Part shown: one piece after another, positions 1 through 64,000 of the stretch | Numbering within the stretch: the stretch's first letter is position 1 | How the letters are laid out: each line of letters begins with the position of its first letter | DNA from: Vulcanimicrobiota bacterium | GTDB taxonomy: Bacteria; Vulcanimicrobiota; Xenobia; Xenobiales; JADMJV01 | NCBI GenBank assembly: GCA_050250895.1 | Contig: JBFWNU010000001.1 | Location: forward strand, 3,776,149-3,840,148 | Direction: 5' to 3' | Length of the DNA: 64,000 nucleotides | The notes under the pieces: generated by a model | Told to the model about the DNA's origin: nothing | The model's database searches: none | Seen by the model: the letters and a program-made list of their open reading frames with translations, nothing else | Translations under genes and position numbers: made by a program

Positions 1-56
1 AGACGCCTCTCGACCTGGCCACGGGCGAGGCGAAAGAGTATCTCTCGACTCACTGA
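1..56 (+). CDS. 3' end of a gene entering the window, possibly an ankyrin-repeat protein
   Basis: Frame from nt 3 reads TPLDLATGEAKEYLSTH*; TPLxLA is the ankyrin motif; only 17 codons visible. Confidence 0.4.
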   Translation, partial: TPLDLATGEAKEYLSTH

Positions 57-523
57 GCCGGGGATTCAGCCGTTTGCAGTTGGCGGTATTGGCGCAGCAA
101 ATCGGCCCGCCAGCGCAGGATCATTCCGAAGGCCAGCAGGAAGAAGAGGGCTCCGGTTTGCAGCGGCGACACCAGGTGCTCGACGTAGCCATGCAGGGCC
201 AGGCGGATGGCTACCAGGATGAACATTACCCACAGGAAGGCTGGCGAGCGGCGAAGATAGATGGCGTCATCGCGCCACTCCATCTTGGACGTGCGGATCA
301 TCGGGGTGGCAAAGAAAATCGCGCCAAGCACGAAGGCGGTGGCCGCCCAGGCCAGGGGCACGCGAGCGGGAGGGTACAAGAACATGCCCAGCCCGGTGCT
401 CATTCCCAGGGGAGGGATGATCAGGGCCTTCAAAGTGACCGGGCGACTCGTCTCGCGCAGCCTCCAGAGCAACACGCCACAAGCTCCCATCAGGGGAACG
501 GCTATGGTGTGAGGGCCCGTCAT
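50..523 (-). CDS. ccdC: CcdC / DUF1453 family membrane protein
   Basis: 157 aa hydrophobic protein with R.....RPV....IIPPL.MSTG..MF and FF.LAFGMI..WR motifs typical of CcdC. Confidence 0.75.
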   Translation of the reverse strand: MTGPHTIAVPLMGACGVLLWRLRETSRPVTLKALIIPPLGMSTGLGMFLYPPARVPLAWAATAFVLGAIFFATPMIRTSKMEWRDDAIYLRRSPAFLWVMFILVAIRLALHGYVEHLVSPLQTGALFFLLAFGMILRWRADLLRQYRQLQTAESPAQ

Positions 524-1032
524 CGGGGATCATCATACACCCTAACCGGACCCGGGCCAACCCTGGATCTAGAATGCCAGGGGAAGTTGCTGACATCGAC
601 TTCCTGGCCACGGCCGGCAAAGCAGCCGCCATTCCCGTGATCCTCAGTGCCGGTGCGACGTCGGGATGCGACGCCGATTGCGGGGCAACCACCCCTTCCA
701 GTTGCACCTCGATCAATCAACCGGCTAGCTTTCCCCCCACGAACTGCGCTTCTTGTTGCGGCACCTGCGGTTTTTTTGGCACGAGTTGCTCTACCTGTCC
801 GGACGATCGCGCTACCTGTTTTTGCATGCGGTCGATCAATGTCGTGGGCGGGGCCGGGGGCTCCTGTGCCGGCGGGGACACCGAGGTCGGCAGCATGCCG
901 CAGTCTTGCCTGAAGGACTTTGAACCGCTGTGCGCCTTTCCGGGCGCTTGCCAGAAGGATTGCAATGCCGCCCGCACGGTGGCGGTGGCCAACGGCTTCA
1001 CCCAATATGCCTGCTGCTTCAACTGCACTTGA
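298..1032. repeat. Copy 1 of a ~0.75 kb direct duplication (partner 2862-3617)
   Basis: Near-identical from TCATCGGGGTGGC to AACTGCACTTGA; copy 1 is 21 nt shorter (18 nt and 3 nt in-frame deletions). Confidence 0.95.
574..1032 (+). CDS. Cys-rich protein (19 Cys), 5'-truncated relative of 45720-46613; possibly a pseudogene
   Basis: Shares CxxCC, C[FW]C, C..[DN]C.AAR and Y.CC..C[TS]* with 45720-46613; lacks RRE domains and the RR motif; Cys->Arg change relative to copy 2. Confidence 0.55.
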   Translation: MPGEVADIDFLATAGKAAAIPVILSAGATSGCDADCGATTPSSCTSINQPASFPPTNCASCCGTCGFFGTSCSTCPDDRATCFCMRSINVVGGAGGSCAGGDTEVGSMPQSCLKDFEPLCAFPGACQKDCNAARTVAVANGFTQYACCFNCT

Positions 1033-1241
1033 CACCTTGCAAGCAGTCGGCTGCCCGCGACAGCCGCTCTCGAGCTGAAGGGTTCGCGGGCCAATCCGAA
1101 GGCCGGCTCGAGAACCACTCGGGAAAGAACAACAAGGTCAGGTCGGCCAGTTGCTGATAGCGGCCCAGGACACCGCGGATGCGGGTCAAGCACTTGCCGA
1201 CGGTGCTTAACCCCTTGCGCGGATGATAGAGGTCGGGATCG
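1033..1241 (-). pseudogene. Patchwork remnant of the glycosyltransferase gene at 3604-4812
   Basis: 1081-1191 matches 4155-4265 and 1192-1241 matches 4572-4621; 1033-1071 resembles 3618-3661. Confidence 0.9.
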
Positions 1242-1720
1242 TTGACGCCGCGATCGTCGGCGTCACGAAGGGGCGGCCCATCGACTCTAGCTGATAGTCG
1301 TTGGGATTGGCCGTCTCGTGGCCGGTCAGCACGCTAGCCGCCTGAGCCATGAATTCATACAACCAGCGCCGGTCCTGGGGGTCGTGGCCGAGGCGAACAG
1401 GTGCTGCAGTGGCCACCTGGGCCAGCGATTTCTCTTGCTGGACGGCATTGAGATACAGAACCGGTTGTTGGTTCGAGTGGGCGCCCATCGCCTCGGCCTC
1501 GGCCGGGCTGAGGAAGTCGGCCAGCGAAACGTAGCCTCCGTTGGCTTTGTTCACGCTCGCCCTACAGCACGGTGACCGGCTGGGAAGGGTCTTTTGCAAA
1601 CAACGCCTTTTGGGTGGTGAGCAATCCGCGGCCGGGGTCGGCGGGCGAGGTGACCGTCAGTTGGCGGGCCAGTTCGTCGATTTTGGCCTGGTCGACCTGA
1701 TGCCCCCAGAGATGGTCGAA
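1242..1720 (-). pseudogene. Frameshifted, truncated hypothetical gene
   Basis: Coding-like frame QVDQAKIDELARQLTV...VTVL* shifts into ASVNKANGGYVSLADFL... and runs into the glycosyltransferase remnant. Confidence 0.4.
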
Positions 1721-1839
1721 TATAGTTTCCGGCTGAGGGCAGGGCGTTGCGAGGAAGTTGCCTGGTCAAGGAATAGCCAAGGTTTTTTTGGGGTCGTCGT
1801 CAGCCTGTCGAGTTAGGCTGCTAGTGAAGAGAGGTTTCT

Positions 1840-2838
1840 ATGCAGCTCAGACCAGAATTCAAAGATTACGTTTCGCGCAAATTGTACCTTCCCACCCAGT
1901 GCGTGGTCGAGGGTGCTCGACCGTTCGACCTGCCGGCCGGCCAGGCCGAAGAGCGCCTTCAGCAAGAGTGCGAGACGGCCACTCGCATGCTGGAGATGGA
2001 CAAAGATCTGTATCACCAGGATCGGCAAGCCCTCTACGCCGCGCTGCCTCCTGATCCAGGCAAACATCCAGAAATGGCTCATTTTCGTCTGCGAGGGTTG
2101 GCCGAAGAGCAGCTTCGCTTTCGCGTGGTGGAAGAACGCGTCGAGGACGGACCGCCCGGTATCTTCTCGACCGTTCTATGTCAGGCGCCCGCCACCGTCG
2201 ACGAGTTTGACCCCCAGGGACCGGCCCTGGCTCGGCCCAAGGCCGTGCTCTTCGTCGATACCACTCCGGGCGAGCCGGGAGCGACCGTCTACTTTCACTC
2301 GCTAGTCGACCTCTATCCCCAGTTGGATGCCGAACACACCAGAGCCAGCCACGAGTCGGTCAGACCCGACCGCGCTCGGCTACGCCCGGCGGTGGCTGAG
2401 CGGCTCGAGCGTATGAAATCGGCCGTCGCCCTCCATCGCCTGGGCGGCAACGGGGCGGCCGATGCGTCGTATTGCCTGGTCGATGCCGCTGGTACGCCCG
2501 TGGGGGCAGTGCGCATCGAACTCGAGGGGACAGATCCCTTTCGTGGGCCCATTCCTGGTGTCGACAAGACCCAGGGAAGGGTCAGTCTGGCCGTTCATCC
2601 CGACCAGGTCCACGCCGAGCAGATTGAACTCGATGGCGAGGAGCGCAAGGCTTTGCTAGAAAACATTCTGGCGACGGGCTCGCCGACGCCCGACCGGCAG
2701 GCCGCCACGGACGCTCTTCAGGCCCTGGTGGCTGACGGCGACCTTGGCTTCTATGAGAGGGCCGTCGAGCAGCTTGGCGACGAGGGAAGCTGGCTAGGCC
2801 GAATGCGAGCCGGCGAGCCGCCCTCGCGCGTGTTCTAG
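1840..2838 (+). CDS. Hypothetical protein (332 aa)
   Basis: ATG preceded by GAGAGG; plausible globular composition; no family recognised. Confidence 0.6.
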   Translation: MQLRPEFKDYVSRKLYLPTQCVVEGARPFDLPAGQAEERLQQECETATRMLEMDKDLYHQDRQALYAALPPDPGKHPEMAHFRLRGLAEEQLRFRVVEERVEDGPPGIFSTVLCQAPATVDEFDPQGPALARPKAVLFVDTTPGEPGATVYFHSLVDLYPQLDAEHTRASHESVRPDRARLRPAVAERLERMKSAVALHRLGGNGAADASYCLVDAAGTPVGAVRIELEGTDPFRGPIPGVDKTQGRVSLAVHPDQVHAEQIELDGEERKALLENILATGSPTPDRQAATDALQALVADGDLGFYERAVEQLGDEGSWLGRMRAGEPPSRVF

Positions 2839-2861
2839 ACGTGCCACGTCGGGATGTCGAT

Positions 2862-3087
2862 TCATCGGGGTGGCAAAGAAAATCGCGCCAAGCACGAAGG
2901 CGGTGGCCGCCCAGGCCAGGGGCACGCGAGCGGGAGGGTCCAAGAACATGCCCAGCCCGGTGCTCATTCCCAGGGGAGGGATGATCAGGGCCTTCAAAGT
3001 GACCGGGCGACTCGTCTCGCGCAGCCTCCAGAGCAACACGCCACAAGCGCCCATCAGGGGAACGGCTATGGTGTGAGGGCCCGTCAT
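2862..3087 (-). pseudogene. ccdC: 3'-truncated ccdC copy
   Basis: Matches the first ~75 codons of 50-523 (one Y->D change), then unrelated sequence. Confidence 0.85.
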
Positions 3088-3137
3088 CGGGGATCATCAT
3101 ACACCCTAACCGGACCCGGGCCAACCCTGGATCTAGA

Positions 3138-3617
3138 ATGCCAGGGGAAGTTGCTGACATCGACTTCCTGGCCACGGCCGGCAAAGCAGCCGCCATTCCC
3201 GTGATCCTCAGTGCCGGCGTTCCCCGGCCGGCCAGTGCGACGTCGGGATGCGACGCCGATTGCGGGGCAACCACCCCTTCCAGTTGCACCTCGATCAATC
3301 AACCGGCGAGCTTTCCCCCCACCAACTGCGCTTCTTGTTGCGGCACCTGCGGTTTTTTCGGCACGAGTTGCCCTACCTGTCCGGGCGATTGCGCCACCTG
3401 TTTTTGCATGCGGTCGATCAATGTCGTGGGCGGGGCCGGAGGCTCCTGTGCGGGGGGGGACACCCAGGCCGTCAGCATGCAGCAGTCTTGCGTCAAGGAC
3501 TTTGATCCACTATGTGGAGCCTTTCCGGGCGTTTGCCAGCGGGATTGCAATGCCGCCCGCGCGGTGGCCGTGGCCAACGGCATCAGCCAATATGCCTGCT
3601 GCTTCAACTGCACTTGA
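3138..3617 (+). CDS. Cys-rich protein (20 Cys), 5'-truncated relative of 45720-46613
   Basis: DFLATAGKAAAIPVILSAGVPRPASATS leader-like segment followed by a 20-Cys domain ending YACCFNCT. Confidence 0.6.
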   Translation: MPGEVADIDFLATAGKAAAIPVILSAGVPRPASATSGCDADCGATTPSSCTSINQPASFPPTNCASCCGTCGFFGTSCPTCPGDCATCFCMRSINVVGGAGGSCAGGDTQAVSMQQSCVKDFDPLCGAFPGVCQRDCNAARAVAVANGISQYACCFNCT

Positions 3618-4812
3618 GACGCTCGAGGCAGTCGGCCGCCAGGCCCAGTCCGCTCTCGAGCGGCCGGTCGGGGCCTGGCTTGCTGAAAGCCTGCGACAGC
3701 GACTCTCTCAGCTGATCCGGTTGGCGGCACCAGAGGCCGTAGCCCAGACGTTCTATTCGGCGAGCGTTGTCGAACTGGTCGTGGGCCAGAGGACAGATGA
3801 CCTGAGGGATGCCGGCGGCCAGAGCCTGCGATAGCGTGCCGATGCCGCCGTGGTGAACGATGGCGTCGACCCGGGGCAAGAGCTGGCTAAAGGGAGCGTA
3901 GTGGGCCGTAAGCACGTTGTCTGGCAGGCGTTCGGGCAGGTTGGCGGCGTGGCGCGTCAGCAGAATGCCGGCCCGGTCGCCACACGCCTCGACGGCTCGG
4001 GCGTAGAACTCGGGCAGATTGCCGAATCCGGTGCCGCCCGTGAAGACGACCACCTGTCGTCCCTGCTGACGGGCCTGGGCCAGAAAGTTCTCGATGGGCG
4101 CATCCAACTGGGTGGCCCCTTCGAGGTCATAAAGAGGAAAGCCACAGAACTCCAGGTTTGCGGGCCAATCCGAAGGCCGGCCCGAGAACCACTCGGGAAA
4201 GAACAACAAAGTCAGGTCGGCCAGTTGCTGATAGCGGCCCAGGACACCGCGGATGCGGGTCAAGCCCAGGCGCCGGCGTAGACGATTGGCGGCCGCGGCC
4301 AAAAGCGGATCGACCAGCAGATGATCGAGCCCAAACCAGAGCAGCCGATCGAGCCAGGCCGGCAGTGGGCGGGCTGACGGGTCAAGCAGGGGAGGATCGA
4401 CATGGGAGCGCACCACCGAGGGCTGCAGGTGCACCGTCACCGCCGGCAGTTGGCGGTAGTCCGCCAGGCACCGCACCGGCAGCGATAGGGTCGTGCCCAC
4501 CAGGACGGTGGGCTGGTCGGTGAGACGCTCGAGCATCGCCTCGAAGTCGCGCTCGAGAGTCAAAGCCAGAAACTTGCCGACGGTGCTTAATCCCTTGCGC
4601 GGATGATAGAGGTCGGGATCGCTGGTGGCCAGGTGATACTCCTCCACCGTGCCCACCGGGTGCAACTCGATTTGAGCGCTGATGACCGCCGCTTCGAAAG
4701 CGGGATTGGCGAAGAACACGCAGTCGTGGCCCCGCCGCTGCATCTCGCGGGCCAGACCGACCAGGGGAAGAACATCTCCGTGGCTGCCGGAGGGAAGCCA
4801 GAAGTACCGCAA
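3604..4812 (-). CDS. GT1 family glycosyltransferase (RhlB/MGT-like)
   Basis: GSHGDVLP N-terminal motif; HHGGIGT and HDQFDNA nucleotide-sugar binding motifs. Confidence 0.9.
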   Translation of the reverse strand: MRYFWLPSGSHGDVLPLVGLAREMQRRGHDCVFFANPAFEAAVISAQIELHPVGTVEEYHLATSDPDLYHPRKGLSTVGKFLALTLERDFEAMLERLTDQPTVLVGTTLSLPVRCLADYRQLPAVTVHLQPSVVRSHVDPPLLDPSARPLPAWLDRLLWFGLDHLLVDPLLAAAANRLRRRLGLTRIRGVLGRYQQLADLTLLFFPEWFSGRPSDWPANLEFCGFPLYDLEGATQLDAPIENFLAQARQQGRQVVVFTGGTGFGNLPEFYARAVEACGDRAGILLTRHAANLPERLPDNVLTAHYAPFSQLLPRVDAIVHHGGIGTLSQALAAGIPQVICPLAHDQFDNARRIERLGYGLWCRQPDQLRESLSQAFSKPGPDRPLESGLGLAADCLERLKCS

Positions 4813-4813
4813 G

Positions 4814-6124
4814 CTATGGAGTCAGGTCGCCGGCCACGAGCCCCTGACTGGTCCCCAGCAAGAATTGACCGTTCTGATTGAGGGTCAACAGCTCGCTGGG
4901 ATACAGGGTGCGCTCGCGCATCTTCAGCACCGAAGCCGAGCCGTCGTTGACATTACCGGTGATCAGGCCGCGCGAGGTGCCGATGATGAAGCTGCCATCT
5001 TCATTGAGGGCGGCGGTGGTGTTCTGGACATAGCCGTCGCCGGAGTGGTCCTCGTCGCCGTCTTCATCGACCCCGTTGGTGGCATAGAGGGTGCGACCGG
5101 CCAGCGTCAGGCTGGTCAGCGAGCCGTCGTCGAGGTCGCCTCGCACGACCCCGCGGCTGGTGCCGGCCAGGAATTGTCCCTGTTCGTTGAGGGCCATTCC
5201 CTCGTCAGCGTAGAGACGTTTGCCGTCCAGGGTGAGATGGCTGGTCGAGCCTCCCACCTGACCTCGAATCAGACCCTGGCTGGTGCCGGCCACGAACCGT
5301 CCCTGGTTGTCGAGCTGCATTCCGTCATCCGCATAGACCCGGCGGCCCTCGAGGGTCACCCGCGACACCGAACCGTCGTCGAGGTCGCCCTGCACCACGC
5401 CCTGGCTGGTGCCGGCGATAAACTGGTTGCCGTCGTTGAGGTCGAGGCCGTCGCTGGTGTAGAGGGTGCGTCCCTCGAGTTGGACCAGTTGAGCCTGGCC
5501 GCTGTTGACCAGCCCACTGACCAGACCGCGGGAAGTTCCGCTCAAGTAGCGTCCCTGCGCGTTGACCTGGATGCCTTCGTCTTGATAGAGCGTGTGCCCG
5601 TTGAGTTCGAGCGAGCGCACCGAGCCGTCGTTGAGGTCGCCCACCACGAGGCCGCGGCTGGTGCCGGCGATGAACTGGCCTCGCTCGTTGATGGCCGAGC
5701 CACCATCGGCATACAGGCGGCGGCCGTTGAGTTCGAGGTAGCGCTGGCTGTCCGGCTGGTTGAGGTTGCCCACCACGATGCCACGACTGGTGCCGGCCAC
5801 GAACTGGCCCGAGGAGTTGATGTCGCCTCCCTCGTCGGCATAGAGCTTCTGGCCGTTCACCTCGAGAAGCAGGCCGGTGGCCTGGCCCGGTTGCGCTTCC
5901 TGGGGCAGCGAAATGCTGGTGGATGGCGGCTCGGGGCCCGACTGGCAGCCGGCCAGGGTGGTGATGGCCGCCAGACCCAGCAGGGCTGCTCCCGCCATCG
6001 ACCACTTCGAGCGCGGAGCCTGTCCCGTCTCGACCACATCCAGGGGCTGGCTGGGAGCGGGGAGAGGCGCGGAGCGGGCTCCGGGAGGGGCTGAAAAACG
6101 GAGGGAAGGCGTGGGTTGCAGCAT
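4814..6124 (-). CDS. Putative lipoprotein with eight ~42 aa repeats (predicted beta-propeller)
   Basis: Hydrophobic segment ending LAGC; eight copies of L.L.G..LY.D.G..LN..GQF.AGTS[RQ]G.V.G.L. Confidence 0.8.
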   Translation of the reverse strand: MLQPTPSLRFSAPPGARSAPLPAPSQPLDVVETGQAPRSKWSMAGAALLGLAAITTLAGCQSGPEPPSTSISLPQEAQPGQATGLLLEVNGQKLYADEGGDINSSGQFVAGTSRGIVVGNLNQPDSQRYLELNGRRLYADGGSAINERGQFIAGTSRGLVVGDLNDGSVRSLELNGHTLYQDEGIQVNAQGRYLSGTSRGLVSGLVNSGQAQLVQLEGRTLYTSDGLDLNDGNQFIAGTSQGVVQGDLDDGSVSRVTLEGRRVYADDGMQLDNQGRFVAGTSQGLIRGQVGGSTSHLTLDGKRLYADEGMALNEQGQFLAGTSRGVVRGDLDDGSLTSLTLAGRTLYATNGVDEDGDEDHSGDGYVQNTTAALNEDGSFIIGTSRGLITGNVNDGSASVLKMRERTLYPSELLTLNQNGQFLLGTSQGLVAGDLTP

Positions 6125-6222
6125 ACTTTCATCCTATCAGCCTACGGTGGGGGTGGGGTCGATGAACTGTTAACTTCTGGGGGGAACCAGCCATTTACCA
6201 GCGAACGCGAGGACGCATCCAG

Positions 6223-8592
6223 ATGCGTTTCATCGTTCGCTCAAACCTGATCTCTTTCGTTCTCGACCTCTTCTTCAACCTCGGTCTGAGCTTCTTTTGC
6301 CTATCCCACTTTCGCATTCCCATCGAGGCCCGGGGGACGGCCCTGGCGATGCTGGCCTGGATATACGTTCCTCGCACCATCATCTTCTTCGCCTATCGCA
6401 TTTACGCCATGCTACCGATGGACCGCTGGCTGACCAACAAAGAGGGGGCCGACGAAGCCACCATCATCGAGGCGGCCCGCTCCGCCTATGAGTCACCGCT
6501 CAAGACCAATCTCTTCTACACCCTGCTGGCCTTCATCGGGCCTTACGGCTTTTTCACCTATCGCCTGTGGGCTAGCCCCGAATTCGGCTTGGCCGGGCAC
6601 GGGTTGGTGGCCGGCGCCTTTCTGGCTCTGGGGGTCGGGGTGGGGTCGTTCGCCCTCGGCTATCCCCTCAACCTGGTCATCACCGGAACGGTGGCTAGCG
6701 AGATCTCCCTGGTCATGCGCGAGCGCGGGCTCAAGGTCGAGGCCATGGCCCTGCCCCTGCGCACTCGCATGCTCATCCTGGGAGTCTGCCTGACCGCCAC
6801 TCCCTGTTTCTTGATGCTGTCCATGCAGGCCATGCAGCTCGGCGAGACTGGTGCCGACATCGTCAGCCTGACCGGTCTGGGCTGGCTCTGTGTACTCCTG
6901 TCTTGCTGGGCTCTGCTCTCGACCATTCTGGTCAACCTGACCATTTCGCGTCCGGTGGGCAAGGTCCGCGGGGCGGTGGACCAGATCTTCGCCGGCACCC
7001 GGCCCGAAGCCGTGGCGCGTGTGCCCGTCTCTTATCCCGACGATCTCGGCGTGCTGGCCGAGGGCACCAATCGCATGCTCGACCAGCTCGAATCTTCCAG
7101 CCAGCAGATCGCCGAGCAGATGACCGAACTCGAGCAGGCCAACGAGCAGCTCAAGTCGGCCACCCAGGTCAAAGGCGAGTTTTTGGCCAGCATGTCCCAC
7201 GAGCTGCGCACCCCGCTCAACGCCATCATCGGCTTCTCTCGCATCCTGTTGCGCAAGACCGAGGACAAGCTGCCCGAGCGCCATTACCAGAACCTGGTCC
7301 ACATCCACAAAAGCGGCAAGCAGTTACTGTCGCTGGTCAACGATATCCTCGACTTCGAGCGCATCGAGGCGGGCCGCCTCAATATCACCCATCAGGAAGT
7401 CTCGGCCAAGCAATTGCAGGCCGAACTACTCGAGTCGTTCGAGTCGCAGGCCAAGGAAGAAGGCTATCAGTTGCGGGTGGTGGTCATCGATGGCCCGATC
7501 GTGCTGTGGACCGACCCCGAGCGGCTCGGCCAGATTCTAGGCAACTTCATCACCAACGCCATCAAATATGCCGGCAACGAGGGAGTCATCCGCCTGCGCA
7601 TCGCTCGCGAGCAGGGCGAGATCAAGTTCTCGGTCAGCGACCAGGGCAAAGGCGTCACCCCGGAAGAGAAAAGACGCATTTTCGAGGCCTTCTCGCAGCT
7701 CTCGGATGGCAAGGCCGGCGTCGGGCTGGGTCTGGCCATCGTGTCGCGGCTGGCGGCCCTGCTCGGAGGCCGGGTCGACCTCGAGTCGACTCCGGGCAAG
7801 GGCTCGACCTTCAGCTTTTACCTGCCCGCCAGTAGCGAAATCGGCGCGCAAGGTCTGGGCCGGTTGCTGCCCAAAGGGGATGGACCCGAACTGCTGGTGG
7901 TCGACGACCAGCCCAGCTTTCTCGAGATGATGTACCAGGAGTTCAGCGAGTCGGGTCACCGAGTCCATCTGGCCAAGACCGGCGAAGAGGCCCTGGAGAT
8001 GCTCAAAACCCTACGACCGGACGCCATCCTGCTCGACATCATGATGCCCGGCCTGGGTGGCTGGGAGACCCTGCGTCGCATTCGCGAGAACCCCGAGACC
8101 TCGCAGTTGCCGGTCATTATCACCAGCGTGCTCGACGACAACCGGGTAGGCTTCGAACTGGGTATCAAAGGCTGGCTCACCAAGCCGATCCAGAGCAAGG
8201 ACCTGAAGTCTCTGCTGGGTGGACTGAGCCCCGGCCGCCGGGTCTTGTTGGTCGACGACGACAAGGCCACCACCGACCTGCTCGGCCAGTTGCTCGAAGA
8301 GATGGAGCAACCCAGCCTGGCTGCCCACGCAGGCCAGCAAGCCCTCGAGCTGCTGGCCGCCAACGAAGACATCGCCGCCGTCATCCTCGACCTGGGCCTG
8401 CCCGACATCGACGGCTTCGAGGTGCTCGAGCGCCTGCGTGAACTGCGGGGTAACGCCATCACGGTGGTCGCCTATACCGGGCGCGAGCTGACCGAGCAAG
8501 AATCCAACCGCCTGCAAGACTCGCTGGCCCGGGTGGTCAAGAAGAACGCCAGTAACAGCGTGCGCCGGGCCATTCAGGCGGTGATCCGCTGA
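6223..8592 (+). CDS. Membrane-bound hybrid sensor histidine kinase (HAMP, HisKA, HATPase, two REC domains)
   Basis: FLASMSHELRTPLNAIIG H-box, NAIKY, D.G.G, GLGLAI; two receiver domains (VVDD..LLDIMMP, LVDDD..ILDLGLP). Confidence 0.95.
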   Translation: MRFIVRSNLISFVLDLFFNLGLSFFCLSHFRIPIEARGTALAMLAWIYVPRTIIFFAYRIYAMLPMDRWLTNKEGADEATIIEAARSAYESPLKTNLFYTLLAFIGPYGFFTYRLWASPEFGLAGHGLVAGAFLALGVGVGSFALGYPLNLVITGTVASEISLVMRERGLKVEAMALPLRTRMLILGVCLTATPCFLMLSMQAMQLGETGADIVSLTGLGWLCVLLSCWALLSTILVNLTISRPVGKVRGAVDQIFAGTRPEAVARVPVSYPDDLGVLAEGTNRMLDQLESSSQQIAEQMTELEQANEQLKSATQVKGEFLASMSHELRTPLNAIIGFSRILLRKTEDKLPERHYQNLVHIHKSGKQLLSLVNDILDFERIEAGRLNITHQEVSAKQLQAELLESFESQAKEEGYQLRVVVIDGPIVLWTDPERLGQILGNFITNAIKYAGNEGVIRLRIAREQGEIKFSVSDQGKGVTPEEKRRIFEAFSQLSDGKAGVGLGLAIVSRLAALLGGRVDLESTPGKGSTFSFYLPASSEIGAQGLGRLLPKGDGPELLVVDDQPSFLEMMYQEFSESGHRVHLAKTGEEALEMLKTLRPDAILLDIMMPGLGGWETLRRIRENPETSQLPVIITSVLDDNRVGFELGIKGWLTKPIQSKDLKSLLGGLSPGRRVLLVDDDKATTDLLGQLLEEMEQPSLAAHAGQQALELLAANEDIAAVILDLGLPDIDGFEVLERLRELRGNAITVVAYTGRELTEQESNRLQDSLARVVKKNASNSVRRAIQAVIR

Positions 8593-8634
8593 GACCCGTT
8601 CGGGTCATTGACCTGAACGAGGCGCAGGTCCACA

Positions 8635-9138
8635 ATGGGCGCGATGATCGTGTGCTGGTTGCGCAACGGAAGACGGGTGCTGGTCAGGCCTCTGGATGCT
8701 GACGACAAACCCACTATTCAAGCGGGTTTTGAGCGTCTTTCGGCTCGCTCGCGCTATAACCGCTTTCTGCGGGCCGTCAAACACCTTTCGGCCGACGACC
8801 TCGAGCTGCTGACGCGGGTTGACCAGAAGGACCACGTGGCTTTGCTGGCTCTAGACCATCACCACGGAGTGGGAGTGGCCCGCCTCATTCGCCTGCCCGA
8901 CCAGCCTCAGTTAGCAGAGTTCGCCATCACCGTGGTCGACAGCCATCAGGGGCTTGGGCTTGGCAAGCTGCTGCTCCAGTTTCTGGCCTATTCGGCGCTG
9001 GCCCGTGGAGTGACCACCCTGCGCGGTTGGGTTCATCCCGAGAACCACGCCATGCGCCATCTGCTGCTGCAGGCCGGAGCCAGGCTCACCGCCAGCGAAC
9101 CCGGATTGCACTGCCTGGATATGGCTTTGCTTGGTTGA
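8635..9138 (+). CDS. GNAT family N-acetyltransferase
   Basis: LS.RSRY.RF, AEFAITVVD.HQGLGLG acetyl-CoA motif, N.AM..L. Confidence 0.85.
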   Translation: MGAMIVCWLRNGRRVLVRPLDADDKPTIQAGFERLSARSRYNRFLRAVKHLSADDLELLTRVDQKDHVALLALDHHHGVGVARLIRLPDQPQLAEFAITVVDSHQGLGLGKLLLQFLAYSALARGVTTLRGWVHPENHAMRHLLLQAGARLTASEPGLHCLDMALLG

Positions 9139-9141
9139 CGC

Positions 9142-9444
9142 CTAGTTGTCGGCGTTCTTGGCGGCGAAGTAGCCGCCCGCGCCGAGCAGGGCGCCAGCAC
9201 CCAGGCCGATGGAGACACCCAGCGCCCAGGCCGGACCACCGAAGCCTTTGCCGGTGGCGAGGTCGACTACGAAGCCAACGGCACCGCCGACGCTGCCACC
9301 ACCGAGAGCGGTGATGCCCACTTTTTTCAGCAGGCTAGGCCGAGCGGGCTCGACCGTATCCTGAGGCGGCTGCTGAGCCGGCGGTTGGGGCTGACTGGCT
9401 GCGCTGGTGTAAGTGCGAGGCGTGGCAACGTTAGTGATCTTCAT
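9142..9444 (-). CDS. Small membrane protein with Gly-rich transmembrane helices
   Basis: ATG at 9444 (MKITNVATP...); P/Q-rich N-terminus then two Gly-zipper-like helices. Confidence 0.6.
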   Translation of the reverse strand: MKITNVATPRTYTSAASQPQPPAQQPPQDTVEPARPSLLKKVGITALGGGSVGGAVGFVVDLATGKGFGGPAWALGVSIGLGAGALLGAGGYFAAKNADN

Positions 9445-9510
9445 AGACCCAGGATAACCGCGCGCGCGTGAACATGCTTGACCGGAATGTAACCTTTTTT
9501 GCAAGTCGGG

Positions 9511-10425
9511 CTAGCCCGGCTGGACCGCCATCGAGATGATATCCAGCATCGGCTCGCCCGCCTCGGCGATGAAGCGGTAGTGCTTCCAGGGCTGGTTGCC
9601 GCGCTGGGCCTTCACCTCGCGCAGACGCTCGGAGCTAATGGTGGCGTAAAGTCCGACCACCACGTCGGAGTGTCCGCAACCCTGGTCGTGGCACACCTGG
9701 CAGCCGGGGAAGACCAGCTGATGCTGCTGCTCCCCCTCGGTGTAGGCCAGGGTCAGGTTGCCGGATGCGCGGTCCCAGTGGTAGCCGGTGACGGTGACGT
9801 GCATCGGAATCAAGACCCCGGGGTGCTCCGGGGGTGGAGCCGGCGCGTCTTTGAACATCGGGATCGACTTGGCTGGCTGGACCGGCGTTTGAGCCGGCAC
9901 CGGCGCCGCCATGGGCTGTTCTGGGGCCGGGACGGTCGGCATCGGCATGGTGGCCACGTGAGCAGCTCCGCCGCTGGCGGCCATCTCTTTTTGAGCGAAG
10001 AAGGCCTCGCGGGTGGGGTCGATGCGGTTGGCCTCGGCCAGCAGCACGGCGATGTCGGCGTTGGACCGCGTCTCGAGCACCGCCCCCATGCGAGAGGTGT
10101 TGAGCTTTTGCTCGTCGGTCTCGGGACGAAACGCCAGCCCGGCTGAATAGCGACGACGCTCGTCGTCGCCGCTCGACCACATCACCTCGGCCGGACATGT
10201 GAAGTCGGGCAGCTCTTCAGTGTCAAACTCGAGTTCGAGGTTGAGGATCTGGCCCTTTTCGAGCAGGGCCTCGGTCTCGATCTGCAGGCCGCTGGCGCTC
10301 ACATCGAGCGTCAGGGCCCGAAAACCCGGTAGCTGGCGCGATTTGACCCGAATCGAGACTTCGTGCCGCTCGCTGTCGCGGTCGGCGGCGGTTTTTTCTT
10401 TCTTTTTGAAGATCCACTTAAGCAT
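9511..10425 (-). CDS. PilZ domain protein with Pro-rich linker
   Basis: R...R motif (RDSER) and D.S..G motif (DVSASG). Confidence 0.75.
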   Translation of the reverse strand: MLKWIFKKKEKTAADRDSERHEVSIRVKSRQLPGFRALTLDVSASGLQIETEALLEKGQILNLELEFDTEELPDFTCPAEVMWSSGDDERRRYSAGLAFRPETDEQKLNTSRMGAVLETRSNADIAVLLAEANRIDPTREAFFAQKEMAASGGAAHVATMPMPTVPAPEQPMAAPVPAQTPVQPAKSIPMFKDAPAPPPEHPGVLIPMHVTVTGYHWDRASGNLTLAYTEGEQQHQLVFPGCQVCHDQGCGHSDVVVGLYATISSERLREVKAQRGNQPWKHYRFIAEAGEPMLDIISMAVQPG

Positions 10426-10793
10426 TAGCGTTTCATCGTCTCCTGTCGGATGGCCTCGAGCTCGCTGGCGGTCACGCCCATGCGGATGATGGTGCCTTCG
10501 ATGTAGCCCTGCACCTCGGGTTGTAGTCGGCCGTCAGCCAGGCAGATCTTCATGACCGACTTGAGCGCCTCGAGTTGGAAGTTGCGGTCTTCGAAGATCT
10601 CGTCGAGGGGGACAGGGGGGTCGGTTGGTTTCTCGGTGAGGTTTGCGTCGAGCATACACACGATCTGAGGGTGGGTTAGGCCCAGTTGACGCAACACGCC
10701 GGTCACGGCCTTGACCTCGTTGGGGGTCACTACGTCGTCAGCCCAGACCATCTGGAAAAGGATCTTGACAAAGCCTTGTAAAGCAGGATTCAT
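10425..10793 (-). CDS. TerB-like protein
   Basis: M.WADD.V...E and ..ADG.L..E paired motifs; stop/start overlap with the PilZ gene. Confidence 0.65.
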   Translation of the reverse strand: MNPALQGFVKILFQMVWADDVVTPNEVKAVTGVLRQLGLTHPQIVCMLDANLTEKPTDPPVPLDEIFEDRNFQLEALKSVMKICLADGRLQPEVQGYIEGTIIRMGVTASELEAIRQETMKR

Positions 10794-10891
10794 TTGGCCC
10801 GCTTCGTTATCGCTCGGCTATCTCCTAGGGCCCTAGGAGGCCGAGCCGTTTTCTTGAACCTTGAAGGGATGAGCGGCGTAGCGGTGAGACG

Positions 10892-11524
10892 ATGACAAGT
10901 TTTTTCGGCAATGGTCCGCTTTATGTGGCCGGGTGGATGGACTCGGGACCGCTGGCCTACTTCTCGGTGGCGCCCAAGCCGCTGGTGCTGGCGGCTCTGG
11001 CGGTGCCGCTGACTGTCGGGCTGTGGACCCGCTCGCGGGGGTTGGCGCTCTTTGGCGGGGCCGTGCTGCTGGGCTCGCTGTTTTTGATGGGGCTCTTTCT
11101 TCCGCTGGGTTTCTGGGGCGGTTTGGCCCTGGCCGGATACCTGGTAGGCGCGGTGGTGCTGGGACGCCGCTCAGGTCGCGAGGTCCTGGCGCCCTTTGTG
11201 GTGGGAGGCATCGTGTTCGCTTTGGCGCTGGGGCTGGGCTTTCCGGGTTCGCTGGTGTTCAATCCCGTGGTATGCCGGTCCAACCTGAAGAACATCGGCA
11301 CGGCCCTGGAGTTGTGGGCCACCGACCACGAGGGCGAGCGTCCGGCGTCCCTCCAGGAGTTGACGCCGAACTATCTACGCGACCTGCCCGACTGTCATGG
11401 CGTGAGCTATGCCTATGCGGCCCCGGTGGTGAGTTGCCAGAACCCGTTCCACCAGCAACTTGAAGGGACGCCGCCCGGCTACCCCCGCCTGGATGACGAG
11501 GGCGAGCTCAAGACGGCTCCCTGA
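10892..11524 (+). CDS. Membrane protein with C-terminal pseudopilin (GspG-like) domain
   Basis: Several TM helices then CRSNLKNIGTALE..ATD..G..P.SL..L.PNYL..LP.C. Confidence 0.65.
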   Translation: MTSFFGNGPLYVAGWMDSGPLAYFSVAPKPLVLAALAVPLTVGLWTRSRGLALFGGAVLLGSLFLMGLFLPLGFWGGLALAGYLVGAVVLGRRSGREVLAPFVVGGIVFALALGLGFPGSLVFNPVVCRSNLKNIGTALELWATDHEGERPASLQELTPNYLRDLPDCHGVSYAYAAPVVSCQNPFHQQLEGTPPGYPRLDDEGELKTAP

Positions 11525-11855
11525 GCCTGTCTTCACAGGTGATGCAAAGGCCATCCTCGCTCCGCTAAGGGGCCAGAAGAGGGGCGGCCGGAGCCGCCCA
11601 GAGCTCCCTACATCACCAGGCAAGCCTTGGCAATGATTCCGAGAATCGTTATAATCGTAAAGATCACAACGATCACCCGAACGGGAGTGCAGTCACGGTG
11701 CTTCAACTTCATGGCTGCGCTCCTTCCGTTTTATCGCCCTGCTCTTACAGTGCGCCCCGCCCCGAAAGACGAGGATTCGTTGAAGCCACCCCCACACTTC
11801 GACGGGCCGGGTCGGCTCCTGTCGAACGTTTGTCTCGAGTTTTGGCGGGGGTCGC

Positions 11856-12324
11856 TCGCTAGCGAACAAGGCCTGAACAAAGGTTAGCAATTCCATCGAC
11901 GGGAGCCCGGATCGCGAGGCCGAAGATGGCCGGATGTCGGATTCCTACGATTGCTGATGAGCGTCGGGCCCGGTCGCGGCTTGACGGAAATGACGAGAAC
12001 GTAAGTCCGGGATGTTTGACTGGCACGGTTGCGACGCTCTCGTCATTCCCTATCGGCGCTGCGCGCCGCGCCGCTAGGCCCGACTACGTGGAAAGAGGCG
12101 CTCCACGTCTACTTCCCGCAATTTTTAGAGCTGCTGTTTCTCGAGGTCTACCAGGTCGACTGGAGCCGCGGCTGGCAGGTGCTCGACAACGAGCTACTCG
12201 GCAGCGCCGCGACCTCGGCGGTCTTGAGGATATGTTCGACCCGGCCGAGCTTGCCTCCCTTACACCGGTGGCGGCGACCGCGGCTACCTTTGAGGATTTC
12301 CTGTCGGCTCTATCGACCAGATAG
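11856..12324 (+). pseudogene. Collapsed duplicate of the Rpn-like gene and its upstream region
   Basis: 11856-11952 matches 12974-13070; 12087-12213 matches ~13074-13203; 12214-12320 matches ~13913-14015; ~710 bp deleted and a 134 bp insertion present. Confidence 0.9.
11953..12086 (-). mobile_element. Structured ~134 bp non-coding insertion element, copy B
   Basis: Absent from the intact paralogue (GATTCCCCGTGG at ~13067); homologous to 16726-16858; nested inverted repeats. Confidence 0.8.
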
Positions 12325-12377
12325 GGCTTCGCATCCGGCGGCCGGGAAAAGGGGACACGCCAGATTGGCGGGCAAGG

Positions 12378-12839
12378 TTGGGGTCGCGACTCTTCATGGG
12401 GCGGTGGGGAAGAAGGCTCGCAAGAAGGTGTTCCGAGACTTTCGCTGCGGGCGAGGTCCAGGTGCTTGTGGCCAGCTCCAAGCTGGTCGGCGAGGGCTGG
12501 GACTGCCCGCCGCTTTCGGCGCTTTTTCTGGCTATGCCAATGGGACGTTCGCCGCGGCTGGAGCAATACATCGGACGACTCACCCGGCCCGACCCCGACA
12601 AACCAGAGCCCGAGGTCCATGATTATCGCGACCACCACGTCGAGCAGCTCGAAGCCATGTTTCTGCGGCGCATCCCTATCTTTCGCCGGGTGCTCGGCAA
12701 CGAAAATCTACCGGTGGAGTTCTTCTCTAGCAACCGTTCGAAGCGTGCCACCATTCGCTACGGGCCCGATCGGGCGCGCTCTAAGCAGCCGATTGTTCGA
12801 GACTCAGCCGACCAATTATGGCTGTTTGATCACGAGTAA
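12378..12839 (+). pseudogene. C-terminal fragment of a superfamily II helicase
   Basis: VGEGWDCP (motif V), QYIGRLTR (motif VI), VHDY.D; Walker A/B region missing. Confidence 0.75.
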
Positions 12840-13051
12840 CCGACCGCCGCTGGAGCTAACTCGCCGTTGTCTGCCGAAGACGCGGCCGATGCGATTTGCT
12901 ATGTCTGGCTCAGGAGCCGAATCGTCGCGCGAGAGCTACAAATGGCCCCGTTGGTGGACTGCAGCACGGTTGTTCGCTAGCGAACGAAGCCTGAACAAAG
13001 GTTAGCAATTCCATCGACGGGAGCCCGGATCGCAAGGCCGAAGATGGCCGG

Positions 13052-14038
13052 ATGTCGGATTCCTACGATTCCCCGTGGAAAGAGGCGCTCCGCGTCTACT
13101 TCCCACACTTTCTAGAGCTGCTGTTTCCCGAGGTCCACCAGGCTATCGACTGGAGCCGCGGCTGGCAGGTGCTCGACAACGAGCTACTCGGCAGCGCCGC
13201 GACCACAGCCCGGCGGGTCGATGTGTTGATGGAGGTGACCAGGCTCGACGGCGAGGCCAGCTGTATTCTCGTTCATGTCGAGGTCCAGAACCAGCATGAA
13301 GCCGGCTTCTCGGCCCGACTCTTCGCTTATCACTATCGCATCCGGCTTCACTTCGGCAAGCCGGTCTGTACGCTGGTCGTGCTCGGCGACCCGAGCCGGA
13401 CGTGGCGCCCGGACAGCCACCAGGAAGAGCTGCTCGGCTGTCGTCATCGGCTGGAGTTTCCGACCGTCAAGCTCGAAGAGCTTCGCCCCGTGATTCGCCA
13501 ACTCGAAGCCAACAAGAACCCGTTCGGCCCGGTGGTCGCCGCCCATCTGCATGTCCGGTCGGCGGGCCCCGATAGCCCGAAGCGGCAGCGCATCAAACAG
13601 CGGCTCGTGCGCCGGCTCTACAAGACCGGCTTCACCCGGGAGCAGATCCGGCAGCTGTTTAGGTTGATTGATTGGTTTCTGCAGCTAAGTCGGGAACAGG
13701 AGGAAGTCTTCTGGACTCAGCTAAGAAGATACGAGAGGAAGAATAAGATGCCGTACATCACCAGTGTCGAGCGCATGGGAATGGAAAAGGGCCTGGCCGA
13801 GGGCCACAAAAAGGGCTTGTCTGAGGGGGTCGAAGTGGGCCACGCCCGGGGTGTGAGAGATTCGATTCGGACCGTGCTGGCCGCCCGGTTTGGCGAGGGC
13901 TTTCTCGAGCAACTCGGCGGCCTTGAGGATGTGTCCGACCCGAGCCAGCTTTCTTCCCTGACGCTGGCAGCTGCGACCGCGGCCACCTTTGAGGACTTCC
14001 TCACGGCTCTTTCGAGCCTCCAGGCGCCACCCGCCTAG
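13052..14038 (+). CDS. Rpn-like PD-(D/E)XK nuclease (recombination-promoting nuclease / putative transposase family)
   Basis: YDSPWKEAL, R.VD.L..V, ILVHVEVQ catalytic motif, MPYITSVER and EKG/EG repeats. Confidence 0.85.
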   Translation: MSDSYDSPWKEALRVYFPHFLELLFPEVHQAIDWSRGWQVLDNELLGSAATTARRVDVLMEVTRLDGEASCILVHVEVQNQHEAGFSARLFAYHYRIRLHFGKPVCTLVVLGDPSRTWRPDSHQEELLGCRHRLEFPTVKLEELRPVIRQLEANKNPFGPVVAAHLHVRSAGPDSPKRQRIKQRLVRRLYKTGFTREQIRQLFRLIDWFLQLSREQEEVFWTQLRRYERKNKMPYITSVERMGMEKGLAEGHKKGLSEGVEVGHARGVRDSIRTVLAARFGEGFLEQLGGLEDVSDPSQLSSLTLAAATAATFEDFLTALSSLQAPPA

Positions 14039-15160
14039 CAGAGCACGGCGGCAAGCCGAAGATAGGGCTTTTCGGCGGTTCGCATTCCTTCGTTCACCCA
14101 GCGTTTGCGCGAGTCTACCAGCTTGTCGATTTCTTCGCGTTCGTCAGCGTAGCGCCGTTCTTCGTCCTGGCGCAGGGCTCGCCCCTTGGCCACGATCTCG
14201 GCGTCGAGGGCCTGATGACGTCGTTCTTGCCATTTCATCAGTCGGCGCAGCTCGGGCCGCAGAGCCTCGCCAACCTGCTGGCCGCGCTCCTGGCGCAGCC
14301 GTTTGAGATGTTCGCGGGCCATCTCGATAGCCGCGGGCAGGCCGGCTGAGAGGGCCGCGCCGTCAAAGTCCTGGCCCGGGTTGGTGAGGGCCGCCAGGTG
14401 GGGAAGCAGCTCGTCGAGTTCGAGAATCTCGGTGCCTCGAACGCCAAACCAGCGCACCAGCACCGGCTGGCTGCGAAGGTTGGATAGCACGGCTTGAAAC
14501 AGGTAGACCGGTCCCTGTAGGCCGGCGATGCGAAGCACAGGCGCTTCGTGGCGGATAAACAGCGAGAGTACGCGGTCGTTGAGCCACTCGGCCAGCGGGT
14601 GCTGGTCCCAGAACAGTTGCCACTCGGGCCAGCGGTCTTCGTCCTGGCGCGAGTCGACCAGGGCTTTCTGAACCAGTTCTCGATCGGTGGTCAGCTTGAG
14701 TTCCCAGTCGGCCTGGCGAAGCTCGGGGGGCAGATAGTGGTAGCGCACCTGGAGGTCCTCGGGAGCGTGGAACGAGAAGCCGCTCAGGTGGTCGTGCCAC
14801 TCGAGCTTGCAATCGAGTTCTTCGAAGGCCTCGCGGGCGTAGGCCAGGTCGTTTGCATAGAGCGAGAGGGGCTCGACCGTCTCGACCTCTGTCTTGCCCT
14901 CCTCACCCAGAAGAAGGGCCAAGAAGTCGGTATCGTCTGGCTCGTCGGGCACCACCGAGTCGGGCGACTCGTGGTTCTCGATACCTTGAGCGACGCGCTG
15001 TTCTTCGAGTTCGGCCTCGTGCAGGCGCATCAGCCAGGCCACATCGCCCAGGTTCTTGTGGGCGGCATTCTCTTTTTCGATCAGGCGGTCGAGCACGCGC
15101 AGGTCGCCCCGCAACTCGCCGTCGCGCGGGATGGTCAGCAAGTAGTGGATGTCGGGAGTC
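14035..15160 (-). pseudogene. C-terminal part of an SNF2-type helicase (DrmD-like), fused in frame to the upstream helicase
   Basis: TPDIHYLL...DLRVLDRLIEKE..A.KNLGD...W..HP..EWL..R...PYLRLAAVL; SNF2 ATPase motifs absent. Confidence 0.65.
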
Positions 15161-18100
15161 AGCACCGTCAGCAGGTTGTCGTCTTTCCACAGATCGGCCA
15201 GATAGCCGGTGCCGCCGGGCACGCCGTCGTAGAGCACCAGGTAATGGCGGCGGGCTCCCGAGGTGGGGTCGGGCTCGGACACCGCCTTGACCAGCAGGTG
15301 GCCGGGGTTGCCCTTGAAGTGGCGGCGCAGGCCCAGCAGCAGGGAGGCTTCGAACGAGGCCCGGCGAGCGTCGATGTTCTCGGCGGCCATGGGCAAGAGC
15401 AGACGGATCGCCTCGGACTGCACCTCGCGATAGAGCAAGATGGCCTTCGACTTCTCCTTGAAGGTGCCGCGCCGGTACTTGCAGTGAAAGGCGTGGTCGA
15501 TCTTGTCGCCCTCTTGCACCTTGCCGCACTGGTCGCAGACGGTGAAGCCGTCTTCGTGGATGGGCTGGCCAGCCACCCGCAGGTGGCCTCCGGTGGGGCG
15601 ATGCTGGCCGAAGTTGACCTCGCGCAAGGTGACCTTCTGCAGCAGCTCAAAGCCGAAAGGCAGCGACTCGATGAGGCGGGCTCCGCGCATGTGCTCGGGG
15701 CCCACGTCGATCAGGTTGACGGTGGTATAGCGCTCGTTCTGGCGCTCTTCGGTCTCGTCCACCGAGATGCTCTCGAGGGGGTTCGAGAAGGCCGAGGCCC
15801 GGCGAAAGGGCACCATCACCCGCAGCTGGCCGGTGTCGCCAAAGCCGGTGCAAGAGCAGCGCGGGCAGCGCTCGGGAGCCTTGCCTTCGGCCTGGCGGGT
15901 CATGTGGTGGCACTCGGGGCAAAAGCGCCACTGCTCGAACAGCGGCTGGCTGCTGCTGCCGATGTCGATCTGGCGAACCTGCACCTTGCGGCCCTCGGCA
16001 TAGAACGAGTTGAAGGGAGCGAACTCGCGAATGGCGGCGCTGGCGGCTCGCACGTACTCGCGGGTCTCATAGCGCTCGTCGACGGGGCCGTCGTCCTTGC
16101 GCTTGACCACCGAGCGCAGGGTGACTCCCGGTTCGGGAAAGGCATAGTTGGGCAGCACCCCGTCGTCGGTGAGGATGTTGAGGGGATACTTCTCGCGCAG
16201 CTCCTTGAGCAGGCGCTTCAAGACCCGGCGCGAGTCTTCGAGTTCGCGCTTTTCGAGGTCGGGATCGTCCGAGCTGTCGGGGTCTTGCTCGACCTGCTGA
16301 AAGCGCTTCTCGAGGCTCTCGACCTGCTTGCGCAGCTCGTTGCGGCGCTCGGCCACCGCCTCGAAGGCGTCGTCGAGCCAGGCCGGAATGGCCGGCCCCA
16401 GGCCAAACTCTTGCATGGCCTGGCGATTGGCATCGTCGAGCTCGTCGGCGAAAAGCTCGAGAAAGCGGGCCGTCAGCTCGGGTTGGTGTTGCTTGAAGAA
16501 GGCGATAGGACGACCGGGAAACTTCTCGCGGCCGGCTCCCAGGGTCTGGAAGGCGTGGCGGGGCACGGCCGAGAGCTCGTCCTCTTGGGCGGCCCAGCAG
16601 TCGAGCACGAAGGCCACCATCTGGCGCTTGAGCATCTCGGGGGCGTTGAGAAAGCAGCCCGGAGGCAGCACCTGGCCGGCCATCATCTCTTTGGGTTGGG
16701 TGTAGAAATAGAGATCGTGGGGGCGGCGCGTCACCCCAGCGGCGCGGCGCGCAGCGCCGGTAGGGAATGATGAGAGCGTCGCCACCGCGCCCGTTTAGCA
16801 ATCCTGGACTTGCGTTCTCATCGTTCCCGTCAAGCCGCGTCCAGGGTGAGGCCCACCGGGTGAGGGCCATCGACAGACAGAAGGCGTTGCCGGTCTGGCG
16901 GCCGGCCCGGCCCATGCGCTGCAGATAGTTGGCCGTAGCCGGAGGCACCGAGCACACCATGGTGGCCGACAGGTCGCCCACGTCGACACCCAGCTCGAGG
17001 GTGGGGGTGCAGACCAGCAGGTTGGGATCGCCCGGGGCTCCGCGTTTGAAGCGCTCTTCGAGCAGTTCGCGGTCGGGGCGTTGCAACAGGCCCGTGTGCT
17101 CGGAAGAGACGATGCGGGTGGTGTGGCCCGAGCGATAGATGCGCCCGTAGTAGCTCTCTTGGATGGCAGCCGGCTCGAGGCGTCCGTCGCAGCGAAAGCG
17201 AGGGCAGCGCTGGCCAACCCAGCGGTCGAGCGAGGTGGCGGCCAGGGTGGTGCGCTGGCCGCAGTGGGGGCAGACCACCTGGCCCACCTGGCGGCTGGCC
17301 CACATGGCTTCAGGACGCAACCCGCTGGCCTGGCCCTGGCCGCTGGGCAGGGTCTCGAGCAGGCCGTGCTGGTCGAGGCGCTTGACGGCCAGGGCATAGA
17401 GCGCGCCCATGCCGTCGTCTTTCTGGGGCGCTCCCAGGCAGCGCGAGGCCCAGTCGCGATACCAGTGCAGCGTGCTGCCCCGGTAGGTGTCGAAGATGTC
17501 GTGGCTGCTGTGCGAGTGAAGAAAGCGCGGCAGTCGCGTGCCGCGAGGAAAGGGCGACAGCAGCGGGTTCTTCTTCTTGCTCAAGAAATAGCTGTTGCCG
17601 TCTTTTTCGATGAAGCCTCGCAGCAGCGGATGCAGCACCGCTCCGCGCACCCTCAGGCGGTGCAAAAAGGCGTCGAGAAAGTGCCGCACGGTGGCCTCTT
17701 CGAGCTTGCTCACGGCCACCGGTCTGGTCTCGATCAGGTCCTGGGCCAGGGCGGCGGCCGCCGCATCCAGGCGCTGGGGGTCGAAATAGACGGTCGAGCA
17801 GCCGGTCTTTTCTAAGGTGCGACCGACCCGGGCGCTAAAGCCGTATTCCATGGCCACTTCCCAGCCCAGGCGCGTCTCGAGCTGGGGCCAGACCCGCTCG
17901 GGAGTGCCCTGCTCGAGGCTCTCGAGGTAGAGGGGATAGTCGTCAAGATCAGAGGGCCAGAAGCCGGCCAGCAGCCGGGCCGGCTCGCCCTCGGCTAGCA
18001 GGGCCTTCACGCATTCGCTCAGCGGCAGGTCGTGGTCGCGCTCTTCGAGCACCCGCTGCAGCTGGGTGCGCAGGTGAAAGCGGTAGGTGCGGGCGCCGAA

Positions 18101-19981
18101 GAAGCCGGAGCGATGCGAGGCGTCTTGCACCGAGTCGGTGAAGGCCAGCATCTTTTTGTCTTGATTGTAGGGAGTGTTGAACAACAGCGAGATGGCCACG
18201 CTCGAGAGGGTGGCCGCTCGCGAGCCCAGGATGCTGAGGGCCTTGTCGGCTCCGCACTCGAGGCACTGGCCGGCGAACTTGCGCGGGCCGCTGCCGGGCT
18301 TGGCGGTCTCGTTGGAGACGGCCACCGGAATCTCGCCTTCGGCCGCCTCCTGGGCGTAGTGAAAGCGCATGGTCGAGGTGTTGAGCATGTGGGGGAAGGC
18401 GCCGTCGGAGCGGGTCTGGTTGAGCAGCAGAAAGCGGGCCTGCTTGTTCTCTTCGAGAAAGGCGCGGCCGATCTCGGCGGTGGCGGTGAGAAAGCGCTGC
18501 TCGCCCACCCGCTCGAGGGTGCCCACCCCGCACACTCCGCACTCGTGGCAATAGACGATGGGCAGCCCGTGCTGGCCCGGCTGGCGACGCCGCTCGTCTT
18601 CCCAGAAGAAGCGAAGCTCGGGACCCACCTCGCGCAGCAGGCGGCGCAGCTCGCGAATCCAGACTTGCACCTGGCAGGTGAGAAAGGGGCGCAGCCGGCC
18701 CTCTTGCTCGTGGCGGGCGTGGGAGACCAGGGCCAGAAACGAGTCGAGGGCGTGGGGGCGCACGTCCTCGGGCAGCTCGCCAAAGTCCGATTCGAGGCGG
18801 GCCAGGTCTTCGCACAGCTCGTCTTGCGAGCGCAGCTTTCCCCCCAGCGAGGTCAACAGGCGGCGCAAAAATGTGTGTCGCTCGAGCAGCTTGCCCAGTG
18901 CCAGCGGGTCGGTTTGGGTTTGGCCGAGCCATAGCGCCGACTGGCTGGCCAGGTAGGTTTGGGGGTCGGGATAGCTCTCGAGCAGCAGCTGACTGGCCTG
19001 GTGGGGTTCGGGCACCCGTGAGATGGCGTCTTCAGGCTTGGGTAGAGGGAAGCGCTCGGCCACGCTCTGGCGCGACTCGCCCACCACCGACAGCTCAGAA
19101 AAGGCCCCTTCGCCGAAGACCTGGCTGGCGAAGTCGAGCAACTGGCGGGTCGACTCGGCCTGGTGGCGCTCGCCGATGGTGGCCGAGGTGCCCACGCAGC
19201 AGAGGCCTCCGGGCTGGATGGCCAGGCGCGCCTTGAGGCGCCGAATCAGGCAGGCCACATCGCTGCCCTGGGCGCCGTCATAGGTGTGCAGCTCGTCGAG
19301 CACCAGATAGCGCAGGGTGTCGGGCGTGTTGTGGGCCCACAGGGCCCGGTCGTCGGGGCGCTGCAGCAGAAAGTCGAGCATCTTGTAGTTGGTCAGCAAG
19401 ATGTCAGGAGGCGACTGGCGCAGTACCTCGCGGTCGTCGACCAGGTGCTCGGCGTCTGCCACCCGGTGTTGCCCCTGGCCGCCCACATAGAGCCCGGCCG
19501 TGACCTGCCCCTGCAGGCGCTCGTCTTCGGCCAGAATGCCGGCCAGACGGCGGGCCTGGTCGGTGGCCAGGGCATTCATCGGATAGAGCAAGATGGCCTT
19601 GATGCCCCGCTGCTCGCGAGTGCGATAGCAGTGGTCGAGGATGGGATAGAGAAAGCACTCGGTTTTACCCGACCCGGTGCCCGTCACCACCAGCGTATGG
19701 TGAGGTTGCTGCCCTTTGCGCGAGTGCAGGCGCAGAAAGGCCTGACGCTGGTGCTCGTAGGGGGTGAAGTTTGGCCGGATCTCGAGAAAGAGCTGGGCCT
19801 TGGGATCGGCCTGCTGGAAGGGTAGGCGCAGGTCGAGGTAAGGCCCTTTGAAAATGCCCTCGGGGCCGGCCAGGTAGTCGAAGAACGCCTGCTCGAAGAC
19901 CGGGTCGCTGAAGCTGAAGGTGGTCTTGAGGTAGTCGAGCAGGGTCTCTTTGAGTTGGGCCGCTACCAGCGAGGGGAACAT
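15161..19981 (-). pseudogene. Large DEAD/DEAH helicase of the YprA/DUF1998 type (DISARM-like), frameshifted by a 133 bp insertion and 3'-truncated
   Basis: TGTGSGKTE, YPMNALA.DQ, DELH, TSAT, TPTLELGVDVG, QR.GRAGR, RPHDLYFY, LP.Y.FP, LYD..PGGTGY; the terminal DUF1998 Cys cluster is missing. Confidence 0.85.
16726..16858 (+). mobile_element. Structured 133 bp non-coding insertion element, copy A
   Basis: Removing it restores MALT-RPHDLYFY in one frame; CCG occurs at both junctions; homologous to 11953-12086. Confidence 0.85.
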
Positions 19982-20075
19982 TCCAGGAGGTTGGACCTGT
20001 CAGGCGTGGTTACCTGCTTGCGGGATGTCGACGTGGAACATAAGAGCAGAGATGGCTGGAGCTTTGGTCTGGGCT

Positions 20076-21023
20076 CTATTGCGGGAAGACAATAATACTT
20101 TTCTTATTCAGACTTCGGTGTGTGTAGATGAGAATTATCACATTGAAGGTGGTGTCGAAGGCTTCGGCCAGACACTCCTGGAAAAGCCCGTTCTTGTCTT
20201 GGAGGACTATCTGGCGCGGTCTAGTCATTCGCCTACCGATCGGCAGAAGGGAACCAAATGGGTGGTCCAGGGTGATTATATGGTCTTGAGGCGGATGGAA
20301 CCTCGCTGTGAAAGACGGAGAAGGCTCGATGCGGCGTACCGTGGCTTGGGCGCCGAACCCCTCCACATACTCAATCGGCTCGAGCACGTAGACGATACAC
20401 TCTCGATGATTGGTCCGAGCGAACTCGCGGGCGGATGCGTAAATGGAGGCACCGAATTTCTTCGCCAACTTGATTGGTGTCTTGATTTCGAGTGGACTGT
20501 CAGCAGCAAGCTGAGCGTAGGTATCTCCTTGGAATAGAACAAATCTGGCGAAGTTGTTCGCTTCTCGTTCGAACTGGTCAGAGATCTCGGGCGCGAGCGT
20601 CTGCTCACAATCCTGAAACAGGCCAAACATCTGGCGGTGCGTAGGGAGTTGATGGTGACCGGCTTCGTGGAGCTTAATGAAATTTCTTTTGGAAGCTCCC
20701 AAAGTCTCGTCGATGTGAATGACTCGTTCCTGGGCGTCGTACAAGCCGAGTATCTTGGACAGCGCTGACTTGACCTGTGTTACGATCCTCGTTGCCTTTG
20801 AAGCCAAACGAGATGCATTAGCTTTGAAAAAATTCAAAATGTTTGTGGGATCGAATATTCCTTTCGGGGCAACTTTGACGGCGGCTGCCGCCAAGAGTTG
20901 GTCAACGGGGGTGGGGAAACGGTTCCATGCATCCGCCGCGTCCAATAGCCGGCGGGCGTGTTCCTGGACTTTACGAAGGTCAGCGTGCTCTAGCCAGCTA
21001 TCGTTGGGACGCATCGTCGGCAT
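20076..21023 (-). CDS. ImmA/IrrE family metallopeptidase (CapP-like)
   Basis: HEAGH zinc motif, E.EAN.FA, HTH-like LA..FGAS..A segment; overlaps the upstream XRE gene. Confidence 0.85.
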   Translation of the reverse strand: MPTMRPNDSWLEHADLRKVQEHARRLLDAADAWNRFPTPVDQLLAAAAVKVAPKGIFDPTNILNFFKANASRLASKATRIVTQVKSALSKILGLYDAQERVIHIDETLGASKRNFIKLHEAGHHQLPTHRQMFGLFQDCEQTLAPEISDQFEREANNFARFVLFQGDTYAQLAADSPLEIKTPIKLAKKFGASIYASAREFARTNHRECIVYVLEPIEYVEGFGAQATVRRIEPSPSFTARFHPPQDHIITLDHPFGSLLPIGRRMTRPRQIVLQDKNGLFQECLAEAFDTTFNVIILIYTHRSLNKKSIIVFPQ

Positions 21024-21372
21024 CTTTCGGGTTCTGGCTTCGAATGAATTTTAGGTAGGCGAGGAGCTGGCTCTCTTCCTCGCTGGTTAGGTGATGTTCC
21101 GCGAAGGTTGCAATGCTCCCGTGTCGCTCGGTCGGTTCACGCTTCTTTGACGGCACCACGTAACCAGCCATTTCCATCAACTTCGGATAGCTGATGTCAT
21201 AAAGCACGGCGAGAGCGTGCAGAATGTTAGGAGAAGGCTTCCCGACTCTGCCGTTTTCGATCTGGCTTAGGTAAGCGTTGGAGACTTCGCGGTTGGTAGC
21301 CTCCTCGACTTGTCGTAGCGTTAGATTTCGGTCGGCGCGAATCGAGGCAAGGTATTCGCCTAAACTTGACAT
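20998..21372 (-). CDS. XRE-family HTH regulator (CapH-like)
   Basis: LG.YL..IR....LTLRQVE.....VSNAYLSQIENG....PSP..L. Confidence 0.9.
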   Translation of the reverse strand: MSSLGEYLASIRADRNLTLRQVEEATNREVSNAYLSQIENGRVGKPSPNILHALAVLYDISYPKLMEMAGYVVPSKKREPTERHGSIATFAEHHLTSEEESQLLAYLKFIRSQNPKDADDASQR

Positions 21373-21395
21373 GATTACGAAAACTCCGAAGCCCA

Positions 21396-21614
21396 CTAAT
21401 AGTGGTCACCAGACTCGAGACCCCTCACGTTCGGGATTGGAGGAACGCTCTCGGAAGGAAGCAGATTCCTTCGAGAAATCGTAACCTCCTTGAGCATTTC
21501 CTCCTTCTTCCACCCGGGCCAGGACGCCATCTTCTCGGCGTGAGAGTCGGCAATACCCCTAACCAATGTTTCATCTCTCCCCGAACTGGCCAGGTTGTCT
21601 GTTGTTTGACTCAT
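21396..21614 (-). CDS. Small hypothetical protein (72 aa)
   Basis: AAGGAG ribosome-binding site upstream of the ATG; fills the gap between deaminase and HTH genes; SWPGWKK motif. Confidence 0.55.
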   Translation of the reverse strand: MSQTTDNLASSGRDETLVRGIADSHAEKMASWPGWKKEEMLKEVTISRRNLLPSESVPPIPNVRGLESGDHY

Positions 21615-21627
21615 CTTGATGTCTCCC

Positions 21628-23130
21628 TTAACCGTTAATGGAACTAGTATAGCCTATCTCATTGTATAGATATGCCTTGGCGGATTCCACTATTCTGGGA
21701 TAGGGCGCGCCAAGATACCATTTGAGAATCCTTCCACTCTCGTCCTTTCGTCTTTTACCCATCCGAAATAAGTCCATGTAAATTCTCGGAGCTATTCCAA
21801 CAAAGGGCCGAAAGTTTATCCTGCTTCCATCCTTACATTCGCTGTCAACTTGGATGGCATCATCGTGTAGAGTCTCGGCCAAGCTTTTTGGATACGGCTC
21901 GATGAAGACTACCTCAGCGATTCCGGCGGCGATGATGTGTCGTGTGCATTCGTGGCAGGGAAATGTTGTTACGTACATGACGTGGTCCTGGGTTGATATA
22001 CCTCTACGGGAAGCATCAACGATTGCGAACATCTCTGCGTGAACAGCTCGACCGAATTCGATAAGGTCAGCGAAATGTGCGCCTTCGAAGACTTCCTTTC
22101 TGAGTGGCTCGCTCATTTGAAGGTTTTCCAAAAATTCTAGTAAGCCTGATTGGCTCTTCACCTTTGGGGAGGAAACTAATCTTGCAATGATATCGTCCAA
22201 TATCCGGCGCTTGAGTATGTCATTAGAGTCTTCCCCGGTCACAAAATCTCTCCGGTCAGTGGATTCATCGGCCCAGTAGGCGCCACCGCCTTTCTTTGGG
22301 ACCTCGTTCATGCCCAGAGCCACTACGTTTCCATCCAGGGTGGCGACAGCGGCGCCCACTTGCCTACCAAGTGCTGACGAACGAAGAGCGGCACCGTAGG
22401 CTTGGAACATACAAAATTCTTCTCTCGTTGGAGTTAAATATGGCGCTCCAAAAAGTAGGTGAATAAAACGCTTGACCTGCGCATCTAGGCGCTCCTTTCT
22501 AACACTGAGGTCAAAAAAAACGTCTGCAAGGTGGAACGCGTCGCGAACGCGTTGACCATAGGAGACTCCCTCCTCTTTCCGATCTGTAGCGATTAGTTCG
22601 AGTGCCGTCGCATGGTGCTTCTCGGGTTGCTTCTCTCTACGAGAATCGGCGATTAGTCTAGCAAGACGCTTCGCTCTCGACTCGTGAGGCGCATAGGCTC
22701 CGAGGAGGAAGAACGAACGGCCGTAGATTTGCCGGAACGTCTCGACTTCTTCCCTCCTCTTTATGGAGCGAAAGATGTAGGACCGTGCGGGAAGAGGCGG
22801 AAGTATCCCCTCCTGGTCTGGTTTCTTAGTCTCACCCCAGACCTGTTGCCGAAATTCGAAAATCGCATTGACCGAGAGAAGCGCCAACGCGTCAGCCGCT
22901 CTCACGGAGCTACAAAAGTCCGTACCTCGTTTCATGAGCTTTCTATACCGTTCGTCAGCTGGCAATCTGACGGTGGGTTCATCCGCGGGAACGAGCTCTA
23001 TCAGGCGAATGATCTTGCTTTCGTAGCCAAGGCTCTTCAAGCTCTCCTCGAGAGAGGTCGTCAAGAGGGCAAGATCGGTGCCGATTGGACCGACCAGTCC
23101 GAAGAAGAGTTCCGGCAGCTTTGTGCTCAT
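21628..23130 (-). CDS. Anti-phage dCTP deaminase (P-loop kinase-like plus deaminase domains; AvcD/Dcd-like)
   Basis: GLVGPIGT P-loop-like motif, RS..L.RQVGA, HAEM and FPCHEC zinc motifs, IEPYPKS. Confidence 0.9.
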   Translation of the reverse strand: MSTKLPELFFGLVGPIGTDLALLTTSLEESLKSLGYESKIIRLIELVPADEPTVRLPADERYRKLMKRGTDFCSSVRAADALALLSVNAIFEFRQQVWGETKKPDQEGILPPLPARSYIFRSIKRREEVETFRQIYGRSFFLLGAYAPHESRAKRLARLIADSRREKQPEKHHATALELIATDRKEEGVSYGQRVRDAFHLADVFFDLSVRKERLDAQVKRFIHLLFGAPYLTPTREEFCMFQAYGAALRSSALGRQVGAAVATLDGNVVALGMNEVPKKGGGAYWADESTDRRDFVTGEDSNDILKRRILDDIIARLVSSPKVKSQSGLLEFLENLQMSEPLRKEVFEGAHFADLIEFGRAVHAEMFAIVDASRRGISTQDHVMYVTTFPCHECTRHIIAAGIAEVVFIEPYPKSLAETLHDDAIQVDSECKDGSRINFRPFVGIAPRIYMDLFRMGKRRKDESGRILKWYLGAPYPRIVESAKAYLYNEIGYTSSING

Positions 23131-23175
23131 TCCAAGATGATAATCAAAGATTGATGGAATTTCAACTCTTGTCGG

Positions 23176-23562
23176 CTATAATTTGCCTGGTGCGGGGGTG
23201 GTCACCCATTCTATATGACCGCTTCGAAACCAAAAGTGCGAACGACAACCTACGAGACGCCGAATCGACGGCTCAATTGACGTAGTTCCATCGGCGTCGA
23301 GTTGCACTCGCCAGCATGGCCGATCGTCGGGATTGAGGTTAAGATAGAGAATGGCCCCACATCTACAAGGGCAAGTCAGGACGGCCAACTCTTGGAACTC
23401 AGCCTCGACAACGATATAGAGTCTTCGTCCGCTCAACCGTCGGGGGAGTTCGTCCTCTACTAAAATGGTCGAATACCGGACATTTGGACGGCGTGACGAC
23501 CACCAGTCACGAACTCCTATCAAAATGGCCTCGACGGCCTGAACGAGCCAGCTAATCACCAT
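23176..23562 (-). CDS. DUF6527-like Cys/His protein
   Basis: CPC.CG....L.L......W, PSI....GCRSHFW...G...W. Confidence 0.8.
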   Translation of the reverse strand: MVISWLVQAVEAILIGVRDWWSSRRPNVRYSTILVEDELPRRLSGRRLYIVVEAEFQELAVLTCPCRCGAILYLNLNPDDRPCWRVQLDADGTTSIEPSIRRLVGCRSHFWFRSGHIEWVTTPAPGKL

Positions 23563-23567
23563 TTGAT

Positions 23568-24902
23568 TCAGGCCGCCGAGAGTTCTGATAGTCCCAGAAG
23601 TGGGACTACGTCCCCCAGGCCCTGTCTCGACGCGATAATCGGGCAGGTCGCACACTCAGGGTCGCAAAAGAGTTCCATGCTACCGAGGCTGAAGCCAACG
23701 CTGGCATATCTTTCGTTGGATTCCTCTCTGAACGGGTGCAACCTTGCCAGCAGCTCGTTCACGGCCAATGATGCGGCTAACATATTCACGCTTATGACTG
23801 CTGGCCGCTGAGTGACTACGCCAGTGATGTAGCCTTCTCCCGCTTGGGCGGCGTAGGCCTCTGGGTCGTCGCGTCGCAGTCCAGCTTCGCTCACCTGATT
23901 CATCGTGAACAGACCCCGGGTCAGCAGACTTGAGCCCCCAGGTTTCAGATAGTGTACGGTCCCACATACATCTTCGATCGGACGATGCCCTCCTAGACCC
24001 TTACGCGTCGCAATCCGGATGCCGATGTCGAAGTAGGGTTGATTGTAGTGTGAGGCAAGCAGGTTGAGCAGGAAGCGGCCATCCACTGAATCCATGCACC
24101 CAAAGACGATGTCGCATTCCCCGACCTCTCTCACTGCAGTCGGTGTCCAGAGATTTTTCTTGATCTGTCGAACCTTCGTCCCCAATCCCATCTCTTCAAT
24201 TCCCCTTGCAAGGACTTCGACTTTTGAACGCTTGGCTTCAGCATCCGCTGCCGTGGAATGCAGGATCCTGTTCAGGTTGCGTACTTCGACGATGTCGTCA
24301 TCAACCAAAACCAGTTCACCGACACCCAGCCGAGCCAACTGAATCGCAACAGGACTGCCGGTGCCAGAGACACCCACCACCGCTATTGAAAGCCGACGGA
24401 GACATTCAAAAGTGCCCTGATCAAAGGCCTGTAAGTGTGACGATGCGAAGCCCAGCCGAGTGTCGCAGTCTGCGGCGGATGGGGATACTCTAATTTCATC
24501 GCCGACCGTGTAGATACTGTCGATAGGAACAAAGGTGTGCTCTCTTGTCAGCACGAGGCCCTTCATAGTTCCGTCGGGTTGCATCCTGACCAAACCGTGT
24601 GGCGCACCCGATAGGGCCCGGAGGCTCGCTAGTAGTTCATTCTCCAGTTCCCGGGCTTCGCAATTCCGCGGCAGCACAACAAGGAAAGCCCCTCCCTCAG
24701 GAAGGGACATCCCGGTTATCAGGCCTGGCAATGACTCCCTCGCTGCGGGGATGATCTCCCGACCGACTATCCGCAGTGTGTTTCTACCGTGTCTGCATCC
24801 ACATCGTATGACCGCAGCGCACTCTGAATTTCCTCGATAGAGGCCCTCTCTCAGACCATCCACGATACATTCAGTCAAAGCGATTACGACCTTTTGATTC
24901 AT
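23568..24902 (-). CDS. ThiF/E1-like adenylyltransferase with a degenerate N-terminal JAB-like domain
   Basis: VVGVSGTGS, LARLGVG, VDDD.VE.RNLNR, FGCMDS..GR; the N-terminal domain has no HxH metal motif. Confidence 0.85.
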   Translation of the reverse strand: MNQKVVIALTECIVDGLREGLYRGNSECAAVIRCGCRHGRNTLRIVGREIIPAARESLPGLITGMSLPEGGAFLVVLPRNCEARELENELLASLRALSGAPHGLVRMQPDGTMKGLVLTREHTFVPIDSIYTVGDEIRVSPSAADCDTRLGFASSHLQAFDQGTFECLRRLSIAVVGVSGTGSPVAIQLARLGVGELVLVDDDIVEVRNLNRILHSTAADAEAKRSKVEVLARGIEEMGLGTKVRQIKKNLWTPTAVREVGECDIVFGCMDSVDGRFLLNLLASHYNQPYFDIGIRIATRKGLGGHRPIEDVCGTVHYLKPGGSSLLTRGLFTMNQVSEAGLRRDDPEAYAAQAGEGYITGVVTQRPAVISVNMLAASLAVNELLARLHPFREESNERYASVGFSLGSMELFCDPECATCPIIASRQGLGDVVPLLGLSELSAA

Positions 24903-25294
24903 TTTAGAAGTTCCCTTTCAAGCCAATCCTCTACCAGAATTATATGGGTCTCCAGGCTATCAAACCCAATGCGCCAAGGGTTCTGTTTGCTCCGGTGTCG
25001 CGACCATCTCTGATATGTCTTCGATTCAATGACCTGCTGGGCGTCCGTTGCACCGATTCTCTGTTGGTCCTCTCGAGCGATCCTCGGATGGAAATAGACC
25101 ATGTTGAGTTCTACGTTTGGGTATCCCGTCTCAATTCGGATCGCTGCGGTGGCCTTCCTCACTGTGTAGCCAGGCGGGAGCGGGAAGTCATGAATCAGCA
25201 CCCACCTCGACCCGTCGAGGACCGATTCCCAGGGCAGCCCATAATCGTTAAGAAAGGTCTCGTCGTTAGGCAAGAGGTCGAATTGACGGCGCAT
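24899..25294 (-). CDS. Prokaryotic E2/UBC-like protein (Prok-E2_E type)
   Basis: LP.GY, GYP...L.M.YF.P, QRWSRH, W....D.L.TH. Confidence 0.8.
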   Translation of the reverse strand: MRRQFDLLPNDETFLNDYGLPWESVLDGSRWVLIHDFPLPPGYTVRKATAAIRIETGYPNVELNMVYFHPRIAREDQQRIGATDAQQVIESKTYQRWSRHRSKQNPWRIGFDSLETHIILVEDWLERELLK

Positions 25295-25301
25295 AACTCC
25301 A

Positions 25302-25628
25302 TTACCCTTCCGTCTGGTCCCGAGGCACAGCCTTGAATCTTTCGATTCCCAGGACCGTCAGATCTACTCGCTCGTCCAACTTCACCTTTTTCGGTCGCTG
25401 GTTCGACAGCTTCACCCGAAGAGTGTAGTTTTCCGCGGGCAATAGACCGCCAAGCGTTAGGATATCGCGGCCTGTGGGAGTCGCTTGGCTGATCACGAAA
25501 GCGTCACCATTGATGCGCAGGCGGTATCCCCTCGCGAGAGGGGGCCGCTGTCCTCTTCTGGCATACTCCGCCAAATCAACATCCTGGTCCAGGACGTTTT
25601 CTACACCAGGGTCAACGTTGTGGCTCAT
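25302..25628 (-). CDS. Ubiquitin-like (multi-ubiquitin domain) protein ending in Gly
   Basis: TGR.IL.L.G, V.L.E.VDL...GIERF, C-terminal QTEG*; AAGGAGG ribosome-binding site. Confidence 0.85.
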   Translation of the reverse strand: MSHNVDPGVENVLDQDVDLAEYARRGQRPPLARGYRLRINGDAFVISQATPTGRDILTLGGLLPAENYTLRVKLSNQRPKKVKLDERVDLTVLGIERFKAVPRDQTEG

Positions 25629-25678
25629 CTTGAGCTGTCCTCCTTGTCATTTCTGTCGCGGCGAAACCGCTTGGTCGC

Positions 25679-25746
25679 ATCATATATGAAGCATGCTTGA
25701 TTTGTCAAGCAGAAACTGAAATGTGAACTGTCGGCAAGCGTGCTTG
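25679..25746 (-). promoter_or_regulatory. Sigma70-like promoter of the Ubl operon with overlapping palindromic operators
   Basis: Minus strand TTGACA(25708-25703)-N18-TATGAT(25684-25679); GAAGCATGCTTG at 25688-25699, GCTTGA-N4-TCAAGC at 25695-25710, CAAGCGTGCTTG at 25735-25746. Confidence 0.65.
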
Positions 25747-25801
25747 GAAAGGCGAGTTGAGGGTGGTATGGTGGCCGAAATCTGACCGAGGAGGCCGACG
25801 A

Positions 25802-27058
25802 ATGCTAGACCGCCTGGAGAAAGTGAGAGAGGCCCTGGAGCTCTGGCGCCAAGAGAAAACCTGGATGGCAGCACCGACTCCGGACGAGATCTGGGATGGG
25901 GCTACCGAGCTGGCTTGCGAGGCGGGAGTTGGGCCGGTGTCCAAGGCCTTGAGGCTGGACCACGCCAAGCTCAAGCGGGCGAGGAGCGGTTGCCGGCACC
26001 GGCTTTTCTTGAGGTCCGCTCGGGCTTGCGACCAGGTCAGAACCTCGCTTGCGTGCTCGAAGTTGCCCCGGGAGGTGGTCTCCGGGCTAGCATCTCCGGG
26101 GCCACCGCCGCCGACCTCGGCATCATCTTCCGGGCCTTCGCAGGCTGAGCGTGCTGCAGCTGACGCCACACATGCGGATCTGGTGGCCATGGAGCCGGTC
26201 GACGGGCGTAAGGGGATCGACTCGCTGGCTGCGCTGTGCCGGCAGAAGCTTCTCGAGGACCCGTTCTCCGGTGCCGTCTTCCTGTTCATCAATCGACGTC
26301 GGACGGCCGTGAGAGTTCTCTGCTACGATGGCGGGGGCTATTGGCTCGCACAGAAGCGGCTCTCGAAAGGGCGATATGGGTGGTGGCCGACCTCCAACTC
26401 GCCGAGCCAGTCGCTTGAACCGCATCAGGTTCACGCTCTCCTGGCGGCGGCGGCGAGCCCGACGATTCCTAACGCGCGGGTCTGGCGGCCCATCACGCCA
26501 GCTGGCCGAAATTAGTGCCCTTGTCAGCATGAAACTCGCCAGGTTTGCAGAAATCTGCACGCCGTCACGGGGATCCCGCGGCGGAAAGGTTTCTCTTGAG
26601 CAAACGGCGCAACCCAAAGGTCGTGGAGATCTATGTCCAGGAAATCGAGGACATCATCGATGCGACTGCAACCGGTCCGTTGGCCTCCGATGAGCGGGAG
26701 AAGCTTCGTCAGGCGGTCCGCCTGCTACTCGAGCATGTCCGCCCAGAATTTCGAAACTCCGAGAAGCTGAAGACCCTGGTCAAAGACCTTCTGGAAGACC
26801 AGAAGGAAGGTGCCTCGTCTGAAGACGGAGCAGAGCAGCCGCCCCCAAAGAAGAAGCGCAAAGGCCACGGTCGGCGTCCGACCTCAGAATTCACGGGCGC
26901 CCAGAAGGTCCCGGTGGAGCACCAGGAGCTGCACAAGGGCGATGTTTGTCCCGAGTGCAGCCGAGGCAAGCTTCACGACACCAAGAAGCCGAAAGTGCTC
27001 CTCCGAGTTGTGGGTAGCCCGCCGATTCAGGCCACCGCCTACGAGCTACAAAAGCTGC
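25802..27058 (+). mobile_element. IS66-family remnant: frameshifted tnpA (25802-26148), frameshifted tnpB (26151-26515) and the N-terminal part of tnpC (26623-27058) cut by IS21
   Basis: PVDGRKGIDSL...DPFSG.VF.F.NRRR....L.YDG.GYWL..KRL..G is IS66 TnpB; KGHGR and CPEC occur in the TnpC N-terminus. Confidence 0.85.
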
Positions 27059-27166
27059 TGTTAGCAACGCTCTCAATTTGATCCACCCAACGCTCAAAAA
27101 GTGATCCACCCCAACACCGTTATCCGGTAAACTGGAGTTGAAAAGACTTCAAGTTCCGGAGGAAGG

Positions 27167-28228
27167 ATGCTGAAAGTGGATCAAATCTATGTTATCAGAG
27201 ACAAAGTAATCAGGGAAGGGAAAAGTCAAAGGCAGGCAGCCCGAGAAGTCGGCTGCAGTCGGAACACGGTGCGACGCTGCCTTGCGAACCTACAGACGAA
27301 GCCCGGGTCACCCCGGCCGAAGGTTCAACGGCCGAGTCCCGTGAGTGACCAGGCGGAGTCGCAGATTGAGCAAATCCTCGCCGAATGGGAAGGGCGCACT
27401 ACTCAGAAGCAGCGGGTGACCGGCAGCCGCCTCCATACCGAGCTTTTAAGCCGGGGGATCCAGGTCGGAGTGACCACGGTCCGGCGGATTCTTCGAGAGA
27501 TCAAACGCCGCCAAGCGGAGGTCTACATCCCCCTCGTTCACCGTCCGGGTGACGAGGCTCAGGTGGACTTCTTCGAAGTCACAGTGGACATCGCTGGCGA
27601 GCGCAGGAAGCTCTGGATGTTCCTGATGCGCCTGATGTATTCGAAGCGTGATTTCGCCTGGCTCTACGAACGCTGCGACCAGCTCGCTTTCCTTGATGGC
27701 CATGTGCGCGCCTTCGCTCACTTTCGTGGCGTGCCGCATCGTTGCGTGTACGATAACCTGAGACCAGCCATGAAGAAGGTCGTGCTCCCGCGCCGGGAGC
27801 TGACCAAGAGCTTTGCAGCGCTGTTGAAGCACTATCTGTTCGAGCCCTGCTTTGCGCGCGTGGCCCGAGGCGACGATAAGGGTGGTGTAGAGGCCCGAGG
27901 CAAAGGGGTTCGGCTGCAGCACATGACCCCGATTCCCAAAGGAGAGACCCGCGACGATATTTGCCAGCGGCTGGTCGCCCAGTTGGATGCGCGCGCTCAG
28001 CAGACCAAGCTTTCGGACGGCCGCACCATCCGGGACCGGTTCGTCGAGGAGCATTGCTTGATGTTGCCCGCGGCGCACCCTTACCAGGCCCAACGAACCC
28101 ATCTGGTCTCGGTCGACAAAACCTCGATGGTTCAGGTTGAAGGGGCGCGCTACTCGCTGCCGAGTGCCTGAGCAAGGCTCGATGTGACGGCCCACGTCCG
28201 GGTTGAGGATGTCGAGTGTAGCTGGGGA
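27167..28228 (+). pseudogene. istA: IS21 transposase IstA, with a nonsense codon at 28169 and truncated
   Basis: HTH (SRNTVRR), PG.EAQVDF, YDNL, KGGVE DDE residues, YSLP; coding-like frame continues past the TGA. Confidence 0.85.
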
Positions 28229-28263
28229 CACTCGCCGCCAAGTTTTGTGAAGTCTATTTGGCC

Positions 28264-28299
28264 AAAAGGTGAGGCCTGACCCGGCGCGGGCCAGGCCTC
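28264..28299 (-). terminator. Probable intrinsic terminator
   Basis: GAGGCCTG...CAGGCCTC hairpin followed on the minus strand by CCTTTT. Confidence 0.45.
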
Positions 28300-28305
28300 G
28301 CTGGT

Positions 28306-28842
28306 CTAGAAGGGACACGGCCTCAATGTTGGCTCACCCGGAACGGAGGCCGTCAGCCCGGTGACGAGGATGCCAAGGTTCTTGGATACCTTCTGCATCG
28401 TGTGGCAGAGCGAGAGCATCTCCGACCAGTAGTCGCCCAGAAGAACCGGGGCGTTGTAGCGATAAGCCATGGATTGGCACAAGTCCAGGGCGCCAGCGTA
28501 GGTTCCGGGCAACCGCCACAGGTCCAGGTCCTCCCGCTGATGTCCGGTGAAGCTGGCTCGGTAAACGGTGACGTCCCTGGCTTCAAGCCAGGATACGATG
28601 CCAATAGAGTCCTGCGCCCAGCAGGGGATGGCCACCAGAACACTCCAACCGCCATCAATGTGGTCTTTCCAGTAGCGCTCGAAGTGATCGAGGTCTCGAA
28701 ATCCCCGCCAGCCCAGCACGAAAAGCTGGCCCTGGGGGTCTCCGTAGATCACTCGGGCGAAGTCGCCCTCGTCGTTGAAGTCGATGCCCACGACCAGGCA
28801 AAGGGGAGCTTGGATCGTGGACTGGGTCTCTGGTTCGTTCAT
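28306..28842 (-). CDS. Hypothetical protein (178 aa)
   Basis: AGGAGG ribosome-binding site; follows the ExeA-like gene. Confidence 0.6.
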   Translation of the reverse strand: MNEPETQSTIQAPLCLVVGIDFNDEGDFARVIYGDPQGQLFVLGWRGFRDLDHFERYWKDHIDGGWSVLVAIPCWAQDSIGIVSWLEARDVTVYRASFTGHQREDLDLWRLPGTYAGALDLCQSMAYRYNAPVLLGDYWSEMLSLCHTMQKVSKNLGILVTGLTASVPGEPTLRPCPF

Positions 28843-28867
28843 GTTGATTCCTCCTGTGGCTTGGGTT

Positions 28868-29674
28868 TCAGTCCGCCTGGAGGACGGACAAGACGGTGTT
28901 GACGAGTTCCTCGTCGATGGGCGTGAGCTTGCGGCGGGCGCTCTTCTTGAGCGCCGCTAGCGCCAGTCGGTTGAGGCGACGAGGAATACCCTGGGAGTGG
29001 TCAAAAAGGGCAGCCCGGGCGCTGTCGGTGAAGAGCCCTTCATTGGCTCCGCTGGCTCTGAGGTGGGCCTCGATGTAGCTGAAGGTCTCCTCTCGGGAGA
29101 GGCCCTCCAGGCGATAGTGCATGCGAAGACGGTCCCATAGAGCCAGATGGACGGGCCTCTGAAGTCGTAGCCGCAGGGCCGGGTGGCCCACCAGCACGAG
29201 CACCAGCGGGTCCTGGGCATCCATCTCGAAGTTGGTCAGGAGCCGCAGGTCTTCTAGCAGACCGTCTTCGATCAGGTGAGCGTCGTCCACCAGGATCATG
29301 GTCTTTTTGCGCTGTTCCTGGTAAAGGCGCTGGCTGCGTGTGCTGAGCTGGCGCAAGAGGTCAGAACGGTAACGGCAGGGTGCCAGGCCGAGCCGCTCGA
29401 TGAGTTGCTCGAGGATGCCCTTGGGATGGCGGCTCGAGCCTGCGTAGGCAACTTCGCAACTCATGCGGTCCAAGCTGGCCAGAAAGGCCCGCAAGGCTGT
29501 CGTTTTGCCGATTCCCATCTCTCCGGTGAGCAGACCCACGCCGCCTTCCCAAACGAGCGTGTCCAATTCCTCGTGGAGTTCTTCGAGCTGAGGGTAGATC
29601 AGTAGCTGGTCCGTGGCCAGTGTCTTGGTGAATACTGGGGCCGCCAATCCGTGGAAGTTTCTGTAGTTAGCCAT
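28868..29674 (-). CDS. ExeA/TniB-like AAA ATPase (transposition helper type)
   Basis: GEMGIGKT Walker A, VDDAH Walker B, LRLL.NF.MD, LVG.P, GIPRRLN. Confidence 0.85.
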   Translation of the reverse strand: MANYRNFHGLAAPVFTKTLATDQLLIYPQLEELHEELDTLVWEGGVGLLTGEMGIGKTTALRAFLASLDRMSCEVAYAGSSRHPKGILEQLIERLGLAPCRYRSDLLRQLSTRSQRLYQEQRKKTMILVDDAHLIEDGLLEDLRLLTNFEMDAQDPLVLVLVGHPALRLRLQRPVHLALWDRLRMHYRLEGLSREETFSYIEAHLRASGANEGLFTDSARAALFDHSQGIPRRLNRLALAALKKSARRKLTPIDEELVNTVLSVLQAD

Positions 29675-29897
29675 GGTCTCTCCTCAAGCGTGCCTCACGA
29701 ACGGTGTCTAGATAGAAGCGAATATGCAGAGAGCAGCCCTTCTCGTCGACGGCTGTGGCCAACGCTCGCCGAACGGCCTCGGTCTGTAACGGCGCGTTAC
29801 GGCGAAAGAAATCGAGCACAAGCCTTCTTTCGGCCGCGGTTAGCTCGCGTCCACACAAGGCGGCTTCCACCGCCCCGCAGAATTCAGGGCCGGTCAA
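29667..29897 (-). pseudogene. 3' fragment of the gene upstream of the ExeA-like ATPase (probably a DDE transposase tail)
   Basis: No convincing start; overlaps the ATPase start; identity inferred from the usual transposase-ExeA pairing. Confidence 0.4.
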
Positions 29898-29904
29898 GCA
29901 CCCC

Positions 29905-29970
29905 GCAGGCCAATCCTATCGCACCAAGGCCGCCAAGAAAGGTCCGGCGGCGGAGGGGTCCTTAAGTTAA
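29905..29970 (+). pseudogene. istB: Last codons of IS21 istB
   Basis: GQSYRTKAAKK...* matches the IstB C-terminal G.SYR motif directly before IRR. Confidence 0.6.
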
Positions 29971-30082
29971 AATCGAACATCAGGGTGGATCACTTTTAGG
30001 GTGCCGCCTGGATCAGATCTAGAGCGTTGCCAACAGGGCGTCCTGTAGAACCTGGGTGAGTTGTCGGTGAGCGCGCTCAGGC

Positions 30083-30298
30083 TTAGCTATTTTGCGCCTG
30101 GCGGCCTGAGGCCGAGTGGACTGGTCCCGCTCCTGCAGACATCAGACGTGCTCTTATCTGAGTATACAACTCATCTGGCCATTTGAGTTTGCTTCGCATT
30201 GTGACGTTGCCGGCTTTCCCGCCCCCGGCTTCGAGGACGTTGAGAAAGTGACTCTCGTGGTCTGAGATTTGTTGCTCGCTGAGACCAATTAACGACAT
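30083..30298 (-). pseudogene. Short, probably truncated ORF (winged-helix-like N-terminal fragment)
   Basis: L...GG.AGN..MR..L.W....Y..IR..L...G; ends near the IS21 boundary. Confidence 0.35.
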
Positions 30299-30406
30299 TA
30301 CACACGGACCTCCAAGTTTGAGTAGACTTGACTATCAGTTCCAGGGGCTCCTCCACCACCCTCGCCTGCTCGCTTCGAGGGGCCGACCGGGGTGGGTCGA
30401 ATTCTA

Positions 30407-32173
30407 TCAGAGCTGATCGGCATCGTATCTAAACCTAATCCGTTCCAGTGTCGGGGTGACCTCGTAGTTCCCGCCGCGCTTGGTTCGAAAGCCGAATTCC
30501 GATATCAGATGCAAGGAGCGTTTCGCACGGGAGGCGACAACATAGAGCAAGCGTATCGAATCGTCCCATCCTTCGTCGTCCGAATGAATCACCGATGCCC
30601 ATGCTGGGCAGTGCCCCTTCAGAAGGCCAAAGCAGATTACCACCTCGAACTCCAGTCCCTTCACTGCGTGGCAGCTTGTGACTTGGACGCCTGTCCGGGT
30701 GAAGGAACTCCTGAAGAACTCAAAGTCCATCTCGGTCTCGAGCCATCCGAGACGACCGGCGATAGTTGCCAGGTAAGCGTTGATCGACTCGGCTAGGGGT
30801 CCCCCAGCTTCCAATTTCACAAATTGAGAGAGAAACGTTGTCAGGAGCTCTTTCAGATAGGCGATCCCTGTGTCATGCGGGCGTATCTCGCGTATGACCC
30901 TAATGCACGCTCTTGCCGAAGTGCTCACAACGTCCAAGGAGAACTCATCACTGAGTTCCCTGAGCAGGAGGGCCGCTTCTCCACGCCGCCATCGAATGTT
31001 TCGAGCGTTGGGTTCCCCAAAGTGCAATGCGATGACACGATGCCAAACGCCATCTGACTCTTTGAAAATGGCCGCACCTGGCACATTCACAGGAATGTCG
31101 GGTAGTAGCGCGGCGACTTCTCTGGCGACGGGGAGCAACACCCTCCACTTTGGCGCCAAGACGCAGATTTCTTCAGGCGCCACGCCATTACCAACGTGAC
31201 CCTGGATGAGAGAGGCGATTCGATCAGCGACGTTGTGCCGGCCGTAAGTCAATCGGTCGAAGGAGATACATCCCCTGGTGTCCCGACCATCTCCCATCGC
31301 GACAACATTCAAGTTAGAAACCCGGAAGTTCGTGCAGAAATCTACAATACGGCTGCTAGAACGGTAGTTCCCACTTAGTTCCAGCGGGGCGATCTCTTCG
31401 CGGCAAAAGATCGATTCAAGCTCAGGTGCCGTTTTGACAACGCCGCCAAGAGACCGATATATCGCCTGATCTGGATCTCCTACCACAAAGATTCGGGTCG
31501 AGCCCGAGCCTAGAATCAGACCAAGTATCGAGTATTGAACCTCACTCGTGTCCTGGTATTCGTCGAGGTAGATGCCTTCGAACAGTCGGGCCAGATTCTT
31601 GCAGGCGCACGGAAGCTTCTTCAGGAGTTTGTATGTGTAATACAGACACTGATCGTGGTCGACCAATCCGGCGGCCTTCAATTCCTGGTGATAGTTGTAA
31701 ATGATATCGCGATGAATATCGCGGTCTAGGCCGAGGGCTTCCAAAGGTTCGCCGTTGAGTCCCAACCTGGTCGGGATCTCAATCCAAGGGTCGAGATCGT
31801 GTCCCGCTTTGAGGCGGTCTAGGATTTCTCGAATAGTTCCTTCACTAGCCACTCGGAATGATCGTCGCAGCGGTGGGCTATAGCACCGGTATGGATGCAA
31901 GACCCACTCTCGGCAAAATGAGTGGATCGTGCCCACCCATAGTCGAGCATCGCGAACGCCAGCGTCTGCGAAACGTCGCGTGATCTCCTCAGCTGCGCGG
32001 ATGGTATAGGTGAGTCCGGCAAGAAATCTCCTTCGCCCTTCGGGAAGGCGTGCGACATCGCGGAGCATCTTCGCGGCTAGGACTCGGGTCTTCCCACTCC
32101 CCGGACAGGCCTGGACCAATGCGTCACCGGGTGCTTTGAGCGCCTGCCTTTGCTGGTCATTCAGTTCGCTCAT
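30407..32173 (-). CDS. gajB: UvrD-like helicase, Gabija GajB
   Basis: ACPGSGKT, GTIHSF, LDEYQD, VGDPDQAIY, NYRS, H..KGLEF, LYV..SRAK; overlaps the OLD nuclease gene. Confidence 0.85.
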   Translation of the reverse strand: MSELNDQQRQALKAPGDALVQACPGSGKTRVLAAKMLRDVARLPEGRRRFLAGLTYTIRAAEEITRRFADAGVRDARLWVGTIHSFCREWVLHPYRCYSPPLRRSFRVASEGTIREILDRLKAGHDLDPWIEIPTRLGLNGEPLEALGLDRDIHRDIIYNYHQELKAAGLVDHDQCLYYTYKLLKKLPCACKNLARLFEGIYLDEYQDTSEVQYSILGLILGSGSTRIFVVGDPDQAIYRSLGGVVKTAPELESIFCREEIAPLELSGNYRSSSRIVDFCTNFRVSNLNVVAMGDGRDTRGCISFDRLTYGRHNVADRIASLIQGHVGNGVAPEEICVLAPKWRVLLPVAREVAALLPDIPVNVPGAAIFKESDGVWHRVIALHFGEPNARNIRWRRGEAALLLRELSDEFSLDVVSTSARACIRVIREIRPHDTGIAYLKELLTTFLSQFVKLEAGGPLAESINAYLATIAGRLGWLETEMDFEFFRSSFTRTGVQVTSCHAVKGLEFEVVICFGLLKGHCPAWASVIHSDDEGWDDSIRLLYVVASRAKRSLHLISEFGFRTKRGGNYEVTPTLERIRFRYDADQL

Positions 32174-34218
32174 GTGGGTTTTAGATACGCACGCACCTTA
32201 GTGAGTGGGTCTGTAGGATTTGCCTGACAAAATTCCTCGATTGAAAAAGGGTCACCCTTTGCTAGGCCGGCCCTGTGCCGACCAATATCGGCCAACACCG
32301 ACTCGTTGAGTGCCGAGGCAGCAGCAAAGCATACGCCCTCAAGAATGTACGCAGGTGTTTCGACACCGTTGTCGAGTTTTTCGGCCAACATCATTGCGAA
32401 CCAGCCTTTGCCGGCCTTCTTCGCCATTCGGACGGCCGCCTTGCCACACTTGGAGTCGTCTGGAAGTTGGCGTAGAACCGCTGATTTTGTCTTAGGGTCT
32501 TTGTAGATATTGCCAACCAAGCTTTCGAAATAACTACGATTGTCTCCCGTCAGCGCAAAATCTGCTTCAAAGGTATATCGCGCGTGACACAGCTTTACCC
32601 ATTCGTTGCCTCCGAAGGCCTCTTCCAACTTAGCTTTTCGGCTCTTCCCACGCTGCTCAGCATTCCGGGCTCGCGTTATCTCTTTCTTCTCCCCGGTCTT
32701 CGGGGGGGGGAGAGGCCCGAGAAGCGATGTGTCCAGGTCTGTTAAGATTGAGCACCGACGCCGCAGCCGGTCTCTGTGAAACAGTTTCGCCACGTGCTCA
32801 AAAACGGTCCCATCCATTTTGATCAGACTGACTCCAACTTCATCAAGTCGAACACCAAACACCCGCTTGACGAGTTCGGGAATCACGATCAATTCGGTGT
32901 CTCCTTCGACGAGACAGACACCCTTAGCAAAGAGAAGGGTCGTTCTGACTGCGTCTAAGTATCTCTCAATCTTGGAGCATTCAGCCTCCTCCAATTTGTT
33001 CGCAGGATAGAACACCGACGCTCGCCCCTTGCCGAGGCTTAGAACGTTTACTGCTCTGATCTTTGAGGCCGCAGAGATGTGAGTGGAGTGGGTCGAGACG
33101 ATGATTTGGGTTCGGTGTCCCTCATAGTTTTCAAACAGCGTCTTCTGGACGTGAGTGTGGAGATGAGCCTCCGGCTCTTCAATCAGAAGAAAGTGACCGG
33201 AACGGTCCTTGGCGAGGTTCGACTCATACTCAAGTAGCTTCAGGCTCAAATAGATTAGGTTGGCGGCACCGAGACTCAACCCACCAACGTCATCAAGCAG
33301 TTCGACACCAGTCATATCCTTGATTTTGAGGACCAGGCGCCGCAGCAATGCGTCCAATTGTTCGGGTAACGTCGATTCGATCTTCACCTCGGGCGCGTAG
33401 GTCCTGCCAACAGCTTTGAGAAGAGTCGCGGAAATATCGTTTGATAGGTCAACAACATCGGCCAGCTCGGAAATATCTTTGTTGAGCGTCTCAACCTGTT
33501 TGATGATGCCATCGCCGTCGACAAACTCGCAGTTCTTCAGCAAGTTTACTAGTGGGTTGTCCCACTTTCTTAGGTCCGCGACCACATCCCGAAGCGCCTT
33601 GATGAACGTGCAAGTGACCTCGTTCGACAGAAGAGTTCTCTCCATTGACGCGCCCACTCGTCTCGTGTCCTCGCGGCGAGGATCTGGAAATACGAGCTTC
33701 TCGAAATCTCCCACGATGCGTTTGTAAACCTGATCGCGAACAAAGTTCGCGGTGCCTTTACCGAAGTAGTCTGTCTTGTAGTCTTTTAGCGTGATCGTTT
33801 TCATGAAGGCGGCCGTCGCCGCCAGGTCACCTTTGTCGCCTAGGCGGTGAAGTTCTGCCCGCTTTTCCAGGCTTGGCCTAAAGATCAATGTGTAGCGGCC
33901 GGTATCGTCGTCCTCTTCAGTTCGACCGCATCCGTGTCGAATCAACGCGTGTTCGTCGGAATCATCGAGGCCCGCAAGATCTATTTGAACAATAATCCAA
34001 TGTCCTGACCAGGGACCGAGGGCGCGATTGAAGTCACTGGCCTCCAATCTCTCAGCGTATCGAGGAAGGCTGCTGTCCAACAACAGCCGGAGCGCGTGAA
34101 GGGCGTTGGTCTTTCCCGAACCGTTCTCACCGATTAGTGTGTTAACATTGGGTTTGAAGGTAAACTCTTCCGCCAAGAAATTACGGAAATTCCGAATCGC
34201 CAGCCTCGAAATCCACAT
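32170..34218 (-). CDS. gajA: OLD-family ATP-dependent nuclease (ABC ATPase plus TOPRIM), Gabija GajA
   Basis: GENGSGKT, IEEPEAHLH, STHS, LVEGDTE, TDLD. Confidence 0.85.
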   Translation of the reverse strand: MWISRLAIRNFRNFLAEEFTFKPNVNTLIGENGSGKTNALHALRLLLDSSLPRYAERLEASDFNRALGPWSGHWIIVQIDLAGLDDSDEHALIRHGCGRTEEDDDTGRYTLIFRPSLEKRAELHRLGDKGDLAATAAFMKTITLKDYKTDYFGKGTANFVRDQVYKRIVGDFEKLVFPDPRREDTRRVGASMERTLLSNEVTCTFIKALRDVVADLRKWDNPLVNLLKNCEFVDGDGIIKQVETLNKDISELADVVDLSNDISATLLKAVGRTYAPEVKIESTLPEQLDALLRRLVLKIKDMTGVELLDDVGGLSLGAANLIYLSLKLLEYESNLAKDRSGHFLLIEEPEAHLHTHVQKTLFENYEGHRTQIIVSTHSTHISAASKIRAVNVLSLGKGRASVFYPANKLEEAECSKIERYLDAVRTTLLFAKGVCLVEGDTELIVIPELVKRVFGVRLDEVGVSLIKMDGTVFEHVAKLFHRDRLRRRCSILTDLDTSLLGPLPPPKTGEKKEITRARNAEQRGKSRKAKLEEAFGGNEWVKLCHARYTFEADFALTGDNRSYFESLVGNIYKDPKTKSAVLRQLPDDSKCGKAAVRMAKKAGKGWFAMMLAEKLDNGVETPAYILEGVCFAAASALNESVLADIGRHRAGLAKGDPFSIEEFCQANPTDPLTKVRAYLKPT

Positions 34219-34224
34219 GCTCTA

Positions 34225-37200
34225 CTACCCCTGGGAGGTTTCCTCACTTCTCGATTGGCCAATGTCCCGCCCGCTAAATGCCTCGTAGGCCGCCATCAAG
34301 TCGGACTCACGATTGCAGCTGTCAAAGGGCGGTGAGAATGTCTTTGCGAACTCGGGTAGGTCTTCCTGTTTGCAGGCCCACTTGACCTGTTCCCATTCCT
34401 TTCTCGTCAATCCCACGCCCGAAAGTCCTCTGTTGACGGTGAACACGATGTTGCCCTTGGTATCGTAGTAGGTATCCGCCTCGTACATTCGTAGAACCGG
34501 GAATTGAATCCGGTAGATCGCCAGGAGCTCTTTGTCGCTCATTCCGAGGGAAAGTGCGGCGAGCGCATCCAATTCGACTAAGGCCTGCCGGCGCTCGAAG
34601 GAAGTTCTCAGGCAACTCCGCCGGGTCCAGGTCCCGCTCAACTCACTCCAGCTCTTCAAGCGTGGATCCTTCTTAGTAAACGAGTCTTGACTCATTGATC
34701 CGTCGAAGCTCGCGGCCCAGAGTTCCCGGTAATGGCTGGTCAGGGCACTCAGTCGCAGCGCTCTTGACTTGATGGCTGGTGTGAAGCGCGTCGTTTTGAA
34801 AGGCAGAATCGCAAGTAGTCCCAGGTCAAGATGGCCCCGGCCCGTTGATTTTACGAAGAAATCGAATACGATCGAGAAACTTAGGCCGGCAAAATGCAGA
34901 AGATCACTCAGTCGCTCGAAACATACACCGTAGACGGTATGGATATGAGTGACCCCCTTCGGGACGACGGCCGAAACAAAGGTCCTTTCGCCGGTTGGGG
35001 CTACCATCTCGCGGAAGACTAAACGATAGTAATCATTGACGGGAACTCCTCTCCAACTCGGTAGTCGCCTTTCAAATTCCACTGGCGAGCAGGCCGGTGT
35101 GTATACCCCTCGAGGCAAGTAGTCTTCTTGTGAGGTGTCGAGATCCACGACCGCATAGTCTTGGTTGTGTCTGCAACCTACGTTAGCGGACTTGTTGAAG
35201 GGGTTACCGACAAAGAAGTGGGGGCCGGACAGAATCAAGCTCGATGGATGCTCTGGCGTTAGGCTATCCTTTCGGATCGTGCCGTTCCTCTGACTCTGGG
35301 TTTCGTCCAAGCAGGTTGTCGGGAAGTATCTGTCTTCCAAATCCCCCAGCCGCCGGTCTACCGCCGCAAAGCGACGCAGCACGTTGAGAATCTCCCGGCT
35401 ATGCACGACCGGCACTCGGGCCTCGAGAGCCGGCGTGCCGGCTGGGTCATAGAGCGTGGCAAACAGCTCCAGCGTGGCCTCGTCCACCTCCACAATCCGC
35501 GACCGATGTCCGCGAAGGTCCCAATGGTTCTCGTCGTCCTTGATGCCGGGCACGGCCCCGAAGCCATCGTGGCCCTCCGACTCCCCCAGCGTCCGGGGGT
35601 GGAACAGGTTCGAGCACAGCCGAAAGCGCACCGCCTCGCTCAATTCGCCGGCGGTGATGGTCGTGCAATAGGGCCGCTGATGGTCGACCCCCTCGAACAG
35701 AATCAGCTCGTTCTTGAACTGCCAGACCCACTTCAACCGCCGAGCCAGCTCGGCTCGCAGCAGCCCGCCCTTCGGGTCGTCAAAGACTCCCGGTTGATGC
35801 ACCAGGCCCTGCATGCCAGCCTTGCTCAGCAGCCTCCAGTTGTTCACCAGAAAGCACTTGTAGAGATTGTTCTTCTGCCCGGCCAACAACGGATAGTTGG
35901 GCACCGCACCTAAGAACTGGGCCGTGCCCATCACCTCCTGGTATTCGCCGAGATACAGCTCGCGCTCGGCCTGGCCGGCCAGCACCTCGGCCCGGCGCTT
36001 GGCGGTGTCAGAGGCCGACACGCCCCGCACCTCGAGCTCGGGAGCGATGTCGCCCAGCACGCCCCCTTCTTTCCACTCCACCTTCACCCAGGGCGGGTTT
36101 CCTACGATGATGTCAAAGCCGCCCCGCTCGGCGAACACCTCGGCGAAGGCCAGCTCCCAGTGCACGAAGCGCACCCGGCCGGTCACCTCGCGCACGACCC
36201 CAAAGCGCTCGAACTGCTGGCTCAACTGGTCGACGTCGCCGTCGAGCAGGGCCTCGACCTCCATCAGCCACTCGTCGCGGCTGGGCAAGAGGTGGGCCTG
36301 GGCCAGCGGCCAGAACCACAGGGCGCACCAATAGTCCATCACCGCCCCCAGGCGCCGGCCGGCGGCGGTGCCGCGCCCGAGGGTGGCGGCGACGGCCTGG
36401 CTCTGGTCGACTCGGTGCCACTGGCTCTCGGGCCGGGGCTGGCCCCACAGGCGCACCGGCTGGCGCAGCTGGGCCAGCACGGTGCGGCGCTGCTCGGTGT
36501 GGCTCTGCCACAGGCTGTCGATGCGCTGCGAGATGCGCTCGAGGCTGTCGAGTTCGGGGGCGGTGAAGGCGGCGGTGATCGCCTTGCGCCACTTCTTCAT
36601 GGCCTCGAGGGCCTCGGGCTCGAGCTCTTTGACGGCCTTGTCTTTGTCAAACGAGGCCATCCCCTCGTAGGGCACCAGAAAGTGATAGACCTGGCCGGCC
36701 CCGCACCGGCTGACCCGCTCGGGAGGCTGCTTGAGCCACTTCTTGGCCAGCGCCTTGCGGTCATAGACGGCCCGTCGGCAACCGATGAGGCTGTCGCCGG
36801 TGGCCAGGCGCAGGTCGAGGTACGGGGTCTCGACCGACTTCGACAGGGTGTTGAGCCACAGCGACAGCTTGGCAAGCTCGAGCGCCCGGGGGTTCTTGTC
36901 GACGCCATAGCAGTTGTGGGCGGCCAGGTGGTATTTGACCTTCTGCCACTGGCGCTGATAGTCGTCAGAAGCCAGGCTCTGGCCCAGCTCTTTCTGCTTG
37001 GCCTCGAGATAGTGGTGGGCCAGCTGGTTGATGGCCTCGTTCAAGAAGGCGCCCGAGCCCATGGCCGGCTCGCAAATGGTCAGTTCGAGCATCTCGTCGG
37101 CGCTCAGGTTCTGCAGGCGCTCGCGCAGGGTGTATTTGGTCAGGCAGCGCGTGAGCACCTCGGGAGTGTAGAACGAGGCGCTCTTCTCGCGGTCGCGTCC

Positions 37201-38751
37201 GGCCAGGCGAAAGAGATAGCTGCCCTTCTTGTGCACTCGCTTGCGCCCCGAGGGGTCGCGCACGAACTCTTGCTCGTCGAAGGCTCCGGCCCGACCGGCG
37301 GCCACGAAGAACGTGCGGGCTTCTTCGTTGTCGACCTCTTTGGCCGAGCGCACCTCGAACAGGTCCTCTTGGGCGAAAAAGCCCGAGTAGCTGAGCAGGC
37401 CTTCATAGACCGAGCCCAACTGGTTGATGCCGAGCTGGGCATACGAGATGCGCCCCCGCTCCTTGCGCCCTCCCTCGCGCGACAGCGAGAGCAGCTGCAG
37501 CACCTGCTGCACCACCAGGTTGCGAAACTTGACTCCGCGCAGCAACGGGGTGCGGGCCGGGTCGAAGATGGGGCTGCGCAGGCCGTTGAGGCTGAACCCC
37601 TCGTGCACGATCTGGTCGAAGTCCAGCGCCAGCTGGTCGCGCAGGGGAAAGCCCTCTTGCACCAGCCGAAAGAGCTGCTCGAGGCTGTGGTGCAGAAAGA
37701 ACCCGTCGCGAGCCTCGGCGGTGGTCAGCGGCACCAGCTCGAGGTCGCGCAGGGCCTCGAGCGAGTAGCCCTGGCGAAAGGCGTCGGACTGCATCGGAAC
37801 CACCCCCAGCTCGGCTCCGCGCGCCTCGACGTAGAACAGAAAGAGCAGGCGATAGAGATAGACCAGGCACTCTTCGGTCAGCTGGCGGGCCAGCTGGTCG
37901 TTGCTAAAGACTGCCTCTTTGGCCACCTCGCGCTTGTAGCGCACGGCCTCGTTGCCCAGCAGCTCGATGGCCGCCCGGGCTCCGTATTTGAGGTCGGTCG
38001 AGACGGCGAAGGCGTGCTTGTGGCTGGCCTCGTCGAGGGCGTCGTGGCGGCACAGCCCGTCTTCGGGGTTGAGCACCTCGCGATGCAACAGGGCGGCAGT
38101 GGCCTTAAGGGCCGCGTCTTGCCGGCGGCTGAGCAGGTCGCCCAGCTCGAAGCGCAGATACTTGCCCTGGCCCCACTTGTAGTGGTCGATGAGAAAGATG
38201 TCTTCGCCCCCCATGAACAGCACCCAGCGGGGAGGGCTCTCTTGCTTGAACACCGGCCCGTCCAGCAGCTCGCGCCAGCTGGCCTCGGGCAGGGCAGCCT
38301 CGCCGGCGTCTTTGGGCAGCTGGGCCACCAGCGGCTGCTCATCGAGGGGCGAGTCGTCTTCGTCGCCCGGAAAGGGAGCATCCACCACCCACAGAAAAGG
38401 CCGGCCGTCGCGGCGCTGGCTCAGCAGCACCGGCACCACTCGCTGGTCGGGGAGGGCCTCGATGGTGGGCTGATAGTCGTAGCCCAGGGCTTCTAGCAGT
38501 TTGGCGTGAAACTCTCGCGCCCGGCTCCACCGCTCGGCCGGCTCGCGCTCTTGCGAGGCCAGGTGGCGGGCCTGGAAGTAGGTCTCGGCCAGCCTGGCCA
38601 GGCGCTTGTTCGGAGCTGCCTGTCCGCTCTCTTTCTCGCGCTGGCTCCAGCCCTCGAGCACGTCCTTGAGGTCGCTGCCCAGCACCGCCTCGAGATAGTG
38701 GTGCGAGTAGAACTCGCCAACGTTGTGGATTCCGGTCAGATCGAGAGCCAT
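34225..38751 (-). CDS. Large N6-adenine DNA methyltransferase (Eco57I / type IIG, DrmMI-like)
   Basis: LGSVYEGLL, R.KSASFYTP, CEPAMGSGAFL, YGVD.N, FD..VGNPPW. Confidence 0.9.
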   Translation of the reverse strand: MALDLTGIHNVGEFYSHHYLEAVLGSDLKDVLEGWSQREKESGQAAPNKRLARLAETYFQARHLASQEREPAERWSRAREFHAKLLEALGYDYQPTIEALPDQRVVPVLLSQRRDGRPFLWVVDAPFPGDEDDSPLDEQPLVAQLPKDAGEAALPEASWRELLDGPVFKQESPPRWVLFMGGEDIFLIDHYKWGQGKYLRFELGDLLSRRQDAALKATAALLHREVLNPEDGLCRHDALDEASHKHAFAVSTDLKYGARAAIELLGNEAVRYKREVAKEAVFSNDQLARQLTEECLVYLYRLLFLFYVEARGAELGVVPMQSDAFRQGYSLEALRDLELVPLTTAEARDGFFLHHSLEQLFRLVQEGFPLRDQLALDFDQIVHEGFSLNGLRSPIFDPARTPLLRGVKFRNLVVQQVLQLLSLSREGGRKERGRISYAQLGINQLGSVYEGLLSYSGFFAQEDLFEVRSAKEVDNEEARTFFVAAGRAGAFDEQEFVRDPSGRKRVHKKGSYLFRLAGRDREKSASFYTPEVLTRCLTKYTLRERLQNLSADEMLELTICEPAMGSGAFLNEAINQLAHHYLEAKQKELGQSLASDDYQRQWQKVKYHLAAHNCYGVDKNPRALELAKLSLWLNTLSKSVETPYLDLRLATGDSLIGCRRAVYDRKALAKKWLKQPPERVSRCGAGQVYHFLVPYEGMASFDKDKAVKELEPEALEAMKKWRKAITAAFTAPELDSLERISQRIDSLWQSHTEQRRTVLAQLRQPVRLWGQPRPESQWHRVDQSQAVAATLGRGTAAGRRLGAVMDYWCALWFWPLAQAHLLPSRDEWLMEVEALLDGDVDQLSQQFERFGVVREVTGRVRFVHWELAFAEVFAERGGFDIIVGNPPWVKVEWKEGGVLGDIAPELEVRGVSASDTAKRRAEVLAGQAERELYLGEYQEVMGTAQFLGAVPNYPLLAGQKNNLYKCFLVNNWRLLSKAGMQGLVHQPGVFDDPKGGLLRAELARRLKWVWQFKNELILFEGVDHQRPYCTTITAGELSEAVRFRLCSNLFHPRTLGESEGHDGFGAVPGIKDDENHWDLRGHRSRIVEVDEATLELFATLYDPAGTPALEARVPVVHSREILNVLRRFAAVDRRLGDLEDRYFPTTCLDETQSQRNGTIRKDSLTPEHPSSLILSGPHFFVGNPFNKSANVGCRHNQDYAVVDLDTSQEDYLPRGVYTPACSPVEFERRLPSWRGVPVNDYYRLVFREMVAPTGERTFVSAVVPKGVTHIHTVYGVCFERLSDLLHFAGLSFSIVFDFFVKSTGRGHLDLGLLAILPFKTTRFTPAIKSRALRLSALTSHYRELWAASFDGSMSQDSFTKKDPRLKSWSELSGTWTRRSCLRTSFERRQALVELDALAALSLGMSDKELLAIYRIQFPVLRMYEADTYYDTKGNIVFTVNRGLSGVGLTRKEWEQVKWACKQEDLPEFAKTFSPPFDSCNRESDLMAAYEAFSGRDIGQSRSEETSQG

Positions 38752-38789
38752 CCGGGTAGCTTTGTCCTACGACCGGCGACTCCTGTCGT

Positions 38790-39013
38790 TTCTTGGATTT
38801 GACAAGGGCCTCGAAGAGGCGCGCCTCGAGGGGCTTAGAGAGTCTCGTCAGACCATCGTTGCCATTCTCCAGAGCCGGTTTGAGGCTGTTCCGGCGACGG
38901 TCGAAGAGAGGCTCGAGGGGGTCAGCGACCCTGGCCGTCTGCGCGAGTTGGCGGTCACGGCCGCGAACGCCGGCTCGGTCGACGGCTTTCTGTCGGCCTT
39001 CCAGCAGCCTTAG
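38790..39013 (+). pseudogene. C-terminal remnant of a second Rpn-like gene
   Basis: KGLEE...EG.R.....IL..RF......LE.VSDP..L..L...AA.A...D.FL.A parallels the tail of 13052-14038; no start codon. Confidence 0.7.
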
Positions 39014-39050
39014 ACAGAGGAAATCCGGCGCCAGAGGCTAAGCGGAGCGA

Positions 39051-40490
39051 GTGCAACTCGACTACGCCACCCTCGAGACCCTGCGCCAGAGCCATCCTGC
39101 CTGGCGACTGTTGCGGGCCGACCTGGCACCCTTGATTGCCAGCTTTCTCCACCAGACCTACGTGCTGCCCAACGTGCGCGTCTATCCGCTCTCAGAGCTG
39201 GCCGAAAAGCTCGAAGACGAGCTCTATCGCCTGCGCCAGACTCACGGTGAAGACCAGTTTCGGCGCGACGCCACGGCCTATCTCGACGAGTGGGCCGGCG
39301 ATGAGCGCGGCTGGCTGCGCAAGTATTATCCGGTGGGCGAAGACGAGCCCCACTTCGATTTGACCCCGGCCAGCGAGAAGGCCATCGCCTGGCTGGCGGG
39401 GTTGGTGCAGCGGCCGTTCGTGGGCACCGAGTCGCGGCTGTTGACGGTCTTCAACCTGCTGCGCCAGATCGTGGAGGGCTCGGAGACCGATGTCGAGGTG
39501 CGCATCGCCGAGCTGCGGCGAAGAGCCGAGGAGATCGAAGCAGAGATTGGCCGGCTCGAGGACGGCCGGCTCGAGCTGCTCGACGACACCTCGCTGCGTG
39601 ATCGCTTTCTGCAGATGGCCGTCACCGCCCGCGAGCTGCTCAGCGACTTTCGCGAGGTCGAAGAGAACTTTCGCCGCCTGGACCGCCATTCGCGCGAGCG
39701 CATCGCCCTGTGGGACGGCACCAAAGGCGAGTTGCTCGACGACATCTTCGGCGAGCGCGACGCCATCATCGACTCCGACCAGGGCCGCAGCTTCAGGGCC
39801 TTCTGGGATTTCTTGCTTTCAGCCAGCAAGCAAGAGGAGTTCAGCGACTTGCTGGACCGGGCTCTGGAACTGCCGGCCATCTCCTCGATGAAACCCGATA
39901 CCCGCATTCGGCGTGTCCACTACGACTGGCTAGCCGCCGGCGAGCATACCCAGCGCACGGTCTCGGCTCTCTCCCAGCAGCTCCGACGCTTCATCGACGA
40001 TCAGGCCTGGCTCGAGAACCGGCGCATCATGGAGATCCTCAAGAATGTCGAGCGGCATGCGGTGGCCGTGCGCGAGTCGCCTCCCGAAGGCAACTTCATG
40101 GACATCGAAGAGATCGCGCCGGAGCTTGCTTTGCCGATGGAGCGGCCGCTATTCACTCCGCCCCTGAAGGTCGAGATTCCCTCGGAGCGGCTCGAGCTAG
40201 CCCAGGCCGATCTCGACACCGAGCGGCTGTTTTCTCAAGTGTTCGTCGACAAGAGCCGCTTGTTGGGCCAGGTTCGCCGGGCCCTGGGCGGGCGCTCCCA
40301 GGTGACCCTGGGCGAACTGTTGCAACAGTATCCTTTGCAGCAGGGTCTGGCCGAGCTGGTGACCTATCTTTCTTTGCAAGAGCAGGATTTCGAGATCGTC
40401 TTCGACGAGAGTAGGAGCGATGAAGTGGTCTGGGAGGACGAAGAACGGCGGCGCAAAGCGCGCTTGCCGCGGGTGATCTATACGCGATGA
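39051..40490 (+). CDS. jetA: Wadjet JetA (DUF3375)
   Basis: HPAWRLLRA..APL, GWLRK, FVGTESRL, SDQGRSF.AFWDFL. Confidence 0.9.
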   Translation: MQLDYATLETLRQSHPAWRLLRADLAPLIASFLHQTYVLPNVRVYPLSELAEKLEDELYRLRQTHGEDQFRRDATAYLDEWAGDERGWLRKYYPVGEDEPHFDLTPASEKAIAWLAGLVQRPFVGTESRLLTVFNLLRQIVEGSETDVEVRIAELRRRAEEIEAEIGRLEDGRLELLDDTSLRDRFLQMAVTARELLSDFREVEENFRRLDRHSRERIALWDGTKGELLDDIFGERDAIIDSDQGRSFRAFWDFLLSASKQEEFSDLLDRALELPAISSMKPDTRIRRVHYDWLAAGEHTQRTVSALSQQLRRFIDDQAWLENRRIMEILKNVERHAVAVRESPPEGNFMDIEEIAPELALPMERPLFTPPLKVEIPSERLELAQADLDTERLFSQVFVDKSRLLGQVRRALGGRSQVTLGELLQQYPLQQGLAELVTYLSLQEQDFEIVFDESRSDEVVWEDEERRRKARLPRVIYTR

Positions 40491-41059
40491 ATTCCGAAGT
40501 CTCACAGCTTTCTCAGCTGGTCATACCGCTGCTCAAGGGCGTGCTCTATCAAGAGAGCGATGCGACTCTGTGGCAGGCCCTGCTCAACCTGCAGGGCCGG
40601 GTGCGCGACTACGTCAAGGTGCTCGGGCTGGAGTTGATTCTCGATGAAGCCGAGGGGCACGCATTCTTGCGCTCCCGCGCGCCGGAAGAGGGAGAAGAGC
40701 CTCTGCCGCGCCTGGTTTCGCGCCGCCAGCTCTCTTATGGGGTGAGCCTGCTGCTGGCTTTGCTGCGGCGCAAACTGGCCGAAAACGACGCCGCCGGGGG
40801 CTCGACCCGGGTGATCCTCTCGCGCGAGGAGATCGTGGAGCTGGTGCGGCTGTTTCTGCCGGACGGCACCAACCAGGTGCGCCAGGTGGATCGAGTCGAG
40901 CGCGACCTGAACAAGGTCATCGAGCTGGGCTTCGTGCGCCCGCTCAAGGGTCAGCAGCACCAGTATGAAGTGCGGCGCATCTTGAAGGCTTTCGTCGACG
41001 CCCAGTGGCTCAACGAGTTCGAGGCGCGTCTGCAAGAGTATCAGGAGCACGCGAAGTGA
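40487..41059 (+). CDS. jetB: Wadjet JetB (DUF4194)
   Basis: LLKGVLY, GL.L.LDE.EG.AFL, SLLL.LLR, EVRRILKAFVDAQWL. Confidence 0.9.
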   Translation: MNSEVSQLSQLVIPLLKGVLYQESDATLWQALLNLQGRVRDYVKVLGLELILDEAEGHAFLRSRAPEEGEEPLPRLVSRRQLSYGVSLLLALLRRKLAENDAAGGSTRVILSREEIVELVRLFLPDGTNQVRQVDRVERDLNKVIELGFVRPLKGQQHQYEVRRILKAFVDAQWLNEFEARLQEYQEHAK

Positions 41060-44000
41060 TCCACGAAGCCTCGCAGCAGACCCTCGACCTTGGCTTTGGC
41101 CAGACTCCCGGCCTGCGCGGCTTTCGCCTGGAGCGTCTCGAGTTGTACAACTGGGGAACCTTCGACGGCAAGGTCTGGCATTACGAACTGGGCGGCAAGA
41201 ATTCGCTCTTGACCGGAGACATCGGCTCGGGCAAGTCGACCATCGTCGACGCCGTCACCACCTTGCTGGTGCCGGCCCATCGCGTGCAATACAATCGCGC
41301 CGCCGGGGCCGACAAGATGGAGCGTTCGCTGCGGTCGTATTTTCTCGGCTACTACAAGGCCACGCGCGGCGAGGTGGGCCCCCAGACCCGGCCGGTGGCC
41401 CATCGCACCCATAACAGCTACTCGGTCGTGTTGGGCACGTTTTTCAATCGCGACTATGGACAGAAGGTCACTCTGGCCCAGGTGTTCTGGATGAAGGAAG
41501 CGACCGGCCAGCCGGCCCGCTTTTATGTGGTGGCCGACCAGGAGCTTTCGGTGGCTGGCGATTTCTGCGACTTCGGGGGCGAGATGAAGGTGCTGCGCAA
41601 GCGATTGCGCCAGGCCGGGGCCGAGCTTTTCGACAGCTTTCCGCCCTATTCGGCAGCCTTTCGCCGGCGCTTCGGGCTGGCCAACGATCAGGCCCTGGAG
41701 CTGTTTCACCAGACGGTTTCGATGAAGGCTGTCGGCAACCTGACCAGCTTCGTGCGCGAGCACATGCTCGAGGAGTTCGACGTTGAGCCCCGCATCCAGG
41801 CTCTCATCGGACACTATGAGGACCTCAACCGCGCCCACGAGGCCGTGCTCAAAGCCCGCGCCCAGGTCGAGGCCCTCACGCCGCTGGTGGCCGACTGCCG
41901 TCGCCATGCCGAGTTGCTGCTACAGGTGGCCGAGTCGCGGGCCTGCCGCGATAGCCTGCGGATTTACTTCATGACGCTCAAGGCCAGCCTGCTGGAGCGA
42001 CGCCTCGAGTTGCTGGCCGCCGACGAGGAGCGTCTGCAGAACCGCCTGGCCAGTGCGCGCCAGAGCCAGCAAGAGGGTGAGACCGAGCGGGGCGAGCTGC
42101 GCCAGGCTATCGCTGCCAACGGAGGCGACCGCTTGCAGCGGCTCGAGGTCGAGATCAAGCACAAGACCGAAATGCGCCAGCGGCGCCAACACAAGCACCA
42201 GCGCTATCTCGAGCGAGTGAAATCGCTGGGTTGGAGCGAACCCGTCGAGGCCGAGCAGTTTCTCGAGCAGCGTCGCCGGGGCGCCAGGCTGCTGGTCGAA
42301 CAGGCCGAGCAAGAGGCCGAGCTCGAGAACCAGCGCACCGAACTGCTGGTCGAAGGCCGCAAGCTGCAAGACACCCACCACGAGCTGCAGCAAGAGCTGG
42401 CCAGCCTGCGAGCCCGGCGCAGCAACATCCACCAGCATCAGGTCGAGATCCGCTCGCGCCTTTGCGCCCAGCTGGGACTGCCCGAATCAGAGCTTGCCTT
42501 CGTGGGCGAGCTGCTGCAGGTGCAAGACAAGGAGCGCGACTGGGAGGGGGCCATCGAGCGCCTGCTACACAACTTCGCCCTCTCGCTACTCGTGCCCGAC
42601 CGCCACTATCGGCGCGTGGCCGAGTGGGTCGATCAGACCCGCTTGCGGGGACGGCTGGTCTATTTTCGGGTGCTGCCCGAGGTGGGCCCGCCGCCGCCGG
42701 CCCAGGCCACCAATTCGCTGGTCTACAAGGTCGACATCAAGCCCGACACGCCTCACTATGGCTGGCTCGACCGCCAACTCAAGCGCCGCTTTGATTTTGC
42801 CTGTTGCGCCAGCCTCGAGGATTTTCGCCGCGAGGTGAAGGCCATCACGCCCAGCGGCCAGATCAAAGCGAAGGGCGAGCGCCACGAGAAGGATGACCGG
42901 CACGCCCTCGACGACCGTAGCCGCTATGTGCTGGGCTGGACCAACGAGGCCAAGATCCGCGTGCTCGAACAACGGCAGGCGGCGCTGGCGGCCGAGATGG
43001 CTTCGATGGCCATGCGTCTCGAGACCCAGAAAAAGACCCTGGCTCAGTTGCGCGAGCAGCAGATCGTGCTCAAGCAGTTGGAGGAGTATCGCGATTTTCA
43101 AGAGATCGATTGGCGTCCACTGGTCAAGGAGATCGCCGATCTGGAGGAGGAGAAGCGGGCGCTCGAGAGCGCCTCGGATGTACTCGTGGAGCTGACCGCT
43201 CGCCTGCACGAGGTTGAAGCGCGGCTGCGCCAGCTCGACGGCGAACTCGAGGCTCAGGTGAAAGAGCTGGGAGCGGTGCAGCAAAAGCAACTGGTGGCCC
43301 GCGAGTTGTTTGAGGAGGCCACTGCCGTCCCACCCACCGAGGACGAGCGCCAGCGTTTTCCGGTGCTGGAAAAGATCCGCCACGAGGCGCTGGAACAGCA
43401 TCAGCTTACGGTCGAGTCGTGTGCCAATCGCGAGCATGATGTGCGCGAATGGCTGACCCGCCAGATCGACAATGAAGACAAGAAGATCGAACGTTGCCGC
43501 GAGCGCATCCTCAAGGCCATGGGCAAGTTCTGCAACGACTATCCCCTCGACACCCAGGAGATGGACGTCAACGTGGCCGCCGGAGCCGAGTTTGCCGAGC
43601 TGCTCGAGCGTCTTCACCGCGATGACCTGCCCCGTTTTGAAGAGCGATTCAAGCAGTTGCTCAACGAGAACACCATCCGCGAGATCGCCAATTTCCAGTC
43701 GCAGCTCAACCGCGAGCGTGAGAGCATCCGCGAGCGGGTCGAGCAGATCAATGGTTCGCTGCGCCAGATCGATTACAATCCCGGGCGTTACATCGTGCTC
43801 GAGCTGCAACGCACCATCGACGCCGAGATTCGCGACTTTCAGAGCGAACTGCGGGCCTGCACCGAGGGGGCTTTGACGGGCAGCGACGACGAGCAATACT
43901 CCGAGCAGAAGTTTCTCAAAGTGCGCGAAATCATCGAGCGTTTTCGCGGTCGCGAGGGTCAGGCCGAACTCGACCGGCGCTGGACCCGCAAGGTGACCGA

Positions 44001-44433
44001 TGTGCGCCAGTGGTTCACTTTCTCGGCCTCAGAGCGCTGGAAGGCCGACGACACAGAGCACGAGCACTATGCCGACTCGGGCGGCAAATCGGGCGGTCAG
44101 AAAGAGAAGCTGGCCTACACCGTGTTGGCCGCCAGCCTCAGTTACCAGTTTGGCCTCGAGGCGGGCGCGACCCGCTCGCGCACTTTCCACTTCGTGGTCA
44201 TCGACGAGGCTTTCAGCCGCTCGTCGGACGAGTCTACCCGCTTTGGTCTCGAACTCTTCCAGACCCTCGACCTGCAGCTGATGATCGTGACTCCGCTGCA
44301 AAAGATCCACATCATCGAGCCTTATGTGGCCAGCGTGGGATTCTGTCATAACGATGGCGAGACGTTCAAGTCGGCCATCCAGAATCTCACCATCGAGGAG
44401 TATCGCCGGCGCAAGGACGCCGCTCTTTCTTGA
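41056..44433 (+). CDS. jetC: Wadjet JetC (SMC/SbcC-like ATPase)
   Basis: NWGTF, GDIGSGKST, long coiled coil, KSGGQKEKL, IDEAF; GTG start overlaps the jetB stop. Confidence 0.92.
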   Translation: MIHEASQQTLDLGFGQTPGLRGFRLERLELYNWGTFDGKVWHYELGGKNSLLTGDIGSGKSTIVDAVTTLLVPAHRVQYNRAAGADKMERSLRSYFLGYYKATRGEVGPQTRPVAHRTHNSYSVVLGTFFNRDYGQKVTLAQVFWMKEATGQPARFYVVADQELSVAGDFCDFGGEMKVLRKRLRQAGAELFDSFPPYSAAFRRRFGLANDQALELFHQTVSMKAVGNLTSFVREHMLEEFDVEPRIQALIGHYEDLNRAHEAVLKARAQVEALTPLVADCRRHAELLLQVAESRACRDSLRIYFMTLKASLLERRLELLAADEERLQNRLASARQSQQEGETERGELRQAIAANGGDRLQRLEVEIKHKTEMRQRRQHKHQRYLERVKSLGWSEPVEAEQFLEQRRRGARLLVEQAEQEAELENQRTELLVEGRKLQDTHHELQQELASLRARRSNIHQHQVEIRSRLCAQLGLPESELAFVGELLQVQDKERDWEGAIERLLHNFALSLLVPDRHYRRVAEWVDQTRLRGRLVYFRVLPEVGPPPPAQATNSLVYKVDIKPDTPHYGWLDRQLKRRFDFACCASLEDFRREVKAITPSGQIKAKGERHEKDDRHALDDRSRYVLGWTNEAKIRVLEQRQAALAAEMASMAMRLETQKKTLAQLREQQIVLKQLEEYRDFQEIDWRPLVKEIADLEEEKRALESASDVLVELTARLHEVEARLRQLDGELEAQVKELGAVQQKQLVARELFEEATAVPPTEDERQRFPVLEKIRHEALEQHQLTVESCANREHDVREWLTRQIDNEDKKIERCRERILKAMGKFCNDYPLDTQEMDVNVAAGAEFAELLERLHRDDLPRFEERFKQLLNENTIREIANFQSQLNRERESIRERVEQINGSLRQIDYNPGRYIVLELQRTIDAEIRDFQSELRACTEGALTGSDDEQYSEQKFLKVREIIERFRGREGQAELDRRWTRKVTDVRQWFTFSASERWKADDTEHEHYADSGGKSGGQKEKLAYTVLAASLSYQFGLEAGATRSRTFHFVVIDEAFSRSSDESTRFGLELFQTLDLQLMIVTPLQKIHIIEPYVASVGFCHNDGETFKSAIQNLTIEEYRRRKDAALS

Positions 44434-45593
44434 GCTGGACCCGCCCCGCCGACATCCGGGCCCGGCTGGCCAAGCAGTGGGAGCAGGGCAAGTTCCTGGC
44501 CGCCCTGGTGACGGGCCAACAGCTCTTCCCGCTTCGCCTTGGCTTGAAGAAGCCGACCTCTGCCGAGCTGGCCTCGCGCTTTGCCGAAGTGCAGGACTGG
44601 ATCGCCGAGCTGGCCCGCGGCGACTATCGCCTGGAATTCAAGAGCGTGCGCCATCGGGTCATCGGCGAGAACCAGGTGCCCGGCGCCATCTGGCTCGATT
44701 CCATCGATCAGCTGGCCGCCTTTTTGCGCAAGGGAGCCGAGTTGCAGCGCTTTCGCCAACTGCTAGATCTCACTCCGGCCCCGCTCCAGCCCTGGCTGGG
44801 GCGCCGCCCCATGCAGGCCCTGACCTTGTTTGATGAGTGGCCCACCCTGCTGCGCACGGTCAGTTGGATGGGCGCCCATCCCCGGCCGGGCATCTACACT
44901 CGCCAACTCGATCTCGAGGGAGTCCACACCAAGTTTCTCGAGCAGCATGCGCGGGTGCTGGCCGAACTGTTCGAGCTGGCCCTGCCCCCCGAGGCCATCG
45001 ACCTCGACCAGAGTCGCTTCGAGCAGCGCTTCGGCTTTCGCCGGCGGCCGCCCCGGGTGCGCCTACGCTTTCTGGGCCAGGGGTTTGCGGGCCTGACTGA
45101 TCTGACTCTGACGGTCGAAGAGCTGTCCGCCTTCGAGCCGGGGGTATCCCAGGTGTTCGTAACCGAGAACGAAGTGAACTTCCTGGCCTTTCCCGACCTG
45201 GCCGACAGCCTGGTGTTGCTGGGCGGAGGCTACGCGGTCGAACTCTTTTCAGGTCTGCCCTGGCTGCGCAGCTTGCCGATCTACTACTGGGGCGACATCG
45301 ATACCCATGGTTTCGCCATCCTCGACGGGCTACGGGCGGCCTTTCCCCAGACCGTCTCTTTCTTGATGGATCGAGCGACCCTTCTCGAACACCGGTCTCG
45401 CTGGGTCACCGAGCCCTCACCAGCCCGTCGCGAATTGCCACACCTGACTCCTCAAGAGCAAGCTCTCTATCAAGACCTGCTCGACCATCACCTGGGGTAT
45501 GGCGTGCGGCTCGAGCAAGAGCTGGTCGGCTTCAATCGGGTTCTCGACGCCCTGCGTGGGCTGGGCTTCAAGCCGATTCCTCCAGGCGGGTGA
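44430..45593 (+). CDS. jetD: Wadjet JetD (DUF3322 plus TOPRIM DUF2220 nuclease)
   Basis: GVHTKF.E, VTENEVNF, YWGDIDTHGF, RLEQE. Confidence 0.9.
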   Translation: MSWTRPADIRARLAKQWEQGKFLAALVTGQQLFPLRLGLKKPTSAELASRFAEVQDWIAELARGDYRLEFKSVRHRVIGENQVPGAIWLDSIDQLAAFLRKGAELQRFRQLLDLTPAPLQPWLGRRPMQALTLFDEWPTLLRTVSWMGAHPRPGIYTRQLDLEGVHTKFLEQHARVLAELFELALPPEAIDLDQSRFEQRFGFRRRPPRVRLRFLGQGFAGLTDLTLTVEELSAFEPGVSQVFVTENEVNFLAFPDLADSLVLLGGGYAVELFSGLPWLRSLPIYYWGDIDTHGFAILDGLRAAFPQTVSFLMDRATLLEHRSRWVTEPSPARRELPHLTPQEQALYQDLLDHHLGYGVRLEQELVGFNRVLDALRGLGFKPIPPGG

Positions 45594-45719
45594 GAGGGTC
45601 GTGGCCCGCGCCGCCAAGCTGGGGTACGGCGTCCGAAGGAGAGAGAGCGCGACCCCTTGAAATGGGCTTGACGCCAGGAGGGTCACTTGAGGAATAGCTA
45701 CTACCAGCCCGGTGGGAGG

Positions 45720-46613
45720 ATGCCCCCGATCAACCGCCACGTTACCCTGGTTTCAGACGACGCGGGTCACCGAGCAGTTCAGAAGGCCCACGACAAAGTG
45801 CACGCGCTAACCGAGGTCGAGGCCGCGGTGCTGCGTCGCTGCGACGGTCAAACCCTCCTCTCGGAGGTCGCGGGCGAGCTACCGCCAGACACCACACTGG
45901 ACGAAATCCTGGCCAGCTTCGGCGAGAAGCACTTGCTGACCGCCGGGTTCATGCCCTTTCGCTACCCGTCAGAGTCTCAACAGCTTGGAGACGAGACGCT
46001 GGTCTACGTTTACGAAACGGCCAATGTTCATCTATTGCAACCACTGGCTGCTCGGATTTATGCGGCCTGCGACGGCCGGCCAGTGCAAGAGATGGAGGAG
46101 GAGGTCGGAGACGACGCGCTCTGGCAAGCCCTGGAAGAACTTAGCAGCAATGAACTGGTTCCCAAAGGGCATCCCACCCGGCGGCGCGTGCTTAAGACCG
46201 TGGCCGCCCTTCCGCTGGTGCTGTCTCAATTGGTTCCGTCCGCCTCGGCCGCCGCCTCTGCTTGCATCATGGAGACTTTTGATGAGTGCAATGCGACGGT
46301 CCAAGACCCGCCAATGACGTGTACGCCTTGCTGTAACAACGGCGGCGGCAGCTGCGGGACGAGCTGTGCAACCAATTGTACAAGTTGTTGGTGCCTTGGA
46401 CGGCGTACTTGCTCGGGAGGCGATTGCACCACCCCCGGCCAGTTCTGTCACAACGATACATCCTCTGGAGTTGGACGCTGCTTCGAGGATGGCACCAACC
46501 CCATTTGCGTTTTTGGAGCATTCAACCCCTGTCGCAAGAATTGCGATGCGGCCCGGGCCGATGCAGCCTCGGGCGGAGCCGCGAACTATCGATGCTGCGA
46601 AGGGTGCTCTTAG
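45720..46613 (+). CDS. Protein with tandem RRE/PqqD-like domains, an internal twin-arginine leader and a 20-Cys C-terminal domain
   Basis: GGGAGG ribosome-binding site; two VH.L....A.[VI]...CDG repeats; TRRRVLK...LP.V.S..VP.A.AAAS; Cys-rich tail. Confidence 0.75.
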   Translation: MPPINRHVTLVSDDAGHRAVQKAHDKVHALTEVEAAVLRRCDGQTLLSEVAGELPPDTTLDEILASFGEKHLLTAGFMPFRYPSESQQLGDETLVYVYETANVHLLQPLAARIYAACDGRPVQEMEEEVGDDALWQALEELSSNELVPKGHPTRRRVLKTVAALPLVLSQLVPSASAAASACIMETFDECNATVQDPPMTCTPCCNNGGGSCGTSCATNCTSCWCLGRRTCSGGDCTTPGQFCHNDTSSGVGRCFEDGTNPICVFGAFNPCRKNCDAARADAASGGAANYRCCEGCS

Positions 46614-46868
46614 GCCTTCCTTTGTCCGCGTGCTGCCTATCAACGCGGTGACGACCTCATGGCTGACAAGAGGTCAGCCTCTCCAGTTCATACTGATGTA
46701 TAAGAGTGTCTTTCGAATAAGGATTCGAGATTGCCCTTTCTGTTTCTCGACTGGAAGGAGAGGTTTCGGGTTCGGCAATCGAGAATTGGCTTCGATCCAG
46801 TCGGGGACCAAGCCGCCGGCTTAGGACGGGCATGGTCGAGAAGGGGGGAGTTGACCTTGACGAGATGG

Positions 46869-47762
46869 ATGGCACTAGTGCGGCTTGTTTTGGCCGTGGT
46901 TTTGACCTGGACCATTCCGGTGCTCGGGCAGAGCCAGTCTGTGCCTGAAAGAACCGATGACAACCTGATCGTGGCGGCCTACAACATTCAGTTTCTTGGA
47001 GAGAGGGACCACGACCTCAAGAAACTGGCAAAGGTCATCCAACATTTCGACGTTTGCGGCGTTGTAGAACTCAAGTCTGAAACCGAGCTAAGAGAGCTTC
47101 GGGCCGCCTTGGAAGCCACCACGAACGAGCGCTGGGGTTACGTCTTCGGAGTGCGAACCCATAGACCCCAGGGCAACTACCACGAAGCGTTTGGAGCTTT
47201 GTGGCGACGCGACCGGGTCGAGCTGGGAGACGGGGTAGTGGGCGGGCTCTGGGACCACGCCGAGGAGTTTCGCAATGATCCTTTTATCGTGTCCTTCGTG
47301 CGCAGAGGTTTTGACTTCTCTATGATCCTGCTCCACACACGCTGGACCAACGATCCCGAGGGGACCAGGGCCAATGAAGTGGCTGCGATAGGCAGGCATT
47401 CGAATTGGCTTCGCCAGTTTTTGCCTGAGCGCGACATTCTGGTGGCCGGCGATTTCAACTATCCCGGCACTCGGGCCGAGATGAAGGCGCTGAGTCAGGC
47501 CGCTGGGTTGAGCCAGCTTGACGAGGATCCCAAGTCGACCTTCAGTGGTGATGCCTCCCATTATGTGAGCTCGTACGATCACATCTACGCCAATACTTTC
47601 CTTACCAAAGAATACGTGTCCGGTAGTTGCACCACCCTCGACAGTACGTTCGTCGTGTATGCGGACAACTCGCCAGAGTCGATGAAGCTCTCGAAGTCCG
47701 AGTTGTCGGACCATCTGCCGGTGTTCGCCGTCTTCGACGTGAGCAAACCCGACGACGACTAG
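46869..47762 (+). CDS. Secreted endonuclease/exonuclease/phosphatase (DNase I-like)
   Basis: Signal peptide, AAYNI, V.E, GDFN, YDHI, SDHLPV. Confidence 0.85.
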   Translation: MALVRLVLAVVLTWTIPVLGQSQSVPERTDDNLIVAAYNIQFLGERDHDLKKLAKVIQHFDVCGVVELKSETELRELRAALEATTNERWGYVFGVRTHRPQGNYHEAFGALWRRDRVELGDGVVGGLWDHAEEFRNDPFIVSFVRRGFDFSMILLHTRWTNDPEGTRANEVAAIGRHSNWLRQFLPERDILVAGDFNYPGTRAEMKALSQAAGLSQLDEDPKSTFSGDASHYVSSYDHIYANTFLTKEYVSGSCTTLDSTFVVYADNSPESMKLSKSELSDHLPVFAVFDVSKPDDD

Positions 47763-47834
47763 CGAAGGGCGTGAGACGGAGGGCGCCTTGGGCCGACTAC
47801 GAAGTCTCCGTCATCAATTGTGACTGGGGGTCGA

Positions 47835-49676
47835 ATGGACAAGAAGGAATGTGATCTGGTGATGAAGGGTGGCCTCACCAGCGGTATCGTCTATCCGCCG
47901 GCCGTGCTGGCCCTGGCCGACGAATACACCTTTCGCAACATTGGCGGCACCTCGGCCGGCGCCATTGCGGCGGCTGCCACCGCGGCTGCCCAGATGGGAG
48001 AGAACCGGCGGGCCGCCGAGGCGCTCGACTCGTCTGAAGTGGGCTTTGCGGGTTTGCGCAAGCTCAACCAGGAGCTGACCAAACCGGGCTTTCTCTTCGC
48101 CCGCTTTGTGCCCCGACCCCGGCTGCGTCGCCTCTGGGAGGCGGCTGTCTTGTTTCTCGCGCCCACCAGGCCTGAACTCGGCCAGGTGCTATCCGCCCTG
48201 CACGGTCGGGGCGAAGGCCGCACCGCCAGCATACTGAAGCTGTGGAATTCCCGGTGGATGATCGTCGGCGGGGCGGTGCTGGCGCTCTATCTGGCCATCG
48301 TAGTGCCTTTGGTGGTTGGGAAGGGCTCGTGGTGGGCCTTCGGTTTCTCTTTCGCTTTCTTGCTGGTCGTCGGCGCCGCCTTGCGAGAGCTTTGCCTCGG
48401 GCTTTGGAATGACCTGAAGAACGACTGTCTGGACGCCGTCCAACCTTTTCTCGAGCGTCCCCAGGAGATTGGCTACGGCTTTTGCACGGGCACCGATTCC
48501 GAGCCGGGTGGTGCACTGTGTGACTGGTTGCATGACTGGTTCGCCCGCATGGCCGGGCACCCTAAGGGACATGTATTGACCTTCGGTGAGTTGGAAGAGT
48601 GGCGCGTCAAGCTGCGTATGGTCACCACCAGTCTGAGCCATCGCCAGCCTCTCGGCTTGCCCTTCGAGAAGCAGATCTTCTTGTTTCGCGAGCAGGAGAT
48701 GCGCGAGTATTTCCCGGCCGCGGTGGTGGACCATCTGGTGCGCCACGCCTATCAGCCCAAGAAACTCGATGACAGCGAACTAAGGCGCCAGGGATACTAC
48801 TTTCTGCCTGAGCCCCAGCAGCTTCCGGTGCTTTTTGCCACCCGTCTCAGCCTGAGCTTTCCCATCCTGTTCGCGGCCGTGCCGCTCTACACGCCCGACT
48901 TTTCCAAAGCGCGCAAAGACTGGAAGCCCGGTCCCGAGGACCTGCAGCGATGCTGGTTCAACGACGGCGGAATCGGCTGTAATTTTCCGGTCAGCATGTT
49001 CGACTCCTGGCTGCCGACCAGACCGACCTTCGGCATCACCCTGGGCGGGCTGCCCGATCAATTCCGCGGGGCGGGCCGCAGTGGCCCGGGCGCCAGGGTT
49101 GCTCCTGACCAGGACGTGGTATTGCCCCGGGCCAACGAGTTCATCGGCTATCGCTGGGAAGAGATTGGGGACAACATGCCGGCCCTGGGCTCGGCCATCT
49201 GGTCCACTGCTCAGAACTTCCGCGACAATCTGCAGTCGACGCTGCCGGGCTCACGCGACCGGGTGGTCGAGGTTCGTCTGACCAGCAGCGAGGGAGGCCT
49301 CAATCTCGACATGCCCCCCGCGGCCATCCAGGCCATGGTCGACAAGGGCGAGCGGGCCGGAGCCCTGCTCTTGAAGGAGTTTCGCTGGGACTACCACCGC
49401 TGGGTGCGACTCCGTCTCTTACTGGGCGAACTCCAGGCCGACGCCGAGGAACTCAAGGTCTGTTTGAAAGACCCACTCTATCGCGACCTCTTTGACGAGC
49501 TCGAAGGCGGAGGCGACTTTCCTTATAGCACCAGCCAGGAGTTCTTCACCCAGGCTCTCAAGAGCCTCCAAAAGCTAGTGAAAGCCTTCGAGACCGAGCA
49601 AGACCTGGCCAAAGGGGCTCCAGCTGCGGCCGCCGACATGCAGATCGCGCCCAGCCTGGTGCGGCGCCAACGCTAG
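47835..49676 (+). CDS. Patatin-like phospholipase with internal TM helices
   Basis: MKGG.TSG, GGTSAG, R.SLSFP.LF, DGG...NFP. Confidence 0.88.
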   Translation: MDKKECDLVMKGGLTSGIVYPPAVLALADEYTFRNIGGTSAGAIAAAATAAAQMGENRRAAEALDSSEVGFAGLRKLNQELTKPGFLFARFVPRPRLRRLWEAAVLFLAPTRPELGQVLSALHGRGEGRTASILKLWNSRWMIVGGAVLALYLAIVVPLVVGKGSWWAFGFSFAFLLVVGAALRELCLGLWNDLKNDCLDAVQPFLERPQEIGYGFCTGTDSEPGGALCDWLHDWFARMAGHPKGHVLTFGELEEWRVKLRMVTTSLSHRQPLGLPFEKQIFLFREQEMREYFPAAVVDHLVRHAYQPKKLDDSELRRQGYYFLPEPQQLPVLFATRLSLSFPILFAAVPLYTPDFSKARKDWKPGPEDLQRCWFNDGGIGCNFPVSMFDSWLPTRPTFGITLGGLPDQFRGAGRSGPGARVAPDQDVVLPRANEFIGYRWEEIGDNMPALGSAIWSTAQNFRDNLQSTLPGSRDRVVEVRLTSSEGGLNLDMPPAAIQAMVDKGERAGALLLKEFRWDYHRWVRLRLLLGELQADAEELKVCLKDPLYRDLFDELEGGGDFPYSTSQEFFTQALKSLQKLVKAFETEQDLAKGAPAAAADMQIAPSLVRRQR

Positions 49677-49773
49677 AGCCGGAGCAGACCCGGCGGTTCG
49701 TCGCCAAGAAGAGTTTACAATTGTCCGACCTCACAGTTTGGCGGCAGAAAAGCCCGTTACGCGTCGGTCGAGT

Positions 49774-49895
49774 ATGCTCCCATGCTGCAATAGTGGAGGG
49801 GGTGCCTGTCTGACGAGCTGTGCAACCAACTGCACATGTTGCTGGTGCCTTGGGCGCCGAGGCTGTTCGGGAGGCGGCTGCTCCCCGGCTCTTAA
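49774..49895 (+). pseudogene. Internal fragment of a paralogue of the Cys-rich domain at ~46320-46435
   Basis: PCCNSGGGACLTSCATNCTCCWCLGRRGCSGGGC versus PCCNNGGGSCGTSCATNCTSCWCLGRRTCSGGDC. Confidence 0.8.
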
Positions 49896-50014
49896 GCCGC
49901 CGACTACACCGGGTCGGGGTGGGTGCCGGTTGCTCCGGCGAAATCCCGTAAAAACCCGGCAGCACGCCTAAAAGCTTTCAGACTCCTTTCAACCTGGTCT
50001 GATAGCCTTAGCCT

Positions 50015-51373
50015 ATGTCGTCTGTGCAGGGTCATTTGTGGTCTACTTTGCGTCCGTCCGGGGTTCTTCAAGGCAAGGGCACCGGGCCGCTACGTCAGCA
50101 TCTCGATGCCGAACAACAGCAAGAGCTGCGCGATGTGCTGGTGGCCATGCAAGACCACGACGCTCAGCTGGTCAAGCCGGGCCTGGGACTGCCCTTCATG
50201 CCCAAGCAAGTCAAGCTCAGCCCCGACGCCGCTCTCAAGACGCTGCTCAAGCAAACCCCGGCCTTCCCCTATGGCTTCGAAGTGATTCATGGCAACGACT
50301 CGATGCGGGTGAGTAACCTGGGTGACCTGCGCGACGCTGCCGCCCTGCTGGGAGCCACTCCGACCGAGACCGCCGGTAAGCCGGGTCTGGCCCAGGCGCT
50401 GCAGAATTTGCAGGGCAATCGCTGGGTCATCGCCTCGGCAACTCTCAACGGAGAGACGCGGACGGGGCCGATGGCCGCCTACAGCCACTTCGGGGCGTCG
50501 GTAGCCAGGTCGCCGATGGGCCACAGCTATCACGCCAACCAGCCCTACCAGTTCGAGAGTATCGATTTTCTCTACAACAGTCACGACGCCAGCGTCTTTC
50601 CCGACCCCGGAGCTGCTGGCGAGTTGCAGAAGCTCGAGGCCGATGGCTTCAACCTGCAAGCCACCCAGGGCAAGGACAAGGCGGACGCCTACGCTGCTTT
50701 CTTCGCCGGCATGCCGACCATGGTTACCGACGGCCAGGGACAGGTCCTGACCTTCGCCAGCCAGCGTGATCAGGCCGGCGCCGTGGCCTTGCACCAAGCT
50801 TCGAAGGATTGTCAGGTCGCCTACAAGACGCATTTGAAAGCGGCCTTTGAGCAGGGCTTGATCAAGTATCTGGGTAACGCTCTCAACCAGGCGCAGATTC
50901 CGGCTGGCAGGCTGACTCCCGAGCAAAGAGCCGAGGCGCTGGTCGACCTCTACCGAGCCGGGCACGAGAATCCGGGGCGTAACGTCGATCCCCACGACCA
51001 TTCAAGCCTGCAGTGCGATCGGCTCTACGGCACCCTGGTCAAGTCGGTGAGAGGCGACGACGTGGCTGTTGCCGCCAGGGCGACCGCCCAGTCGATAAGA
51101 GATTTCGACCTGCACAACACCATCGTGATGGTCAACGCGCTCTCGCGCAGCTTGCCCAAAGATACCAAGCTTCCCGGTCTGGACTTCGAAGCCCAACTCA
51201 ACGTGCTCAAGCGCAACTTGAGAGCGGCCCACGAGAAGTCTCTGCTGGGCGATAGCCAGGGCGTTCAGGACCTGTTCACTCCCGAGGCGCTGGGTCACCC
51301 CATCCAAATCAATCTTGACGACTTCGGCGACTATCTGCGGGTTGGCGACATCGACCTCGACAAGGTCGACTAG
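50015..51373 (+). CDS. Hypothetical protein (452 aa)
   Basis: Long ORF with GC-rich third positions; ends ..DYLRVGDIDLDKVD. Confidence 0.7.
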   Translation: MSSVQGHLWSTLRPSGVLQGKGTGPLRQHLDAEQQQELRDVLVAMQDHDAQLVKPGLGLPFMPKQVKLSPDAALKTLLKQTPAFPYGFEVIHGNDSMRVSNLGDLRDAAALLGATPTETAGKPGLAQALQNLQGNRWVIASATLNGETRTGPMAAYSHFGASVARSPMGHSYHANQPYQFESIDFLYNSHDASVFPDPGAAGELQKLEADGFNLQATQGKDKADAYAAFFAGMPTMVTDGQGQVLTFASQRDQAGAVALHQASKDCQVAYKTHLKAAFEQGLIKYLGNALNQAQIPAGRLTPEQRAEALVDLYRAGHENPGRNVDPHDHSSLQCDRLYGTLVKSVRGDDVAVAARATAQSIRDFDLHNTIVMVNALSRSLPKDTKLPGLDFEAQLNVLKRNLRAAHEKSLLGDSQGVQDLFTPEALGHPIQINLDDFGDYLRVGDIDLDKVD

Positions 51374-51387
51374 CGCTTCGCGCCGCG

Positions 51388-52041
51388 CTAGGACTGCGCT
51401 TCGCGGTCGACCCAGATGTCTCCGACGCGGATGGCGTCTTCGTCGAGTTGCAAGTCCACCGGGCCGACCTCGAGAAGCAGTTCGGCCTTCTCTCTAACCT
51501 GGCTGCGGGCCAGTAAGTCGCGATAGTCGCGGTCGGCCTGGCGAAACTGGGCCAGGGCGTCTTGATAGCGCTGCTCGCGACCCGTGATCTCTTCGTAAGC
51601 GATCCAACTAGAAATCGGGCCGACCGCTCCGGCCATCAACCCGGCGGCGCCGAAACCTATGGCCGGGCCGGTGCCGGTAAAATGGCCGGCCAGCAGCGCG
51701 CCAGCCGGAACCAGGGCCGCTCCGAAGGCCGGCAATAGCCAGCGCCGCGAAAACTTCTCATGGCTGTTGGGGCTACTCATCAGCATGGCCGCCACCGGAG
51801 TCAAGGTCACTCCGATCAGACCCCCCAGAGCAGCCGGAGCGTAGCCGCCATAGTAGCCGGCCGCCGCTCCCATGGTGGCTCCCACGGCCGCGCCGACCCC
51901 GAGCAGCACGGGCTCGTCGGGAAACCTCCAGGGCCGAGCAGGCGCCACCGGCTCGGGCGGTAGTTCCACCTTTTCGGGCAGAAACAGCTCGTCGGTCTGG
52001 CGGCGAGGACGCATCGGGATGATGGCGGGGCCGATTTTCAC
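51388..52041 (-). CDS. Hypothetical membrane protein
   Basis: GGAG upstream of GTG; Gly-zipper TM helices, coiled coil; ends ..DAIRVGDIWVDRE. Confidence 0.7.
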   Translation of the reverse strand: MKIGPAIIPMRPRRQTDELFLPEKVELPPEPVAPARPWRFPDEPVLLGVGAAVGATMGAAAGYYGGYAPAALGGLIGVTLTPVAAMLMSSPNSHEKFSRRWLLPAFGAALVPAGALLAGHFTGTGPAIGFGAAGLMAGAVGPISSWIAYEEITGREQRYQDALAQFRQADRDYRDLLARSQVREKAELLLEVGPVDLQLDEDAIRVGDIWVDREAQS

Positions 52042-52086
52042 TCCGTCAGTCTAGAACGGACGGTGGCCTGGGGGTTTGCGAGACTG

Positions 52087-53361
52087 TTAACTCAGGGCAA
52101 GCTCCCAGTCGAAATCGACGGCCGCCAGCAAGGTGCGGTCATGGCTGGCCACCACCAACCCTCCCGGCCAGGCCTGCAGCGCCTGGGCCAGGGCGCGCTG
52201 GCCCAGCAGGTCGAGACTGTAGCTGGGTTCGTCGAGGATCAACATCGACACCGAGCTATGATAGAGCCAGATCAGCGCCGCCCGGGCTCGCTCGCCAGGG
52301 CTCAGCGAGCGCAAGGGGCGCCGGGCCAGGGCCAGCGGAAATTGGTGAGCGGCCAGGCTCTCGGCGCCGAGTTGATCGAGCAGGCACTCTTCGCGCATCC
52401 AATTGCTGCCGCCCTGGGCCACCACTCCCACCCGAGATGAGTCGGCCGACTGCGCCATCAACTCGAGCAAGGTGGTCTTGCCCGAACCGTTGGGGCCGGT
52501 CACGGCTACGCGGTCATGGGCGAGCCTGAGGGCCAGCTGGGGAGTGTCCAGGCGAATGACCGGGGCCGGGTCTTCAAACTGGGCTGGCGGGGGCAGCACC
52601 AGGGGCAGGTCGACGCGTAGGCTGCGGCGGGCCGCCCGCGTCTGTTGGCGGATGGCCGCCAGTCGCGCCTCGCGCACCCGCTTCGAGCGAGCATGATTGT
52701 CCTGGGCCTGATCGCGCTTGGTGTTGAGCGTGGCTTTGGGAGTGGCTCGGTCGAGTTCGCGGGCGCGGCCGTATTGCTTTTTGCGGGCTCGCCGGCGGGC
52801 CAGATAAAGGCTGCGTTCTTCTTGTGATTCGAGCTGGCGAAGTTGGCGCAGATAGCGTTCCTGGCTGGCTCGGTGACGAGCTTCGAGTTGCTCGAGCATG
52901 CCTTCGAAGGGGCCCGAGTAGAGCTCGCAGCCGGCTTCGGAGACCAGGAAGAAGTGGCTGAAATCGCTCAGGAGTTCAGGCTCGTGCGAGGCAACCAGCA
53001 AGCCCCCCGGATAGTCGGCAAGCCAGCCGCGCAGCCATTCGATACCGGGCTGGTCGAGGTCCTGAGTAGGCTCGTCCAGCAGCAGCAAGGCAGGCTGGGC
53101 CTGGCGGGCTGCTTCGAGAGCCCGGCGACGCGACTCGCCGCCACTGGCCTGTGCGGGTGGTAGTAGCTGGGGCACCAGGTAGGGCTGGGTGTGGCGCACC
53201 ACCTGGCTTGACTCGGCCAGGGCCCGCAACAAGGTGGACTTGCCCACTCCGTTGCGTCCCACTAGAGCCGCTCGTTCCTGGCCCAGCGCGAGGTTGAGCC
53301 CGTCAAAGAGCACGCGACTGCCGTTTTTGATGGTCAGATCGTGGGCCTCGATCAGATGCAT
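52087..53361 (-). CDS. Compact ABC-F-like ATPase (two nucleotide-binding domains, no TM domain)
   Basis: GRNGVGKST/SGGE/LLDEPT and GPNGSGKTT/LSPGE/ILDEPS with a helical linker; ATG at 53361 overlaps the hflX stop. Confidence 0.8.
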   Translation of the reverse strand: MHLIEAHDLTIKNGSRVLFDGLNLALGQERAALVGRNGVGKSTLLRALAESSQVVRHTQPYLVPQLLPPAQASGGESRRRALEAARQAQPALLLLDEPTQDLDQPGIEWLRGWLADYPGGLLVASHEPELLSDFSHFFLVSEAGCELYSGPFEGMLEQLEARHRASQERYLRQLRQLESQEERSLYLARRRARKKQYGRARELDRATPKATLNTKRDQAQDNHARSKRVREARLAAIRQQTRAARRSLRVDLPLVLPPPAQFEDPAPVIRLDTPQLALRLAHDRVAVTGPNGSGKTTLLELMAQSADSSRVGVVAQGGSNWMREECLLDQLGAESLAAHQFPLALARRPLRSLSPGERARAALIWLYHSSVSMLILDEPSYSLDLLGQRALAQALQAWPGGLVVASHDRTLLAAVDFDWELALS

Positions 53362-54680
53362 AGCAGACTCCTCAATCTGGCCAGCACTGCCGGTTTGGCC
53401 TCGAGCCGCAGCCACAGACCCTGCTGGCGGGCCTCGCTCTCGATCACCCGGCATTGGCCGTGGGCGATGTCCATGGCCTCGGTAGCCGTGTAGGGGATCA
53501 GTAACTCGGTCACCGGCTGATCGCGGCGAACCTCGGCCAGCAGGGCTTCTTTGAGGTCGCCCAGGGCCTGGCTGCTGACCAGCCGGTGGGGAAGGTAGTG
53601 GTCGAGGGGCGGCACCTGGTCGACCAGGTCGAGCTTGTTGAAGATGTAGAAACGGGGCACCTCGGCGGCGCCCAGGCGCTCGATCATGCTCAGGGTGATG
53701 TCGAGGTGATGTTGCCACTCGAAGTCGGATAGATCGACCACGATGGCCAGCAAGGAAGCGTCGCGCACCTCGGACAGAGTCGACTCGAAGCTGGCTAACA
53801 GACGCTCGGGCAGGCGCCGAATGAAGCCCACCGTGTCGCTGAGCAAGACGGTGCCGCCGTGGCGGGTGAGGCTGCGCGAGGTGGTGTCGAGGGTCTCGAA
53901 GGGCCGGTCGCGGGCCGACAGTTGCTCGTCGGTGAGGGCGTTCATCAGCGAGGTCTTGCCGGCGTTGGTATAGCCAAGCAGGGCGATGCGCCGGCAGTCG
54001 GCCCGGCCGCGCCGACGGTTCTCGTCGCTGCGGCCCAGGCGTCGCTCGACCTTCTTGAGTTCGAGCAGGCGTCCGTCGAGCTTGCGGGCCAAGAGTTCTG
54101 AGGCTGTCTCGCCTGGGCCACGCCCGCCCGGGACACCCCCGATCTGCTGGTCCATGTTGAGGCCCACCCCGCGGATGCGGGGACGCAGATACTCGAGCTG
54201 GGCGATCTCGACCTGGACTCGCGAGCGGCGGGTGCGGGCCTGACGCACGAAGACGTTGAGGATGACTCCCTCCCGGTCGCTGACTGGAATGCCGGCCACA
54301 TCTTCGAGATTGCGGGCCTGCGAAGGGCTCAGCTCGGCGTCGACCACCAGCAGGGTGGCTCCCAGGTCGCGGGCTCGGTCGGCGATCTCGCGGGCCTTGC
54401 CGGGGCCGATCAGGGTGCGAGGACGAGGCTTGGAGAGGTAGTAGCACTCCTGGCCCACGATCTCGCTGCCCTGGGCCTCGGTCAGGCTGAGAATCTCGGC
54501 CAGCTGAGCGAACTGAACGTGCGGATCGGGGTCGGTGCTGACCGAGAGCACGAAAGCCAGGTTGGTGGCCTCGTCGGGGGAGCCGCGCTCGGTCCAGTAT
54601 TCGACGGTCTCTTCCCACAGGCCATCGTCGGCCAAGGGCACTTCTTCATGTTCGGGAACGGGGTTGGAATGAAACTGCAT
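53352..54680 (-). CDS. hflX: GTPase HflX
   Basis: LSPSQ.RNLE, QVE.AQL.Y..PR, RGPGET, GYTNAGKTS, FETLDTT, DTVGFI, NKLD. Confidence 0.92.
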   Translation of the reverse strand: MQFHSNPVPEHEEVPLADDGLWEETVEYWTERGSPDEATNLAFVLSVSTDPDPHVQFAQLAEILSLTEAQGSEIVGQECYYLSKPRPRTLIGPGKAREIADRARDLGATLLVVDAELSPSQARNLEDVAGIPVSDREGVILNVFVRQARTRRSRVQVEIAQLEYLRPRIRGVGLNMDQQIGGVPGGRGPGETASELLARKLDGRLLELKKVERRLGRSDENRRRGRADCRRIALLGYTNAGKTSLMNALTDEQLSARDRPFETLDTTSRSLTRHGGTVLLSDTVGFIRRLPERLLASFESTLSEVRDASLLAIVVDLSDFEWQHHLDITLSMIERLGAAEVPRFYIFNKLDLVDQVPPLDHYLPHRLVSSQALGDLKEALLAEVRRDQPVTELLIPYTATEAMDIAHGQCRVIESEARQQGLWLRLEAKPAVLARLRSLLCI

Positions 54681-54745
54681 GGCTGATTCCTCTTCTTTGA
54701 AACGGGCGGCAGGGGGCCGCTGGTGGGGGCGGTCGTGGACCGCTA

Positions 54746-54769
54746 TTAGAGAGAAATCAAAATGATCAT
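54746..54769 (-). CDS. Candidate leader peptide MIILISL upstream of hflX
   Basis: ATG ATC ATT TTG ATT TCT CTC TAA, followed by the hairpin GCGGTC-CAC-GACCGC. Confidence 0.45.
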   Translation of the reverse strand: MIILISL

Positions 54770-54797
54770 GACACGTCTAGCAATATTTGCTGTGGAG

Positions 54798-54826
54798 AGT
54801 GTAGCGGATTCGGCCGCCCAGGTCAA
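54798..54826 (-). promoter_or_regulatory. Sigma70-like promoter for uORF-hflX-ABC-F
   Basis: Minus strand TTGACC-N17-TACACT. Confidence 0.6.
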
Positions 54827-54871
54827 GGTGTAAAGAGAGGTTCGACCTCGACTCGCAGCAAACTATGGCCG

Positions 54872-55243
54872 ATGAGGTATTTGTTGGTTTTGTCTGTGCT
54901 TTTTTTGGTTGCTTGCGGCCGGGTGGAAGAGGCGGTCGCCCCACCTGACCCCAACCTGGGTCAGGTGGGTGAGACGGTGCTCTTGCATACCGAGCGCGAG
55001 TTTACCGTGGTGATCAAGAACTGGGGCGACTTCGACCGCTCGATTGGCGCCATGAACCCGACCCAGCTCCAGTCCGAAGAAAGGCGCGGGGTGCTCTATC
55101 TGGTCGACGAGGGCACCAAGGTCAAAGTGACCGAGGTCAAGTCGTACAAGGGCGACCGCGATGTGCGCGGGGTCGAAGTGCTCGAGGGCAAGTACAAGGG
55201 CAAGACGGGTTTCGTGTCCAACGAGTGGATCAAGAAGCCCTAA
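54872..55243 (+). CDS. Putative lipoprotein
   Basis: Signal peptide with LVAC lipobox; SH3-like beta-rich tail (G.TGFV..EW). Confidence 0.75.
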   Translation: MRYLLVLSVLFLVACGRVEEAVAPPDPNLGQVGETVLLHTEREFTVVIKNWGDFDRSIGAMNPTQLQSEERRGVLYLVDEGTKVKVTEVKSYKGDRDVRGVEVLEGKYKGKTGFVSNEWIKKP

Positions 55244-55788
55244 TCGGCCAGCTTCCAACTGACCCCTTCCAGGGTGGGGGTCACGCTGCCGTCGGCTGCG
55301 ATGAGCCCACGCATGGCGTGGCCCAGGTCGCGCTGCTTGTCGTCGCTCGAGACGATCACGTCGAGTCCACCCTCGGCGAACCTGACGTTGAGCTTTTGAG
55401 GGCCGGGACCCGCCAGCAAGTCGTAAGAAGTGATCTCATGTTGGGTGTTGTAGGAAGGGATGACCCACCAGCTGCTGCCCGTTCCCAGGTCGACCTCGGC
55501 GGTGGCCAGGAACGCTTCGGAGGCCTTGCAGGCAGCGGCGATCTTGGCCGCGTGCGGAGCGAGCTCGCTCAGTTCGGTGATGAGGCTCTGGCCATAGCCA
55601 GGGTTTAGGCCCTTGAGGATGACATCGTCGACTTTACCGTCGAGTTCCAATTTGTGCTCCTGGCCCTCGCTCGGAAAGACAGCCTGGTCCTTGGTGGCGT
55701 CGAATTGCTCGTTGCTTTCACCGGGCTTGCGCTCGATGCGCACGAATCCCGTCTTGAAGATCTGATCGGGTCCCATTTTTACTACCAT
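55240..55788 (-). CDS. Hypothetical protein (182 aa)
   Basis: ORF with typical codon bias, convergent on the lipoprotein gene. Confidence 0.6.
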   Translation of the reverse strand: MVVKMGPDQIFKTGFVRIERKPGESNEQFDATKDQAVFPSEGQEHKLELDGKVDDVILKGLNPGYGQSLITELSELAPHAAKIAAACKASEAFLATAEVDLGTGSSWWVIPSYNTQHEITSYDLLAGPGPQKLNVRFAEGGLDVIVSSDDKQRDLGHAMRGLIAADGSVTPTLEGVSWKLAD

Positions 55789-55969
55789 GTGTTTGTCCAG
55801 CCTTTTCTATTTGTCTGCTGGCAGGCTAGCAGCCAATCGTCACACCAACGTCAACTCCCGTAAGGCGTGGGATTCCTTAGCCTGAGCGCGATGACCGGGA
55901 TCATTTCCAGGCGAACCCCAGCGAGCTAGCATGACAGTGCAACACTCTGTGGAAAAGGAGGGCTTGAAC

Positions 55970-56443
55970 ATGACGACCCTACAAAAACCGAATGAAGAGA
56001 AAGTTGTCCAGGCCCACGACACCTGGCTGCACCCGTGGGGGGACTTCGACCGAATGCGTCAGGCCATGGACGCCATGCTCAGTGGCTTCTGGCCGCGTCG
56101 CCTGCTGGCCGAATCGGCCACCCCGGCGGTCAACATGTATCGTGACGACGGCAACCTGATCGTCGAGGCTGCCATTCCTGGTATGAAGAAGGATGACATC
56201 AAGGTCAGCCTGCTCGGCAACACCCTGACGATCGAGGGCGAGAGCAAGCACGAGAGTAAAGTCGAGAAGGACGACTACTACTTCACTGAAATGCACCGCG
56301 GTAGCTTCTCGCGTCGGGTGAGACTGCCGGTCGAGGTCAAGTCGGACGACATCAAAGCCGAATACAAAGACGGCATGCTCAAACTGACCATGGCCATGCT
56401 GGCTCCTCATAAGGAGAAGCCGATAGAGGTCAAGGTCAAGTAG
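55970..56443 (+). CDS. Hsp20 / alpha-crystallin small heat shock protein
   Basis: AAGGAGG ribosome-binding site; P.VN......IPG..K.DI, E...GSFSR.V.LP, A.Y.DG.L. Confidence 0.92.
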   Translation: MTTLQKPNEEKVVQAHDTWLHPWGDFDRMRQAMDAMLSGFWPRRLLAESATPAVNMYRDDGNLIVEAAIPGMKKDDIKVSLLGNTLTIEGESKHESKVEKDDYYFTEMHRGSFSRRVRLPVEVKSDDIKAEYKDGMLKLTMAMLAPHKEKPIEVKVK

Positions 56444-56447
56444 CTCA

Positions 56448-56478
56448 AGAGCCACCCGCACGGGTGGCTCTCTCGTTA
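56448..56478 (+). terminator. Hairpin after hsp20, probable terminator
   Basis: AGAGCCACCCG-CA-CGGGTGGCTCT; weak U-tract. Confidence 0.55.
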
Positions 56479-56664
56479 GCTCCCCTACGGTCAGAGCGGG
56501 CGCAACTGGATCACCCGGCCCAGAGCCCTTTCGGCCGAACAGTCGTGACCGCGTTCAAGTCGGGAGGCTGGGCTCTCGCAATACAGCTCTAACACTCGAC
56601 AAGTGTGGTTCCAACTTAGCCCGAGCTAGGATGGGACAAAAAGGTTTTCAGGAGCTATAAAAAA

Positions 56665-58917
56665 ATGGAAATTCGATCCCATCCTTTTCTGACTGTGCGC
56701 AATGGCGTATCCTTTCCCGGCTCGGCCAATATTCTGTCGGTGGGCCGGCCGGCCTCGGTGGCGGCCCTGCGGGCCACCATGGACTCGCCCGACAAGACGA
56801 TCGTATTGCTGACCCAGAAGAACCCGGTGGTCGAAGAGCCGGGCCTCGATGACTTGCACCCGCTGGGCTTGCGGGCCCTGGTGCACCGTGTGACCGAGCG
56901 CGAGAACGGATTCGAGGTGGTGGTCGAAGGGCGCGACCGGGTGCGGTTGTTCGATCTCGCCTGGCAGCCTTATCCGGTGGCCCAGGTGCAACTGCTGGGC
57001 GGGCCAACCGGTACCGGGGAGGTGGAGGAAGAACTCCACGAGGAGCTACTCGAGCAATCCAGTCGTCTCTTCGAGCTGGCCGGTGAGGCCGGCGACACCG
57101 CGGCCCGGCTGGCCGCCGACCTCGACAATCCGGAAGAACTTGTCTGTTTTCTAGCCTCGGCTCTGTCCCTGTCGACCGAGCAAGGCCTGGCCGTTCTGGG
57201 AGCCCAACGGCTCGAGGAGGCCCAGCGTCTGACCCTGGAGTATCTCGCCGAAAGCATCGAGCAAATCGAGGACGGAGGGGAGTTTCCTGCCAACCTGGTC
57301 TGGCCTCCGGACAACGAAGACGAGCCAGAGGAATCGGCCGCGGTCGAGAGGTTGCGGCAACGGCTGGCGGCGCTTGACTTGCCAGTGGATATCCTGGTGT
57401 CCGTGGGACGCGAACTGGAGAAGTTGGAGAGCCTCGAGTCCGACTCGATCGACTATCAGAACGTCCTCACCGGGGTCGAACTGTTCCTCGAGTTGCCCTG
57501 GACCGAGGGAACCGAGGACAACCTCGACCTGAGCGAGGCCAGACAGGTGCTCGACCGCCAGTTGCACGGACTCGAAGAGGTCAAAGAGCGGCTGCTGGAT
57601 CGGCTGGCCTGGATGCGCCTGGCCGGCTCGCCTCCGCCCGTGCTGTGTCTGGTGGGACCGGCGGGCAGCGGCAAAACGGCTGTGGTCCAGGCTCTGGCCG
57701 AGGTTTTGGGGCGTCAGGTCGATTTCCTCAGCCTGAACGGTTATGACCCGGACGCCTTCCTGGTGGGCACGGTCTGGACCCAACCCGGGGCAGCGGTGGG
57801 ACAGTTGTATCAGGCCTTCCGCAGGACCCAGAGCATGAATCCCATCCTGGCCTTCGAGTTCGACGACCTCGACCAGACCGGCGCCGAGAGCCTGTTGAGC
57901 CTGGGACAACGCTGCCGGGACGAGTACCTGGGGCTACCGCTGGACCTCTCGCAAGCGATGGTGGTGCTCACGACGCGATCGATCGAACGGCTGCCAGTCC
58001 GCTTACGGGACCGCATGGAGGTGCTCTACCTGGTGGGCTACGACTGCGAGGAGAAGGTAGCCATCGGCGGCCGCCATCTGAGGCCGGCTCAGCTGCGAGC
58101 CGCCGGCCTCGAGCCCGCTTCGATCGAGTTGCCGGATGAGGCTCTGGAGTGGCTGATTACGGCCCACACCGACGAGGCCGGAGTGGCCCAGCTCGAGCGT
58201 CTGCTCCGAGAACTCTCGGCCCGATTGGCTCGCCGGCAGGTCGAGGACGAGACCTCCAAGCGGGTCGTCGAGGTGGCTGACTTGTGTGAATGGTTCGGGC
58301 CGGGACGTCCTGGCACCAGACTGCCCCAGCCCGGCCGGGTCAGCGCCCTTACCATGACCGCCGCTGGGGGGGCGGCTGTGACCATCGAGGCCATCCGACT
58401 ACCGGGCGAAGAGGGGCTGGTGTTGACCGGCCCCAATCCCCAGCTCTGGCATGACCAGATCAGCCTGGCCCGAAGCCTTTTGGTGGCCCGCCGCGGCAGC
58501 CTCGGAATGACCCCATCGCGGGCGGGGCTACACCTGCATCTGCCCGATGGCATCCTGGCCTCGGATGTCGCTCACTGCCGGCTGTCCCTGGCGGTGGTGT
58601 CGCTATCGGCCTGGCTCGGCCTGGCTATTGACCCTCGCGTGGGTCTGATGGGGCCGGTCAGCCTGACCGGGCAGCTCGAGTGGTGTGATCATCTCGAAGA
58701 GAAGCTGCTGGCCGCCCGTCGGGCCGGACTGGAACGGGTCGTCTTGCCGGCTGCCAACCAGGCCGAACTCCATCGGTTGCCGACCAGGCTTCGCGAAGGT
58801 CTAGAACTGGTGGCGGTCGAGACTCTCGAGCAAGCTCTAGCGGTGGCGATCCCGGCTCTGGCTCCTAAGCTAGCAGCCGATCGGGAGGCAGCCTTCTTCG
58901 ATAGCTTTCGCAACTAG
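56665..58917 (+). CDS. Lon protease-like protein, catalytically degenerate
   Basis: LON N-domain, LPW, HGLE.VKER, CLVGP.G.GKT, DRMEV...GY, HLHLP, EK..AA.RAG; Walker B and PKDGPSAG motifs lost. Confidence 0.8.
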   Translation: MEIRSHPFLTVRNGVSFPGSANILSVGRPASVAALRATMDSPDKTIVLLTQKNPVVEEPGLDDLHPLGLRALVHRVTERENGFEVVVEGRDRVRLFDLAWQPYPVAQVQLLGGPTGTGEVEEELHEELLEQSSRLFELAGEAGDTAARLAADLDNPEELVCFLASALSLSTEQGLAVLGAQRLEEAQRLTLEYLAESIEQIEDGGEFPANLVWPPDNEDEPEESAAVERLRQRLAALDLPVDILVSVGRELEKLESLESDSIDYQNVLTGVELFLELPWTEGTEDNLDLSEARQVLDRQLHGLEEVKERLLDRLAWMRLAGSPPPVLCLVGPAGSGKTAVVQALAEVLGRQVDFLSLNGYDPDAFLVGTVWTQPGAAVGQLYQAFRRTQSMNPILAFEFDDLDQTGAESLLSLGQRCRDEYLGLPLDLSQAMVVLTTRSIERLPVRLRDRMEVLYLVGYDCEEKVAIGGRHLRPAQLRAAGLEPASIELPDEALEWLITAHTDEAGVAQLERLLRELSARLARRQVEDETSKRVVEVADLCEWFGPGRPGTRLPQPGRVSALTMTAAGGAAVTIEAIRLPGEEGLVLTGPNPQLWHDQISLARSLLVARRGSLGMTPSRAGLHLHLPDGILASDVAHCRLSLAVVSLSAWLGLAIDPRVGLMGPVSLTGQLEWCDHLEEKLLAARRAGLERVVLPAANQAELHRLPTRLREGLELVAVETLEQALAVAIPALAPKLAADREAAFFDSFRN

Positions 58918-59062
58918 CCCTCGAGGGCCCAGGCCAGCTGGCACCTGACTTCGTCGGCCCCGGCCCCGGCCTGGGCAAGGTCCCGACCGACCATCAGAAA
59001 GTCGGCTCCACAACCCCACTCGGCTCGAGTGGGTCCGGGAGCACCCACGGCGATGACGCCGG

Positions 59063-60067
59063 TCAGTTCTGGTGGACCCAGGCTAACAACTGGTCGCAAC
59101 TCATAAAGTTTAGAATCCGCTCGGGGGGGATGCCGGCCTCCAGGGTGGCCGCCAACCCGAAAGTCAGGAACTCCAGTTGGCGGGCGCTATGGGCGTCGCT
59201 ACCCAGCGAGATCATGGTGCCGGCCCGGGCGGCACTGGCCAGCAGGGGAGCGGCCATATCCTGGCGGGTCGGGTAGCAATCGATTTCGAGAGCGACCCCC
59301 AGCTCGGCAGCCCGTTCGCAGACGATATCCCAATCGGCCCGGAGGCCTGATCGGTAGTTGTAGATGCGTCCCTGAGGGTGAGCCAGCACGTGGATGTGGC
59401 CGAACTCGAGAGCGGCCAGGTAGCGCTCGGTCTGGTCCTCCGGGCGACGCAGCGAAGAGTGGAAGGCGCCGATCAGGATATCGGCCTGGGCCAGCACCTC
59501 GTCGGCCAGGTCGGGGCGTCCTTTGGGACTCAAGTTGAGTTCGACCGAGCGCAGCAGTCGAACACGGGCTTCTGGCTGATACTCGTCGATGGCCTGCCAT
59601 TGGGCGTTTAGGCGAGCAGCATCCAGTCCCCGGGCTATCTTGAGCCCGCCGGCGTGGTCGGTGATGGCCAGATACTCATGACCTTGCAAGACCGCCGCCT
59701 CGGCCATCACTTCTAACGGCTGGGTGCCGTCGCTCCAATCGGTGTGACAATGGAGGTCGCCCCGCAGCTGACTGCTCCAATCCGGCCGGCCGCGCAGCCG
59801 GGCGCGGGCCTCATCGAGACTGAGAAAGTGAGCCCGCAGGGCGGGCTCGGTCGGGCGTGAAGCCTGGCCCCACTCCCGTAGGCGGCGGGCCAGCACCGGC
59901 CCGATTCCCTCCAGCTCTGTCAGAGGGCGGCCCTCGGCCAGCATCTGTTCCACCGCCATGGGCCAGCTGAGCGCCTTGCGGGCGGCTCGCCGCAAGGCTC
60001 GGCGGAAATGACCCTCGGCCGTGTCACCGGCCAGGGCTAGAAGTTCGGCGTAGTCGCCGTTGGTCAC
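59063..60067 (-). CDS. PHP-domain protein with N-terminal HhH (PolX-PHP-like)
   Basis: GIGP HhH, GDLHCHTDWSDG, ITDH, AHP.GR, GSDAH. Confidence 0.85.
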   Translation of the reverse strand: MTNGDYAELLALAGDTAEGHFRRALRRAARKALSWPMAVEQMLAEGRPLTELEGIGPVLARRLREWGQASRPTEPALRAHFLSLDEARARLRGRPDWSSQLRGDLHCHTDWSDGTQPLEVMAEAAVLQGHEYLAITDHAGGLKIARGLDAARLNAQWQAIDEYQPEARVRLLRSVELNLSPKGRPDLADEVLAQADILIGAFHSSLRRPEDQTERYLAALEFGHIHVLAHPQGRIYNYRSGLRADWDIVCERAAELGVALEIDCYPTRQDMAAPLLASAARAGTMISLGSDAHSARQLEFLTFGLAATLEAGIPPERILNFMSCDQLLAWVHQN

Positions 60068-61428
60068 AGCCGATGACGACCCTCGAGACGGCCCGCGGGA
60101 GCCTGCCGAGGTTGGTCGCTGGAATTCACCAGGTGCACTTCTCCCTCCAGAACGGTCTGGTCGTGGAGCCGCACTGGACCTTCCACCCGCAACCCCTGGC
60201 AGGCCTTCAGGCTGGGAACCCCGCTCACCAGCGACTCGAAATCGGCCATGAGCTTATAGTGATTACTATCAAGGTCCACCGCCGGCAAAGGCCCCTGGTC
60301 CGTGCGCACCAGACTGAAGTCCTCGCGTAGGTCGAATAGATCAGAGCGCACCACCAACAGATCGCTGGTCGTCTTGACCGGCACGAAGCGGGTCCGGGGC
60401 ACTTCGATCGCGCGGGCTCCCTCGATGGTGCCGATGGCCGCTCCCATGGCGGTTTCGAGCTGGACCACCGGGGGCGAATCGGGTTGATCGGGTCGAAGCG
60501 GCTTGCGGTTGACGATCAGCGGGAGGTCGTCCCACCGCTCATCGAGTGCCTCGAGGTCGAGCCAGAGGTTGTTGGTGTTGAAATAACGATGTCGCTCGAT
60601 GTCGCCGAAGGCTTCAGCGTCTGATTCGGGACATTGGGCCACTTCGCGCAGCAAGAGCTGACCAGTCTGAGCGTGGCGAGCCAGGTGTCCACCTTTGCGG
60701 TCGGACTCGGTGCGCCGCGTTACCTCCATCAAGAACGGGGGCTGCTCCTGGGCCAACCAGCGTAGGATCCGCAGGTCCAGCACCGCCCCCAGGTTATCGA
60801 CGTTGGAGACGAAGGCCCAGCGGATACCCCGCTCGCGCAGGCTTTCTACCAGCCCCGACTCTCTGAGCGACGGATAGAGATCTCCGTGCCCGGGGGGACA
60901 CCACTCGTAGTGGGGCTGCCCGTCATCACGAGCCGGCTCGCCGTCCGGCGTCAGTTTGGGAATGCGCGACTGCAAGAACTCATGCGGATGGTCTTGCTCA
61001 AAGCCCATCTCGGCCAGAGCCTGGTTCGTGCTTTGCTGAGTGTTGAAGCTGTTCATCAGCAGCAGCGGCACTTCCAGACCTTGAGTCTTGCGCAGGTGGC
61101 ACAGCTGGCCTACCACCAGCTCGAGAAAACTATGATTCCCCCGGACCGGCAAGAGGGCTTTGGGACCCTCCAGGCCCATGCTGGTTCCCAACCCTCCATT
61201 GAGCTTGATGACCACTACCTGGCGTAACAGGACCTCGTCGCCCAGGGGCAGCGCCTCGAGCCGGGGGAGGGAATCGACCGGGTCGAGTTCGCTCTCTGGC
61301 AGCTGGCCAGCTCCCTCCTCAAGATAGCGATGGCGGTTTCTTTGAAAGCGACGGATCTGGGCCGGGGTGCAACCGGCCTTTCGCATCTTGGCGGTGACGG
61401 CCTCCTGGGCACTGATCTTCGTGGTCAT
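60064..61428 (-). CDS. UTP--glucose-1-phosphate uridylyltransferase (UDPGP family, eukaryote-like)
   Basis: KLNGGLGTSMG..GPK, MNSF.T, WCPPGHGD, SN.DNLGA, D.KGG, FNTNNLW, QLETAMGAAI, RF.PVKTT.DL. Confidence 0.92.
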   Translation of the reverse strand: MTTKISAQEAVTAKMRKAGCTPAQIRRFQRNRHRYLEEGAGQLPESELDPVDSLPRLEALPLGDEVLLRQVVVIKLNGGLGTSMGLEGPKALLPVRGNHSFLELVVGQLCHLRKTQGLEVPLLLMNSFNTQQSTNQALAEMGFEQDHPHEFLQSRIPKLTPDGEPARDDGQPHYEWCPPGHGDLYPSLRESGLVESLRERGIRWAFVSNVDNLGAVLDLRILRWLAQEQPPFLMEVTRRTESDRKGGHLARHAQTGQLLLREVAQCPESDAEAFGDIERHRYFNTNNLWLDLEALDERWDDLPLIVNRKPLRPDQPDSPPVVQLETAMGAAIGTIEGARAIEVPRTRFVPVKTTSDLLVVRSDLFDLREDFSLVRTDQGPLPAVDLDSNHYKLMADFESLVSGVPSLKACQGLRVEGPVRLHDQTVLEGEVHLVNSSDQPRQAPAGRLEGRHRL

Positions 61429-61509
61429 GCCAGCAGTCTAGCAGGGAAGGACGGGTAGCATGATAGCCATCGAGCTACCGAACCCCCATCTCGGAGGATG
61501 CCCACCCGG

Positions 61510-62304
61510 CTAGCGTTCGGCGACTCCATACTGCTGCTTGAGGCCGCGGCCCAGGCGGTCGAGTCGATCCACCTTCTCCTGGAGCGCCTGGCCCTGTCCC
61601 GACAGGCGGGTCAATTCGTCGACGTTGTGGCTGACGGTGGCATTCTTGACGCCCTCGAGCAGAGCCAGACCCTGGTCCATCATCTCGAGGGTAAGTTGGT
61701 GATGGTCTCGGCACACCTGCGGGGGATGCAGGGCCGCTACCGCTTTGCGAGCGGTTCGCTGTTGTTCGATCAGGTCGTCGAAGCCCCCCGTGTCCCCGGC
61801 CATGCTTCGGTTGAGCACACCGGTGGCAAAGGCCTGAGGGTCGTCGATACTGGGGCTCGAGGCGGTGGCTTTGGAAAGAGCCCGAAAATAGTTGGCAACC
61901 TCGGCCTGTTCGCTCGAATCAACCTGAGGCGCCGGAGGGTCGGTCGGCGGCGGAGCGACGGCGGGGACGGGCTGGGGGTGAGGCGCCGGCGCGGCCGGGG
62001 CCGGCGCCGGTTGGGGGCGTGGGGCCACCGGCCGAACGGCGACGGGCCGGGGCGGTGGTGGCTGGGATACGGCGGGGGCCGGCGGAACCGGTGCCGGAAC
62101 TGCGGGCGGCGGCTCGACTTTAAGGGGTTGCGACGGCGGTTCTTCGCTGGTGGTGGGGCGCTCGACCTGGGCCACCACCGGGGAACGGTTGGATTCGCGT
62201 CCCAGCAGAAAGACGGTGGCCAGCAGGCCGACGGCGGCGAGTGCGCATAATCCCACCAGCAGCCAGCGCGGGATAGTCACGTTGTCGTTTGATGAAGGTT
62301 CCAC
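61510..62304 (-). CDS. Membrane-anchored Pro-rich hypothetical protein
   Basis: Single N-terminal TM helix, Pro/Ala linker, helical C-terminal domain. Confidence 0.7.
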   Translation of the reverse strand: MEPSSNDNVTIPRWLLVGLCALAAVGLLATVFLLGRESNRSPVVAQVERPTTSEEPPSQPLKVEPPPAVPAPVPPAPAVSQPPPPRPVAVRPVAPRPQPAPAPAAPAPHPQPVPAVAPPPTDPPAPQVDSSEQAEVANYFRALSKATASSPSIDDPQAFATGVLNRSMAGDTGGFDDLIEQQRTARKAVAALHPPQVCRDHHQLTLEMMDQGLALLEGVKNATVSHNVDELTRLSGQGQALQEKVDRLDRLGRGLKQQYGVAER

Positions 62305-62441
62305 CTTACGAAGTTCTCGGCTGGGCGGGGACTTCCCGCTCCCGGCGCCCTCGAGAAACTTGAGAAAAACTTAAGCCGGCGCCGGGATGCTCTTAAGGCC
62401 GCCGGCCTACACTTGAACTATCATCAATCTCGGAGGACCCA

Positions 62442-62801
62442 ATGAGAAAACTGACCCTAGCAATCATCGCTACCCTCTTTCTGGCCATCCCGGCGGCCGC
62501 CCAGACCACCATGGTGGCCGGTAATGTCTGGCAGGTCAACGGCCAGGGAGTCTATATCCAGAACAGCAACGGCATCACTTTCGTGGCCGCCAACCAGGCC
62601 CAGTTTTACACCAACGGGGTGCCCGTGGACTATCGCTACGTGGCCGTGGGCCAACCCGTCAACGCCTATGCCAACTCCATCATCCGCCAGGGCAACGCCG
62701 GCTACGCCAACGGTCCCAACGATCACCAGCGCAACAACTGGTCCCGCCGCCCTCATGCTAAGCGCCACGACCGCGACCGCGACCGGCGCTGGGGGCGATA
62801 A
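62442..62801 (+). CDS. Secreted hypothetical protein
   Basis: GGAGG ribosome-binding site, signal peptide ending AAA-Q, R/D-rich tail. Confidence 0.75.
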   Translation: MRKLTLAIIATLFLAIPAAAQTTMVAGNVWQVNGQGVYIQNSNGITFVAANQAQFYTNGVPVDYRYVAVGQPVNAYANSIIRQGNAGYANGPNDHQRNNWSRRPHAKRHDRDRDRRWGR

Positions 62802-62922
62802 GGCTTTCCGAAGCTCTGCTGCGATTGGCCGCTTATAGCCGACAGAGCCGGGTCTCGAGCAACTAGGTTCTCACTTTTGCCCGGGTGGGGGACGAAACTG
62901 CCCTCTCGCGGAATCTGTCTCG

Positions 62923-63975
62923 ATGCGTAGGCTCTTGTTGTTGCTGCTCGTTCTCTCGTCACTGGCCCGGGCTGAGGACCCGGGCCAGTCCTACCTGGCC
63001 GTGCTCGACGCCCGGACCGGTAAGCTCCTGGGTCACTACCTGATGGACACGGTGGTGCAAGAGCAGGTGATGGCCGGTAACGAGGTGCCGCACTTTCCCT
63101 ATACCCGACGCTTCATCGGCAAACTCGAACAGGTCACCTACATCGTCAGCTATCGCGACCACGATCGGCACGACAAACCGAGCGGCGGCTCCAAGGCTAT
63201 GGGCGACGTGCGCGTGTTGAGAAAGACTCCCAACGGCACGCCGGTGGCCGTGCGCCGGGCTTTTGACTCACCAGAGGCTGCCTTTGGGATCGTGAGCGAC
63301 GGCAGATTTCGGGCCCTGGTGCCGCGCACGACCTATCAGTCTGGGGGGCGCTCCATCGGGTTCGCCGATCCGGGTCTGGCGGTGGCCGGCAACTTTTTGC
63401 TCGTGGATAGCGAGCAGGGGATCAAAGCCTTGAGTCTTCCCAGCGGCCGTCAGGTGTGGCAGTCGAAGCTACACTTCCAGCACAGTCGTTGGGACTGGGG
63501 AGCCTGGTATCAGGGTGGCGCGCTCTATATCGAGGCACGGCAGGGCCTGGTGAAGGTCGACCCCGCCAACGGCGAGGTGTCGTGGGTTTGCCCGGTGGTG
63601 GGCGAGGCCAGCCTGGTCAGGCAATACGACGATGGTCGTGTCTATGTAGGCTATATCTGGCCACGCTTGGAGGTGAACCGGGCGCTAGAACAGGCTGCCC
63701 GTGAGCGGTTTAAGGTCGAGCAGCTCGGCGTTCACGTAGTCCCCTACAAAGATGGCTATTTCGGCCACACCGGGCCGATTCAGGGTCAGAGCAGCCCCGA
63801 CCACGCCGTCTGGGAGACGGTCCGGGACCAATGGAAGTTGATCTTCGAATATCCCGCCAGCCTCACCGACATCGAGCAGCTCGATGCCCTCTACGCCAGG
63901 CATCAATTCTCGCCCAGCATGCGCCGGCGGCTCACCACCCGCCACTACGACGGACCGCACCCCGACGAGCCTTAG
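62923..63975 (+). CDS. Secreted protein with PQQ-like beta-propeller repeats
   Basis: Signal peptide (ARA-E); LDARTGK, AL....G..VW, VD..NG.V.W motifs. Confidence 0.65.
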   Translation: MRRLLLLLLVLSSLARAEDPGQSYLAVLDARTGKLLGHYLMDTVVQEQVMAGNEVPHFPYTRRFIGKLEQVTYIVSYRDHDRHDKPSGGSKAMGDVRVLRKTPNGTPVAVRRAFDSPEAAFGIVSDGRFRALVPRTTYQSGGRSIGFADPGLAVAGNFLLVDSEQGIKALSLPSGRQVWQSKLHFQHSRWDWGAWYQGGALYIEARQGLVKVDPANGEVSWVCPVVGEASLVRQYDDGRVYVGYIWPRLEVNRALEQAARERFKVEQLGVHVVPYKDGYFGHTGPIQGQSSPDHAVWETVRDQWKLIFEYPASLTDIEQLDALYARHQFSPSMRRRLTTRHYDGPHPDEP

Positions 63976-64000
63976 CCACCGCCGCTAGTAGATTCGAACT

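Follow-up and report, generated by a model that had tools for sequence, protein, structure and literature searches.

A Bub ubiquitin-like conjugation operon and a DcdV-type dCTP deaminase module may share one CapH-CapP switch in a Vulcanimicrobiota bacterium

In the 64,000-nucleotide stretch of Vulcanimicrobiota DNA that was analyzed (the window), a ubiquitin-like protein (Ubl) conjugation operon of the Bub type, a dCTP deaminase gene with a small companion gene, and the regulatory genes capH and capP form one block of eight genes. The explanation that we favor, as narrowly probable, is that two defense modules, Bub and the deaminase, have been fused under one DNA damage switch and that neither is the substrate of the other.

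Layout of the block

An ORF check of the window found all eight ORFs intact on the minus strand at 20076-25746: the Ubl gene bubA (25302-25628), the E2 gene bubB (24899-25294), the E1 gene bubCD (23568-24902), the DUF6527 gene bubE (23176-23562, with its ATG directly after the E1 stop), the dCTP deaminase gene (21628-23130), orf72 (21396-21614), the helix-turn-helix (HTH) gene capH (20998-21372), and the peptidase gene capP (20076-21023). An alternative GTG start for bubE, overlapping the E1 gene, is listed at 23655. According to the coordinates, 7 nt separate bubA from bubB, bubB and bubCD overlap by 4 nt, and 5 nt lie between bubCD and bubE, 45 nt between bubE and the deaminase gene, 13 nt between the latter and orf72, and 23 nt between orf72 and capH, which overlaps capP by 26 nt. 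The spacing is thus operon-like, with no intergenic gap longer than 45 nt, and a terminator scan called no terminator-like sites in these gaps. From this layout we infer cotranscription of the block. The window as a whole is a dense defense island, in which a split DruE-like helicase, Gabija, and a Type IIG restriction enzyme occur together with nested IS elements.

An earlier note, made from the sequence alone, had named these eight genes and their composite layout, which the ORF coordinates, Pfam, PADLOC, and NCBIfam bear out (PADLOC matches within the block are dCTPase, 1.4e-147; capP, 5.4e-13; and capH, 2e-5). It had also called the block AT-richer, and the G+C content is indeed 0.49 to 0.57 over 20000-25500 versus 0.63 to 0.70 over 14000-20000. 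Its statement that the three parts had not been described in combination stands as well: the word "deaminase" is absent from the Bub preprints and from the CapK/CapS paper, and literature searches gave only general reviews. The claim is less new in that operons of the Ubl-E2-E1-DUF6527 type have been published as the Bub family and the link to CapH and CapP is likewise published, with an association in 168/544 Bub operons (bioRxiv 10.1101/2024.11.21.623953 /.623966).

Bub conjugation genes

The first four genes are a Type I Bub (6E/DUF6527) Ubl conjugation operon, a family described in 2024. The bubA product is a single-domain Ubl of 108 amino acids (Pfam Multi_ubiq, 6.4e-11) that ends in DQTEG, a C terminus common to 71/77 bubA relatives, and in the PDB it matches Bub Ubls, Citrobacter BubA (2.1e-5) among them. 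Separate bubA and bubB genes are likewise found in 71/77 relatives of this Bub subfamily. BubB is a Prok-E2_E family E2 (Pfam, 2.5e-39; Citrobacter BubB 9eae in the PDB, 1.7e-25) with Ser98 and His100 inside QRWSRHR, which is invariant in an alignment of 25 sequences; BubB has no catalytic Cys motif. BubCD (Pfam ThiF, 5.2e-28) has its E1 adenylation domain at approximately residues 150 to 444, and its Tyr358 lies in GYITG, aligned with GYITGV of Citrobacter BubCD (PDB 9ea5, 1.7e-56). The PADLOC match of this E1 to BilD is just 0.0026. BubE is a DUF6527 protein (Pfam, 7.2e-21) with a hydrophobic N-terminal extension, in which C64, C66, C68, and C106, as well as S99 and H109, occupy columns invariant in 61 sequences; the Bub preprint (bioRxiv 10.1101/2024.11.21.623953 /.623966) is the source for reading the cysteines as a C4 zinc site and the other two residues as those of a Ser-His protease. 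In the favored explanation, Bub would tag its targets through oxyesters, formed on a tyrosine of the E1 and on a serine of the E2.

The Type I Bub operon of Citrobacter sp. RHBSTW-00271 (BubAB-BubCD-BubE) supplies the best PDB matches for the Bub proteins of the window. The two have in common a Gly-ending Ubl, a Prok-E2_E E2 with Ser-x-His, an E1 that has its crossover-loop Tyr in GYITG and a JAB-type domain in front, a DUF6527 protein combining a C4 zinc site with a Ser-His dyad, and the association with CapH and CapP (bioRxiv 10.1101/2024.11.21.623953,.623966). The window differs in its split bubA and bubB, dead JAB domain, 3' capH-capP pair, and embedded deaminase module. The Bil (bacterial ISG15-like) system also places a Ubl, E2, E1, and deubiquitinase in a defense setting, but the Bub preprints give it cysteine thioesters, a separately encoded JAB protein, and an E1 with tandem adenylation domains. 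According to the CapK/CapS paper, Bub is not known to defend against phage.

The N terminus of BubCD (approximately residues 1 to 150, nt 24453-24902) is a degenerate JAB/JAMM domain. Its JAMM ligands are altered (H65M, H67L, S75V, D78P), 26 amino acids are deleted, and 17/39 conserved positions are changed, versus 1/89 in the adenylation domain. The JAMM motif is retained in 121/125 relatives, and Pfam Prok-JAB, which was detected in 4/4 relatives tested, gave no match to BubCD of the window in the Pfam search. Judged from these substitutions, the JAB peptidase half is catalytically dead, and because nearly all relatives keep this domain, the Bub half may be impaired. Such decay fits a rather unlikely alternative without functional integration, according to which the block is part of a rearranged, partly decaying island and deaminases reach a variable cargo slot behind bubE either at random or via a common insertion hotspot. 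The density of defense genes and nested IS elements in the window fits it as well. The intact ORFs and operon-like spacing argue against this alternative, as do the conserved residues kept by the E2 (44/46 highly conserved positions), the E1 adenylation domain (88/89), CapH (35/36), and CapP (83/88).

Deaminase and orf72

The fifth gene encodes, as its sequence indicates, a bona fide DcdV-type anti-phage dCTP deaminase. Its score for the anti-phage dCTP deaminase family NF041025 of NCBIfam is 425.9 bits, with a cutoff of 400, and it matches Pfam dCMP_cyt_deam_1 at 6.7e-17. An N-terminal P-loop-kinase-like domain is followed by a zinc deaminase domain with the motifs H364-A-E366 and P391-C-H-x-C395, whose catalytic columns are invariant in 47 sequences. 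The gene is single copy in the genome, and its product is 31.7% identical to the anti-phage dCTP deaminase of an Escherichia coli ETEC H10407 plasmid. Anti-phage dCTP deaminase is reportedly the subject of Tal et al. 2022. Elsewhere this family works alone: 4.6-kb plasmids have it as their main cargo, and none of the 47 deaminase plasmids is among the 60 Bub E2 plasmids listed. In a class-wide sample, no Bub genes lay within 1.5 kb of any of 18 deaminase loci. The deaminase of the window would drain dCTP independently of Bub and so block phage DNA synthesis.

The small ORF behind the deaminase gene, orf72, encodes 72 amino acids and has a ribosome-binding site, GGGAG, 9 nt upstream of its ATG start. 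It has no family match in Pfam, PADLOC, or NCBIfam and no relative among 5.8 billion proteins, and the spacer around it is without a relative at the DNA or protein level, a further point for chance assembly of the block. Because orf72 is an orphan, its coding status was first doubted; complex prediction was then supportive. Prediction of orf72 with the deaminase scored 0.74, versus 0.00 for the best of three controls, a mark attained by 58/80 solved complexes and 2/110 mismatched pairs, counts that are approximate because our own alignment was used as input. The prediction runs share at least 76% of contacts, with partner pLDDT of at least 65. In the predicted complex, orf72 clamps the kinase-like domain and the C-terminal tail of the deaminase, the last 12 residues of which are packed against it. 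This model supports binding of orf72 to the deaminase. Weakly similar small ORFs (21 to 32% identity, core RKEMxxWPxWKKE) are likewise placed after three other deaminase genes.

DcdV-DifV has the same P-loop-kinase-like and deoxycytidylate deaminase domains and zinc-site motifs. According to its preprint, DcdV-type enzymes are toxic on overexpression, when DcdV hampers genome replication, and are restrained by an adjacently encoded inhibitor (bioRxiv 10.1101/2021.03.31.437871). In the window, the 45 nt between bubE and the deaminase gene leave no room for a 5' DifV-type RNA; a small ORF on the 3' side, whose product is predicted to bind the deaminase, is present instead, and the deaminase gene lies inside a unit with CapH and CapP. 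The best explanation is that the deaminase and orf72 are a two-gene DcdV-type module joined to the Bub operon.

The earlier note proposed that conjugation may control the deaminase and that the terminal Gly of the enzyme could make it an E1 substrate. Such coupling at the protein level, in which Bub either attaches BubA to the deaminase or activates the C-terminal Gly of the enzyme itself and thereby switches it on or off, would resemble Type II CBASS, where the Cap2 E1-E2 fusion of the Cap2/Cap3 pair conjugates the CD-NTase C terminus, as summarized in the Bub preprints. There too, E1/E2-type enzymes are encoded beside a nucleotide-directed defense enzyme, but the window has a separate Ubl, its E1 and E2 use Tyr and Ser rather than Cys, and the terminal Gly is not conserved: it is found in 8/120 homologues listed, that of the window included, and in 0/4 other Bub-adjacent deaminases. 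The terminal Gly of the window's deaminase and the recurrent adjacency described below favor this proposal. The predicted packing of the deaminase tail against orf72 speaks against it, and we regard it as very unlikely.

CapH, CapP, and promoters

CapH is an XRE-type HTH repressor (Pfam HTH_31, 5.5e-11) that shares as much as 70% identity with the CapH proteins which related loci encode upstream of bubA in divergent orientation. CapP is an M78/IrrE-type zinc metallopeptidase with the motif HEAGH (Pfam Peptidase_M78, 4.7e-6); its identity to Bub-linked CapP reaches 61%, and phmmer E values are as low as 1e-129. By these matches both are orthologous to the Bub-linked regulators, and because their identities are at the level of the Ubl and E2 of the window, they are regulators of Bub rather than of the deaminase. 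The canonical layout, capP and capH divergent from bubA-B-CD-E, is found in 46/80 genome loci and 49/80 metagenome loci when CapH and CapP are required at E < 1e-10, or in about 60% of 160 related loci. The CapH-CapP switch of CBASS and other defense operons likewise combines an XRE-type HTH protein with an M78/IrrE-type HExxH peptidase, both matched by PADLOC, and a conserved box at the regulated promoter. In all operons found by that work, the pair lies upstream on the opposite strand (bioRxiv 10.1101/2022.04.27.489752), whereas in the window it lies at the 3' end of the block, codirectional and behind the genes to be controlled.

The usual position of capH-capP is occupied in the window by an IS66-family element (comprising tnpA/tnpB and the beginning of tnpC; 25722..27058, plus strand; TnpB_IS66, 1.5e-24), a second copy of which, 99% identical over exactly this interval, is present elsewhere in the genome. 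The element ends 11 bp upstream of the -35 of a near-consensus Bub promoter, TTGACA-18-TATGAT (25679..25710, minus strand; 11/12 matches in a promoter scan; -35 at 25708-25703, -10 at 25684-25679), an insertion that also fits decay of the island. The promoter contains a conserved box, GCTTGACAAATCAAGCATGC, at 25710-25691 with a 10-bp palindrome, AAGCATGCTT, at 25698-25689. Related loci have this box between capH and bubA (strict pattern in 36/52, with near-variants in most others), and within the island the word GCTTGAYR is found only at the Bub promoter. This conservation suggests that the box is a retained CapH-type operator to which CapH would bind.

A second, weaker promoter-like site (TTGAAA-17-TATCAT; 23137..23165, minus strand; 10/12 matches) fills the 45-nt gap before the deaminase gene, making the one promoter that the earlier note named for the block uncertain. 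This site would give a leaderless transcript, with its -10 ending 6 nt ahead of the deaminase ATG. The scan found 3 promoter-like sites versus 3.4 in shuffles, a count that by itself lends significance to neither site. Given the internal site, there could be two transcription units, with CapH over Bub alone; no CapH operator word precedes the deaminase gene in the window or in any of the four other cases of a deaminase beside Bub. Under the favored explanation of one switch, CapH would repress the operator and promoter before bubA, and single-stranded DNA arising from DNA damage would activate CapP, which would cut CapH and allow transcription of the block. The damage-inducible control proposed in the earlier note holds as likely.

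Recurrence of deaminases beside Bub operons

Among 160 related Bub loci (80 genome and 80 metagenome), none has a deaminase embedded in the Bub unit, and 155 have none in the fetched flanks. The other five show loose adjacency of deaminases of unrelated lineages in varying orientation. As to whether the linkage is unique to this genome, the operonic embedding is unique and the adjacency recurrent. In genomes that have both a deaminase and Bub, the two are neighbors in 3/5 independent cases outside the window, whereas three control defense families neighbor Bub in 6/74 genomes (P = 0.009), a hint of more than independent cocarriage and a point against chance assembly. In favor of chance, AbiEii (6 loci), integrases (5 loci), and an AAA+S8 pair (9/80) also adjoin Bub, and no plasmid record among those listed has both deaminase and Bub genes.

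The juxtaposition arose at least four times with different deaminase lineages, which favors coupling of the proteins. The adjacent deaminases are only 32 to 40% identical to one another and scattered over the family tree, whereas the Bub proteins are 55 to 70% identical, so that there is no sign of coevolution. The deaminase gene and the Bub/CapHP unit converge in 3/4 other lineages, and in the fourth a terminator-like site precedes the deaminase gene. Control of the deaminase by conjugation is unsupported.

Adjacency irrespective of orientation (same strand, convergent twice, beyond capP) fits a link by a diffusible signal rather than cotranscription. In such a relay, the deaminase would sense infection, corruption of dCTP/dUTP would stall replication, and the resulting single-stranded DNA would activate CapP and induce Bub. 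Joint travel would be selected whatever the orientation, and in the window, with all genes in one unit, a positive feedback loop would arise. The replication defect reported for DcdV overexpression agrees with this relay, as does the presence of capH beside Bub in all four other adjacent cases and of capP in three. The sample is five events, and Bub does not need the relay because Bub operons exist without CapH/CapP and many have CapH/CapP and no deaminase; we consider the relay distinctly unlikely.

In the explanation that we favor, Bub and the deaminase would have a common switch and travel together as independent effectors. The recurrent pairing with a dCTP deaminase may hint at the purpose of Bub tagging operons.

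Composition of the eight-gene block

The eight co-directional open reading frames reported in the earlier note are all present in the window, at 20076-25746 on the minus strand, and each of the names proposed for them was upheld by Pfam, PADLOC, and NCBIfam. The families are a Multi_ubiq ubiquitin-like protein (Ubl; bubA), a Prok-E2_E E2 (bubB), a ThiF-type E1 (bubCD), DUF6527 (bubE), an anti-phage dCTP deaminase, and, beyond a 72-codon open reading frame (orf72), an XRE-type helix-turn-helix (HTH) protein and an M78 peptidase, which match the PADLOC capH and capP models, respectively. The block is AT-richer, as had been claimed, with a G+C content of 0.49 to 0.57 versus 0.63 to 0.70 in the surrounding genome stretch. 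Neighboring genes overlap or are separated by no more than 45 nt. A near-consensus promoter lies 50 nt upstream of the Ubl start codon, and a second, weaker promoter-like site fills the sole sizeable gap of the block, upstream of the deaminase; the number of sites in the promoter scan as a whole was no higher than in shuffled sequences.

The Ubl-E2-E1-DUF6527 set and its link to CapH and CapP are already known. One new feature is the deaminase module between bubE and relocated regulators, an arrangement unique among 161 loci (the window and 160 related Bub loci), although published Bub operon-neighborhood tables may already hold cases. On balance, we favor the interpretation that the block is two defense modules joined under one DNA-damage switch.

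Bub genes

Judged by sequence, the first four genes are a Bub operon, a type formerly named "6E" or "DUF6527" and described in two 2024 preprints (bioRxiv 10.1101/2024.11.21.623953 and.623966). This assignment follows from the top solved-structure matches, which are to Citrobacter Type I proteins (BubCD, 1.7e-56; BubB, 9eae, 1.7e-25; and BubA-type Ubls), and from the retention of the functional residues named in the available text of those preprints. The Ubl has the beta-grasp Multi_ubiq domain (PF14452, 6.4e-11), with BubA matches in the PDB, and its C-terminal Gly lies in the ending DQTEG, which is common to 71 of the 77 separate Ubls of relatives. In the E2 (PF14462, 2.5e-39), S98 and H100 of the invariant QRWSRHR motif would replace the catalytic Cys. 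The adenylation domain of the E1 has the crossover-loop Tyr (Y358 in GYITG, aligned to GYITGV of BubCD) in a loop free of Cys, and GYIxG is kept in 122/125 relatives. BubE (PF20137, 7.2e-21) conserves both its C4 zinc site (C64, C66, C68, and C106) and its Ser-His dyad (S99 and H109).

The window operon differs from the published Type I scheme in two respects. First, there is no Ubl-E2 fusion (BubAB): bubA has a stop codon after the Gly, and 7 nt separate it from bubB. Separate genes are the rule in this Bub subfamily, with the fusion kept in two of the loci fetched for comparison (L015 and L080). A viral contig from IMG/VR (L162, 9167-12113) carries a Bub set of a long fused Ubl-E2 open reading frame, E1, and BubE, and its E2 is 40% identical to that of the window.

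Second, the N-terminal JAB/JAMM peptidase half of BubCD (BubC) is, by its residues, dead, a state of BubCD that is new. The active peptidase is absent, and only a domain relic remains: H65M, H67L, S75V, and D78P, which replace both His ligands, the Ser, and the Asp, together with a 26-aa deletion, remove the motif. It is intact in 121/125 full-length relatives, and Pfam Prok-JAB matched all four of the relatives tested but not the window BubCD. The changes are concentrated in this half, with 17 of 39 highly conserved positions altered in the N-terminal domain versus 1 of 89 in the adenylation domain. The remaining proteins of the block keep nearly all conserved positions.

CapH/CapP regulators and the Bub promoter

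Related loci, 80 from genomes and 80 from metagenomes, were gathered with an alignment of the very conserved E2, because BubE alignments were too divergent to serve as a locus-scan seed. In the canonical layout of these loci, capH and then capP lead away from bubA on the opposite strand, and bubA is followed by bubB, bubCD, and bubE. CapH and CapP were both found at E<1e-10 in 46/80 genome loci and 49/80 metagenome loci. This layout agrees with what the available texts report, namely, a CapH-CapP link in 168 of 544 Bub operons (bioRxiv 10.1101/2024.11.21.623953 and.623966) and the rule that capH-capP lies upstream on the opposite strand (bioRxiv 10.1101/2022.04.27.489752).

The window encodes the expected pair of an HTH repressor and an M78/IrrE-type HExxH metallopeptidase, the latter with the sequence HEAGH. 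CapH is up to 70% and CapP up to 61% identical to Bub-linked pairs. This closeness equals that of the Ubl and the E2, and thus the pair represents the Bub operon's own regulators. However, the upstream, divergent position with a shared promoter region is absent; the pair lies downstream of the deaminase and is co-directional with it. Across the 160 related loci, CapH and CapP matches were never found 3' of bubE. An IS66-family element starts 11 bp upstream of the Bub -35 element; the genome contains another copy of it that is 99% identical. The usual place of capH-capP is thus occupied by the insertion sequence.

Other regulator arrangements were also observed among the related loci. A three-gene set, encoding proteins of about 200 and about 152 aa and an approximately 280-aa M78 peptidase, replaces CapH-CapP before some Bub operons. 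It is upstream in L020, L060, L066, and L067. In L073 a different HTH/M78 module lies downstream of bubE, and it is this set, on the same strand (L073:13239-15143). In 9 of 80 Bub loci (L031, L034, L043, L046, L053, L016, L044, L048, and L049), an AAA ATPase (about 390 aa) and an S8 subtilase (about 765 aa) flank the regulators. The Rhizobium-type loci have no capP, and in them the AAA-S8 pair and capH are convergent and 4 bp apart. This pair may be an alternative protease partner of CapH or a separate defense pair.

The capH-bubA spacers of relatives contain a conserved pair of boxes around two divergent -35 elements. In the 52 spacers examined (L002-L081), the architecture was GTCAAGCRYGC, 8 to 9 nt, TGCTTGAYA, 5 nt, and AGCRYGC, with strict-pattern matches to the first box in 43 and to the second in 36. 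The two boxes probably serve Bub operons as a pair of CapH operators. The bubA-side box is kept exactly in the window, at 25710-25691, and a 10-bp palindrome lies between the -35 and -10 elements. CapH would be expected to bind at this conserved site, and CapP to cleave CapH in the presence of single-stranded DNA.

Deaminase

The deaminase belongs, over its full length, to the DcdV/anti-phage dCTP deaminase family, and its catalytic columns are intact. Its kinase-like and deaminase domains scored above the curated cutoff (NF041025, 425.9 bits versus 400), and the zinc-site motifs HAE and PCHxC fall in invariant columns. It is present as a single copy in the genome. Among 5.8 billion proteins, the nearest relative is 61% identical and the others are at most 48% identical, and a scan of genome contigs with this deaminase alone gave no relative.

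The earlier note had proposed that the terminal Gly of the deaminase could make it an E1 substrate. This did not hold. A terminal Gly was found in 8 of the 120 homologs listed, the window's included, and in none of the four other Bub-adjacent deaminases. The Gly is no family trait, and its use as an E1 handle, as in Cap2-type conjugation of an effector C terminus, was rejected. We regard control of the deaminase at the level of conjugation as quite improbable. A relay of damage signals, in which nucleotide-pool damage by the deaminase would generate a single-stranded-DNA signal that fires CapP and thereby induces Bub, also has a slim chance of being correct.

orf72 as a candidate partner of the deaminase

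DcdV-type enzymes are toxic and, according to the available text of the study that described this, are checked by a small RNA, DifV, whose coding region directly precedes the enzyme gene on its 5' side (bioRxiv 10.1101/2021.03.31.437871). Only 45 nt lie upstream of the window deaminase, where DifV would be encoded. No Rfam family was found in 19900-25900 except for a chance-level match to a long noncoding RNA (E = 0.72). The predicted RNA fold of the orf72 region has a z score of -1.68, with 11 of 200 shuffles equally good.

orf72 begins 13 nt past the deaminase stop codon and has a good ribosome-binding site. It had no family match in Pfam, PADLOC, or NCBIfam, no protein relative was found among 5.8 billion proteins, and none of the fetched loci resembled it at the DNA level. 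In Atlas, its scores did not exceed 0.87, and recognition was low. Complex prediction for the deaminase with orf72 gave a score of 0.74 versus 0.00 for the best of three controls. This mark was reached by 58/80 solved complexes and 2/110 mismatched pairs, a calibration that is only rough because our own alignment was used for the prediction. The runs had at least 76% of contacts in common, and the pLDDT of the partner was at least 65. The model thus supports binding of orf72 to the deaminase and provides a new candidate protein partner for the enzyme. On the deaminase side, the contacts are predicted to fall in the kinase-like domain (residues 47-134) and in the final 12 residues; among them are deaminase residues 84-91 and 489-500, with orf72 residues 18-29 on the partner side. 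These regions resemble those of the mutations reported to make DcdV insensitive to DifV, in the kinase-like domain and near the C terminus (bioRxiv 10.1101/2021.03.31.437871, available text), but the parallel is only approximate.

Three other deaminase genes are followed, in the equivalent position, by small open reading frames that have a short core in common with orf72 (21 to 32% identity, seen post hoc), and this core is absent at six plasmid deaminase loci. A WxxWKK-type motif, defined post hoc from orf72 and the open reading frames at loci L166 and L170, was found at 2/23 other loci versus 51/5000 random positions and at 0/6 plasmid loci, and the common motif is weak evidence. In genomes this rich in G+C, a small same-strand open reading frame directly 3' of the deaminase is no more frequent than chance would predict (19/24 loci versus 1360/2000 random positions).

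Some small open reading frames are specific to clades. They lie directly 3' of the deaminase stop codon in L054, L169, and L172, and in one clade of alphaproteobacteria the downstream ones have the endings ..RSGIF.. or ..KSGLL... Others lie directly 5' of the deaminase on Photobacterium and Escherichia coli plasmids (L217:1148-1318 and L219:1188-1373), both with the ending ..K(I)xW. In some lineages, small proteins may be the products of the DifV-type locus.

Recurrence of the deaminase next to Bub operons

The earlier note had called for a search for recurrent linkage, and the adjacency itself does recur; the placement between bubE and the regulators does not, being confined to the window among the 161 loci. 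The deaminase was found in the fetched flanks of 4/80 genome loci and 1/80 metagenome loci, so that from the Bub side the linkage is rare (about 3%). Two of these loci, L031 and L034, are the same island, 100% identical over 4.1 kb in the records of two Rhizobium species, which points to a single mobile island or to recent transfer. The L031 deaminase lies 700 bp past bubE in the same orientation, after an apparent strong hairpin and T-run. In L054 and L103 it is convergent and past bubE, and in L064 it is beyond capP. The Bub-adjacent deaminases are mutually 32 to 40% identical, and a tree of 62 family members requires at least four separate origins of the state of being next to Bub. No common accessory gene was found at the Bub-adjacent deaminase loci, which have only the deaminase and BubE in common. 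The CapH-operator word was found upstream of the deaminase in none of the five Bub-adjacent cases. Therefore, regulatory capture is not the general cause of the adjacency.

The deaminase is itself rare: of 401 genomes sampled from the class, 15 encode one that exceeds the cutoff. It was present in 5 of the 79 genomes behind the 80 genome loci, as an immediate neighbor of the Bub unit in four and on another contig in the fifth. In a deaminase-centered sample, a Bub operon was found in 1/18 genomes, on another contig. Three control families were counted across these 79 genomes. SMODS, with 21 copies in 15 genomes, and Shedu, with 8 copies in 8 genomes, were never in Bub loci; AbiEii had 114 matches (as the sum of genome rows) in 51 genomes, of which at least 6 matches were in Bub loci. 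With the identical L031/L034 island merged and the window excluded, adjacency, given presence in the genome, was 3/5 for the deaminase versus 6/74 genomes for the controls (Fisher p = 0.009), a comparison of small numbers that is blurred by fragmented metagenome-assembled genomes. Nevertheless, the adjacency looks nonrandom, and in this small sample dCTP deaminases seem to be co-located with Type I Bub operons more often than expected by chance, which is also new. Plasmids yielded 66 records with a Bub E2, of which 60 were listed, and 47 with a deaminase, with no common accession among the matches listed. A search of sequencing runs listed neither a run nor an RNA holder.

Surrounding defense island

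The window is a multisystem defense island. A DruE-like (Druantia) DEAD/DEAH helicase of about 1,900 aa in total, with host-like G+C content, begins 94 nt past capP on the same strand (14035-19981, minus strand). It is in two overlapping frames, one from 19981 to 16067, which is genuine up to about residue 1040 and out-of-frame junk beyond, and one from 16785 to 14035 with the MrfA Zn-binding domain; this pattern suggests either a frameshift near 16785-16860 or two genes. A Gabija system (minus strand; GajA, 32170-34218, 1e-234; GajB, 30407-32173, 7.5e-162) is directly adjoined by a type IIG restriction-methyltransferase of 1,508 aa (34225-38751, minus strand, 2e-272). Nested mobile elements occupy 25722-29674. 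Beyond the IS66-family element (25722-27058), whose tnpC is cut short, come an rve/Mu-type transposase (27167-28171) and, on the opposite strand, an AAA_22 protein (28868-29674) and a 178-aa open reading frame without an assigned family. Sixty relatives of the window's genome yielded no further DUF6527 gene, which fits horizontal acquisition.

In such surroundings it is conceivable that the deaminase and the Bub genes are mere neighbors in a decaying island. The dead JAB/JAMM half and the insertion next to the Bub promoter are in keeping with decay; the near-complete conservation of the other proteins of the block and the repeated adjacency elsewhere are not what mere neighborhood would lead one to expect, and we consider this explanation unlikely. 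Two defense modules joined under one DNA-damage switch remains the preferred interpretation.

Implications

A broader interpretation is also conceivable. DcdV-type deaminases would be recurrent functional partners of Type I Bub systems, either as an effector or target of BubA conjugation or as an upstream trigger through single-stranded DNA and CapP, and with orf72 a DcdV-type deaminase would for the first time have a keeper that is a protein and not an RNA. We consider this combination doubtful. If the two halves prove to be independent, then the locus is one more case of defense modules fused under a shared damage switch.

Bub is a recently described and biochemically unusual ubiquitination-like pathway that proceeds via oxyester intermediates. 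As of 2026, no phage protection by Bub had been shown, according to the available statements of the Bub authors. A defense enzyme of known mechanism that adjoins Bub repeatedly and independently, and that in the window lies inside one CapH/CapP-flanked unit, is thus a testable lead, and it raises the question of whether Bub works together with dNTP depletion, acts on it, or follows it. Three natural variants are available in the window for dissection: a BubCD with a putatively dead JAB domain, a regulator pair moved to the 3' end, and a deaminase with a candidate protein partner instead of DifV RNA. If true, either of the readings in which the deaminase is a partner of Bub would provide the first functional handle on Bub systems.
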